Source: an uncultured delta proteobacterium
Lineage (GTDB): Bacteria > Myxococcota_A > Polyangia > Polyangiales > JADJMO01
Assembly: GCA_903923175.1 (NCBI GenBank)
Contig: CAIXWQ010000706.1
Span: 1 to 19,763, forward strand
Direction of reading: 5' to 3'
Length of the DNA: 19,763 bases
Part shown: positions 1-19,763 of the stretch, piece by piece
How positions within the stretch are numbered: position 1 is the stretch's first letter
Layout of the letters: each line of letters opens with the position of its first letter
The notes under the pieces: generated by a model
The model's database searches: none
Seen by the model: only the letters and a program-made list of their open reading frames with translations
What the model was told of the DNA's origin: nothing
Position numbers and translations under genes: made by a program

Positions 1-1
1 G

Positions 2-82
2 GCGACGACGACGCGCGAGCTCGCGGCCAAGCGCGACGCGCTCGTCGTCGAGGCGACGGCCGTGCTCTGGATCGCGAGCTGA
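2..82 (+). CDS. 3' end of an upstream gene, 5'-truncated by the window edge; product unknown
   Basis: Frame 2 is open from the window start to TGA at 80-82. Its codon position 3 is almost 100 % G/C while the other frames are mixed, which is the coding signature seen in all convincing genes here. Only 26 codons are visible (…TTTRELAAKRDALVVEATAVLWIAS*), so no product call is possible. Confidence 0.35.
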   Translation, partial: ATTTRELAAKRDALVVEATAVLWIAS

Positions 83-83
83 T

Positions 84-114
84 CGCGCGGCGCGCGCGCC
101 GACGCGCGCCGCGC
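84..114 (+). terminator. Putative factor-independent terminator hairpin after the upstream gene fragment
   Basis: Perfect 12-bp G/C stem (84-95 gcgcggcgcgcg pairs with 103-114 cgcgcgccgcgc) with a 7-nt loop, beginning 2 nt after the stop codon. There is no U-tract, which is common in high-GC genomes. Confidence 0.35.
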
Positions 115-167
115 CGCGTCGCAGAGAACTTGGCCCGCTCCCACCCGCGCCCGCAGGGTGCCCCCGC

Positions 168-1256
168 ATGCGACGCTGGCGCGTTCCGCTCTCGCTCGCG
201 CTCGTCCTCGGCGCGATCAAGGCGTGCGATCGCGGCGCCTCGGACAAGACGGCCCCTCCGCCCGCGTCGGCCGACCGCCCCGCGGCCGCGGACGCGAAGC
301 CCGTCGCGTGCGGCACCGGCGCCAAGCTGGTGGTTCGCTTCTACGACGTCGGGCAGGGGCTCGCGGCGATGCTCGATCTCCCCGATGGCCGGCATGTGCT
401 GGTCGACGCCGGCGACGTCGCGACGCGCTCCGGGTGCGGCGACGTCTGCGAGCGCGCGCATTCGCACCTGCTCCAGCGCCTCACGGCCGATCTCCACGGC
501 TCGCCGCTCGATCTCCTCTGGATCACCCACCAGCACTCCGATCACATGGGCGGCGCGTCCGACGTGCTCGCGCGCTTCGACGTCGGGCTGCTCGTCGACA
601 ACGGCCGCGACGACGACAAGCAGGAGATCGTCCGCCTCCACGACGCCGCCCGCGGCCGCGGCGTGCGCATGCGGGTCGTGAACCCCTCGAACCACGACGC
701 GCCGCTCGCCTCCTCGCTCCCGGGCGTCGGCCAGAGCGCCGGCGAGGGGACGGTGCGCCTCAAGGCCGTGGTGCCGAAGGTCTGGCCCCCCTCGTGCAGC
801 CACGACGCGAACGACTGCTCGATCGGCCTGCGCGTCGACTACTGCGGAAGCTCGGTGCTGTTCACCGGCGACGCCGAGGCCGACGAGGAGCACGCCTTCG
901 CCGAGGGGCCGATCACGCTGCTGCAGGTCGGCCACCACGGCAGCGACACGTCCACGAGCCTCGGCTTCCTCGACAAGGCGCGCCCGAAGTACGCGGTCAT
1001 CTCCGCCGGGCACCCGGGCGAGGGATTGAACGCGACCTACTGCCACCCGCGCAGCGTGACCGTCGAGCGGCTCACCGAGCGCCTCGGCGGCCCGGGCGAG
1101 AAGACGATCCGCGCGTTCGACGGCAAGACGAGCTGCAAGAAGGCGAGGCCCGAGCACTGGCACGACGTCGCCGCCAGCGACCGCCTGTGGGCCACCGAGC
1201 GTGACGGAGACGTCGTCCTCGCGACGACCGGCGACGGCGTGTTCGTGCGCGAGTGA
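168..1256 (+). CDS. Exported metallo-beta-lactamase-fold hydrolase of the ComEC/Rec2 C-terminal-domain type (stand-alone, with a signal/lipoprotein-like N-terminus)
   Basis: ATG at 168 is the first start in the frame. The N-terminus MRRWRVPLSLALVLGAIKAC is signal-peptide-like. ComEC-type MBL motifs are present: FYDVGQGLAAMLDLPDGRHVLVDAGD, the HxHxDH motif ITHQHSDHMGG, and a distal GHHGSDTS motif. The ORF is 362 aa with high GC3 throughout. Confidence 0.8.
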   Translation: MRRWRVPLSLALVLGAIKACDRGASDKTAPPPASADRPAAADAKPVACGTGAKLVVRFYDVGQGLAAMLDLPDGRHVLVDAGDVATRSGCGDVCERAHSHLLQRLTADLHGSPLDLLWITHQHSDHMGGASDVLARFDVGLLVDNGRDDDKQEIVRLHDAARGRGVRMRVVNPSNHDAPLASSLPGVGQSAGEGTVRLKAVVPKVWPPSCSHDANDCSIGLRVDYCGSSVLFTGDAEADEEHAFAEGPITLLQVGHHGSDTSTSLGFLDKARPKYAVISAGHPGEGLNATYCHPRSVTVERLTERLGGPGEKTIRAFDGKTSCKKARPEHWHDVAASDRLWATERDGDVVLATTGDGVFVRE

Positions 1257-1280
1257 GCCGCTCGCCAGCGCTCGGCCGGC

Positions 1281-2600
1281 TCAGCGCCCGCTGCCGGACG
1301 GCGCAGGCGGCGTGGTGATCGGGCGCGTCGCAGTCGGCGCGGGCGCTGCCGCGGCCGCGGGCGCGCTCAGCAGCCCAGTGGCCCTGGCGATGCCCGGGTT
1401 TCGCGGATCGGCGGCCACGAGCGCGTCGAGGTGGTGCCTCGCCTCGTCGTCGAAGCCGTTGTCGTGCGTGAGCACGATCAGGTTGAAGCGGGCGTCGAGC
1501 AGCTTCGGGTCGAGCCGCAGCACGCGGAGGTAGCCCTCGCGCGCCTCGCGATACCGCCCCCGCTTCTGCGCGATCAGCGCGAGGTCGTAGATCGCGCGCG
1601 TGTCGTCGGGGCGCTGCCGCAACACCGCTTCGAACTGCGCCGCCGCGCCGTCGAGATCCCCCGCGGAGAGCATCGCGAAGCCGAGCAGCAACACCGCGCG
1701 CACGCCCCGCCCGTGCTCGACGGCGCGCACGGCGAGCGCGCGCCGGGCCTCGGGCTGCGGCTCGAGCAGCGCCTTCGCGTAGAGCGCGTGCGGCTCGCCG
1801 GGATCGAGTGCGAGCGCGCGATCGGCAGCGCTGGCGGCGTCGAACGGAGCGAGCGTCGTCAACGCCTCGGCGCGCACCCCCTGCCGGAGCGCGCTCTCGC
1901 CGCAGTGCGTGAGCGCGGGGTTGATCGCCTCGAGCGCCTCGACGTTCGCCTCGCGCTCGAGCGCGCGCACCGCGAGCCCCTCCGCGCAGCGACACGACTC
2001 GGGCCGCGTCGCCGTGCAGTCTCGCAGGATCCGGTCGGCCTCGGCCGGCGCCTTCGCCTCCACGAGCTTGGCGAGCGCCAGCGCCGCTGGCTCGCTGCCG
2101 GGATCCGAGACGAGCGCGGCGCGCAGCAGCGAGGCCGGCGACGCGAGCCGGGCGCGCGCGAAGAAGAGGAGGAGCGCGCCGAGGGCGAGCGGCGCCACGA
2201 ACGCGGCCCGCCGAGCGAGCGCCGGCGCCCGCGGGACGTAGCGCGGAACCACCACGCGCGCCGTGACGGCGGCGAGGCATAGCCACACGAGCGGCGTCAG
2301 CCAGAACGCCGCGCCGAGGAGCGGGCCGCTGGTGTCTCGATACAGGACGCCCGCGATGGGCAGCGCGAGGAACGTCGCCGCCACGAGCGCGGCCGAGCTG
2401 CGATCGACGCGAGCCCATCGAGCCACGACGACCGACAGCGCAATCGCGCACGCGATCAGCGCGATCGCGAGGAGCGCCAGCGTGCCTTGGGCGGTCGGCG
2501 TTCGAACGTCCGGCGGAGCCCACGCCGGCGCCAGAGCCACGAAGAGCGCGAACAAGGCCCGGAGCGCGAGCTCTCCAAGCGTGCGAACGAGCGAGCTCAC
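1281..2600 (-). CDS. Integral membrane protein with an N-terminal polytopic domain (about 5 TM helices) and C-terminal TPR repeats
   Basis: 439-aa ORF on the minus strand. Its start is GTG at 2598-2600, the first start in the frame, with a weak SD. The N-terminal 150 aa contain five hydrophobic segments (LALRALFALFVALAPAWA, LALLAIALIACAIALSVVVA, and others). The C-terminal half has Ala/Leu/Arg-rich TPR-like helical repeats (…AIYDLALIAQKRGRYREAREGYLRVLRLDPK…). It is convergent with the MBL gene, whose stop is 25 nt away. Confidence 0.7.
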   Translation of the reverse strand: MSSLVRTLGELALRALFALFVALAPAWAPPDVRTPTAQGTLALLAIALIACAIALSVVVARWARVDRSSAALVAATFLALPIAGVLYRDTSGPLLGAAFWLTPLVWLCLAAVTARVVVPRYVPRAPALARRAAFVAPLALGALLLFFARARLASPASLLRAALVSDPGSEPAALALAKLVEAKAPAEADRILRDCTATRPESCRCAEGLAVRALEREANVEALEAINPALTHCGESALRQGVRAEALTTLAPFDAASAADRALALDPGEPHALYAKALLEPQPEARRALAVRAVEHGRGVRAVLLLGFAMLSAGDLDGAAAQFEAVLRQRPDDTRAIYDLALIAQKRGRYREAREGYLRVLRLDPKLLDARFNLIVLTHDNGFDDEARHHLDALVAADPRNPGIARATGLLSAPAAAAAPAPTATRPITTPPAPSGSGR

Positions 2601-2662
2601 GAACCGCAGGAGACGTGTGCGGAGGTGGGCTCGTCAAGGTTGACCGCGACGTGGAGCCGAGT

Positions 2663-2691
2663 TTGACACTGGAGCTTCCGTTCGTGATACC
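2663..2691 (+). promoter_or_regulatory. Candidate sigma70-type promoter for the lipoprotein/collagen-like operon
   Basis: A perfect TTGACA at 2663-2668 lies in the only locally AT-richer patch of the 2601-2714 intergenic region. A weak -10-like TGATAC/GATACC follows 16-17 nt later (2685-2691). This would place a transcription start about 15-20 nt upstream of the GGGAGG at 2699-2704. The -10 element is poor. Confidence 0.25.
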
Positions 2692-2714
2692 GCTACTCGG
2701 GAGGCGCACCAGCT

Positions 2715-3158
2715 GTGCGCGTCGGCGGAGGCGCGATGCTTCGACTGCGCAGATGCACGTTACTCGTCGCCGTATGTACGGCGATGGCGGCAGTGGGCTG
2801 CGGCGGCAGCGATTCGACCGTAGACGGCAGCGACACCGGGACCGGCGACGACGGCGGTGACGCCGGCGAGGCGGGCGATGACGCCGGCGAGGCGGGCAAT
2901 GACGCCGGCGACGACACCCTGACCGACTCGGGCGGTGGCGGTGACGCCGCCGACGCTCCGGGCGACGGCGGGCTCGACGCCGCGCCCGTCGTCAACGGTC
3001 TGCCGGGCCTGGCGCTCAGCGCCGGCGGCACCGTCTGCAAGAGCACCAACTACAAGATGATCGTGACGCTCGGCCAGAGCCCAGGCGGCAACGGCACGGG
3101 CAAGTCGACCAACTACCAACTTCGCGGCGGCGTCATCGGCGCCTCGCAGGCACCGTGA
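2715..3158 (+). CDS. Small secreted acidic Gly/Asp-rich lipoprotein with an in-frame tandem repeat
   Basis: GTG at 2715 sits 10 nt after GGGAGG (2699-2704). An alternative ATG at 2736 sits after GGAGG (2727-2731). The signal peptide with lipobox-like motif is [22 protein letters not shown]|GG. The body is D/G/A-rich (DAGEAGD repeats). The C-terminus carries a duplicated GKSTNY(K/Q) motif. The stop is 14 nt before the next gene's start. Confidence 0.7.
2859..2913 (+). repeat. In-frame 21-nt tandem repeat (2.6 copies) encoding DAGEAGD / DAGEAGN / DAGD
   Basis: gacgccggcgaggcgggcgat (2859-2879) is followed by gacgccggcgaggcgggcaat (2880-2900) and a partial third copy (2901-2913), read directly from the sequence. 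Confidence 0.8.
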
Positions 3159-3172
3159 GGGAGGCCGTGACC

Positions 3173-4519
3173 ATGAGCCGAAAGTTCCGAGCGTCGGGTG
3201 TTGCAGTCGCGGCGATCCTCGCGGGCGTCGCCTACGCAGCCGTCGCGGGCGCCGTCCCGAAGGTACTCAACGAGCAGGGCCGCCTGCTCGACGCCACCGA
3301 CAAGCCCGTCACGGGCAGCGTCTCGCTGGTCTTCACGCTGTACGACGCGCCGACCGGCGGCGCGACGCTGTGGACCGAGATGCAGACGGTCACGCTCGAC
3401 AGCGGCTACTTCTCCGCGCGCCTCGGCGAGACGACCCCGATCCCGGCCACCGCGTTCGACGGCAGCACGCGCTACCTCGGCGTGAAGGTGAACGCCGATC
3501 CGGAGATGTCGCCGCGCCAGGAGGTGTCGAGCGTCCCCTATGCGCTCGTGGCCGACAACGCGACCGGCGACATCTCGCCGCACTCGATCATCGTCAACGG
3601 CACGACCATCGTCGACTCGACCGGCAAGTGGGTCGGCGCGGTGGCGGGGCTGCAGGGCGCGACGGGGCCCGCGGGCGCAGCGGGCGCAACCGGCGCAGCG
3701 GGCGCGACGGGGCCTGCCGGTCCGCAGGGCGCGGCGGGGGCGACGGGCGTAGCCGGGCCGACGGGGCCGTCCGGGGTCGCTGGAGCGACGGGCGTGGCCG
3801 GGCCGACGGGGCCGACCGGACCGATCGGGGCGACGGGCGCAGCGGGACCGACGGGGCCGACCGGACCGATCGGCGCGACGGGTGCGGTGGGCGCGACGGG
3901 GTCGATCGGCCCCATGGGACCGATGGGCCCCACGGGCCTACAAGGCGTGGCCGGCCCGACCGGCCCCACGGGTCCGATCGGTCCGACGGGGCCGACCGGC
4001 GCGACGGGCGCCACCGGCCCTCGCGGACCGGGCGCGGGCACTTTCTACAAGAGCATCTCGTCGCTGACCTGCGTCCCCATGAACGGCGCGACGGGTAACA
4101 CGAACAACTGTTCGGGCGGCGGCACGACCCGCACGGACGGCACGAGCGTGTTCCCGTGCATGCTGCAATCCACCAGCACGCTCAACACCTATATGTGTGA
4201 TGTCGGCCTCCCGAGTGGCGCGGTCATCACCGAGGTCGTCGCCTACGGCATGGACTCCGACGCGGCTGGGTACTTCGAGGCGGCGATCTGGAGGACTGGC
4301 AACACCACCTTCGGGCCGACGTTCCTGAGCAGCAGCTTCGGCGGCACGTGGCAGAGCTCGGGAGTCGCGTTCACTGGCGGCACGACGTCCTTCCCGATCT
4401 TCCAGACCACCGACACGCCGCACACGGTGGTGAGCGACTCCCGCTACACGATCGGTACGGCGCTCAAGGGCTCGGGCGTGGGCTCCTTCGGCTTCCGCAT
4501 CGCGTACAACATCCCGTAG
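3173..4519 (+). CDS. Secreted collagen-like triple-helix repeat protein: N-terminal beta-rich domain, 43 G-X-Y triplets, and a C-terminal Cys-containing globular domain
   Basis: ATG at 3173 is preceded by GGGAGG (3158-3163). A GTG at 3155 is also in frame. The signal peptide is [27 protein letters not shown]. An uninterrupted (G-X-Y)43 tract spans 3647-4033 ([16 protein letters not shown]…GPRGPG), rich in GPT/GAT/GPI triplets. The C-terminal domain of about 160 aa has 5 Cys and is Thr/Ser/Gly-rich. The stop is TAG at 4517-4519. Confidence 0.85.
3647..4033 (+). repeat. Collagen-like G-X-Y coding repeat tract (43 triplets) containing a 45-nt internal tandem duplication
   Basis: Every third codon is GGN across 129 codons. 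The unit [14 protein letters not shown](A/V) is duplicated at 3800-3844 and 3845-3889 with about 40/45 nt identity. Confidence 0.85.
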
Positions 4520-4526
4520 CGCCGAG

Positions 4527-5042
4527 TCACCGCGGCGGGGGAACGAGGACGTCGAGCTTCACGACCTCCCCGTTCGCCCGCTTCGCGCTCACCGTGACCG
4601 TCTTCCCGGTGAGCGCGGGATCGCTGTTCATGACGATGAGGCCACCCTTGCCGTTCGGCATGACGGTGAGCGCCGGGTTGGTCACTTCGTAGCCCACGTA
4701 GTCGGGCGCGCTCGAGGACGCGGGCGCGCCCGTCGTTGCGACCGGAGCCACGGCAGCCCCCGCGGAGCCCGTCGACACCGCCGCCGGCGCGCGCAGGCGC
4801 AGCTCGGCAACCTCGGCGCGCAACGGCGCGATCTCGCGGCGGAGGTCGTCCTGCGCGCGCACGAGCTCCGCGCGCTCCGAGGCCCACGACGCGCTGCCTG
4901 GGGGCGCATTCGGGCGGAGCGCCGCGTAGATCGACACGATCAGCGCGAGGGCGGACACGACGAGCGGGGCGAAGCGAGCGCGATCGGTGGGAGCGGCCAA
5001 GGGCCCACCATACCGCACGCCGCCGAGTCGCCGAAAAGGCAC
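4527..5042 (-). CDS. Hypothetical single-pass membrane protein with a coiled-coil segment and a small C-terminal beta-domain
   Basis: The start is GTG at 5040-5042, or GTG at 5016-5018; neither has a clear SD. A TM helix (FAPLVVSALALIVSIYAAL) is followed by a coiled coil (ERAELVRAQDDLRREIAPLRAEVAELRL), an Ala/Ser/Thr linker, and a conserved-looking C-terminal domain (YVGYEVTNPALTVMPNGKGGLIVMNSDPALTGKTVTVSAKR). The opposite-strand alternative here is an Arg/Pro-rich low-complexity frame, which favours this ORF. Confidence 0.45.
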   Translation of the reverse strand: MPFRRLGGVRYGGPLAAPTDRARFAPLVVSALALIVSIYAALRPNAPPGSASWASERAELVRAQDDLRREIAPLRAEVAELRLRAPAAVSTGSAGAAVAPVATTGAPASSSAPDYVGYEVTNPALTVMPNGKGGLIVMNSDPALTGKTVTVSAKRANGEVVKLDVLVPPPR

Positions 5043-5101
5043 GTCGCGAGGGCGCCGCGCCGCGCTTGACCGCGCCGAGCGGGGCCGGCGACGCTGCGTG
5101 C

Positions 5102-7318
5102 GTGGCGCAAGGCGGGCCTCTCGCGCGAACGCTGGCGCTCTCGGCCGCGGTCGCCGTCTCGTGCGCCTCGTGCGCCTTCGGCTGTACCGCCGCGAGTCCT
5201 CCCGCCGCGCCCAGCTGCGCGGTCGACGAGCCCCTCGCCGCCGATGGCAGCTGCATTGCGCCGGGCGTCCCGCCTTCGCTGTGCGGCGACGGGTTCACGT
5301 CCGACGGCGCCGGCGGGTGCGCGCCGGTGCTCCTCGCCGAGCCGTGCGCCGCGGGGACGATGGCGGTCCCCGGCGAAGGCGCGTGCCACGCCGTCGGCGC
5401 GGTCGAGCCGCCCACGTGCCCGCGCGGAGCGCTCGCGAGCGTGGGCGAGTCGGCCTGTCACGAGGTCGCGCCGTGCGGCGCGGCGCCGTGGGGCACCATC
5501 CCGGTCGACGCCACCACGGTCTACGTCGACGCCGCCTACGGGGCGACCGACGGTGACGGCAGCGCGGCCAAGCCGTTTCGCACGATCGCCGAGGGGCTCG
5601 CGCGAGCGCCGTCGGGCGGCATCCTCGCCATCGCGGCCGGGCGGTACGTCGAGAGCGTCGCCCTTCAGGCGAAGCCGGTGAAGCTCTGGGGGCGCTGCCC
5701 GTCGATGGTCTCCGTCGAGGCGTCCGGCGCCGCGCCTGCGCTGGTGGTGCGCGGCGCGGCCTCGGCGGGCGCGGAGGCCCACCAGCTCGCGTTCAGCGGC
5801 CCTGGGCGCGGCGTCGCGGTCTCCCAGACCAGCGGCGTCGTGCTCGACCGCGTCTGGATCCACGACACCGGATCCGAGGGGCTCACCACCGGCGGCGAGG
5901 TGCTGCTCCGCGCGTCGCTCGTCGAGCGGACCGTCGGCGCGGGCGTGCACGTATCGGGCTCCGCGGTGACGATCGACGAAAGCGTCCTGCGTGACGTCCA
6001 GCCGGACGCGGCCGACGACTACGGTCACGGCGCGCTCGTCGACCAGGCCGGCTCGCTCGTCGTGACGGCGTCCGTGATCGAGCGCGACGTCGACGCCCTC
6101 GTCTCGGCGGAGGCGAGCGACGTGCTGGTGGACGGGAGCGTGCTGCGCGACGGGCTCGCGCACGCGGACGGCCGGCTCGGCGACGGGATCTCCGCCGTAT
6201 CGCTCGGCGGGCGCGCGTCGCACGTCACGCTGCGCGGCTCGACGCTCGCGCGCACGCGCCACGCCGGGATCTTCGCGATCGCGAGCGAGGTCGCCGTCGA
6301 GGGCTCGTTCGTGCACTCCACCCGGGGGACCGCGGACCAGCAGACCTACGGCGCGGGGCTCTTCGTCGTCGACGATCCGATCGCCGGCACACCCTCGCTG
6401 GCGAAGGTGAAGGGCTCGCTCGTGTCGGACAACCACTACGCCGGCATCGCCTGCGTCGGCAGCGTGCTCGACGTCGAGGGCTCGGTGGTGCGCGACGACC
6501 TCGCGCAGGAAATCGACGGAAGCTACGGCGTCGGGATCTACGCGCAGCAGGACGACGGCGTCTCGCCGCCCGCGCGCCCCGACGTGACCGTGCGCGGCTC
6601 GCTGCTCGAGCGCAACCAGGTGGCCGAGCTCGTGCTGCTGGCCGGCGACGGCGTCGTCGAGGCGTCGGTGCTGCGCGACACGCTCGCCGAGCAGCAGGGC
6701 GGGCTCGGCGAGGGGATCCTCGTCGGCGCCCAGGGAGCCCCCTCGACCCTCGCCGTTCGCGCGTGCGTGCTCAGCGGCAACCGCGCGGCGGCGATCGACG
6801 CCTACGCGGCCACGCTCGAGGTGACGGCGACCGTCGTGCGCGCGACGCTGCCGCGCGCCTCCGATCGGCTCTACGGCTACGGCATCTACGCGCAGGCCTC
6901 GCAGCTCACGCTCGGGGCGTCGCTCCTCGACGCGAACCACGCCGCGGGCGTGTTCCTGGACGGCGGCAGCGCGACCCTCGAGTCGACGGCGATCCGCGGC
7001 ACGCTCGGCAGCGACGTCGACGGCACGTTCGGCGACGGCCTCGCCGCGACCGGCGGCGCGACGGCGACCATCCGCCGCTCGCGCGTCGAGCGAAACGCGC
7101 GCGCCGGCATCTCGGCCTTCTCGTCGACGGTGACCCTCGACGGCGATGGCCTCGCCTGCAACGCCTTCGCGCTCGACGGCGAGGCGATCGGCGGCGCGCC
7201 CTACGCCTTCGAAGTCGCCTCTCCGTGCAGCTGCGCGTGCGGGAGCGAGGCCGCTCCGTGCCAGGTCTTGAGCAGCATGCTCACGCCCCCCACGCCGCTC
7301 CCGCCGCGGACGCACTGA
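5102..7318 (+). CDS. Large secreted right-handed parallel beta-helix repeat protein (pectate-lyase-like fold, DUF1565-type N-cap) with an N-terminal Cys-rich repeat region
   Basis: The most likely start is GTG at 5102. It gives the signal peptide M-AQGGPLARTLALSAAVAVSCASCAFGC. An in-frame TTG at 5066 is also possible. The region 5156-5495 has 13 Cys in evenly spaced C-x(9-12)-C modules (…SCAVDEPLAADGSCIAPGVPPSLCGDGFTSDGAGGCAPVLLAEPCAAG…). The beta-helix cap is DGDGSAAKPFRTIAEGLARAPSGGILAIAAGRYVE. More than 10 coils with a recurring GS(V/L)(L/V)RDxLA motif follow, and the C-terminus contains CSCACGSEAAPC. The long antisense ORF here is low-complexity. Confidence 0.8.
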   Translation: MAQGGPLARTLALSAAVAVSCASCAFGCTAASPPAAPSCAVDEPLAADGSCIAPGVPPSLCGDGFTSDGAGGCAPVLLAEPCAAGTMAVPGEGACHAVGAVEPPTCPRGALASVGESACHEVAPCGAAPWGTIPVDATTVYVDAAYGATDGDGSAAKPFRTIAEGLARAPSGGILAIAAGRYVESVALQAKPVKLWGRCPSMVSVEASGAAPALVVRGAASAGAEAHQLAFSGPGRGVAVSQTSGVVLDRVWIHDTGSEGLTTGGEVLLRASLVERTVGAGVHVSGSAVTIDESVLRDVQPDAADDYGHGALVDQAGSLVVTASVIERDVDALVSAEASDVLVDGSVLRDGLAHADGRLGDGISAVSLGGRASHVTLRGSTLARTRHAGIFAIASEVAVEGSFVHSTRGTADQQTYGAGLFVVDDPIAGTPSLAKVKGSLVSDNHYAGIACVGSVLDVEGSVVRDDLAQEIDGSYGVGIYAQQDDGVSPPARPDVTVRGSLLERNQVAELVLLAGDGVVEASVLRDTLAEQQGGLGEGILVGAQGAPSTLAVRACVLSGNRAAAIDAYAATLEVTATVVRATLPRASDRLYGYGIYAQASQLTLGASLLDANHAAGVFLDGGSATLESTAIRGTLGSDVDGTFGDGLAATGGATATIRRSRVERNARAGISAFSSTVTLDGDGLACNAFALDGEAIGGAPYAFEVASPCSCACGSEAAPCQVLSSMLTPPTPLPPRTH

Positions 7319-7490
7319 GCTGCGTCGCGCGGAGGCCGTTGGACCTCCCGCCGCCGCACCCGTTGCGCGACTGCGGCCTCCGTGCACGCTCGCCCCGCTC
7401 GCACCGAGCCGCCGAGCGCCGTGCTGCCGTCGCCGGCTGGCCCGCCGCGCGTGTCGCCCTCGTGGCTCGCAGCATGCAGCGATCTCGCGC

Positions 7491-8042
7491 ATGGCGCGCA
7501 CCGCTTGGACGCTCGAGAACCGCACGCAGCTCCCCGCTCGCATCGCCACCATCCTCGTGCCGGTCGACTTCTCGGCCGCGTCGAGGGCGGCGATGGACCA
7601 CGCCGTCGAGCTCGCGCGCGCCCACGAGGCGGCCATCGACGTCGTGCACGTCTGGGACGTCCCCTCGTACTCCGGCGCCGCGCTCGTGTTCGAGGCGAAC
7701 GAGGGGGGGCGCACCTCCGCGAGCCCCACGTTCGCGCAGTACATGCACGACCGCGCGACCTCGGAGCTCGAGGCGTTCCTCGCGTCGTGGGGCGAAGCGG
7801 GGCTCGACATCCGCGGGCGCGTGCTCGACGGCGAGCCGGCGCGCGTCCTGGTCGCGCTCATCCGCGACGAGCACTTCGACCTCTGCGTGATCGGCGAGCG
7901 CGACAAGGGGGCCCGCGAGATCATCCTCGGCAGCGTCGCCGACGCGGTGCTGCGCGAGGCGGACTGCCCCGTCGTCACCGTTCGCGCCGTGCCGGAGCCC
8001 CGCGCGCCCGAAGAGTCGGCCGAAGGGCCGCGCGCGCGCTGA
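7491..8042 (+). CDS. Universal stress protein (UspA family)
   Basis: ATG at 7491. It has the classic Usp Rossmann-like signature: ILVPVDFSAASRAAMDHAVELARAHEAAIDVVHV near the N-terminus and GSVADAVLREADCPVVTV at the C-terminus. The ORF is 183 aa. Confidence 0.85.
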   Translation: MARTAWTLENRTQLPARIATILVPVDFSAASRAAMDHAVELARAHEAAIDVVHVWDVPSYSGAALVFEANEGGRTSASPTFAQYMHDRATSELEAFLASWGEAGLDIRGRVLDGEPARVLVALIRDEHFDLCVIGERDKGAREIILGSVADAVLREADCPVVTVRAVPEPRAPEESAEGPRAR

Positions 8043-8047
8043 GCTGC

Positions 8048-8824
8048 TCAGCCGCCCATCGTCCCCGCGACGACCGCGATCGAGGCGAGCACGCTCGCGG
8101 CCACCAGCGACCAGCCGAGGCGCGTCAGCGCGCGTGGCCCGACCCGCGTGACCGCCATGACCACCGCGAACGCCGCGAAGGGCGCCAGCCCGAGCGCGAC
8201 GCCGAGGCGGACGTTGGCGCGGGTCGTGAGGTAGGCCGCCAGGACCGCGAGCGGCGCGGCCGCGCCGGCGATCCACGCGAGCGCGGCGCTGCCGTCGCGC
8301 TTGGATCGCGCGATCACGCCGCGCACCGAGGCGGTGACGAGGGTGAACCCCCCGGCGAAGACGACGAACGCGCCGATCGCGCGCGGCAGCTCGGCGCCGC
8401 CCGCCAGCGCCACCGGGACGAGCGCCGCGGCCAGCGTGATCGAGACGAGCACCTCGCCGAGCAGCGAGCGCTCCTTGCGCCGGAAGACCAGCACGAGGAC
8501 GAGCGTCCCGAGAGCGAACGCGGGGAGGCCGGCCAGCAGCGCGAGGCCGGGCGCCGTCGCGAAGCCCGCGGCGCCGAAAAGGCAAGCGATCGCCAGCGTC
8601 CGCATCAGCATGATGCGCGCGGCCGTTCCGTGCTCGCGCTTCGCCTTGGGCCCGCGGTGTCCGAGCTCGACGAGGAGCGGCTCGTGCGCGAGGAACGCAG
8701 CGACAGCCGCGGTCGCGCAGAACACGGCGGGGAGATGGAACCGACCGAGGACGAGGCCGGTGGCGAGCGGAACGGCGAGCTGCCCGTAGGCGCCGTGCTC
8801 GCGAGGAAGGAGCGGGTTGGCCAT
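8048..8824 (-). CDS. YwiC-like family integral membrane protein (about 8 TM helices)
   Basis: Start is ATG at 8822-8824 (MANPLLPREHGAYGQLAVPLATGLVLG…). The PREHGAYGQL N-terminal motif is characteristic of YwiC-like proteins. The rest of the protein is highly hydrophobic. The longer ORF extending to 8926 adds an Arg/Pro-rich extension and is less likely. It lies 55 nt downstream of the ATPase gene on the same strand, so an operon is likely. Confidence 0.65.
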   Translation of the reverse strand: MANPLLPREHGAYGQLAVPLATGLVLGRFHLPAVFCATAAVAAFLAHEPLLVELGHRGPKAKREHGTAARIMLMRTLAIACLFGAAGFATAPGLALLAGLPAFALGTLVLVLVFRRKERSLLGEVLVSITLAAALVPVALAGGAELPRAIGAFVVFAGGFTLVTASVRGVIARSKRDGSAALAWIAGAAAPLAVLAAYLTTRANVRLGVALGLAPFAAFAVVMAVTRVGPRALTRLGWSLVAASVLASIAVVAGTMGG

Positions 8825-8879
8825 GCGGTCGAAGTGCGGCCTCAGCAAGGCGTGGGCCCCGGCTAACCCCGCGAACTTC

Positions 8880-9569
8880 CTAACGGGGCTGGGGTATGGG
8901 CGTGCAGGGCGTGCGCGAATCCGCATCGACTGCAGCCTGGGCGAGGGCGATCTCGTCCGAGACGAGCTGCATCACCCGCGCCGCTTTCGCGATGAAATTC
9001 GCGGTGCTGGCGACGAAGAACCGCCGCGGGTGCTGGCGCCAGGCGACCTCGATGAGTCGATCGATCGCCGCCGCCTCCTCCGGGCTCTCGACGCGCAGCC
9101 CCACGCTCCGGTAGCCGTTCTGGACCGTCGGCACCTGCAGTTGGATCACCGCCGCGTAGCGCGCGAGCTCGGCCTGCTCCCCGCTGCCGACCGCGCGGAA
9201 GAAGTCGTCGGGCGCGTCGGGCCAGTACGCGAGGCCGTCGACGGTGCCGCGGTCGCAGAGGATCACGCGGGTCTGGTCGTCGTCGAGCGCCACGGTCTCG
9301 AGCTCGCGCTGCACGTAGTAGATGGCGCGCTGCGCGGCCGCGCGCGACCCGCGTGACGTGCGGCGCGGAAAGCCGCCGCCGAAGACGATGCTCGCCGACT
9401 CGGGGAGCACGACCACGTCGAGCGCGGCCGCGTGGCGCACGATCTCGAGGATGGCCGTCTTGCCTGCGCCAGGCCCTCCGGTGAGCACGACGATGCGCGG
9501 CTTGCGAGGCGCTGGGGTGGAGGGCTGGGGGTCCTTGGCTGCGTCGCCGGATGCTGGAGTGGGCAACAT
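8880..9569 (-). CDS. P-loop NTPase of the AAA_28 type (NadR-kinase-like ATP-binding protein)
   Basis: Start is ATG at 9567-9569 (MLPTPASGDAAKDPQPSTPAPRKPRIVVLTGGPGAGKTAILE…). It has a Walker A motif GGPGAGKT and a Walker B-like VILCDRG. The ORF is about 229 aa. Upstream in-frame Met codons would overlap the divergent gene at 9718, which has a strong RBS, so the shorter start is preferred. Confidence 0.7.
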   Translation of the reverse strand: MLPTPASGDAAKDPQPSTPAPRKPRIVVLTGGPGAGKTAILEIVRHAAALDVVVLPESASIVFGGGFPRRTSRGSRAAAQRAIYYVQRELETVALDDDQTRVILCDRGTVDGLAYWPDAPDDFFRAVGSGEQAELARYAAVIQLQVPTVQNGYRSVGLRVESPEEAAAIDRLIEVAWRQHPRRFFVASTANFIAKAARVMQLVSDEIALAQAAVDADSRTPCTPIPQPR

Positions 9570-9717
9570 GGACGCTGATCGGACGTGCAACAGCGGGGCC
9601 CTGCCTGCAACGAAATCGCCCTCTCGGCCGGGGTAGAGAGCGGAGATTGCGGTGAATTTGCCGTATCGGGGCATGGCTCGCGGCGTGCAGCGCCTCCGCG
9701 CGAGGAGGAACCGTCGC

Positions 9718-9966
9718 ATGGACACTGCCACTTGGAGGGACGAAGCCCGCAAGGCCATCGATCGCCTGCAGTCGGTGCGTGACGAGCTCCGCGTGCAAGC
9801 GCACCTCGCCGGGATGGACGCCAAGGACCGCTGGAAGAGCCTCGAGCCGCGCATCCAGGAGGTCACCGACCACCTCGCGCGCGAGGGGAGCGAAGGAGCG
9901 AGGAAGGCGTTTCAGGAAATCATGGACGAGCTGAAGACATTTCGGGCCTCGCTCGATCGTCACTGA
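9718..9966 (+). CDS. Small (82-aa) all-helical hypothetical protein
   Basis: ATG at 9718 follows a strong SD, GAGGAGG (9702-9708, 9-nt spacer). The protein is charged and coiled-coil-like (MDTATWRDEARKAIDRLQSVRDELRVQAHLAGMDAKDRWKSLEPRIQEVTDHLAREGSEGARKAFQEIMDELKTFRASLDRH). It has high GC3. Confidence 0.6.
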   Translation: MDTATWRDEARKAIDRLQSVRDELRVQAHLAGMDAKDRWKSLEPRIQEVTDHLAREGSEGARKAFQEIMDELKTFRASLDRH

Positions 9967-10095
9967 TCCGCGAGCCCGGACGCACGCGCGGAGGTCGCAC
10001 GGCGCGGCGCGCGATGCGGAGAGCGCGCGGGGGCGAGTCGAGCGGCGTGCGTGAAGGGGCGTCGATGCGTCGTCGTTCCGGAGCGTGCCTGCGGT

Positions 10096-10111
10096 CGCGC
10101 GCATGCGCGCG
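10096..10111 (+). promoter_or_regulatory. 16-nt perfect alternating-CG palindrome abutting the ribosome-binding site of the PAS-LuxR gene
   Basis: CGCGCGCATGCGCGCG (10096-10111) is perfectly self-complementary. It ends 1 nt before the GGAGGAGG SD (10113-10121) of the gene that starts at 10127. It could be an operator or an RNA hairpin. Confidence 0.3.
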
Positions 10112-10126
10112 CGGAGGAGGAGCCCG

Positions 10127-11227
10127 ATGAGTACGCATTCCACGGAGCTCACGTCGGGGCCGAGCTACGGGCGTGGGTCAGGCGACGCGGAGCCCCCGTC
10201 CGACGCAGGGGTCGGTCGCTCGGATCTGACCGAGCGTACAGCTCGTCGGCAGGAGGGGCGCACGGTACTGAAGCCGTTGCGAGAGGCGCGCGATGCACGT
10301 GACGCAGCGGGGGAGAAGGTCGCTCCGGACACCGTGAAAGCCGACTGGATGACGCTGGCGAGCCGCGCGATCGAGATGCTGGCGAAGCCCGCCGTCGTCG
10401 TCGACCGGAAGGGGGCCATTCTCCTCTTCAACCACGAGATGCAGCGCTTGCTCGGGCGCACCCGCGACGAGTCGCTCGACCAGCCGTGGTTCGACCTCTT
10501 CGTGCCGAAGGACGCCCAGGACGCGGCCAAGCACTGCTTCGAGCAGGCGCTGCGCGGCGCGCTGGCCGAGTGCGAGTGCAAGGCGGTCACCAAGAGCGGC
10601 GTCCGCCTCCGTCTGCGCCTCGACGTCTCTGCGATCGGCACCGGGCCGCAGGCCGCGCTGTTCCTCGCGGTGCGAGAGAGCGAGCGCGAGGAGACCGACG
10701 CCGACGCGCCGGTCGAGGGGACGCACTACGCGATCTCGACCGCACCGCACGAGTGGGGTGCGCTGCGGAGCCTGCGCACGCCCGAGGGCCCCGTCGCCGC
10801 GGCGCGCGGTCGCCCCTGCTACGAGTGGCTCGAGCAGCGCTCCGGGCCGTGCCCAGGCTGCCCCGTGCAGGCGCTCCGCGAAGGCGAGTCCGCCAGCATC
10901 GTGCTGCCGAGCCGCGAGGCGGAGCTCCCGCTCCGGCTCGTCTCTGCGCGCGCGGTCAAGGGCGCGGGCGCCGCCGTCGTCCGACGCGAGCTCGAGCCGA
11001 AGCTCATCGCCCAGATCGTCGAGGCGAAGCTGCTCGTGGTCGCGCGCGAGAAGCACCTCTCGCCGCGCGAACGCGACGTGCTGCGCTCGCTGCTGCGCGG
11101 CGACTCCTCGCAGGACATCGCGACGGCGCTCGGCATCTCGCCGCGCACGGTGAAGTTCCATCAGGCGAACCTGCTCCGGAAGCTCGGCGCCGACTCGCGG
11201 CTCGAGCTGGTTCGCTGGCTGCTGTAG
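10127..11227 (+). CDS. PAS-domain / LuxR-type (GerE) HTH transcriptional regulator (one-component; no receiver domain)
   Basis: ATG at 10127 follows GGAGGAGG (10113-10121). The PAS-like core is ASRAIEMLAKPAVVVDRKGAILLFNHEMQRLLGRTRDESLDQPWFDLFVP. The C-terminal LuxR HTH is REKHLSPRERDVLRSLLRGDSSQDIATALGISPRTVKFHQANLLRKLGADSRLELVRWLL. There is no Asp-containing REC domain. Confidence 0.85.
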   Translation: MSTHSTELTSGPSYGRGSGDAEPPSDAGVGRSDLTERTARRQEGRTVLKPLREARDARDAAGEKVAPDTVKADWMTLASRAIEMLAKPAVVVDRKGAILLFNHEMQRLLGRTRDESLDQPWFDLFVPKDAQDAAKHCFEQALRGALAECECKAVTKSGVRLRLRLDVSAIGTGPQAALFLAVRESEREETDADAPVEGTHYAISTAPHEWGALRSLRTPEGPVAAARGRPCYEWLEQRSGPCPGCPVQALREGESASIVLPSREAELPLRLVSARAVKGAGAAVVRRELEPKLIAQIVEAKLLVVAREKHLSPRERDVLRSLLRGDSSQDIATALGISPRTVKFHQANLLRKLGADSRLELVRWLL

Positions 11228-11276
11228 CGTCGCGCGTGCGCCGCGCCGCGTGCTCCGTCCTCGCGTGGCCGCGTCA

Positions 11277-11295
11277 CCCCGCCGCGCCGGCGGGG
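11277..11295. terminator. Putative bidirectional terminator hairpin between convergent genes
   Basis: ccccgccg-cgc-cggcgggg forms a perfect 8-bp G/C stem with a 3-nt loop. It lies 50 nt after the LuxR-family gene stop and 4 nt after the histidine-kinase stop. There is no U-tract. Confidence 0.35.
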
Positions 11296-11299
11296 GCGT

Positions 11300-12535
11300 T
11301 CACGGGCGCTTCGCGCTCGGAAACCACAGCGTGAAGCGGGCGCCGTGCCCGGGCGACGTCTCGAGGCTCAGCCGGCCGCTCGAGCGCTGCACGAAGGCGT
11401 AGACCATCGCGAGGCCGAGCCCGGTGCCCTCTTCGCCCTTCGTCGTGAAGAAGGGCTCGAACACGCGCGCCTCGACGTCCGCCGGCATCCCCGGGCCGTC
11501 ATCGCTCACGTGAAGGCACGCGCCGCCCTCGACGGCGCCGGTCGTCACCTCGATCGTCCCGCCCTTCACGCCGAGGGCGTCGATGGCGTTGACGATCAGG
11601 TTCACGAGCGCGGCGACCCCGTCGCTCGCCCGCAGTCGCACGAGCGGCGGATCGCCGCGGCGCGCCACGACCGTCACGTGCGTGTCGTGCTTCATCCGCA
11701 GGCGCGGCTTGCAGATCTCGATCGCCTCCGCCGCGAGCTGGTCGAGGTCGACCAGATCCTGGTTGCCCGCGGGGGCCTGCCGGCTGAACGCGCGCAGGCG
11801 CTCGATGGTCTCGAGCCCGCGCCGCAACACGAGCTGCATGTCCGCGATCGACTGCTGGGCGTCGACCTCCTCCTTGGAGATCGCCCGCTTGAGGAACTGC
11901 AGGTGCAGCGAGAGCGGGTTCAGGATGTTCTTGAGGTCGTGCGAGATGCCCGCCGCCATCTCGCCGAGCGCCCGTAGCTTCTGCGTGCGCTCGAGCAGGT
12001 CGCGCGAGGCGCGGAGCTCGCGTCGCGAGCGGGTCAGCTCCGCCTCGAGCGCGGCTTGTGCCAGCGCAGTTCCACCGAGGTCCGCGAGCCCTTCGAGCAG
12101 CGCGTGGGCCTCCTCGTCGAGCTCCTGGTCGGCGCCGAGGATCACGATCAGCGTGCCGAAGAGATCGCCCCCCGAGACGAGCGGGAACGTTCGAGCCTGC
12201 GTGTCGGCGGTGCCGAGCGCGGCGATCACGCGCTCTTCGAGCTCGGGGTCGAAGGCGTCGACGTCGCCGAGCCGCGCTGCGAAGTCGGCGGGGAGCCCGT
12301 TCGAAGCGGCAAGCGCGACCCCACCGGTGGGCGTGACGGCGACGACGGCGGCGCCGCGTGCGTCGACGTGCGCCATCGCAGCTTCCGTGACGAGCGGCAG
12401 AATCCGCTCATTCGCGCCGCCGGTCGTCACTGCTCGGCTAAGCCGGACCAACGTCGCGACCGCGCCTCTGTCCGGATGACTCGAAGGAGGCGTCACTGAT
12501 CGCGCAGCATTCGCAAAGGGCGGGCTTGCGGTCAA
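11300..12535 (-). CDS. Cytoplasmic sensor histidine kinase (GAF - HisKA - HATPase_c)
   Basis: The first in-frame start is TTG at 12533-12535, preceded by an AAAGG-like SD. A GTG at 12493-12495 is an alternative. The N-terminal region is GAF-like. The H-box is EMAAGISHDLKNILNPL. The N/G boxes are LVNLIVNAIDA, VSDDGPGM and FEPFFTTKGEEGTGLGLAMV. There are no TM segments. Confidence 0.85.
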   Translation of the reverse strand: MTASPPFANAARSVTPPSSHPDRGAVATLVRLSRAVTTGGANERILPLVTEAAMAHVDARGAAVVAVTPTGGVALAASNGLPADFAARLGDVDAFDPELEERVIAALGTADTQARTFPLVSGGDLFGTLIVILGADQELDEEAHALLEGLADLGGTALAQAALEAELTRSRRELRASRDLLERTQKLRALGEMAAGISHDLKNILNPLSLHLQFLKRAISKEEVDAQQSIADMQLVLRRGLETIERLRAFSRQAPAGNQDLVDLDQLAAEAIEICKPRLRMKHDTHVTVVARRGDPPLVRLRASDGVAALVNLIVNAIDALGVKGGTIEVTTGAVEGGACLHVSDDGPGMPADVEARVFEPFFTTKGEEGTGLGLAMVYAFVQRSSGRLSLETSPGHGARFTLWFPSAKRP

Positions 12536-12590
12536 CCCCTGCCTTTACCCCCTATGCGTTCCTCGTTCCCGAGCGCCTGCGGGCGGGCTA

Positions 12591-13526
12591 ATGTCCGTGT
12601 CGATGGATGCGCGAGCAACGATGGCACGGCTCGGCTTCGACGAGCGCGAGCTCCAGAGTCGACGGGCGATCTTCGAGCTGCACGACGAGGACCTGCAGCG
12701 CCTCACCGCGATCCGCGCGATCGCGGAGCGCCACATGGCCGAAGTCGTGGACGGCTTCTACGCGCTCTTGCTCGGACACCCGGGCACGCGCCGCTTCCTG
12801 ACCGACGACGCCCAGGTCGCGCGGTTGAAGCGGACCCAGAGCGCGTACTTCCTGCAGCTCTTCGACGGCCGCTGCGATCTCCCCTACGTCGAGAACCGCA
12901 TCCGCGTCGGCGCGGTCCACGAGCGCATCGGGCTCGCGCCGAAGTGGTACATCGCGGCCTACCGGCGCTACCTCGCGCTGCTGCTCGAGCGCGTCGTCTT
13001 GGACATCCCCGATCGCGCCGAGGCGCTGGCGGCCTACCAGAGCCTCAAGAAGATCGTCGCCTTCGACATGTCGATCGCGATCGACACCTACATCGCGGCG
13101 AACCTCGAGTCGCTCGGGCGTCACCAGGCCGCGATCCGCGAGCTCTCGACCCCCGTCATCCGCGTGCACGAACGGCTCCTGCTGCTGCCGCTCGTCGGCG
13201 CCATCGACAGCCAGCGGGCGCAGCAGGTCATGGAGATGGTGCTGGTGCGCGTCATCGAGGAGAAGGCGCGCGCGATCATCATCGACATCGCCGGCGTGCC
13301 CGTCGTCGACACCAAGGTCGCCGATCACCTGCTCAAGACCACCGCCGCCGTGAAGTTGATCGGAGCGCAGACGATCTTGACCGGCATCAGCGCGCAAGTC
13401 GCGCGCACCATCGTGCAACTTGGCGTCGACATCTCCTCGATGCACACGCTCGCGCGCCTCTCCGAGGGCATCGAGCTGGGGCTCGAGCTCGTTGGCAAGA
13501 GAATCGCTCCGAAGGAGCCCTCGTGA
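12591..13526 (+). CDS. rsbR: RsbR-like stressosome sensor protein (N-terminal non-haem globin-type sensor domain + C-terminal STAS domain)
   Basis: ATG at 12591. The N-terminal 165 aa resemble the RsbR non-haem globin domain (RLTAIRAIAERHMAEVVDGFYALLLGHPGTRRFLTDDAQVARLKRTQSAYFLQLF…WYIAAYRRYLALL). The C-terminal STAS domain is PVIRVHERLLLLPLVGAIDSQRAQQVMEMVLVRVIEEKARAIIIDIAGVPVVDTKVADHLLKTTAAVKLIGAQTILTGISAQVARTIVQLGVD. The gene order with the next two genes is the canonical rsbR-rsbS-rsbT order. Confidence 0.85.
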   Translation: MSVSMDARATMARLGFDERELQSRRAIFELHDEDLQRLTAIRAIAERHMAEVVDGFYALLLGHPGTRRFLTDDAQVARLKRTQSAYFLQLFDGRCDLPYVENRIRVGAVHERIGLAPKWYIAAYRRYLALLLERVVLDIPDRAEALAAYQSLKKIVAFDMSIAIDTYIAANLESLGRHQAAIRELSTPVIRVHERLLLLPLVGAIDSQRAQQVMEMVLVRVIEEKARAIIIDIAGVPVVDTKVADHLLKTTAAVKLIGAQTILTGISAQVARTIVQLGVDISSMHTLARLSEGIELGLELVGKRIAPKEPS

Positions 13527-13891
13527 GCCGCAAGGGCCCGATCCCCATCCTGCGCGTCGGCAACGTGTTGCTGACGACCATCCACATCGACCTGCAGGAC
13601 ACGATCGCGGCCGCGTTCCAGGAGGACGTCCTCACCGAGATCGAGAAGACCGGCGCGCACGGCATCGTGGTCGACATCAGCGGCCTCGACGAGGTCGACA
13701 CCCACGTCGCGCGCATCCTCGCCGAGACGGGGGCGATGGCGCGGCTCATGGGCACCCGCGCGGTGCTCGTGGGGATGCGCCCCGAGGTCGCCGCGACGCT
13801 CGTGCGCATGGGCTACGCGATGGGCGCGATCGAGACGGCGCTGGACGTCGACGACGGCCTTCGCCTCCTCGGTGGAAGGCCGAAGGGCTGA
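13523..13891 (+). CDS. rsbS: RsbS-like single-STAS-domain stressosome scaffold protein
   Basis: GTG at 13523 overlaps the rsbR TGA in a GTGA overlap and follows AAGGAG (13512-13517). The 122-aa STAS protein is VSRKGPIPILRVGNVLLTTIHIDLQDTIAAAFQEDVLTEIEKTGAHGIVVDISGLDEVDTHVARILAETGAMARLMGTRAVLVGMRPEVAATLVRMGYAM… It corresponds to the C-terminal part of the longer ORF-track entry 12554..13891, whose N-terminal part is out-of-frame junk. Confidence 0.8.
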   Translation: MSRKGPIPILRVGNVLLTTIHIDLQDTIAAAFQEDVLTEIEKTGAHGIVVDISGLDEVDTHVARILAETGAMARLMGTRAVLVGMRPEVAATLVRMGYAMGAIETALDVDDGLRLLGGRPKG

Positions 13892-13898
13892 AGTGACC

Positions 13899-14330
13899 AT
13901 GGGCTCGCTGGCGTTCGAATCCCAGACGCTGTCGTCCGAGACGATGGCGATCGATCGCGAGGAGGACATCGTCCACGTGCGCAAGCGCGCGCGGATGCTG
14001 GCCCAGGCGCGCGGGTTCGACGCCTTCGCGTGCGCCGCGCTCACCACCGCGGCCTCGGAGCTCGCGCGCAACGTGTGGGTGCACGGCGGCGGCGGCCAGG
14101 CGACGCTCGAGGAGCTCTCCGACGGCAACCGCTTCGGCATCCGGATGGTCTTCCGCGATCAGGGCCCGGGGATCGCCGACCTCGAGCGCGCACTTCAGGG
14201 GGGCTACTCCACCGCGCGCTCGCTCGGCCTCGGGCTCTCCGGCACGCGGCGGCTCGTGGAGGACTTCGCCATCGACACGCGACCCGGTGAAGGGACGCGC
14301 GTCACGATCACCAAATGGACTCGTTTCTGA
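13899..14330 (+). CDS. rsbT: RsbT-like serine/threonine protein kinase (GHKL/anti-sigma-factor-kinase fold), the stressosome switch kinase
   Basis: ATG at 13899 follows GAAGGG (13882-13887). A GTG at 13893 is an alternative. The N-box is ASELARNVWVHG. The G-boxes are DQGPGI and SLGLGLSG. The size (about 143 aa) and its position after rsbS match RsbT. Confidence 0.85.
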   Translation: MGSLAFESQTLSSETMAIDREEDIVHVRKRARMLAQARGFDAFACAALTTAASELARNVWVHGGGGQATLEELSDGNRFGIRMVFRDQGPGIADLERALQGGYSTARSLGLGLSGTRRLVEDFAIDTRPGEGTRVTITKWTRF

Positions 14331-15343
14331 TCGAGCGGTGGGTCTCCCACCTCGATCGGCTGACGATCTACGACGAGGCCTCGGTCTCGGAAGCGCGGCA
14401 GCGCGCCCGGGCGGCGGCCGCCGCCGCGGGGATGTCCGCCGACGCGGCGGCGACGCTCGCGCTGATCGCGAGCGAGCTCGCCCACAACCAGCTACGCCAC
14501 GCGCGCGGCGGGCAGATCGCCGCGAGCGTCTTCGCCCGCGGCGACCGGCTCGGGGTCGAGATCGTCGCCGCCGATCGCGGCGGAGGGATCGCGGATCCGT
14601 CGGCGGCGATCGAGCACGGCGCCTCGACGGGCGGCGGCCTCGGCGCGGGGCTCGCGGGGGTGCTGAGGCTGGCCGACGAGGTCGATTTCGACATCCGCCT
14701 CGGCCAGGGGACTTGCGTCTGGGCCCGCAAGATCGAGGGCGCGAGCCACCGACGCGAGGTCGCCGTGCTCGGCCGCCCCGCCGACGGCGAGCGCGTCAGC
14801 GGCGACGACGCCTGCTTCGTGCGCGACGACGACACGCTCGTGCTCGCGCTCGCCGACGGCCTCGGGCACGGCCCCGACGCGAGCCTGGCGGCCCGCGCCG
14901 CGGTGGAGACGGTGCGCAACGCCCCCGCTCGCGCGCTCCCCGATCTGCTGCGCGAGGCAGGCGCCGCGCTCGTGCGGACGCGCGGCGCCGCGATGTCGAT
15001 CGTGCGCATCGACGAGCGGTTCGCCGAGCTGCGCCACGCGGGCGTCGGCAACGTCACGGCGCACGTGGTCTCCGCCGACTCGCAGCGCGCCTTCAGCGGC
15101 ATCTCGGCGGTGCTCGGCATGGAGCCGGCGCGCGCGCCGCTGCGTCGCGCTCGCACCGACGAGGATCACGCCCCCTTCGGCCCGTGGGACGTCGCGTTCC
15201 TGTTCACCGACGGCTTGACGACGCGCACGCGCCTGGAATCCGAGAGCGGCGCGCTGCGTCGCCATCCCGTCCTGATCGCCGACGCGCTGCTGAAGGCGTT
15301 CGGGCGCACGCACGACGACGCGACGGTCATCGTCGTCTCGTGA
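14315..15343 (+). CDS. Fusion protein: RsbT-paralogous GHKL Ser-kinase domain (residues about 1-150) + PP2C/SpoIIE-type (RsbX-like) phosphatase domain (about 152-342)
   Basis: ATG at 14315 lies 16 nt inside the rsbT 3' end. The N-terminal domain aligns motif-for-motif with the preceding RsbT (IYDEASVSEARQRARAAAAAAG… ASELAHNQLRHARGGQ, DRGGGIAD, STGGGLGAGLAG). The C-terminal PP2C motifs are LALADGLGHGPDAS, FLFTDGLT and HDDATVIVVS. Confidence 0.85.
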   Translation: MDSFLIERWVSHLDRLTIYDEASVSEARQRARAAAAAAGMSADAAATLALIASELAHNQLRHARGGQIAASVFARGDRLGVEIVAADRGGGIADPSAAIEHGASTGGGLGAGLAGVLRLADEVDFDIRLGQGTCVWARKIEGASHRREVAVLGRPADGERVSGDDACFVRDDDTLVLALADGLGHGPDASLAARAAVETVRNAPARALPDLLREAGAALVRTRGAAMSIVRIDERFAELRHAGVGNVTAHVVSADSQRAFSGISAVLGMEPARAPLRRARTDEDHAPFGPWDVAFLFTDGLTTRTRLESESGALRRHPVLIADALLKAFGRTHDDATVIVVS

Positions 15344-15571
15344 GCCTCGAACGCGGCCCTTCACGCGGTCGAAGCGCCGGAGCTCCCCGACGCGCCGCAA
15401 CGCCGATCCGACGCACCTGACGCGTCCGTACGCACCGGCTGCAGCTTCGCGTGCGCCCCTCACGCGCATCACGCTCCCTGCGCAGCGCGGCCGCCGCGCG
15501 ACGCGTGGCGCGCGCGTTGCTCCGTCCTCGGGGTGCGACCGCGCGGCTGCGGCCGAGCCGGAGGTGGACCG

Positions 15572-16516
15572 ATGTGGACAGGCCCGACCGAGCGCTGGCG
15601 CGCGATGCTCCAGAGGGAAGAGGAGCCCCGCGCCCTCACCATCGCCATGCAGGCCGTCCGTGACGCCGAGCACGGACCGCACAAGGACCCCGAGCGCCTC
15701 GCGGAGGCGCGCCTCGCGCTCGCCGAGTGCTTCCTCGGCGAGAGCCGCTACCAGGACGCGTTGACCGAGCTCGAGCACGCGCGCAAGGCGCTGCACGCCG
15801 CGCCCGTCGCCACCGTGCGAAGGCTCGCAGAGCTCGACGACCTCGAGGGGATCGCCCACGAGGCGCTGGGCAAGCCGTTCGAGGCCGAGACGCACTTCCT
15901 CGCGGCGCTGAAGGCGCGCGAGGCGGAGTGCGGTCGCGAGGACCCGGAGGTCGCGACCTCGCTCGAGAACCTCGCGCGGCTCTACGCCGACGGCACCTTC
16001 GAGGAGCGCCACGCCATCCCGCTCCTCGGCCGCGCGCTGCGCATCCTCGAGAAGGCGGGGCCGAGCTGCGATCACCGGCGCGTGCGCGTGCTGCACGATC
16101 TCGCCGTGCTGCAGCGCAACGCGGAGCACCTCGACGAGGCGCGCGATCTCCTCGAGGACGCGCTGCGCGTCCAGATCGATCTCGCCGGCCGCAACGACGC
16201 GTCGGTCGCGCCGCTGCTGCGCGATCTCGCGCTGATCTACGCCGAGAAGAAGGAGTGGATCACCGTCGAGGCGCTGCTGCGTCGAGCGCTCGTGATCATG
16301 GACACCCACCCCGCGCAGGAGGCCCTGCCGTACATCGAGGACCTCGCCGACGCCGAGCGCGAGATGGGCAAGGTCGACGAGGCGCTGGTGCTCTACCGGC
16401 ACGCCGCGCGGCTGTATCGCGCGGTGGGCGGCCAGGACGACATCGAGGCGGCCGAGATCGAGCAATTCGTCGACGACCTCGAGGAGCTGCGTCGCGCGCA
16501 CAAGACCGAGAGCTGA
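15572..16516 (+). CDS. Soluble TPR-repeat protein (TPR_12/kinesin-light-chain-like repeats)
   Basis: ATG at 15572 follows GGAGGTGG (15560-15567). The protein is 314 aa of repeated about 42-aa helical units (…ATSLENLARLYADGTFEERHAIPLLGRALRILEK…VAPLLRDLALIYAEKKEWITVEALLRRALVIM…). The 5' part of the ORF-track entry from 15533 lacks an RBS. Confidence 0.8.
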   Translation: MWTGPTERWRAMLQREEEPRALTIAMQAVRDAEHGPHKDPERLAEARLALAECFLGESRYQDALTELEHARKALHAAPVATVRRLAELDDLEGIAHEALGKPFEAETHFLAALKAREAECGREDPEVATSLENLARLYADGTFEERHAIPLLGRALRILEKAGPSCDHRRVRVLHDLAVLQRNAEHLDEARDLLEDALRVQIDLAGRNDASVAPLLRDLALIYAEKKEWITVEALLRRALVIMDTHPAQEALPYIEDLADAEREMGKVDEALVLYRHAARLYRAVGGQDDIEAAEIEQFVDDLEELRRAHKTES

Positions 16517-16517
16517 G

Positions 16518-16549
16518 GCGCGCGCCGCGGTGCGCGCGGAGGCTCGTCT
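16518..16549. terminator. Possible bidirectional terminator hairpin between the TPR gene and the convergent lipoprotein gene
   Basis: gcgcgc (16518-16523) pairs with gcgcgc (16532-16537) around an 8-nt loop, followed by a T-containing tcgtctttc. It sits in the 34-nt gap between convergent stops at 16516 and 16551. Confidence 0.25.
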
Positions 16550-16550
16550 T

Positions 16551-17516
16551 TCAGGGCGCCCGCAGCGGGCAGTGGCCGTCGAAGCAGAGATCGGAGCCGC
16601 TGCCCGGGTAGTAGTAGCCGATCACGAAGCACATCTCGTCGAGCGCGCTCTCACCGAACCCGATGCCGTTCGGCGTGTCGTTGAGGTAGTCGCACTGGTA
16701 GGTGAGCCCCGAGGTGCCGTCGAAGGTGAACTGCGGATCGACGGAGACGTAGCGAGGCTCCGCCCAGTTGGTGTCGTCGGCCAGCCGCGCGCCGGGCTGG
16801 CCGCGCGCCGCCGACGCCCACACCTGCGCCTCGGTGCCGTGCGAGTGCTGGTGCGTCGTGACGTAGAACATCTTCGTGCCGGGCTTGCCTGCCTGGAAAT
16901 GCTGGCCGGTGCTCCACGACTGGTTGGCGGGAATGTCGATCTGTCGCGTCCCCCAGAACAGCACGTCGGCCGCCTGGTAGCCGGTCGCCTGCGCCAGCGG
17001 GATCCCCTCGACCTTGAACGTCCCCGCGCCCTGCAGCGCCGTCTTGCCGGCGTTGATGTAGTGCGCCTCGATCTTGATCACCTGATCGGCCGCGAGGACC
17101 ACCCCGACGCCGGCGGGGAAGTCGAGCTCCGCCTTCTCCTTGCCGATGAGCGCGATCGGGGCCTCGTCGGTGCCGTTGATGAACGTATTCACGAACGGCG
17201 CGCACGGCGTCGGCGTCAGGTCCTCGTCGGTCGCCGTCGTGCGATAGACGATCATGTGATGCGAGCCGGGCGCGAGGTCGGCCGAGAGCTTGGTCGCGAG
17301 CAGCGGCTGGCCGGTGCCGATCTTCACGCGGATGCAGACCGTCTTCTCGTCGCCCGGCTGCAGGTCGATCGGGCCGATCGAGGCCTGCGCGGTCGTCGGC
17401 AGCGGGACGTCGGCCGCCGGCGCGCCGGACGACGAGCACGCGGGGAGCGCCGCGAGGCCCGAAAGGCAGAGCGACGCGAGCGCGGCGATCGAAGCGAGAC
17501 GCGAGGGCTTCGGCAT
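16551..17516 (-). CDS. Exported lipoprotein of unknown function; beta-rich, with His-cluster (HHMIVY, THQHSHGTE) and 8 Cys, possibly metal-binding
   Basis: Start is ATG at 17514-17516, giving the textbook lipoprotein signal MPKPSRLASIAALASLCLSGLAALPAC|SSS. The ORF-track 793-aa version (to 18932) adds an Arg/Glu/Asp/Pro-rich extension antisense to the nfeD/flotillin genes and is rejected. The mature protein has paired Cys (CIRVKIG…PC, CDYLND…C…C…C), which suggests disulfides. Confidence 0.75.
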   Translation of the reverse strand: MPKPSRLASIAALASLCLSGLAALPACSSSGAPAADVPLPTTAQASIGPIDLQPGDEKTVCIRVKIGTGQPLLATKLSADLAPGSHHMIVYRTTATDEDLTPTPCAPFVNTFINGTDEAPIALIGKEKAELDFPAGVGVVLAADQVIKIEAHYINAGKTALQGAGTFKVEGIPLAQATGYQAADVLFWGTRQIDIPANQSWSTGQHFQAGKPGTKMFYVTTHQHSHGTEAQVWASAARGQPGARLADDTNWAEPRYVSVDPQFTFDGTSGLTYQCDYLNDTPNGIGFGESALDEMCFVIGYYYPGSGSDLCFDGHCPLRAP

Positions 17517-17612
17517 GGGTACGGGCAGCTTAGCCGTATACCGGTCCGGGGCACCCTCGGGATCGCGTAAGGGGCGTTCGCCAGCGGTGCGCGCAGGTCG
17601 TACCCTCGTCGC

Positions 17613-18173
17613 GTGATCGCCGTCTACCTCGCGGCCTTGGTCGTCGCGCTCGGCGTCGTCGGGGTGCAGCTGCTCGGCGGGGCGCACGGTCACGACGGCT
17701 CGGTCGGCGCGCACGACGTCTCCGCCGGCGCGCACGGCGACCACGATGCCCTCTCGACCGCCTCGCTCTTCCTCTCGACGCGGTTCTGGACGTTCGCGCT
17801 GCTGGCGCTCGGGCTGGTCGGCACGCTCCTCTCGCTCCTGCGGCTCGCCTCGCCTTGGGCCATCGTCGTGCTGGCGATCACCAGCGGCGTCGTCTCGGGG
17901 CTCTTCGCCGCGCTCGTGTTCCGCGCGCTCCGGCGGTCCGACCGGTGGAGCGGGGCCTCGCTGAACGAGGCGATCGGCACCACCGCGCGCGTGCTCGTCC
18001 CCTGCGCCAAGGGGCGGGTCGGCAAGGTGCGCGCGCTCGTGAAGGGGGCGACCGTCGACATGCTCGCCATGACCGACGCCGAGGAGATCGAGATCGGCGC
18101 CCACGTGCTCATCGCGGCGATCGACGGGGGCATCGCGAAGGTCGAGCGCGCGCCGCTGGAGCTCGAGCCGTAG
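17613..18173 (+). CDS. nfeD: NfeD-like (short form, YuaF-type) membrane protein with a C-terminal OB-fold and an unusual His-rich loop
   Basis: Start is GTG at 17613, the first start in frame, with no obvious SD. There are two or three TM helices (IAVYLAALVVALGVVGVQLL; FWTFALLALGLVGTLLSLL; WAIVVLAITSGVVSGLFAALVF). The C-terminal beta-barrel motif is GTTARVLVPCAKGRVGKVRALVKGATVDMLAMTDAEEIEIGAHVLIAAIDGGIAKVE. The His-rich insert is GAHGHDGSVGAHDVSAGAHGDHD. The gene lies immediately upstream of a flotillin gene, the canonical NfeD-SPFH pairing. Confidence 0.75.
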   Translation: MIAVYLAALVVALGVVGVQLLGGAHGHDGSVGAHDVSAGAHGDHDALSTASLFLSTRFWTFALLALGLVGTLLSLLRLASPWAIVVLAITSGVVSGLFAALVFRALRRSDRWSGASLNEAIGTTARVLVPCAKGRVGKVRALVKGATVDMLAMTDAEEIEIGAHVLIAAIDGGIAKVERAPLELEP

Positions 18174-18374
18174 CGGCGGCGCGTGCGCTCGCGCGGGGCG
18201 CGCGCACCGCCGCTCGGTCGCCATGCCCGGTGGCGGTAGCGCAGGGTGCAACGCTTGCGTCGCCGAGCGCGTCGATCGGCCTCGTTTTCCAGGCCGTTCC
18301 GCGCGTCGCGCCGCGTGTATCCTCGCCGCATGGTCAAGCCCACGTCCGATGGGATCCCCGATCTCGGGATCGAC

Positions 18375-19667
18375 ATGCAGACGGCGACGCTCCTGCTCGG
18401 CGGCGCCGTCGCCGTCGTCATCGCGTTCGCGCTCTTCGTGTGGTTGATGAACCGGTTCCTCTACGTGTGCCGGCCGAACGAAATCCTGATCTTCGCGGGG
18501 CGAAAGCACCGATTGCCGGACGGCACCGAGGTCGGCTTCAAGATCCTGCACGGCGGTCGTGGCATCCGCACGCCGCTGCTGGAGACGGTCTCGCGCATGG
18601 ACATGCGCCTGTTCCCCGTCGAGGTCGCCGTCGCGAGCGCGTACTCGAAGGGGGGCATCCCGCTCACCGTCAACGCGATCGCGAACGTGAAGATCGCGAG
18701 CGACCCGCTGCTGGTGCGCAACGCGGTCGAGCGCTTCCTCGGCACCAGCATGCAGCAGATCGCGGTGGTCGCGCAGCAGACGCTCGAGGGCGTGCTGCGC
18801 GAGGTCCTCTCGCAGCTCACGCCGGAGGAGGTGAACCAGGATCGCCTCAAGTTCGCGGAGAGCCTCGTGCTGAACGCGAAGGACGACTTCGACAAGCTCG
18901 GCCTCGAGCTCGACGTGCTCAAGGTGCAGCACGTCGCCGACGATCAGCAGTACCTGCAGAACCTCGGGCGCGCCCGCATCGCCGGCATGATCCGCGACGC
19001 GCAGAACGCCGAGAACCAGGCCAACCAGCGCATCGCCGAGGAGCAGGCCGCCGCGCGGATGCGCGCCGAGTCGGCGCAGAAACAGGCCGAGGCGATGGTG
19101 CTGCAGAAGAAGAACGGCGTGCGCGCCGAGCTCGCCCGCCTCGAGGCGCAGGCCAAGTCGATCGAGAACGAGGCGGAGGTCGCCTCGCAGACGGCGCGCT
19201 CGTTCGCCGAGCAGGATCTCCAGGGGCGCCGCGCCGAGCTCGAGAAGCTCCGCCTCGAGTGCGACGTCGTGCTGCCCGCAGAGGCGCGGCGCATGGCCGA
19301 GGAGGCGAAGGCGCGCGGCGCGGCGGCGCCGACCGTCGAGCAGGGCAAGGCGGCGGCGGAGGCGCTCACGATGGTCGCCGCCGAGTGGCAGGCGGCCGGC
19401 AAGGACGGGCGCGACCTCTACGTGCTCAACCAGCTCCGGAGCTTCGTCGAGTCGGCCATCACCCGCGTCGGACAGACCGAGATCAAGGAGCTGCAGCTGG
19501 TCGACGGCGGCGACGGCAAGGCGCTCGCCTCGCTGTTCGCGGCCTTCCCAAACGCGGTCGCCCGCGTGATGGAGGCGACCGGCGACGCGATCGGCGTCGA
19601 CATCGACGCGCTCATCGGATCCTCGCTCTCGAAGAGCGCCAAGAACGCCAAGAACGAGGTGCGGTGA
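18375..19667 (+). CDS. Flotillin-like SPFH/Band-7 domain protein (FloT/YuaG type) with C-terminal EA-rich coiled coil
   Basis: ATG at 18375 gives MQTATLLLGGAVAVVIAFALFVWLMNRFLYVCRPNEILIFAG, the typical flotillin N-terminal membrane hairpin followed by the PNE…G motif. The SPFH core is GIPLTVNAIANVKIASDPLLVRNAVERFLG. A long Ala/Glu/Gln-rich coiled coil follows (AEEQAAARMRAESAQKQAEAMVLQKK…). Upstream Met/GTG codons in the ORF-track version (from 18246) add an Arg-rich tail with no RBS. Confidence 0.85.
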   Translation: MQTATLLLGGAVAVVIAFALFVWLMNRFLYVCRPNEILIFAGRKHRLPDGTEVGFKILHGGRGIRTPLLETVSRMDMRLFPVEVAVASAYSKGGIPLTVNAIANVKIASDPLLVRNAVERFLGTSMQQIAVVAQQTLEGVLREVLSQLTPEEVNQDRLKFAESLVLNAKDDFDKLGLELDVLKVQHVADDQQYLQNLGRARIAGMIRDAQNAENQANQRIAEEQAAARMRAESAQKQAEAMVLQKKNGVRAELARLEAQAKSIENEAEVASQTARSFAEQDLQGRRAELEKLRLECDVVLPAEARRMAEEAKARGAAAPTVEQGKAAAEALTMVAAEWQAAGKDGRDLYVLNQLRSFVESAITRVGQTEIKELQLVDGGDGKALASLFAAFPNAVARVMEATGDAIGVDIDALIGSSLSKSAKNAKNEVR

Positions 19668-19763
19668 TGGGCGGCGTCATCGTGGTGCTGGGGCTGACGG
19701 CCCTCATCGTCTTCCTGCTCGTCTCGTTCATGGTGCGACGCCTGCTCTACGTGAGCGCGCCGA
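19667..19763 (+). CDS. 5' end of a second, paralogous SPFH/flotillin-like gene (3'-truncated by the window edge)
   Basis: ATG at 19667 overlaps the upstream TGA (TGATG) and follows GAGGTG (19656-19661). The 32 visible codons, MGGVIVVLGLTALIVFLLVSFMVRRLLYVSAP, mirror the N-terminus of the preceding flotillin (…FALFVWLMNRFLYVCRP…). Confidence 0.55.
   Translation, partial: MGGVIVVLGLTALIVFLLVSFMVRRLLYVSAP

Follow-up and report, generated by a model that had tools for sequence, protein, structure and literature searches.

A lipoprotein gene paired with a collagen-stalked, mosaic-tipped fibre gene in Myxococcota: a candidate cassette for a cell-surface fibre

Two adjacent genes of an uncultured delta proteobacterium, located in a window of 19,763 nt (the whole stretch of DNA that was analysed), encode a small lipoprotein and a secreted protein in which a collagen tract separates a conserved N-terminal domain from a C-terminal tip. 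We lean towards the hypothesis that the two genes form a cassette for a fibre on the cell surface, which the lipoprotein would tether or assemble and which would end in a recognition tip. The locus is laid out as follows.

1281-2600, minus strand: envelope protein of 439 aa with 5 predicted N-terminal transmembrane helices and a C-terminal TPR domain (Pfam TPR families)
2601-2735, no strand: divergent intergenic region, 135 bp, holding TTGACA (2663-2668) and GGGAGG (2699-2704)
2736-3158, plus strand: small lipoprotein gene (ORF; 9 homologues; no Pfam family)
2736-2801, plus strand: lipoprotein signal peptide with lipobox AVGC, Cys22 (sequence; homologous Cys in relatives)
2802-2972, plus strand: acidic Gly/Asp/Ala-rich low-complexity linker (sequence)
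2973-3152, plus strand: conserved C-terminal module of the lipoprotein, ~50 aa (HMM E=2.9e-31; alignment)
3159-3172, plus strand: intergenic spacer, 14 nt, with ribosome-binding site GGGAGG (3159-3164) 8 nt ahead of the fibre ATG
3173-4519, plus strand: collagen-stalked fibre gene, 448 aa (ORF and Pfam)
3173-3253, plus strand: Sec signal peptide, aa 1-27, predicted to be cleaved between AGA and VPK, after A27 (sequence; position conserved in relatives)
3254-3532, plus strand: beta-sandwich core at the N-terminus (aa 28-120), conserved and related to the N-domain of MAT fibres
3533-3646, plus strand: conserved neck from core to collagen, motif GDI.P.S..V.G..VID..G.WVG (near-invariant residues in 80 relatives)
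3647-4033, plus strand: uninterrupted (G-X-Y)43 collagen tract, aa 159-287 (Pfam Collagen)
4034-4516, plus strand: C-terminal tip, aa 288-448 (161 aa with 4 Cys), all-beta jelly roll (fold comparison)

The pair had been predicted from the letters as a two-gene operon with a 14-nt gap. Its coordinates and sizes are confirmed, the gap carries GGGAGG and the same pairing is found in 50 of 88 relatives. The lipoprotein gene comprises 140 codons and a stop (composition G 32, A 18, D 16); an alternative in-frame GTG at 2715 would give a protein of 147 aa, whose N-terminal extension MRVGGGAM is encoded in the L006 orthologue too. Third-position GC is 0.85 in the frame of the lipoprotein gene and 0.91 in that of the fibre gene, similar to the flanking genes of this window with 72.8% GC, which marks the ORFs that overlap them in other frames as GC artefacts. 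The limits of the pair are the divergent gene on the minus strand (1281-2600) and a convergent gene whose ORF end, at 4527, lies 7 nt past the fibre stop. Such a pair is far beyond chance, because each protein has conserved homologues and conservation extends to their adjacency. The promoter or promoters of the locus must be located within 2601-2735. The hexamer TTGACA at 2663, put forward earlier as a -35 element, is present, yet nothing beyond the hexamer supports this assignment: no sigma-70-type promoter passes the scan and no acceptable -10 lies behind the hexamer, the best candidates at a spacer of 16-17 nt (TGATAC and GATACC) matching in 2-3 of 6 positions. The scan for intrinsic terminators is negative as well.

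Gene 1 is predicted to code for a lipoprotein on the basis of its signal peptide and of a lipobox with an invariant Cys. In the sequence AVGC followed by GGSD, the Cys aligns with the lipobox of homologues, the succession of Cys and G-[GS]-D recurs, and a lipobox is recognisable in 42 of 50 lipoprotein homologues. The acidic repeat seen in the original prediction is real, with a 21-nt period and 3.5 tandem copies at 2842-2915 within the linker. This linker ranges from ~40 to ~200 aa among homologues and is equally variable in composition; in the homologue alignment, conservation is confined to the C-terminal module (consensus G..G..LV.GG.V..S..Y.MV.TLGQ.........S..YRL.GGLVGAT). The module has no match in Pfam or in the PDB, and profile-profile comparison detects no similarity to the fibre N-domain. 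We propose it as the fibre-binding element. A match of the lipoprotein to the NCBIfam model 'invert_tail' (E=0.003) involves the signal peptide only and was discarded. Lipoprotein matches occur also on short ENA metagenome contigs.

The product of gene 2 is a secreted collagen-like protein with non-collagen ends, as had been proposed: a Sec signal peptide precedes an N-domain and a 161-aa tip that stand on either side of the tract. The tract itself is the perfect (G-X-Y)43 array first described, rich in Thr, Pro and Ala (P 21 and A 15 at X positions, T 20 and A 10 at Y positions); it is GAT/GPT-rich and holds only one charged residue. Its match to Pfam Collagen (PF01391; E=6.8e-18, 64.6 bits for a cut-off of 27.2) over uninterrupted Gly-X-Y places the fibre among bacterial collagen-like proteins. 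At 0.286 nm per residue, the known rise of collagen, the stalk would be ~37 nm long if triple-helical. In the neck that joins the core to the stalk, residues G132, I134, P136, G151, W153 and G155 are near-invariant across 80 relatives; its pLDDT is 36-61 in the monomer prediction, which is low confidence. The neck may be a trimerisation or registration element. Exact-sequence look-ups of the fibre protein, in its 448-aa and 454-aa forms, return no match, and PDB sequence searches with the N-domain, the tip and the lipoprotein module are empty or insignificant.

The modelled tip has a fold resembling carbohydrate-binding modules and lectins, at sequence identities of 4-13%; the models of the two fibre domains are monomers, and the alignments behind them are shallow (7 and 11 sequences). 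A C1q/TNF-like terminus, which the original prediction suggested looking for by HMM, is not what emerges: in the model the tip looks closer to a carbohydrate-binding jelly roll instead, and glycan binding is its plausible activity. The domain is a portable module that occurs in Myxococcus also as a stand-alone secreted protein or lipoprotein of ~260 aa. Its carbohydrate-binding likeness had not been noticed earlier, nor had the recurrence of a TPR protein as third neighbour of the pair.

A dedicated lipoprotein partner had been suggested together with a check of co-occurrence in related genomes, and this check comes out in its favour. Of 88 fibre genes, 50 are preceded by the lipoprotein module in the same orientation and at a distance below 450 nt; among the 84 with sufficient upstream sequence, the figure is 48. 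Culturable carriers of the cassette include Polyangium fumosum DSM 14668 (L058) and Polyangium sp. 6x1 (L050/L053). The two reading frames overlap by a 4-nt start/stop in 22 of the 50 pairs and by 1 nt in two more. When loci are anchored on the lipoprotein, a fibre gene with the N-domain is found immediately downstream in 11 of 11 testable cases (3/3, and 8/8 from metagenomes). The N-domain gene is kept downstream though the rest of the fibre differs, being Cys-rich, Xlink or collagen. The lipoprotein module and the N-domain correlate in their pairwise identities (Mantel r=0.67, 0 of 2000 permutations), a correlated divergence that could arise from co-inheritance alone. Conversely, ~43% of fibre genes lack a neighbouring lipoprotein gene, and a universal dependence of the N-domain on the lipoprotein is therefore impossible. 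All sampled copies lack it in JACQWT (8 fibre genes in 7 loci) and in a Byssovorax MAG (4 loci). No N-domain position cleanly sets paired fibres apart from unpaired ones.

Relatives of the fibre number 400 among 531 candidate stretches of the genome collection. The best 79 loci all belong to Myxococcota or to unclassified delta/proteobacterial MAGs and include several paralogues per genome (7 in JACQWT, 6 in CAYLJT and 4 in Byssovorax STL-MYX20). The Myxococcota paralogues, of 250-730 aa, have a common architecture of signal peptide, beta-rich N-domain of ~130 aa, collagen stalk and swappable tip. Among 80 complete proteins there are 31 unrelated tip clusters, with C1q, Xlink (link), fibrinogen-like and ILEI families represented, on stalks of 0-137 triplets. 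Since stalk lengths would thus vary from 0 to 118 nm, a periplasmic structure of fixed width would be a poor fit. The 31 tip types, which include known ligand-binding folds, point at the sequence level to diversified recognition and not to one structural role.

The N-domain links this family to the mosaic adhesive trimers (MATs), chimeric fibres of Bdellovibrio bacteriovorus represented by NF053851, whose mosaic trimeric design serves the recognition of diverse prey (Caulton et al. 2024, PMC10769870). With the isolated N-terminal region as query, the fibre of the window scores 39.4 bits (E=5e-10) against NF053851 (Bdello_MAT_N), 39 versus the 60 bits of the curated cut-off in a comparison at HMM level only; 70 of the 80 relatives match the same model, all sub-threshold, the best at 3e-12. 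These scores indicate that the fibre is a distant relative of the MAT superfamily and lies outside the Bdellovibrio subfamily delimited by NF053851. MATs have a signal peptide followed by a beta-rich N-domain of ~130 aa, and Table S3 of the same study contains a member from Myxococcales and another, collagen-like, from Saprospiraceae (PMC10769870). The family described here likewise has the signal peptide directly before a ~130-aa beta-rich N-domain without PDB homologue. Its C-terminal tips are also diversified and independently folding, lectin/TNF-type folds included, with many paralogues per genome in a predatory bacterial lineage, and it thus appears to share the mosaic design and the multiplicity of paralogues of MATs. 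It differs in protein length (250-730 aa versus ~1,000 aa) and in having a collagen triple-helix stalk in place of meandering beta-helix or coiled-coil segments. S74 chaperone-protease tips are not seen in the fibre of the window or among the tips of its relatives. The dedicated upstream lipoprotein, with or without the TPR protein, is a further difference, not mentioned in the main text and three supplementary files of PMC10769870. Neither the N-domain superfamily that includes the Bdellovibrio fibres nor the mosaic paralogues with swapped tips had been recognised in the original prediction.

The divergent gene upstream of the pair is a candidate third component of the cassette. Its product carries the motif YNLA..G.Y..AREGYL..L...P....ARYNL..LTH..G...EARHHL and gives in NCBIfam only sub-threshold matches to generic TPR families (PrsT, PilW, BcsC, Tgl, SycD). 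A specific homologue lies beside the fibre gene in 18 of 60 lipoprotein-bearing loci versus 1 of 33 lipoprotein-less loci (Fisher p=0.002). These homologues score 150-236 bits with an HMM built from the same neighbour sequences, so that the scores are partly obtained by construction.

In the hypothesis that we favour, the gene 2 product would be exported by Sec and would then assemble as a trimer, as its collagen tract suggests, with the N-terminal beta-sandwich and the neck forming the cell-proximal base of the fibre. The 43-triplet collagen helix would act as a rigid spacer of ~37 nm, and the C-terminal jelly roll as a glycan-binding tip touching prey, substrate or matrix polysaccharide. The product of gene 1, encoded on the same transcript, would be a lipid-anchored tether whose C-terminal module of ~50 aa grips the fibre base, the flexible acidic linker joining this module to the outer membrane. 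The TPR protein may help in periplasmic assembly or export. There is no evident route across the outer membrane, an observation that runs against a surface fibre.

The predator-surface partner of the MAT N-domain is explicitly described as unknown (PMC10769870). The locus of the window and ~60 like it place a dedicated, often translationally coupled lipoprotein beside an N-domain of the MAT kind and so offer one candidate for this partner. That the lipoprotein module, perhaps together with the TPR protein, is the receptor holding MAT-type N-domains on the outer membrane is a tentative proposal, possible but less than probable. If true, it would provide a general answer to how diderm predators display Sec-exported trimeric mosaic fibres, and would define in Myxococcota a bacterial recognition repertoire akin to collectins, ficolins and C1q.

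The lipoprotein could instead be an assembly or export factor, pilotin- or chaperone-like and perhaps acting jointly with the TPR protein, that is absent from the final structure. The tight translational coupling is as fitting for a chaperone and its client as for structural partners, and the TPR protein, enriched at lipoprotein-bearing loci, has sub-threshold likeness to the pilotin PilW, to Tgl/GltE lipoproteins, and to BcsC, PgaA and SycD. We nevertheless regard this role as rather unlikely: the long, freely variable and disordered linker is what a tether would have, unlike a folded chaperone, and duplicated fibres often keep a cognate lipoprotein, as in L071 and L073, each with two tandem fibre-lipoprotein pairs, with correlated divergence of the partners. 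The numerous fibres without a lipoprotein of their own agree with one helper serving several clients in trans.

Distinctly unlikely, in our view, is a structural role of the fibre in the matrix or on the spore surface, like the BclA nap, with the lipoprotein as its attachment point on the envelope. BclA is the collagen-like glycoprotein of the exosporium of Bacillus anthracis/cereus, on a Gram-positive spore; its collagen region is GPT-rich, its C-terminal domain is C1q/TNF-like and it is attached through a separate partner, BxpB/ExsFA. The GPT/GAT-rich and near-uncharged tract of the fibre recalls this collagen region. Both proteins follow a three-part design of N-terminal attachment domain, Thr/Pro-rich, hydroxyproline-free collagen of variable length and C-terminal beta-rich globular domain, both have a separate partner protein, and myxobacteria form spores and abundant matrix. 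However, the N-domains are unrelated, the partner is here a lipoprotein, and the tip is CBM-like and not C1q/TNF-like. The 31 unrelated tips in 80 paralogues, many of them with ligand-binding folds (C1q, fibrinogen-like, link, CBM-like), also fit poorly with a purely structural collagen, and domain annotation of the window finds no sporulation or glycosylation genes near the pair.

It is very improbable that the adjacency is incidental and that an unrelated small envelope lipoprotein merely shares the operon, as the 43% of fibre genes without it might suggest: a fibre follows the lipoprotein at every testable locus though tips and wider neighbourhoods differ, the 4-nt overlap is frequent, and the module stands apart from a fibre gene only at L023 and L036, still within 2.5 kb of one.

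Phage tail fibres often have collagen repeats and exchangeable tips; like this family they combine, in a trimeric logic, a conserved end for attachment, a shaft of repeats and a tip that can be swapped. An origin of the two genes as a prophage remnant, a collagen-repeat tail fibre with its tail-fibre assembly protein, is hardly credible even though MAT fibres were initially annotated as phage-related (PMC10769870), an IMG/VR contig carries one relative with a tail-collar-like C-terminal motif and minor tail proteins of phages give weak fold matches, since those viral matches are generic beta-sandwiches (TM 0.3-0.5), both proteins carry Sec or lipoprotein export signals that virion proteins lack, the context is chromosomal with no phage genes in the 19.8-kb window, PHROGs gives no significant match and that relative is the only one among 2.9 million viral contigs, versus 400 in genomes. 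A PADLOC search gives no match.

The streptococcal Scl1 and Scl2 and the Legionella Lcl proteins (NF038330, NF038329, NF046116) are adhesins of the cell surface that contain a bacterial collagen tract, as the fibre described here would be. The non-collagen N-terminal domain of Scl nucleates the trimer, and the Scl2 tract is stabilised by charged residues. Judged by its scores, the fibre does not appear to belong to these three families: it reaches 70, 54 and 66 bits for cut-offs of 325, 400 and 500, the matched region being the Gly-X-Y tract only. It differs from Scl also in its uncharged tract and in its C-terminus (...FRIAYNIP), which has no LPXTG.

In the animal defence collagens (collectins, ficolins, C1q), a collagen stalk bears a trimeric C-terminal recognition head. 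The heads found in the bacterial family include C1q, fibrinogen-like and link/C-type-lectin-like domains, whereas the N-terminal domains are unrelated, the host is bacterial and there is no evidence here of bouquet assembly. This likeness is one of architecture and is probably due to convergence or domain shuffling. The large repertoire of collagen-stalked proteins with exchangeable heads in Myxococcota is undescribed in the literature searched. Its hydroxyproline-free, near-uncharged, GAT/GPT-rich tracts of varied length may be of interest to protein engineers.

The original prediction of a lipoprotein gene followed 14 nt later by the gene of a secreted protein is confirmed, with products of 140 and 448 aa. 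These genes and the others of the window discussed here are the following (L numbers denote loci of related fibre genes):

1281-2600, minus strand: divergent TPR protein with five predicted transmembrane helices and a C-terminal TPR domain (Pfam, transmembrane prediction)
2736-3158, plus strand: lipoprotein ORF (from the sequence)
3173-4519, plus strand: collagen protein ORF, the fibre gene
4527-5042, minus strand: convergent gene for a 171-aa membrane-anchored protein, no family assigned; one weak homologue stands beside the fibre gene in L039
about 5100-7318, plus strand: large right-handed beta-helix protein (Pfam Beta_helix) with a lipobox-like N-terminus, SCAFGC
12591-13523, plus strand: protoglobin-STAS fusion, upstream of the next gene listed
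14315-15340, plus strand: HATPase_c_2/SpoIIE (PP2C) protein

The GC content of the window is 72.8%. Third-position GC is 0.85 in the lipoprotein frame and 0.91 in the collagen protein frame, equal to that of the flanking genes, so that the numerous overlapping ORFs are GC artefacts. The ATG of the collagen protein (3173) is preceded by GGGAGG at 8 nt. The lipoprotein start is ambiguous: an in-frame GTG at 2715, with GGGAGG 10 nt upstream, is an alternative to the ATG at 2736, which has GGAGG at 4 nt only, and the resulting extension MRVGGGAM is encoded in the L006 orthologue too; the mature lipoprotein is identical with either start. With a divergent gene before it and the end of a convergent gene 7 nt after it, the pair forms a self-contained unit. 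A scan detects neither a sigma-70-type promoter nor an intrinsic terminator, although the TTGACA hexamer proposed as promoter element does stand at 2663.

The lipoprotein signal peptide ends in the lipobox AVGC/GGSD. Between it and a C-terminal segment of ~50 aa, the module, lies an acidic linker of Gly, Asp and Ala that contains a 21-nt tandem repeat, as expected for the acidic repeat lipoprotein first described. The few detectable homologues have in common only the lipobox and this module, of consensus G..G..LV.GG.V..S..Y.MV.TLGQ.........S..YRL.GGLVGAT, while their linkers range from ~40 to ~200 residues and from Asp/Gly-rich through Pro- or Thr-rich. Searches with the module gave no match in Pfam or among PDB sequences, nor to any part of the N-domain of the collagen protein.

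The collagen protein (Pfam Collagen, 6.8e-18) carries a Sec signal peptide (AGA/VPK) followed by this non-collagen N-terminal region. The predicted perfect (G-X-Y)43 tract is indeed uninterrupted from aa 159 to 287 (nt 3647-4033), with X chiefly Pro/Ala, Y chiefly Thr/Ala and a single charged residue, and precedes a non-collagen C-terminal domain, the tip, of 161 aa with four Cys. AlphaFold2 models of both end domains, usable and obtained from shallow alignments, predict a CBM/lectin-like jelly roll for the tip. The tip is a portable module. Copies of 45-55% identity stand behind other collagen tracts and also occur, without N-domain or collagen, as ~260-aa secreted proteins or lipoproteins of cultured Myxococcus (protein entries P0002, P0007, P0178; M. 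fulvus and relatives), which would be convenient material for work on the tip ligand. Two stand-alone copies in M. fulvus carry consecutive locus tags (SAMN05443572_103351/103352), suggesting tandem paralogues. Across the family (L004-L096) the collagen tracts are hydroxyproline-independent and charge-poor (11% of 2,768 triplets) with GPT among the dominant triplets, a composition unusual for stable bacterial collagens; Thr glycosylation or the flanking domains may provide stability.

The only curated model matching the N-domain is NF053851 ('Bdello_MAT_N'), from the mosaic adhesive trimer (MAT) fibres of Bdellovibrio, at E=5e-10 and 39 bits, short of its 60-bit cut-off, which points to a distant relatedness of the two N-domains. 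The superfamily is very large: an N-domain profile (A1) run against 1.84 billion proteins retrieved 51,527 cluster representatives at E<=1e-3, of which 636 remain at E<=1e-30, and no Pfam model exists for it. Relatives confirmed in one-genome-per-species contigs number 400. The best 79 loci all belong either to Myxococcota, chiefly Polyangia, or to unclassified delta/proteobacterial MAGs, and several genomes contribute many fibre-gene copies each. They yielded 88 N-domain genes, 80 of them complete. Collagen tracts are present in 73 of these 80 (overall range 0-137 triplets), Pfam and NCBIfam recognise Collagen in 69, and the sub-threshold MAT N-domain match recurs in 70. The tips are mosaic: the regions past the last collagen tract form 31 clusters without detectable mutual similarity, in which Pfam and NCBIfam recognise C1q, Xlink, fibrinogen-like (GGGWT), ILEI and other domains. 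The sole relative from a viral collection (L086, 2926-3822 of IMG/VR contig IMGVR_UViG_3300050581_000179) is a 298-aa protein that has a signal peptide and the N-domain of the family but lacks collagen, and no lipoprotein module lies upstream of it; its C-terminal stretch (GWALCDGTNGTPNLRNRF...), judged by eye, resembles the phage tail-collar motif.

Adjacency and coupling of lipoprotein and fibre are conserved. In 50 of the 88 N-domain genes (48 of the 84 with sufficient upstream sequence) the module precedes the gene on the same strand by at most 450 nt, the two genes overlapping by 4 nt in 22 of the 50 pairs and by 1 nt in 2. From the lipoprotein side, an N-domain gene is directly next in 3/3 homologues with retrievable context, the remainder of the fibre gene being Cys-rich, Xlink or collagen. 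A second, independent scan, run on metagenomes with the module as seed, found one in 8/8 testable loci, beginning ~100-150 nt past the module; 2 further contigs, which end too soon, are left out of this count. The two genes thus clearly co-occur, and the dedicated partnership originally proposed is borne out from both sides. Pairwise identities of module and cognate N-domain are correlated (Mantel r=0.67, 0/2000 permutations) and tandem fibre duplicates in L071 and L073 each have their own lipoprotein; lipoprotein and fibre genes are therefore passed on and duplicated together, as a cassette. Dependence of the fibre on the lipoprotein is not universal: ~43% of the fibre genes lack a neighbouring lipoprotein, its presence is clade-structured, and some MAGs have none among several sampled fibre copies. 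A more elaborate form of the cassette is found in L036 (1088-3841), where two lipoproteins in tandem, both with a Cys-rich domain and the conserved module, stand upstream of the fibre gene; after them comes a protein of the OmpA family that has thrombospondin-type-3-like Asp repeats. In L023 (5238-6164) a 308-aa lipoprotein with a globular domain and the same C-terminal module lies directly downstream, not upstream, of the fibre gene; the masked sequence (N run) beyond could hold a further fibre gene.

A TPR protein may be a third component of the cassette. Specific homologues adjoin the fibre gene at 18 of 60 loci that have the lipoprotein but at only 1 of 33 that lack it (Fisher p=0.002, the loci being non-independent); they occur at L004, L011, L012, L014, L015, L024, L025, L027, L033, L035, L036, L053, L058, L064, L079, L089, L091 and L092. 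Their scores of 150-236 bits are partly by construction because the family HMM was built from these very neighbour sequences; independent tblastn to the TPR protein of the window gives 33-52% identity (E 9e-9 to 2e-22). Gene orientation differs between loci, and two forms exist, ~430-aa multi-transmembrane and ~300-aa with a signal peptide or lipobox.

The collagen protein is a distant member of the MAT superfamily that appears to work like a MAT fibre. In both, the cell-proximal end is conserved, the shaft varies in length and the head can be exchanged, so that the family follows the defining logic of MAT. It differs in that the shaft of the myxobacterial family is collagen, and the collagen protein is smaller, below the Bdellovibrio model cut-off and without S74 tips. 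The superfamily is known in outline beyond Bdellovibrio, since Table S3 of Caulton et al. (PMC10769870) includes Myxococcales MAT (beta-helix) and collagen-like Saprospiraceae MAT. By Pfam the protein is a bacterial collagen-like protein; membership of the Scl, Lcl or BclA families was rejected. In architecture the family resembles collectins, ficolins and C1q.

We propose that the collagen protein trimerises: its 43 triplets imply a triple helix ~37 nm long (0.286 nm per residue), and the conserved neck, kept under every tip, is the likeliest registration element. The fibre would be extracellular, because stalks of 0-118 nm misfit a periplasm of fixed width and Bdellovibrio MAT fibres are surface-exposed (PMC10769870). 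The module would bind the fibre base, lipid and flexible linker would tether it to the outer membrane, and the tip could bind a glycan on prey, substrate or matrix. In the main rival reading, the lipoprotein acts together with the TPR protein as an assembly or export factor and is not the final anchor. NCBIfam gives the TPR protein only generic sub-threshold TPR matches, among them the envelope assembly factors PilW, Tgl, GltE, BcsC, PgaA and SycD, and we infer at most a candidate assembly or export helper. For the fibre, a structural or spore role like that of BclA is possible, though it accords poorly with the tip diversity. Prophage origin of the pair is unlikely: both proteins bear export signals, the surroundings hold no phage genes or PHROG matches, and 2.9 million viral contigs gave only one relative. 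The MAT paper (PMC10769870) explicitly leaves the surface partner of the N-domain unidentified; the lipoprotein tether proposed here offers a concrete, testable candidate. Neither a conserved, in many loci translationally coupled lipoprotein partner nor an associated TPR protein is mentioned in the literature searched.

The beta-helix protein is a further envelope or surface protein beside the cassette and weakly matches the model of the Leptospira surface protein LIC10774. The protoglobin-STAS and HATPase_c_2/SpoIIE proteins, separate from the fibre, have a PAS-LuxR regulator and a histidine kinase on their flanks and look like a partner-switching module with a haem sensor.

Follow-up and report, generated by a model that had tools for sequence, protein, structure and literature searches.

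A GAF-like histidine kinase is the conserved partner of a globin-RsbR stressosome module in a Polyangia-type myxobacterium

To which protein does a stressosome pass its signal when no sigma factor is encoded beside it? The question is raised by a locus in which globin-RsbR, RsbS, RsbT, an RsbT-like/RsbX fusion protein and a TPR protein are encoded in this order on one strand, preceded by the genes of a PAS-LuxR regulator and a histidine kinase (HK) (Table 1). The window, i.e., the whole stretch of DNA analysed (19,763 nucleotides), is a complete 19.8-kb contig; all statements on absent sigma factors, RsbV and RsbW refer to this contig. A gene map based on third-position GC and Pfam agreed with the layout given in the original prediction, in which the HK, the PAS-LuxR regulator and a downstream TPR protein flank the rsb module, and in which the PAS-LuxR regulator lacks a receiver domain and is convergent with the HK. 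Translation of the PAS-LuxR regulator probably starts at M15 of its ORF, at 10127.

Table 1. Coordinates of the genes and the control region discussed in the text.
Feature	Position	Strand	Evidence
PAS + GerE/LuxR HTH regulator, 3-Cys motif	10127..11227 (ORF 10085-11227)	+	Pfam, family alignment; convergent with HK
GAF-like histidine kinase	11300..12496 (longest ORF 11300-12535)	-	Pfam HisKA, HATPase_c, weak GAF_2
Divergent intergenic control region, ~94 bp	12497..12590		Alignment of window, L001, L002, L170
RsbR, Protoglobin + STAS	12591..13526	+	Pfam, PDB relative 7o0i_B
RsbS, single STAS scaffold protein	13523..13891	+	Pfam, PDB 6jhk
RsbT, switch Ser/Thr kinase, HATPase_c_2	13899..14330 (longest ORF from 13872)	+	Pfam
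Fusion: RsbT-like HATPase_c_2 + SpoIIE/PP2C (RsbX-type)	14315..15343	+	Pfam, sequence, fold
TPR protein, TPR_12/TPR_10	15533..16516	+	Pfam

No sigma-70 domain reached the Pfam cut-off in any gene-like ORF of the window, and the only sigma-related Pfam matches there were sub-threshold Sigma70_r4 hits on the LuxR HTH. RsbU (RsbU_N domain), RsbV, RsbW and a sigma factor were not found in the window, nor was a stand-alone RsbV-type STAS protein besides RsbS; an Rfam scan of the window gave no match. The locus had been described as lacking a sigma factor and RsbV, which holds for the 19.8-kb contig. The further claim that it lacks an anti-sigma factor is right in terms of function. The fold family of anti-sigma kinases (HATPase_c_2) nevertheless includes both RsbT and the fusion protein's N-terminal half, and homologs carry the JGI label 'anti-sigma regulatory factor'. 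Searches of the window by tblastn with seven receiver seeds gave no credible match, and no cognate response regulator of the HK is linked to it in the window.

RsbR has a Protoglobin (1.4e-40) and a STAS domain (9e-16). Of the solved structures, RsbR of the Vibrio vulnificus stressosome is its best relative (7o0i_B; residues 26-305, E=9e-47), the similarity extending over the full length. In the alignment with 7o0i_B the proximal His (VGAVHERIGL) and both Thr phospho-sites (VVDT and ARTIV) are present, and the globin is predicted to bind haem. RsbS, whose start overlaps rsbR by 4 bp, carries a Thr at the position of Ser59 in Bacillus subtilis (DEVDTHVAR vs. DMIDSFIAK in PDB RsbS 6jhk, E=4.5e-29). 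RsbT is 143 aa long from the ATG, the longest ORF beginning at a GTG, and homologs have 138-143 aa; it gave weak matches to SpoIIAB structures and to NCBIfam SpoIIAB/RsbA models.

The next gene overlaps rsbT by 16 bp, the same overlap being found in all relatives examined, and encodes a HATPase_c_2 domain (residues 1-145) joined to a PP2C phosphatase (residues 146-342). The model of the fusion protein has a pLDDT of 89 and a pTM of 0.90. By both sequence and fold, the PP2C half matches two structures: 3zt9, which we take to be Moorella MtX and which is the closest structural match (TMt 0.91, rmsd 2.3 Å), and 3w40, RsbX of B. subtilis (TMt 0.80). On these sequence and model comparisons it is assigned as an RsbX-type phosphatase. 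The N-terminal half is 42% identical to the operon's own RsbT (E=3e-12), and its ATP-binding motifs N, G1 and G2 are intact and invariant in the family. Invariant positions in the fusion alignment are E54/N58/H62, D87xG89xG91, G110xG112, D164, D181-G186, D299 and D334/D335. A PP2C domain and a HATPase_c_2 Ser/Thr-kinase-like domain also share one polypeptide in Mycobacterium tuberculosis Rv1364c (PDB 3ke6, a Foldseek match), although the order there is PP2C followed by an RsbW-like kinase, whereas here the kinase-like domain comes first. Rv1364c also bears PAS and STAS domains and is not known to belong to an RsbR/S/T operon.

The HK is a cytoplasmic protein with a GAF-like N-terminal domain. 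Pfam detected HisKA and HATPase_c, and GAF_2 weakly (E=1e-3, below the Pfam cut-off). The predicted phospho-acceptor in HisKA is His199 (ORF numbering). All catalytic boxes (H, N, G1, F, G2) are invariant in the HK family alignment, as is a PLVSGGxLFG motif. In the AF2 model (pLDDT 79), residues 25-135 form an HHEEHHEE domain followed by the long DHp helix, and Foldseek matched the model to the cores of ZraS and CckA. Translation likely starts at the GTG at 12496 (codon 14) rather than at the TTG at 12535. The original prediction of a 55-bp control region shared with rsbR is right in that a divergent gap exists; the figure of 55 bp is a minimum that depends on the TTG start, and a gap of 94 bp is more likely since HK homologs begin at the position of the GTG codon and residues 1-22 of the model are disordered.

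We examined gene linkage in 24 testable related loci, each with a fusion ortholog of at least 40% identity, a globin-bearing RsbR and sufficient flanks. In 19 of them the module directly adjoins an HK whose catalytic core shows at least 40% identity. The divergent GAF-HK of two more loci (L024 and L035) is of the same type with less sequence identity, which brings the same-type HK to 21/24. L006 and L027 encode a GAF-HK-REC hybrid immediately upstream of the module, and L023 is the sole locus without an adjacent HK. For the reverse test we took three HK orthologs from contigs outside the fusion match list; all three adjoin globin-RsbR/RsbS/RsbT/fusion genes, divergently in L168 and L169 and convergently after the fusion gene in L167. 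L009 is rearranged as well, with the HK convergent after the fusion gene and the linkage kept. The HK therefore co-travels with the module in both directions, and the linkage survives rearrangement. In other phyla, the gene directly 3' of the fusion gene has a HisKA domain in 22/35 loci, and across phyla no other kind of gene directly adjoins this type of module as often as an HK gene. We concluded that the stressosome module and the HK are conserved partners; the earlier suggestions that the HK matters and that the output is not sigma-B were right.

A haem-globin stressosome without a sigma factor is of a kind already known. Stressosomes without sigB have been documented, including haem-globin ones with two-component or c-di-GMP outputs (Pane-Farre 2005; Jia 2016; Heinz 2022), and outside Bacillales the module is described as commonly consisting of the four genes rsbRSTX, lacking sigB and having two-component, GGDEF or PP2C proteins as partners (PMC9237108), so that the description of the outputs as non-canonical overstated their novelty. 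The closest parallel is found in V. vulnificus and V. brasiliensis (Jia 2016, PMC4976288; Heinz 2022, PMC9237108), where a haem sensor-globin RsbR is likewise followed in one operon by RsbS, RsbT and an RsbX-type phosphatase, without sigB, rsbU, rsbV or rsbW, and the module is tied to a two-component kinase. In Vibrio this kinase gene is directly downstream of rsbX, whereas in the myxobacterium it is divergent and upstream of rsbR, and its product has a GAF-like sensor domain without a receiver. No equivalent of the second Vibrio signalling gene (VvD2) is linked here, and RsbX has an extra N-terminal RsbT-like domain compared with the single-domain PP2C of Vibrio (Heinz et al., PMC9237108). 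The sigma-B stressosome of B. subtilis and Listeria (rsbRSTUVW-sigB-rsbX) has the same STAS phospho-acceptor positions in RsbR and RsbS, and it too includes RsbT and a reset phosphatase of the RsbX type. It differs in its RsbU, RsbV, RsbW and sigma factor, in a non-haem globin RsbR as opposed to the haem-type globin with a proximal His, and in the place of RsbX, which here comes directly after RsbT and carries a fused kinase-like domain. The MtR-MtS-MtT-MtX-MtG stressosome of Moorella thermoacetica (Quin 2012, the study behind the structure 3zt9) also has a non-sigma output, a diguanylate cyclase reportedly phosphorylated by MtT, and its MtX has a single domain; the linked signalling protein here is an HK and the fusion has two domains.

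We favour, with a probability of roughly 55%, a functional unit of five genes, the divergent GAF-like HK plus rsbR(globin)-rsbS-rsbT-(rsbT-like::rsbX), in which RsbT acts via the HK. This reading builds on the observed domain content, the intact catalytic and phospho-acceptor residues and the conserved gene linkage. By analogy with Vibrio and Bacillus, the RsbR haem would bind O2, or possibly NO or CO; altered ligation would change the kinase activity of RsbT on conserved Thr sites in both RsbR and RsbS, and RsbT would leave the STAS core. In the V. brasiliensis haem-RsbR stressosome, RsbT kinase activity is lowered by O2 binding (PMC4976288). Free RsbT may then bind or phosphorylate the HK, most likely at the GAF-like N-domain, and alter autophosphorylation of the H-box His. 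Coupling of RSTX modules to two-component proteins is established, and an RsbT-dependent action on the sensor kinase has been proposed (PMC9237108). From the HK, the phosphate would pass to a response regulator whose gene is unlinked. Among relatives, NtrC-family sigma-54 activators or REC-GGDEF proteins are the candidates that recur nearest; receiver genes near the HK-rsb unit are inconsistent among relatives, and a separate globin-coupled HK is often the partner of the NtrC-type regulators nearby. Reset would come from the fusion protein, which would dephosphorylate RsbR and RsbS and is probably docked on the STAS core by its RsbT-like half.

Alternatively, the HK, though conserved beside the module, could act upstream of the stressosome or parallel to it, for example by controlling the shared divergent promoter via an unlinked regulator or by sensing a separate signal through GAF, with the true target of RsbT elsewhere in the genome. 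We consider this unlikely. Divergent transcription is equally compatible with an HK upstream of the operon or parallel to it, and a 31-bp block at 12530-12560 (GGTCAACCCCTGCCTTTACCCCCTATGCGTT) inside the gap is conserved across the four close relatives aligned (window, L001, L002 and L170); no sigma-70-like consensus was found in this intergenic region. The GAF-like domain may have a ligand of its own, and Pfam detected in the HK no RsbU_N domain, to our knowledge the sole RsbT-binding module proven. An interaction of Vibrio RsbT with VvD1 was not detected by Heinz et al. (Heinz 2022, PMC9237108). Against this explanation, the shared promoter is lost and the adjacency kept in L009 and L167, and the frequency of HKs beside such modules across phyla points the same way.

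A role of the fusion protein as the output is improbable; in such a hidden partner switch, its RsbT/RsbW-like kinase domain would sequester or phosphorylate an unlinked target, for instance a sigma factor or a STAS protein. The fold and the invariant ATP-binding motifs of its N-terminal half would suit that role, and distal partners could lie beyond a single contig. However, when related loci were searched by tblastn with the STAS domains of the window, nothing beyond the RsbR and RsbS of the module itself came up, and a non-systematic look revealed no sigma factor in eleven fully annotated stressosome neighbourhoods or in the 35 downstream genes scanned. The C-terminal half is of the feedback phosphatase type, and the closeness of the N-terminal half to the operon's own RsbT fits docking on RsbR/RsbS.

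The original prediction offered two outputs, both largely refuted by synteny. The first, in which the PAS-LuxR regulator is the output and the orphan HK its partner, is very doubtful. The two genes adjoin convergently in the window, L001, L002 and L170, a narrow clade (L170 being a fourth member found separately) to which the regulator beside the module is confined; the whole neighbourhood is collinear in this clade (AAA_28, small ORF, NfeD and Band_7), so the co-occurrence carries no functional weight. The regulator occurs in 2/24 testable loci and is absent from the other 22, family members at 31-36% identity are located far from any stressosome, and without a receiver domain it cannot take phosphate from the HK. 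It also bears sensor parts of its own, a PAS domain and an invariant C-x10-C-x2-C motif in the family alignment. We regard it as a lineage-specific neighbour outside the conserved unit, as is the TPR protein, whose proposed recruitment by RsbT as effector is scarcely credible: although TPR is a protein-protein interaction fold and the gene is the next one on the same strand, it lies ~190 bp 3' of the operon, occurs in 2/24 loci and in none of the more distant relatives, and within the clade is intact only in the window and L001, absent in L170, and split or degenerate in L002, where an opposite-strand gene is called in between.

The GAF-like histidine kinase (HK) transcribed divergently from rsbR is the conserved partner of the stressosome module rsbR-rsbS-rsbT-fusion, in which the last gene encodes an RsbT-like domain joined to an RsbX-type PP2C. 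We read the neighborhoods of fusion orthologs at 89, 62, 53, 51, 48, and 44% identity, together with 80 further loci from species-representative genomes, and mapped every window protein by tblastn. Twenty-four loci qualified (fusion ortholog of ≥40% identity, globin-type RsbR, and enough flanking sequence); most of them come from Polyangia and other Myxococcota MAGs, and one from a MAG labelled Planctomycetota. A directly adjacent HK with a catalytic core ≥40% identical was present in 19/24 loci, divergent from rsbR in 18 and convergent, 3' of the fusion gene, in one (L009). Two more loci (L024 and L035) carry a divergent GAF-HK of the same kind at lower identity, and another two a GAF-HK-REC hybrid transcribed in the direction of rsbR (it stops 3 bp short of rsbR in L006 and has the same position in L027). 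The adjacent HK was absent from one locus (L023). For the reverse test, three HK orthologs were picked from long contigs outside the fusion hit list, and all three adjoin globin-RsbR/RsbS/RsbT/fusion. In the related locus L167 the HK is convergent after the fusion gene; therefore, the linkage survives rearrangement. The synteny check suggested in the original prediction was thus passed by the HK, which co-travels with the module in both the forward and the reverse direction.

The two outputs proposed earlier, the PAS-LuxR regulator and the TPR protein as an RsbT-recruited effector, did not find support from synteny. Each was present in 2/24 loci, the same two in both cases (L001 and L002, one collinear clade with the window), and the TPR gene is split or degenerate in L002. 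AAA_28, YwiC, Usp, NfeD, and Band_7 genes are also common to L001, L002, and the window; this sharing is ordinary collinearity of close relatives and says nothing on function. A fourth member of the PAS-LuxR clade, L170 (63% identity), keeps the LuxR gene, the HK, the module, NfeD, and Band_7, and both the TPR and the lipoprotein genes are absent from it. The rsbR of L170 (GCA_027325815.1) is an 86-aa globin remnant (4330–4590), which may reflect either a true deletion or an error of assembly; its HK, RsbS, RsbT, and fusion are intact. More distant PAS-LuxR relatives (36 and 31% identity) were nowhere near any stressosome. In the window the gene directly downstream of rsbX, the place of the signalling output gene in Vibrio-type stressosomes, is the non-conserved TPR gene, ∼190 bp past the fusion gene, and the conserved HK lies upstream and divergent; in L002 an opposite-strand gene is called between TPR and the operon. 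The absence of a receiver from the PAS-LuxR protein was borne out: PAS fills the N-terminal part and only the GerE HTH matches FixJ/NarL models. It is a one-component regulator, not a NarL/FixJ-type response regulator. Three invariant cysteines, C-x10-C-x2-C ('PCPGCP'), stand between PAS and HTH in the family alignment A4 (at about ORF residues 245–260; window segment 10340–11227). Judged from the alignment, the motif would fit a self-contained one-component sensor, and the cysteines suggest a metal, Fe-S, or redox-sensing site.

A gene map based on third-position GC and Pfam agreed with the gene layout first described, which is real. The window, a complete 19,763-bp contig, has a G+C content of 74%, and the features discussed here are listed in the table; a metallo-beta-lactamase, a second TPR protein, YwiC, and AAA_28 are encoded in addition.

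Coordinates, strand, and basis of assignment of features in the window
Feature	Position	Strand	Basis
Collagen triple-helix-repeat protein (454 aa)	3155–4519		
Right-handed beta-helix protein (860 aa)	4736–7318		
Usp	7491–8042		
PAS + GerE/LuxR HTH, without receiver domain	10085–11227	+	Pfam
HK: weak GAF_2, HisKA, HATPase_c	11300–12535	-	Pfam
RsbR: Protoglobin + STAS	12591–13526	+	Pfam
RsbS: STAS	13523–13891	+	Pfam
RsbT: HATPase_c_2	13872/13899–14330	+	Pfam
Fusion: HATPase_c_2 + SpoIIE/PP2C	14315–15343	+	Pfam
TPR protein	15533–16516	+	Pfam
Cu2_monoox_C (copper monooxygenase C-terminal) lipoprotein	16551–17520	-	
NfeD-like membrane protein	17613–18173	+	
SPFH/Band_7 protein	18246–19667	+	

All parts of an RSTX module were found in the sequence: an RsbR with sensor and STAS domains, RsbS, RsbT, and an RsbX-type PP2C. 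RsbR (Protoglobin 1.4e-40 and a C-terminal STAS in Pfam) is related over its full length to the stressosome RsbR of Vibrio vulnificus (7o0i_B, E=9e-47), and structures of HemAT and of globin-coupled HKs were further matches to its globin domain. The proximal His, within VGAVHERIGL, aligns with V. vulnificus RsbR; the Thr phospho-acceptors in VVDT and ARTIV are aligned with vvdt and a(q/r)tiv of Vibrio/RsbR-type chains. With its globin fold and proximal His, RsbR is predicted to be a haem-type sensor globin. RsbS matches its B. subtilis counterpart (6jhk, E=4.5e-29) and has Thr in place of Ser59, and RsbT (HATPase_c_2, 2.3e-9 in Pfam) has visible N, G1, and G2 motifs. The 4-bp rsbR/rsbS overlap (13523–13526) and the 16-bp rsbT/fusion overlap (14315–14330), the latter identical in all gene-called relatives, suggest translational coupling and a fixed stoichiometry of the products.

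Both halves of the fusion protein keep their catalytic motifs. The C-terminal half matched 3zt9, which we take to be the Moorella MtX structure, and B. subtilis RsbX (3w40) both by sequence (E=1.6e-12 and 5e-9, respectively) and by fold (TM-scores normalised to target of 0.91 and 0.80, respectively; model pLDDT 89, pTM 0.90). The N-terminal half and the RsbT of the operon are paralogs (42% identity over 95 residues, E=3e-12). In the fusion alignment A1 the metal-binding Asp residues of the PP2C half and the N, G1, and G2 ATP-binding motifs of the N-terminal half are invariant across the family, which at E≤1e-30 counts 1,768 cluster representatives, almost all of them ∼340 aa long, from Myxococcota, Acidobacteriota, Gemmatimonadota, Actinomycetota, and Burkholderiales. 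The fusion follows RsbT in 86/86 loci examined, and these same loci have RsbS in 85 cases and an RsbR-type STAS protein in 84. In many phyla the reset phosphatase seems usually to take the form of this RsbT-like::RsbX fusion; we found no description of this family in the literature searched.

The HK belongs to a family of ∼390–400-aa cytoplasmic proteins with invariant H, N, G1, F, and G2 boxes in the family alignment and a PLVSGGxLFG motif in the N-terminal domain. As in two-component sensor kinases, the HisKA His and a complete HATPase_c are present. The structure model (pLDDT 79) has a compact alpha/beta domain (residues 25–135) leading into a long DHp helix; a Foldseek search with the whole model was dominated by the DHp-CA core, returning ZraS and CckA DHp-CA cores and full-length LOV-HK chimeras, and gave no class for the N-terminal domain. 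We assign this domain as GAF-like because of the weak Pfam match, the Pfam GAF matches in ∼15 of the 120 listed homologs, and the secondary-structure pattern. The nearest NCBIfam types for the catalytic core were AtoS, ZraS, NtrB, and PrsK, all below cut-off, and equivalog-level names were not returned by NCBIfam. Kinases of these four types partner NtrC-family regulators. A metagenome scan from the HK alignment was discarded, the patterns having fallen in generic HK motifs (FEPFFTT, HDLKNILN); it gave only unrelated kinases of ∼30% identity (L087–L166).

A 55-bp region between the divergent HK and rsbR genes had been predicted. This distance holds if the TTG start of the HK is used; the gap is more likely 94 bp, measured from a GTG start, because homologs begin at the position of GTG codon 14 (12496) and residues 1–22 are disordered in the model. 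A 31-bp block, GGTCAACCCCTGCCTTTACCCCCTATGCGTT, at 12530–12560 is conserved in the window, L001, L002, and L170 where the flanks diverge, and is a candidate shared operator or promoter. The promoter scan gave no sigma-70-like promoter and terminator-like sites at chance level only, and no convincing sigma-54 -24/-12 element was seen by eye in the conserved block.

Pfam detected no sigma-70 domain above cut-off on any gene-like ORF of the 19,763-bp contig, nor a stand-alone RsbV-like STAS or RsbU_N; the predicted lack of a sigma factor and of RsbV is thereby confirmed for the window. The accompanying claim that there is no anti-sigma factor holds by function and not by fold, because RsbT and the N-terminal half of the fusion share the anti-sigma-kinase fold family. 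A sigma-B type cascade (RsbU with RsbU_N, RsbV, RsbW, and sigma-70) was thus not found within the contig, and an Rfam search of the window gave zero matches. The data cover one contig; that the kinase-like domain of the fusion acts on a hidden target, encoded elsewhere, by partner switching is a reading that we consider very unlikely.

The sigB operon of eight genes is confined to Bacillales, and a four-gene rsbRSTX without sigB is widely conserved (Heinz 2022, PMC9237108). Downstream of globin-coupled RSTX modules, eleven architectures occur, among them PP2C, c-di-GMP enzymes, and HisKA/REC phosphorelays, and most of the downstream proteins lack RsbU_N (PMC9237108). Haem binding and O2-dependent control were reported for the V. 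brasiliensis stressosome (Jia 2016, PMC4976288); V. brasiliensis and V. vulnificus are the only species for which haem binding and ligand-dependent RsbT activity have been demonstrated (PMC4976288, PMC9237108). A sigma-less stressosome with a two-component neighbor is therefore of a known kind (Heinz 2022, Jia 2016), and the locus belongs to a class already documented rather than to a new type of system. It differs from the Vibrio-type globin RSTX in that the kinase is upstream and divergent, and from the literature systems in the GAF-like sensor domain of the kinase and in the myxobacterial host lineage; RsbX is two-domain here, whereas the globin modules of Heinz 2022 have a single-domain PP2C. 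No paper treating stressosomes and myxobacteria together was found in the literature searched.

The HK was correctly predicted to have no cognate response regulator in the window: Pfam found no receiver domain, and tblastn with seven seeds from related loci gave nothing credible. Receiver genes close to the unit were inconsistent and of varying type in 31 globin-type loci, among them a REC-GGDEF gene 3' of the HK in Pendulispora brunnea (CP089982.1, L005). We therefore conclude that the regulator of the HK is unlinked or variable. An NtrC-family sigma-54 activator was present within ∼10 kb of the unit in 11/31 loci; in 7 of these 11 (the reference L004 included) the AAA+ domain is ≥70% identical to that of L004. 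Where annotated, the activator often adjoins a separate Protoglobin-PAS-HK. The loci with such an activator include L004, L005, L167, and L169, and Usp and CBS genes recur nearby; the cluster looks like a hypoxia-response gene island.

We favor, at a little better than even odds (∼0.55), a five-gene O2-sensing unit in which RsbT would link haem stressosome and GAF-HK, and resetting the complex would fall to the fusion protein. In Vibrio, an interaction of RsbT with VvD1 could not be shown, and RsbT-dependent phosphorylation of the sensor kinase has been proposed (PMC9237108). The main rival reading, that the HK instead acts upstream of the module or parallel to it, seems unlikely to us; the adjacency of the kinase gene to the module is kept in the convergent arrangements as well. 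For the question of what RsbT signals to in stressosomes without sigma-B, the myxobacterial unit supplies a well-defined candidate pair: a single RsbT and a single GAF-HK, small and soluble, which stay linked through gene rearrangement. This makes the question directly testable in vitro.

We also scanned 35 loci from Acidobacteriota, Gemmatimonadota, Burkholderiales, and Actinomycetota for a gene that begins at the fusion stop codon on the same strand (the corresponding upstream list was dropped because antisense ORFs had been picked in the high-GC DNA). The downstream gene encodes HisKA in 22/35 loci, which makes a linked HK the most frequent partner of modules of this type. An additional N-terminal HATPase_c_2 (RsbT-like) domain was found in 20 of the 35 downstream genes, a receiver in 10, RsbU_N in two, and an NtrC-type domain also in two; an HK with the extra RsbT-like domain after the fusion is seen, for example, at L034:11373–13070 (alignment A3). 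RsbT-like domains may serve as adaptors docking different enzymes to the STAS core. A wider scheme, which we put forward only tentatively and would not bet on, is that in Polyangia-type myxobacteria the haem stressosome would be a dedicated O2 input for a specific GAF-HK, with RsbT or the RsbT-like half of the fusion as the physical coupler, and that this HK and the neighboring globin-coupled HK would converge on the same NtrC-family sigma-54 activator in a two-sensor hypoxia circuit. More broadly, the uncharacterised fusion and the HKs of other phyla with an N-terminal RsbT-like domain may mean that domains of this kind are adaptors of general use, by which different enzymes dock on the STAS core.

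Elsewhere in the window, the collagen-repeat and beta-helix proteins were not found in related loci. The Cu2_monoox_C lipoprotein gene is missing from L002, as it is from L170, and the NfeD-SPFH pair is kept in the close clade.

Follow-up and report, generated by a model that had tools for sequence, protein, structure and literature searches.

The window analysed here, a stretch of 19,763 nucleotides from an uncultured delta proteobacterium (contig CAIXWQ010000706.1), carries on its forward strand four tightly packed genes (12591-15343) whose Pfam matches identify them as RsbR, RsbS, RsbT and a fusion of an RsbT-like domain to a PP2C phosphatase. The first gene (12591..13526) encodes an rsbR-like globin-coupled sensor with a STAS domain, of 311 aa, and its stop overlaps the GTG start of the second in a GTGA (13523-13526), with a GGAG located 6 nt upstream of the GTG. 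This second gene (13523..13891) encodes an rsbS-like STAS-only scaffold protein of 122 aa and ends at 13891, directly ahead of an rsbT-like gene for a GHKL serine kinase (13899..14330), 143 aa long if the ATG at 13899 is its start; a GTG at 13872, in the same frame, could serve instead. The rsbT stop at 14330 and the ATG of the fusion gene at 14315 (14315..15343, 342 aa) produce a 16-nt overlap. Pfam matches and the reading of these junctions confirm the four-gene operon and domain content proposed by the first-pass annotation, and the locus, with its R-S-T gene order, is a stressosome-type rsbR-rsbS-rsbT operon.

No further STAS, RsbT-like or PP2C gene occurs elsewhere in the whole window. 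Additionally, neither RsbU_N, RsbV, RsbW nor sigma-factor domains are present among the window ORFs scanned with Pfam, in agreement with the earlier statement that RsbU is absent here. The module is best described as a Gram-negative-type 'RSTX' stressosome from a high-GC, Myxococcota-like genome.

The RsbR protein joins a Protoglobin domain (aa 18-171, E = 1.4e-40) to a STAS domain (aa 188-280, E = 9e-16), and its best relative of solved structure is the RsbR of the Vibrio vulnificus stressosome (7o0i, E = 9e-47 over aa 26-305), with which the histidine of the GAVHERIGL stretch is aligned. The phospho-acceptor positions T241 and T273, equivalent to T171 and T205 of B. subtilis, align with threonines of Listeria/Bacillus RsbR and V. 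vulnificus RsbR, and they are maintained across related loci (T or S in 75 of 75 and T in 74 of 75, respectively). The protein thus has the variable sensor and the STAS domain with Thr acceptors by which an RsbR is recognized. RsbS consists of a STAS domain only (E = 2.6e-11); its phospho-acceptor position 60, the equivalent of B. subtilis S59, is Thr here, Ser in 72 of the 76 aligned proteins and Ser or Thr in all of them. As for RsbT (13872/13899-14330), the separate switch kinase of the module, it matches HATPase_c_2 (E = 2.3e-9), and its N-box SELARN, G1 DQGPG and G2 GLGLS agree with the family consensus derived from 80 RsbT orthologues. Stressosomes are pseudo-icosahedral complexes of about 1.8 MDa in which RsbR and RsbS sequester RsbT. 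The window RsbR and RsbS are predicted to form such an assembly, a notion supported by the similarity of this RsbR to the V. vulnificus protein (E = 9e-47), for which the complex has been solved.

The fourth gene joins two domains without a spacer domain. Its first domain (aa 1-139, 14315..14731) is a HATPase_c_2 of the RsbT/RsbW/SpoIIAB type and its second (aa 149-342, 14759..15340) a compact RsbX-type PP2C. The latter matches the SpoIIE/PP2C family (aa 171-341, E = 3.4e-13) and retains the motifs D181GLGHG, F297TDGL and D334DAT that had been described as intact. Across 81 fusion proteins the metal ligands D164, D181, D299 (within F297TDGL), D334 and D335 are 100% conserved, and the invariant positions further comprise G163, D181GLGHGP, R223G, G245N246 and G300. 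The only PDB entries matched in sequence by this domain are Moorella thermoacetica MtX (3zt9, E = 1.6e-12) and B. subtilis RsbX (3w40, E = 5e-9), which are also the two top Foldseek hits by fold (TM 0.89 and 0.81, respectively), so that the domain sides with RsbX/MtX and not with RsbU, RsbP or SpoIIE. A compact PP2C of about 190 aa, intact metal-binding aspartates and a GN motif (G245-N246), the hallmark of the group II 'GN' PP2C class (PMC4524716), are the attributes of RsbX-type phosphatases. All of them are found here, but the protein does not stand alone as a single domain, since a HATPase_c_2 of 140 aa precedes the PP2C in frame. The fourth gene is the sole PP2C of the module, with a phosphatase domain of the RsbX/MtX type.

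The AlphaFold2 model of the fusion is a single compact body (pLDDT 91.9, pTM 0.91) in which the N-terminal domain packs rigidly on the PP2C, with only about 10 residues of coil between them and without any RsbU-like helical linker for dimerisation; no receiver (REC) domain is detected either, as judged by the lack of a Response_reg match in Pfam. The trivial explanation that a second rsbT and an rsbX were artificially joined by an assembly or sequencing frameshift, which would have to lie near 14750, has a negligible chance of being correct. There is no stop or change of frame, the two domains fold together compactly in the model, hundreds of full-length homologues of about 340 aa occur in one frame in isolates and metagenomes, including complete genomes, and nothing was found in its favour. 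The single-gene fusion is thus upheld.

The assignment of the N-terminal domain is equally firm at the family level, with a HATPase_c_2 match (aa 21-139, E = 1.7e-12) scoring 47.9 bits where the cut-off is 27.4. Its nearest relative is the RsbT of the window itself, with 39% identity over 142 aa (BLASTP, E = 4e-25), which answers the comparison of the two RsbT-like domains suggested in the first-pass annotation. NCBIfam holds no curated RsbT model. In related loci, RsbT-like domains fall into three distinct paralogue classes (mean identity 40-52% within and 24-33% between classes), and the fusion domain makes up one of its own, with a mean identity of 28% to RsbT. The features of HPK-like serine kinases, namely the N-box Glu and Asn, the G1 DxGxG and the G2 GxG, are all present. 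In the 81 fusion proteins E54, N58, D87, G91, G110 and G112 show 100% conservation and G89 shows 99%, even though these domains average only 40% identity to each other. Such invariance points to selection for nucleotide binding or for catalysis, and the domain appears to be an ancient RsbT paralogue whose ATP-binding and catalytic site is fully conserved, in line with the intact N, G1 and G2 boxes noted before. It also makes it very unlikely that the domain is a degenerate pseudokinase serving as a structural scaffold in a protein that is functionally a plain RsbX, in spite of the fact that a single-domain RsbX is enough in Bacillus, Moorella and Vibrio.

The architecture was initially regarded as undescribed, a view that finds no support here. 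The fusion family is large and ancient, with members in hundreds of bacterial lineages. It comprises 526 clusters at 50% identity (E ≤ 1e-30) with the same layout of about 340 aa, and at 78 of the 80 related loci compared, which span 10 or more phyla, the fusion gene comes directly after rsbR-rsbS-rsbT. These syntenic loci belong to Myxococcota, Burkholderiales, Alphaproteobacteria, Acidobacteriota, Gemmatimonadota, Bacteroidota, Planctomycetota, Nitrospirota, Actinomycetota and Deinococcota. The same order is found in Pendulispora and on plasmids of Paraburkholderia and Deinococcus radiodurans, in the latter case plasmid MP1 of the long-standing reference genome of strain R1, and the fused protein already bears a RefSeq product name, 'ATP-binding SpoIIE family protein phosphatase'. 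RsbT is always a separate gene in the 80 related loci, which indicates that the fusion is an addition to RsbT, not a substitute for it, and no second PP2C is found within about 6 kb in any of them, where the contig allowed. Pairwise distances of RsbS, RsbT, the fusion N-domain and the PP2C correlate with each other (r = 0.61-0.78). By these comparisons the fused form emerges as a widespread family evolving together with RsbS and RsbT. We found no functional study in the literature on a REC-less, stressosome-linked fusion of this kind.

Upstream of the operon and divergently transcribed lies an orphan histidine kinase gene (11300..12535, minus strand), with Pfam matches to HisKA and HATPase_c and a GAF-like N-terminus (GAF_2 below threshold). 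Full-length orthologues are found beside the module, likewise divergent from it, in Pendulispora brunnea (locus L081) and at two other related loci, L001 and L002 (E = 1e-94 to 1e-112 for these two), and this synteny, conserved in four genomes, marks the kinase out as a candidate for the partner or the output of the module within this clade. In the Paraburkholderia and D. radiodurans loci the fifth gene, after the fusion, is a hybrid histidine kinase with an RsbT-like N-terminal domain, which is missing from the window and its Myxococcota relatives. Three RsbT-like paralogues per module co-occur in 52 of the 80 loci: free RsbT, the fusion and a HATPase_c_2-HisKA-HATPase_c-REC protein.

These findings allow us to propose a model, to which we assign a rough probability of 0.55, in which the fusion would be the reset phosphatase of the module, equivalent to RsbX, with its RsbT-like domain docking and perhaps regulating it. 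The fusion would strip phosphate from phosphorylated RsbS and RsbR and thereby re-arm the stressosome. The RsbT-like domain, judged by its homology to RsbT only, could be an ATP-dependent STAS-binding module that docks the phosphatase onto the RsbR/RsbS surface, at or beside the RsbT site. This domain probably phosphorylates STAS residues as well, in which case the fusion would determine how far the complex is phosphorylated at steady state, much as SypE and HsbR do for their STAS partners. A kinase and an opposing phosphatase acting on one substrate, with no evident switch domain, would, however, constitute a futile cycle unless regulated, which counts against the proposal. Without a REC switch, the balance could be set by the conformation of the stressosome (haem ligation in RsbR), by the ATP/ADP ratio, or by both. 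Output in this clade would probably proceed via the conserved divergent histidine kinase instead of RsbU.

The N-box of the fusion domain, (T/S)EAxTN, differs from the SELARN of RsbT and misses its almost invariant Arg, so that the partner of the domain could differ too. In this regard, the (T/S)EAxTN motif resembles SpoIIAB/RsbW more than RsbT, and the domain might behave as RsbW does, or as the kinase domains of HsbR and CrsR do (these bind RpoS; PMC6482189), and sequester a target other than a STAS protein, for instance a sigma factor or the histidine kinase next door. The STAS domains of the stressosome, when unphosphorylated, would then be the antagonist that releases the target, the PP2C would regenerate this antagonist and the fusion would be an output device too, which would fit the fact that no obvious output protein is seen downstream of the module in the window. 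We regard such a role as quite improbable, given that a sigma factor gene is absent from both the window ORFs scanned and the conserved module, that the domain is much more similar to RsbT (E = 4e-25) than to SpoIIAB, to which a search of PDB sequences gave no match at E < 0.01, and that most related loci already possess a dedicated output kinase.

The co-occurrence of three paralogous RsbT-like domains per module opens a different possibility, namely that free RsbT has its receptor in the fusion domain. Released RsbT would heterodimerise with the paralogous domain and switch the PP2C on, and likewise with the RsbT-like domain of the hybrid histidine kinase in other lineages, so that the domain would take the part of the Bacillus RsbU_N in an RsbT-triggered feedback. 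GHKL anti-sigma kinases are dimeric, and those of the SpoIIAB type are homodimers. RsbU_N, as stated, is absent among the window ORFs scanned, and how RsbT reaches downstream kinases devoid of RsbU_N was left unexplained by Heinz et al. (PMC9237108), who reported that most stressosome downstream proteins lack RsbU_N and did not demonstrate an RsbT-effector interaction in Vibrio. We nevertheless consider a receptor role unlikely, as pure docking needs no strict conservation of the catalytic Glu/Asn and of G1/G2, and the RsbU-type dimerising helical linker is lacking in the AlphaFold2 model.

We tentatively put forward the further idea, less likely than not, that in a large class of stressosome modules spread across phyla the RsbT-like GHKL domain is a reusable 'stressosome adaptor', present as free RsbT, on the phosphatase and, in most lineages, on the output kinase. 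Effectors could dock on, phosphorylate and come off the RsbR/RsbS surface directly via their own RsbT-like domains, or pair with free RsbT. If true, this arrangement would replace the RsbT-to-RsbU_N relay of Bacillus, would answer how stressosomes signal in bacteria without RsbU and sigma-B, and would turn the fused RsbX into a self-targeting, nucleotide-gated kinase/phosphatase. The fusion family bears on stressosome resetting and signal relay outside Firmicutes, and the extra RsbT-like domains that this very common form of the module has on the phosphatase and, elsewhere, on the output kinase suggest a concrete, testable wiring principle. The window itself contributes only a single further member, of uncultured Myxococcota-like origin, to a family already in databases by the hundreds, and the value of the locus is that of a pointer to this understudied family.

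Among the closest known systems is the minimal RsbR-RsbS-RsbT-RsbX stressosome of V. vulnificus (Heinz et al., 2022; PMC9237108; 7o0i), which shares with the window a haem-globin-coupled RsbR, a STAS-only RsbS, an RsbT kinase, an RsbX-type PP2C immediately after rsbT, the lack of sigB, rsbU, rsbV and rsbW, and a two-component histidine kinase gene alongside, located downstream in Vibrio and divergent and upstream here. In that work V. vulnificus RsbX interacts with RsbS, the term 'single domain PP2C' is used for the RsbX of globin-coupled RSTX modules, and the published VvrsbX knockout extends to nucleotide 577 (PMC9237108). The Vibrio protein is thus apparently of about 200 aa, whereas the window phosphatase has an additional RsbT-like domain of about 140 aa. 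B. subtilis RsbX and M. thermoacetica MtX, similar to the fusion in their compact fold of about 190 aa, 'GN' motif and metal ligands, stand alone without an N-terminal domain. The B. subtilis rsbX gene closes the sigB operon and is subject to feedback control by sigma-B.

The new control logic initially attributed to a one-polypeptide STAS kinase/phosphatase has established precedents. SypE of Vibrio fischeri (kinase-REC-PP2C) has been experimentally shown to exert opposing kinase and phosphatase activities on the STAS protein SypA (PMC3610818), and it shares with the fusion the presence of both domains in one polypeptide and their N-to-C order. In SypE, however, a central receiver domain, absent from the linker-less fusion, decides whether the protein works as a kinase or as a phosphatase, and SypE acts on one soluble STAS protein instead of on a stressosome. 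HsbR of P. aeruginosa and CrsR of S. oneidensis (REC-PP2C-kinase) likewise phosphorylate and dephosphorylate a STAS partner, as established experimentally (PMC6482189). Together with M. tuberculosis Rv1364c (PDB 3ke6), they resemble the fusion in controlling STAS-partner phosphorylation through a PP2C and an RsbW-like kinase in one protein, but differ from it in their opposite domain order, in extra REC or PAS/STAS domains, in a kinase domain that also sequesters a sigma factor and in having no stressosome link. Equivalents with the fused form are WP_348638455.1 of Paraburkholderia sp. D15, which carries the RefSeq product name given above, and WP_010883998.1 of D. radiodurans R1 (DR_RS15585), named 'anti-sigma regulatory factor'. 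Both share with the window protein the two Pfam domains, a length of 333-351 aa, the position after STAS-STAS-kinase genes and 30-36% identity over 83% of its sequence. The fusion is, in summary, an unstudied common variant of the stressosome phosphatase and not a new invention.

Four genes on the forward strand make up the module, a canonical stressosome core whose sensor is a haem globin. The domains and genes that the first-pass annotation had claimed at 12591-15343 were confirmed in every detail accessible from the sequence, in their Pfam domains as well as in their junctions. The gene rsbR (12591-13526, +) encodes 311 aa, to which Pfam assigns Protoglobin (aa 18-171, E 1.4e-40) and STAS (aa 188-280); rsbS (13523-13891, +) encodes 122 aa with STAS as the only Pfam domain; rsbT (13899-14330, +, with an alternative GTG start at 13872) encodes a HATPase_c_2 protein; and the fusion gene (14315-15343, +) encodes 342 aa with HATPase_c_2 (aa 21-139, E 1.7e-12) and SpoIIE/PP2C (aa 171-341, E 3.4e-13) domains. 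As read from the sequence, the rsbR stop and rsbS start share GTGA, with GGAG 6 nt 5' of the rsbS GTG, 7 nt separate the rsbS stop from the rsbT ATG, and the fusion ATG overlaps the end of rsbT by 16 nt. The G+C content of the window is about 74%, and at this composition a promoter and terminator scan of 12300-15700 was uninformative.

Comparing the module proteins with all six-frame ORFs by phmmer revealed no additional STAS, RsbT-like or PP2C coding sequence in the 19.8-kb window. A hidden RsbU, RsbV, RsbW or sigma factor was likewise rejected, since Pfam detected no RsbU_N, RsbV, RsbW or sigma factor among the neighbouring major ORFs and the six-frame phmmer search was equally empty; the claimed lack of RsbU thus holds. 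All components that a stressosome requires are present in the module; its sole phosphatase, the fusion, is of the RsbX type and has an intact active site.

The closest solved relative of the window's RsbR is the Vibrio vulnificus stressosome RsbR (7o0i, E 9e-47 over aa 26-305), followed by the STAS domains of Listeria and Bacillus RsbR and by the globin-coupled sensors HemAT and GsGCS. RsbR aa 1-180 (12591-13130) is a haem-type globin-coupled sensor, unlike the RsbR globin of Bacillus, which is non-haem; because the best match is an O2-sensing protein, and because the His in GAVHERIGL aligns with the corresponding His of Vibrio RsbR, its input is probably O2 or another diatomic gas. RsbT phosphorylates T171 and T205 of B. 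subtilis RsbRA and S59 of RsbS. In the window, T241 (in VVDT) and T273 (in ARTIV) of RsbR align with the Thr residues of Gram-positive RsbR proteins; across 75-76 related loci, position 241 is Thr or Ser in all and position 273 is Thr in 74 of 75, and position 60 of RsbS is Ser in 72 and Thr in four, the window included.

The fusion is genuine, old and widespread. A word-indexed protein search returned 452 proteins, the best 120 of which are all about 316-351 aa long, with a query coverage of 93-100% and, in nearly all cases, both Pfam domains. Among 1.84 billion cluster representatives, an exhaustive HMMER scan gave 526 at E<=1e-30, and almost all of the best 150 are full-length, at about 340 aa. 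Scanning one genome per species with the fusion as query yielded at least 211 loci, and the best 80 were analysed by searching six-frame translations with the window's proteins. These 80 come from Myxococcota (Nannocystis, Polyangiales, Cystobacter, Archangium, Anaeromyxobacter), Burkholderiales (Massilia, Herbaspirillum, Cupriavidus, Paraburkholderia, Variovorax, Ramlibacter), Alphaproteobacteria (Methylobacterium, Bradyrhizobium, Rhodoplanes), Gammaproteobacteria (Pseudomonas, Cellvibrio, Luteibacter), Acidobacteriota, Gemmatimonadota, Bacteroidota, Planctomycetota, Nitrospirota and Chloroflexota, as well as from Streptomyces and a Heliomicrobium MAG. The order RsbR-RsbS-RsbT-fusion on one strand is found in 78 of them, the exceptions being a locus whose contig begins inside the fusion (L022) and another with the R-S-T genes about 3.5 kb away on the opposite strand (L018). 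RsbT is always a separate gene, and none of the 80 loci has a second PP2C within flanks of about 6 kb, where the contig allowed.

The same arrangement is annotated, with domains confirmed by Pfam, in complete records of Pendulispora brunnea, of a Paraburkholderia plasmid and of Deinococcus radiodurans R1 plasmid MP1 (DR_RS15570-15595), where the fusion is DRB0027 (DR_RS15585). Across loci, RsbS, RsbT, the N-domain of the fusion and its PP2C domain have correlated pairwise distances (r 0.61-0.78), and the module has therefore been inherited as a unit. That the fusion is an artefact, two genes joined by mis-assembly or by the frameshift near 14750 that the first-pass annotation had contemplated, is of negligible probability and is excluded by full-length, one-frame homologues, which are found everywhere, complete records included.

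In the N-domain of the fusion (14315-14731, +), the ATP site is intact. With 39% identity to the window's RsbT (E 4e-25) and no detectable sequence match to SpoIIAB in the PDB, the domain may fairly be labelled an RsbT paralogue. A separate PDB search for an RsbT structure, meant for mapping the STAS-binding surface onto this domain, yielded no RsbT chain and matched SpoIIAB alone, at E 0.005. The domain nevertheless forms a class of its own: mean identity is 52% within RsbT orthologues, 40% within fusion N-domains and 28% between both, and a neighbour-joining tree keeps them largely apart, so that sequence comparison marks it as a separate, old class. Across 81 fusion proteins, E54, N58 (N-box), D87/G89/G91 (G1) and G110/G112 (G2) are essentially invariant, which, in a domain averaging 40% identity, speaks for selective pressure to keep ATP binding or catalysis. 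In view of these invariant motifs, it is highly improbable that the N-domain is an inert pseudokinase.

The N-boxes of the two classes differ, RsbT (13899-14330) having SELARN with an almost invariant Arg and the fusion (T/S)EAxTN (aa 50-62, with H57 in the window). Such a class-specific change might point to another binding partner for the fusion. The fusion motif resembles the SEAVTN of SpoIIAB and is in this respect SpoIIAB/RsbW-like, a likeness that would suit an RsbW-like sequestering domain, with the fusion as an output device; as the domain as a whole is far closer in sequence to RsbT than to SpoIIAB, such a role seems improbable. The N-domain could also be a receptor for free RsbT through heterodimerisation, a functional stand-in for RsbU_N in a module that has none, but we regard this as rather unlikely.

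For the PP2C domain, the only sequence matches in the PDB are MtX (3zt9, E 1.6e-12), the Moorella stressosome's RsbX homologue, and B. subtilis RsbX (3w40, E 5e-9). Its invariant residues are G163-D164, D181GLGHGP, R223-G224, G245-N246, D299-G300 and D334-D335, and the GN motif is the signature of RsbX-like group II PP2Cs (PMC4524716). G216, a position occupied by His in 98% of a cross-phylum set, was considered as a sign of an inactive enzyme and dismissed, because H, D, G and N all occur there in a Myxococcota-rich set. AlphaFold2 modelled the fusion from a 66-sequence alignment with a mean pLDDT of 91.9 and a pTM of 0.91, placing the GHKL domain up to about residue 139 and the PP2C domain from 149. 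A short coil lies between them, instead of the long crossing helix of RsbU-type phosphatases, and both domains are predicted to behave as a single rigid unit. Only the ATP-lid (101-110) and a clade-specific insertion (272-280) are modelled with low confidence. Within the latter, the six residues ARAPLR (aa 272-277, window 15128-15145) are absent from 95-99% of cross-phylum homologues, are common only to the closest relatives (proteins P0002 and P0004) and are predicted to be disordered (pLDDT < 50). A Foldseek search of the PDB with the model ranked 3zt9 first (TM 0.89) and 3w40 next (TM 0.81); it revealed no solved structure that combines both domains in this way.

Our preferred reading is that the fusion would act as the RsbX equivalent, dephosphorylating RsbS-P and RsbR-P and thereby re-arming the complex. 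In Bacillus, feedback is exerted through sigma-B-dependent rsbX transcription; RSTX modules (RsbR-RsbS-RsbT-RsbX) are devoid of sigma-B, and an added domain that confers post-translational control or targeting could therefore plausibly take the place of that feedback. Most simply, the RsbT-like N-domain would bind STAS domains as RsbT does, so that the phosphatase would sit on its substrate and compete with RsbT. The N-domain probably keeps kinase activity, and the fusion would then set the steady-state phosphorylation level, the balance between kinase and phosphatase being governed by the conformation of the complex (RsbR haem ligation), by the nucleotide state or by both. We consider it very probable that the fusion is the RsbX equivalent of a widespread fused family; the docking or bifunctional mechanism is a tentative proposal, at slightly less than even odds, and for the combined reading we would put the probability at roughly 0.55.

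The fusion gene is followed in 52 of the 80 related loci by one for a hybrid histidine kinase, which has a third RsbT-like domain (HATPase_c_2) at its N-terminus and, after it, a coiled coil, HisKA and HATPase_c, as well as a receiver in most cases, as in L011:7006-8853, L082:5866-7536 and L083:5906-7639 (D. radiodurans DR_RS15590); these modules thus carry three paralogous RsbT-like domains. The third class is nearer to RsbT, with 33% identity and an SE(I/L)ARN N-box in which the Arg is almost invariant, and its ATP motifs are slightly less strict (85-96% conserved). The fusion points to an understudied, very common design with up to three RsbT-like domains per module, which bears on how stressosomes signal without RsbU.

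This hybrid histidine kinase is absent from the window and its nearest Myxococcota relatives, and a TPR_12 protein (15533-16516) lies downstream of the fusion in the window. Directly upstream of rsbR and divergent from it, with about 55 bp between both start codons, is an orphan histidine kinase (11300-12535, -) with HisKA and HATPase_c domains and a GAF-like N-terminus below threshold. Pendulispora brunnea (L081), Nannocystis (L001) and a Polyangiales MAG (L002) have full-length orthologues at the equivalent position, and this synteny makes the kinase a likely clade-specific partner of the module and the best candidate for its output partner in this clade. The adjoining PAS-LuxR(GerE) transcription regulator (10085-11227, +) is not an obvious cognate response regulator, as it lacks a receiver domain. 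A universal stress protein (7491-8042, +), a YwiC-like membrane protein (8048-8926, -) and an AAA_28/zeta-toxin-like ATPase (8880-9866, -) lie upstream of the signalling genes, possibly a stress-related neighbourhood.

Elsewhere in the window, a collagen triple-helix repeat ORF (3155-4519, +; Pfam Collagen, E 7e-18) is followed 3' by an ORF of 860 aa that contains a right-handed beta-helix domain (4736-7318, +), a pair that is unusual for a bacterial genome. A long antisense ORF (4940-7978, -) matched no family and is probably spurious in such high-GC DNA. An NfeD-like protein (17613-18173, +) precedes an SPFH/Band 7 protein (18246-19667, +), and together they make a classic NfeD-stomatin pair; both are unrelated to the fusion.

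As a sequence feature, the window's gene is ordinary. The first-pass annotation was accurate on the domains but not on rarity: the architecture, which it did not recognise as described, is catalogued and present in long-standing reference genomes, and RefSeq names the fused protein 'ATP-binding SpoIIE family protein phosphatase'. Full-text literature searches gave no published description or functional study of a fused RsbX, although the architecture may be depicted or noted in the two most relevant comparative works, Pane-Farre et al. 2005 (PMID 16319496) and a 2017 review (PMID 28271471). Among characterised systems, the V. vulnificus RSTX stressosome (PMC9237108) comes closest; it has the same haem-globin RsbR and is also without sigB and rsbU; its RsbX is single-domain, whereas the window's phosphatase is fused. 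The RsbX of globin-coupled modules has been stated to be a 'single domain PP2C' (PMC9237108); globin-coupled modules whose RsbX is fused occur as well, as shown by the window, by Pendulispora and by three other related loci with full-length RsbR matches (L016, L070, L073).

Nor are opposing activities in one protein the new control logic they had been taken for, as there are experimental precedents: V. fischeri SypE, a kinase-REC-PP2C protein acting on SypA in which the N-box Asn is essential (PMC3610818), and HsbR/CrsR, of REC-PP2C-kinase layout, acting on HsbA/CrsA (PMC6482189). Foldseek added M. tuberculosis Rv1364c (PDB 3ke6) as another polypeptide with a STAS kinase and an opposing PP2C. 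Judged by these analogues, such a combination is not new as a principle. Compared with SypE, HsbR/CrsR and Rv1364c, however, the fusion lacks a receiver or any other switch domain, is predicted to have both domains packed rigidly, and is tied to the stressosome.

What the first reader, a model, noticed from the sequence alone, without database searches (positions are those of the whole stretch)
17613..19763. nfeD-flotillin-flotillin operon, with a His-rich metal-binding-like loop in NfeD and two tandem, translationally coupled SPFH paralogues
NfeD-SPFH pairing is the canonical membrane-microdomain scaffold module. Two things stand out here. First, a GAHGHDGSVGAHDVSAGAHGDHD insert (8 His and 5 Asp in 23 residues) sits between the first and second TM helices of NfeD. 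Second, a second flotillin-like gene starts at the stop codon of the first (TGATG) and has a near-identical N-terminal membrane hairpin. The tandem paralogues suggest a hetero-oligomeric flotillin scaffold. The His/Asp loop suggests metal-dependent regulation, which I have not seen described for NfeD.
Basis: partly seen in the sequence, partly recalled or inferred. Interest (0 to 1): 0.55.

Follow-up and report, generated by a model that had tools for sequence, protein, structure and literature searches.

The report
NfeD plus two flotillins, His/Asp loop
This is an ordinary bacterial membrane-scaffold operon of a known type (a small NfeD membrane protein followed by two flotillin paralogues), but its NfeD belongs to a large, undescribed subfamily whose hallmark is a floppy loop rich in histidine and aspartate, of unknown function.

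Summary
The genes are real. They are a short NfeD (17613-18173), a flotillin (18330-19667) and a second flotillin starting in the TGATG overlap at 19667. That second gene is cut by the window end but is 420 aa in an orthologous contig. Some details were wrong: the loop has 5 His and 4 Asp, not 8 and 5, and the two N-terminal anchors are about 34% identical, not near-identical.

The nfeD-flotillin-flotillin order recurs in about 80 genomes, mostly Polyangia, with some Acidobacteriota. The flotillin-flotillin junction is a stop/start overlap in about 70 of 81 loci. Hinderhofer et al. described this operon type, NfeD2 with one or two SPFH2 genes, in 2009, so the tandem pair is not new.

The His/Asp segment is not a private insert. 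Across 119 distinct loops, length varies from 15 to 86 aa but composition holds (G 24%, D 20%, A 17%, H 12%, R 0.3%), and the dipeptide order HD is strongly favoured. AlphaFold2 predicts the loop to be disordered. With three membrane helices it must lie on the same side as the OB-fold domain, which I infer is the flotillin side. Bacillus YuaF lacks it. I found no paper describing it.

Metal or proton binding is plausible but untested, and gene neighbourhoods give it no support.

The parts
17613..18173 (+). Short NfeD-family gene (186 aa, GTG start): three membrane helices followed by a C-terminal OB-fold
   Evidence: ORF. An identical protein is called on 3 public contigs. 51 homologues all start at the same position. 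Pfam NfeD scores 22.5 bits, below the cut-off, but 39 of 51 family members hit it at E<=0.01. The family profile hits YuaF 2k14 at 4e-5. The AF2 model has pLDDT 86, and its top Foldseek hits are all NfeD proteins.
17616..17681 (+). Membrane helix 1 (residues 2-23)
   Evidence: AF2 helix 2-23. Kyte-Doolittle average is 2.0-2.35. No charged residues occur here across the family.
17679..17747 (+). His/Asp/Gly/Ala-rich disordered loop (residues 23-45; 5 His, 4 Asp; three HD dipeptides)
   Evidence: Residue counts. pLDDT is below 50 for residues 29-41 and there is no secondary structure at 24-44. Family-wide composition and HD order bias.
17691..17736 (+). 21-nt tandem repeat, 2.2 copies (88% match), encoding HDxSxGA twice. 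It is a recent in-frame duplication inside the loop.
   Evidence: Tandem Repeats Finder, score 71.
17778..17921 (+). Membrane helices 2 and 3 (residues 56-76 and 81-103), a tight helical hairpin. Invariant Arg57 sits at its start and a basic stretch (RALRRSDR) follows it.
   Evidence: AF2 helices 56-76 and 81-112. Invariant R57. On average 2.9 Lys+Arg follow helix 3, against 0.3 in the loop.
17967..18152 (+). C-terminal OB-fold beta-barrel, the NfeD partner-binding domain (residues about 119-180)
   Evidence: Pfam NfeD match at residues 119-179. AF2 strands 124-179 have pLDDT 93-98. Foldseek matches to 3wwv, 3cp0, 2exd and 2k14.
18167..18218 (+). GC-rich RNA hairpin overlapping the nfeD stop codon, in the 156-nt spacer before the first flotillin. 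It may be an attenuator or a stability element.
   Evidence: The fold of 18165-18335 gives -106.6 kcal/mol, z=-3.3. No T-tract terminator was found. The stem is not conserved in L003.
18330..19667 (+). Flotillin paralogue 1 (445 aa). Membrane anchor at about residues 19-40 (nt 18384-18449), SPFH/Band_7 domain at residues 47-240 (nt 18468-19049), then an Ala/Glu/Gln-rich helical region.
   Evidence: Band_7 5.5e-19. Flotillin-1 9bq2_B 3.8e-26 over residues 45-330. JGI names the orthologues 'flotillin'. The ATG at 18330 is the start used in public gene calls, and a 20-nt block just upstream is conserved in L003 and L006.
19665..19669 (+). TGATG stop/start overlap between the two flotillin genes (translational coupling junction)
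   Evidence: Sequence. The same junction type (TGATG, or ATGA/GTGA) is found in about 70 of 81 related loci.
19667..19763 (+). 5' end of flotillin paralogue 2 (first 32 codons, membrane anchor), cut off by the end of the window
   Evidence: 30 of 32 residues are identical to the N-terminus of the 420-aa Band_7 protein of L003. That protein hits flotillin-1 at 2.8e-37.

Best explanation
The region is a conserved three-gene membrane-scaffold module: a short NfeD protein followed by two ancient flotillin paralogues.

Shown:
- NfeD has three membrane helices and a C-terminal OB-fold of the NfeD type.
- Both SPFH proteins are flotillin-type.
- The two flotillin genes are joined by a stop/start overlap in most genomes that carry the module.

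Inferred:
- The two flotillins are made in equal amounts and co-assemble into one alternating ring or dome on the cytoplasmic face of the inner membrane. Eukaryotic flotillin-1/2 does this as 22+22 subunits, and HflK/C is a comparable bacterial pair.
- The NfeD OB-fold docks onto that ring.

The His/Asp-rich segment is a family-wide feature. It is a disordered loop between helices 1 and 2 that varies in length and carries repeated G-H-D motifs. With three membrane helices, it must lie on the same side of the membrane as the OB-fold. I infer that this is the flotillin side.

My preferred reading of the loop, which is inference only, is a weak, multivalent cation-binding element. It would bind transition metals through His and Asp, or protons through His. 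Dozens of copies would be concentrated at the membrane patch under the flotillin assembly, where they could tune assembly or the local ionic environment.
For: NfeD identity:
- The family profile hits YuaF, and 39 of 51 members hit PF01957.
- The AF2 model has pLDDT 86 with helices 2-23, 56-76 and 81-112 and a beta-barrel at 124-179.
- Its top Foldseek hits are YbbJ in the QmcA-YbbJ cage, YuaF, 1510-C, 3cp0 and 2exd.

Flotillin identity:
- The only solved-structure hits are flotillin-1 and flotillin-2, at E=1e-26 to 1e-37.
- Both proteins carry Band_7.

Paired paralogues:
- They are 38% identical over their full length.
- Each keeps its own orthologues at 46-91% identity while cross-identity stays at 34-45% in about 80 genomes.
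- The junction is a stop/start overlap in about 70 of 81 loci.
- nfeD lies upstream on the same strand in 72 of 74 loci.

Loop (119 distinct loops unless stated):
- His is 12.2% in the loop against 0.9% in the rest of the protein. Asp is 19.6% against 3.0%. Arg is 0.3% against 5.9%.
- The dipeptide HD occurs 199 times against 83 expected (z=15), while DH occurs 89 against 83. GH occurs 184 against 111.
- 107 of 119 loops have at least 2 His.
- The same composition holds in the top 130 parsed representatives of a family with 4875 clusters at 50% identity.
- AF2 predicts the loop to be disordered.

Topology:
- About 3 Lys+Arg follow helix 3, and Arg57 is invariant.
- The NfeD OB-fold is reported to be cytosolic and to bind flotillin in S. 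aureus (PMC11222466).
Against: - No experiment or computation here shows that the two flotillins co-assemble, that NfeD binds them, or that the loop binds anything.
- The window protein's own Pfam NfeD score is below the curated threshold.
- Pfam's flotillin C-terminal model (PF15975) was not detected, and the NCBIfam FloT equivalog score is far below its cut-off (125 against 700).
- No metal-homeostasis genes are conserved near the module.
- Some family members have loops with no His at all (3 of 119) or loops dominated by DADADA runs. This fits a generic polyanionic linker as well as it fits a His-based metal site.
- Part of the window's His count comes from a recent 21-nt duplication.
- The shuffle statistics treat related sequences as independent, so the z-scores are inflated.
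Confidence: 0.7

Rival explanations
1. The loop is a charge- or pH-based disordered spacer with no specific metal role. It would be a polyanionic brush that keeps helix 1 apart from the helix 2/3 hairpin or repels anionic lipids. His protonation near neutral pH might switch its net charge.
For: - Loop length ranges from 15 to 86 residues and the sequence is hardly alignable.
- Some members are almost pure Asp/Ala or Asp/Phe runs with few His (L054, L061, L067, P0144).
- AF2 predicts disorder.
- Acidic residues far outnumber basic ones (842 Asp+Glu against 75 Lys+Arg).
- No metal genes are conserved nearby.
Against: A pure charge spacer does not explain 12% His, the strong preference for the order G-H-D over D-H or H-G, or the depletion of DD and HH pairs. 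These point to a spaced His-Asp motif rather than bulk charge.
Confidence: 0.3
2. The loop is neutral low-complexity sequence produced by replication slippage in a 73% GC genome, tolerated because the linker is unconstrained.
For: - A 21-nt tandem duplication lies inside the window's loop.
- DADADA-type runs and large length differences occur between close relatives.
Against: - Neutral GC-rich linkers should be rich in Arg and Pro. Here Arg is 0.3% and Pro 2.3%, while His is 13-fold enriched over the rest of the protein.
- The composition and the HD motif persist in about 120 distinct loops from genomes whose NfeD proteins are only 35-45% identical.
Confidence: 0.1
3. The two flotillin paralogues do not co-assemble. 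They form separate homo-oligomeric scaffolds with different clients, as the unlinked FloA and FloT of Bacillus subtilis are thought to do.
For: - Homo-oligomeric SPFH cages exist. QmcA-YbbJ forms a cage of 26 heterodimers with a single SPFH species (as summarised in PMC13086221).
- The paralogues are only 38% identical.
Against: - The two genes always occur together, in the same order, with an overlapping stop/start in about 70 of 81 loci. That arrangement is typical of subunits needed in fixed ratio.
- All well-studied adjacent or paired SPFH paralogues (HflK/C, prohibitin-1/2, flotillin-1/2, erlin-1/2) form mixed rings. This point is established knowledge, and PDB 9l3g lists 22 chains of each flotillin.
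Confidence: 0.25

Closest known systems
NfeD2-SPFH2 (p-flotillin) operons of Hinderhofer et al. 2009, including the cyanobacterial form with two SPFH2 genes (Syc1604_d with Syc1607_d/Syc1608_d) and B. subtilis yuaF-yuaG (NfeD2-FloT)
   Same: - A short NfeD-like protein with three N-terminal hydrophobic stretches and a C-terminal beta-barrel, encoded upstream of one or two flotillin-type SPFH genes (PMC2636767).
- The family profile here hits the YuaF soluble domain.
   Different: - Bacillus YuaF has only a short, non-acidic link between helices 1 and 2 (FGDVFAGLSEGIPLLNP), with no His/Asp-rich loop.
- The flotillins here score far below the FloT equivalog cut-off.
- The duplication here is conserved across Polyangia and some Acidobacteriota. 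Whether it is the same event as the cyanobacterial one was not tested.
Eukaryotic flotillin-1/flotillin-2 complex (PDB 9bq2, 9l3g)
   Same: - These are the best and only solved-structure matches for both paralogues, covering the SPFH domain and the following helical region.
- Both systems are a pair of paralogues expected to build one ring.
   Different: - Both bacterial paralogues match flotillin-1 better than flotillin-2, so the duplication is independent.
- The bacterial proteins have an N-terminal transmembrane-type anchor and an NfeD partner, which eukaryotes lack.
HflK/HflC
   Same: It works alike at the gene level: two adjacent SPFH paralogues expected to form a mixed cage.
   Different: - It is a different SPFH subfamily. 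There was no HflK/C hit among solved structures at E<=0.01.
- HflK/C has no NfeD partner (PMC2636767).
- From my own knowledge, HflK/C faces the periplasm and holds FtsH.
E. coli YqiJ-YqiK (DUF1449 protein plus flotillin-family protein)
   Same: - The layout is the same: a small three-helix membrane protein with a C-terminal OB-fold, upstream of a flotillin-family gene.
- YqiJ also has a His/Asp-containing stretch right after helix 1 ([22 protein letters not shown]).
   Different: - There is no detectable sequence relationship to YqiJ (hhalign probability 1.4%; no YqiJ_N or YqiJ_OB Pfam hit in 51 members).
- YqiK is only 21% identical to flotillin-1 here.
- The E. coli operon has a single flotillin gene.
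His-rich cytoplasmic loops of CDF (ZnT/CzcD) and ZIP metal transporters
   Same: The resemblance is from memory only: disordered, His- and Asp-rich loops between membrane helices on the cytoplasmic side.
   Different: There is no homology, and the protein here is not a transporter. Metal binding by this loop is untested.

Membership tests
NfeD family (short form, NfeD2/YuaF-like) | C-terminal five-stranded OB-fold beta-barrel (Pfam PF01957, partner-binding domain) | tested here: met
   The window protein scores 22.5 bits, below the 29.1 cut-off. However, 39 of 51 family members hit PF01957 at E<=0.01. The family profile hits YuaF 2k14 at 4.3e-5 and 2exd at 0.019. AF2 predicts a barrel at 124-179 with pLDDT 93-98. 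The top six Foldseek PDB hits are all NfeD proteins.
NfeD family (short form, NfeD2/YuaF-like) | Three N-terminal hydrophobic membrane segments preceding the soluble domain | tested here: met
   AF2 helices 2-23, 56-76 and 81-112. Hydropathy shows three peaks.
NfeD family (short form, NfeD2/YuaF-like) | Encoded next to, and upstream of, an SPFH gene | tested here: met
   True in the window. nfeD is on the same strand and upstream in 72 of 74 related loci.
NfeD family (short form, NfeD2/YuaF-like) | Physical binding of the OB-fold to the SPFH partner | not testable with these tools
   Known for S. aureus FloA-NfeD (PMC11222466). Not tested for this protein.
NfeD long form (ClpP-type protease plus NfeD) | N-terminal ClpP-like serine protease domain | tested here: not met
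   The protein is 186 aa and has no protease domain hit in Pfam or NCBIfam.
Flotillin / SPFH2 (p-flotillin) | SPFH/Band 7 domain | tested here: met
   PF01145 at 5.5e-19 for paralogue 1 and 2e-18 for the paralogue-2 orthologue.
Flotillin / SPFH2 (p-flotillin) | Closer to flotillins than to stomatin, prohibitin, HflK/C or erlin | tested here: met
   The only PDB sequence hits at E<=0.01 are flotillin-1 and flotillin-2, at 1e-17 to 1e-37. The best NCBIfam hit is FloT. JGI names the orthologues 'flotillin'.
Flotillin / SPFH2 (p-flotillin) | Long helical 'flotillin domain' and C-terminal oligomerisation region after the SPFH domain | tested here: inconclusive
   Alignments to flotillin-1 extend to about residue 283-296 of flotillin-1, and the region is Ala/Glu/Gln-rich. 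Pfam Flot (PF15975) was not detected, and no structure was predicted for these proteins.
Flotillin / SPFH2 (p-flotillin) | N-terminal membrane anchor | tested here: met
   Read directly from the sequence: a 22-residue hydrophobic stretch at residues 19-40 of paralogue 1 and at residues 3-22 of paralogue 2, each followed by Arg. Whether these are hairpins or spanning helices was not resolved.
FloT equivalog (NCBIfam NF058507) | Score at or above the curated equivalog cut-off | tested here: not met
   125.6 bits against a cut-off of 700.
YqiJ / DUF1449 | Match to the YqiJ_N (PF21001) or YqiJ_OB (PF07290) models | tested here: not met
   No such hit in any of 51 family members at E<=0.01. hhalign against E. 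coli YqiJ gives probability 1.4%.
HflK/HflC | Sequence membership in the HflK/C subfamily | tested here: not met
   No HflK/C chain appears among PDB hits at E<=0.01.
Anti-phage defence systems containing SPFH proteins | Match to a PADLOC model | tested here: not met
   No hits for NfeD, either flotillin or the downstream 160-aa ORF.

The most novel reading that the evidence does not exclude
The repeated G-H-D motifs of the NfeD loop form a real metal- or proton-sensing device. Dozens of copies would be concentrated on the membrane patch enclosed by a mixed flotillin-1/flotillin-2 dome. Assembly or client capture by a bacterial flotillin scaffold would then be switched by cytoplasmic transition-metal level or pH. 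That regulatory principle has not been described for any SPFH/NfeD system.
Probability: 0.15. Interest if true: 0.55.

Novelty: new variant of a known kind. Interest (0 to 1): 0.35.

Why it matters
Bacterial flotillin scaffolds are widely studied, but the role of their NfeD partners is still unclear. This work defines a large NfeD subfamily: 4875 sequence clusters at E<=0.001, of which 446 are at E<=1e-30. The subfamily is found mainly in Polyangia and some Acidobacteriota.

In the roughly 80 genome loci examined, it is always paired with two translationally coupled flotillin paralogues, and it is marked by a conserved His/Asp-rich disordered loop on the flotillin side of the membrane.

If the loop binds metals or senses pH, it would give a concrete, testable handle on how a flotillin assembly is regulated. 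If it does not, the module is simply one more example of a known operon type. Cultured carriers exist for experiments: Polyangium fumosum DSM 14668, Chondromyces apiculatus DSM 436 and Minicystis rosea DSM 24000.

Tried and rejected
- Fetching DNA downstream of the window from contigs that encode the identical proteins. The only longer contig (3577 bp, ERZ1426535) has no DNA on file. I solved this with the 82%-identical orthologous contig L003.
- Scanning genomes with the NfeD alignment. I used a flotillin alignment instead.
- Retrieving full-length B. subtilis YuaF by homology search from the PDB fragment. Only truncated entries came back. I reconstructed the N-terminus from a frameshifted Bacillus assembly. 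It has no His/Asp loop, which corrected a false memory of mine.
- Homology between this NfeD and E. coli YqiJ. Rejected.
- A role in anti-phage defence. There were no PADLOC hits.
- A link to metal homeostasis through gene neighbourhood. The copper-monooxygenase-like lipoprotein upstream is kept only in the nearest relatives. Clustering of all flanking ORFs in 81 loci gave mevalonate-pathway genes, a GlnE-like gene and a possible kinase, but no metal genes.
- A conserved terminator between nfeD and the first flotillin. The strong hairpin in the window is absent from L003, and no T-tract terminator or sigma-70 promoter was found.
- Reading the QmcA-YbbJ cryo-EM paper and the Dempwolff 2012 NfeD2 paper. 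Neither is held in the library.
- Literature on a His-rich NfeD loop. No paper in the library holds both 'NfeD' and 'histidine-rich', and I found no myxobacterial flotillin study.
Full report
**What is in the sequence**

The window is 72.8% GC. On the + strand there are three relevant ORFs:
- 17613-18173, a GTG start and 186 aa.
- An ORF whose publicly called form is 18330-19667, 445 aa.
- An ATG at 19667 that shares one base with the preceding TGA (TGATG) and opens an ORF running off the window after 32 codons.

The 793-aa ORF on the opposite strand (16551-18932) is a high-GC artefact. Only its 3' part (16560-17519) is a real gene.

It has 5 His and 4 Asp, not 8 and 5. The two flotillin N-terminal anchors share 11 of 32 residues with a gap, so they are not near-identical.

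**Identity of the first gene**

- Pfam NfeD matches residues 119-179 at 22.5 bits, below the cut-off of 29.1.
- 51 homologues were found. JGI labels many of them 'membrane protein implicated in regulation of membrane protease activity', and NCBI names one of them 'NfeD family protein'.
- 39 of the 51 hit PF01957 at E<=0.01. None hits the YqiJ models.
- The family profile hits the YuaF soluble domain at 4.3e-5.
- An AlphaFold2 model built on the family alignment has mean pLDDT 86. It shows helices 2-23, 45-53, 56-76 and 81-112 and a five-stranded barrel at 124-179.
- The model's six best PDB matches are all NfeD proteins: YbbJ in the QmcA-YbbJ cage, YuaF, 1510-C, 3cp0, MTH693 and 2exd.

It is therefore a short-form NfeD of the YuaF/NfeD2 kind. 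It has no protease domain.

**Identity of the SPFH genes**

- The 445-aa protein has Band_7 (5.5e-19).
- Among all solved structures it hits only flotillin-1 and flotillin-2 (3.8e-26 and below).
- NCBIfam's best match is FloT, but at 125 bits against a cut-off of 700. It is flotillin-type but not a FloT equivalog.
- JGI calls its close orthologues 'flotillin'.

The third ORF can be completed from an orthologous metagenome contig, L003:
- L003's NfeD is 82% identical and its flotillin-1 is 96% identical to the window's.
- There the gene encodes 420 aa with Band_7 (2e-18).
- It hits flotillin-1 at 2.8e-37.
- It is 38% identical to paralogue 1 over its full length.
- Its first 32 residues match the window's at 30 of 32.

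A contig with identical nfeD and flotillin-1 carries this gene at 333 aa or more.

**Conservation of the module**

A genome scan returned 80 loci. Most are Polyangiaceae, Polyangia or other Myxococcota, including:
- Polyangium fumosum DSM 14668
- P. jinanense
- Chondromyces apiculatus DSM 436
- Minicystis rosea DSM 24000
- Sandaracinaceae

There are also several Acidobacteriota (Vicinamibacteria, Holophagales).

Findings across these loci:
- nfeD, flotillin-1 and flotillin-2 occur in that order in nearly all loci long enough to show it.
- Orthologue identity is 46-91%, while cross-paralogue identity stays at 34-45%. The duplication is therefore old and both copies are kept.
- The flotillin-1/flotillin-2 junction is a 4-nt (ATGA/GTGA) or 1-nt (TGATG) overlap in about 70 of 81 loci.
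- nfeD is upstream on the same strand in 72 of 74 loci, but with a variable spacer of median about 150 nt.
- In the window the spacer is 156 nt and begins with a strong hairpin. That hairpin is not conserved in L003.
- Other neighbours are not conserved beyond the closest relatives.

**The loop**

The segment between helices 1 and 2 varies in length from 15 to 86 residues and is barely alignable, but its composition is constant. In 119 distinct loops:

| Residue | Loop | Rest of the protein |
|---|---|---|
| Gly | 24% | 11.4% |
| Asp | 19.6% | 3.0% |
| Ala | 16.7% | 13.2% |
| His | 12.2% | 0.9% |
| Arg | 0.3% | 5.9% |

- 107 of the 119 loops have two or more His, and 3 have none.
- Residue order is not random. 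HD occurs 199 times against 83 expected from within-loop shuffles, while DH occurs 89 against 83.
- GH is enriched, HG is not, and DD and HH are depleted.
- The sequences are related, so these z-scores overstate significance. The direction is nevertheless clear: the unit is G-H-D-x, seen in its purest form as GHDAGHDVGHDTGHD in L048.
- A whole-library profile search found 4875 clusters at E<=0.001 and 446 at E<=1e-30. The 130 parsable loops among the top 150 representatives have the same composition: D 20.7%, G 19%, A 16%, H 9.5%.
- In the window, a 21-nt tandem duplication (17691-17736) encodes HDxSxGA twice. Slippage therefore contributes to length change.
- AF2 gives the loop pLDDT below 50 and no secondary structure.

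The loop is absent from Bacillus YuaF, whose helix 1-2 link is FGDVFAGLSEGIPLLNP (reconstructed from L087). E. coli YqiJ has a weaker His/Asp stretch in the same place, but shows no detectable homology.

**Topology**

This part is inferred. With three spanning helices, the helix 1-2 loop and the C-terminal OB-fold must be on the same side of the membrane. About three Lys/Arg follow helix 3, almost none are in the loop, and Arg57 is invariant at the start of helix 2. By the positive-inside rule the C-terminus is cytoplasmic. The S. aureus NfeD OB-fold is described as cytosolic and as binding FloA (PMC11222466). The His/Asp loop therefore most likely faces the cytoplasm, next to the flotillin assembly.

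**Mechanism**

Shown: the gene identities, the fold of NfeD, the conserved order and overlap, and the loop's conserved composition and disorder.

Inferred:
- The two flotillins are made in a fixed ratio and build one mixed ring or dome. PDB 9l3g lists 22 chains each of flotillin-1 and flotillin-2, and HflK/C and the prohibitins behave alike (my own knowledge).
- NfeD docks by its OB-fold, with its helices in the enclosed membrane patch.
- The G-H-D loops form a dense His/carboxylate layer there.

I consider weak multivalent binding of transition metals or protons the most likely role (about 0.3). A non-specific polyanionic or pH-responsive spacer is about equally likely. Neutral slippage is unlikely, given the Arg depletion and the His enrichment. 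Gene context gives no support to a metal link.

**Comparison with what is known**

Hinderhofer et al. 2009 already described NfeD homologues sharing an operon with one or two SPFH2 (flotillin-type) genes. They gave a cyanobacterial example of the duplicated form, and they also described NfeD1a-SPFH1a.1-SPFH1a.2 operons (PMC2636767). The tandem pair and the NfeD pairing are therefore a known kind.

No paper in the searchable library combines 'NfeD' with 'histidine-rich', and I found no study of myxobacterial flotillins. The loop-bearing subfamily appears to be undescribed, although the library does not cover most subscription journals.

**Verdict**

This is a real and well-conserved operon of a known type. 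The one point of novelty is the family-wide His/Asp loop. It is worth a bench test, but at present it is only a compositional observation. Interest 0.35; new variant of a known kind.

Noticed in passing
window 12603-15340 (+): A stressosome-like partner-switching cluster with four genes:
- a protoglobin-STAS protein (RsbR-like, 12603-13520);
- a single-STAS protein (13523-13891);
- an RsbT-like HATPase_c_2 kinase (13899-14330);
- a fusion of a kinase-like domain with a SpoIIE/PP2C phosphatase (14315-15340).

It is preceded by a PAS-GerE regulator and a histidine kinase on the opposite strand. The cluster is kept only in the closest relatives (L003-L006).
   Followed up: partly
window 16560-17519 (-): A lipoprotein-like gene (signal peptide ending in ...LPAC) with a copper type II monooxygenase C-terminal domain (PF03712, 29.5 bits). 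It is transcribed divergently from nfeD across a 93-nt spacer. The adjacency is found only in the nearest relatives, so it gives no support to a metal link for the NfeD loop.
   Followed up: partly
L015, L017, L020, L024, L028, L030, L034, L047, L048, L051, L052, L055, L056, L060, L066 (upstream of nfeD): In 15 related Polyangiaceae loci the module lies downstream of mevalonate-pathway genes on the same strand. In 11 of them the HMG-CoA reductase gene ends within about 150 nt of nfeD. In L017, L020, L034 and L066 the gap is several hundred to about 1200 nt. The genes are a GHMP (mevalonate) kinase, diphosphomevalonate decarboxylase and HMG-CoA reductase. This suggests a link between isoprenoid lipid synthesis and flotillin scaffolds in these myxobacteria. 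The window itself does not have this arrangement.
   Followed up: partly
L027, L029, L032, L033, L035-L038, L041, L042, L044 (upstream of nfeD): In another set of about 11 loci (Polyangium and relatives) a GlnE-like adenylyltransferase gene ends just before nfeD. In L019, L049 and L075 it lies further away or on the other side. E. coli also has glnE about 4 kb from yqiJK (L086). This is probably coincidence.
   Followed up: no
window 18167-18218 (+): A very stable GC-rich hairpin overlaps the nfeD stop codon. There is no T-tract after it, and the stem is missing in the 82%-identical orthologous locus L003. It could set the NfeD:flotillin expression ratio or be a strain-specific insertion.
   Followed up: partly
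window 18308-18332 (+); L003 10690-10714; L006 about 4980-5003: A block of about 20 nt (CGTGTATCCTCGCCGC) immediately before the flotillin-1 ATG is conserved in three loci whose surrounding spacer has diverged. It contains no Shine-Dalgarno-like sequence. It may be a promoter or translation signal for flotillin-1.
   Followed up: no
L062 4396-4938 and L077 4194-4676: In two termite-gut Polyangiaceae MAGs, nfeD lies on the opposite strand and is divergent from the two flotillin genes. Co-transcription of nfeD with the flotillins is therefore not obligatory.
   Followed up: no
L017, L023, L024, L028, L030, L034, L047, L051, L052, L055 (just downstream of flotillin-2): In 14 loci, a conserved ORF of about 356-380 aa on the same strand follows flotillin-2 (the 10 listed above are those I recorded). 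It has an H-box-like motif (HDVANAL), which suggests a histidine kinase. My one Pfam check used wrong coordinates and returned nothing, so this is unconfirmed.
   Followed up: no
L086 2209-2838 (E. coli K-12 yqiJ): YqiJ, the partner of the flotillin-family protein YqiK, has a His/Asp-containing stretch ([22 protein letters not shown]) directly after its first membrane helix. This is the same position as the loop studied here, although there is no detectable sequence homology.
   Followed up: partly
L003 13320-13802 (+): A 160-aa ORF with no Pfam or PADLOC match follows flotillin-2 in the closest relatives only (L003, and partly L006). It lies beyond the end of the window.
   Followed up: partly
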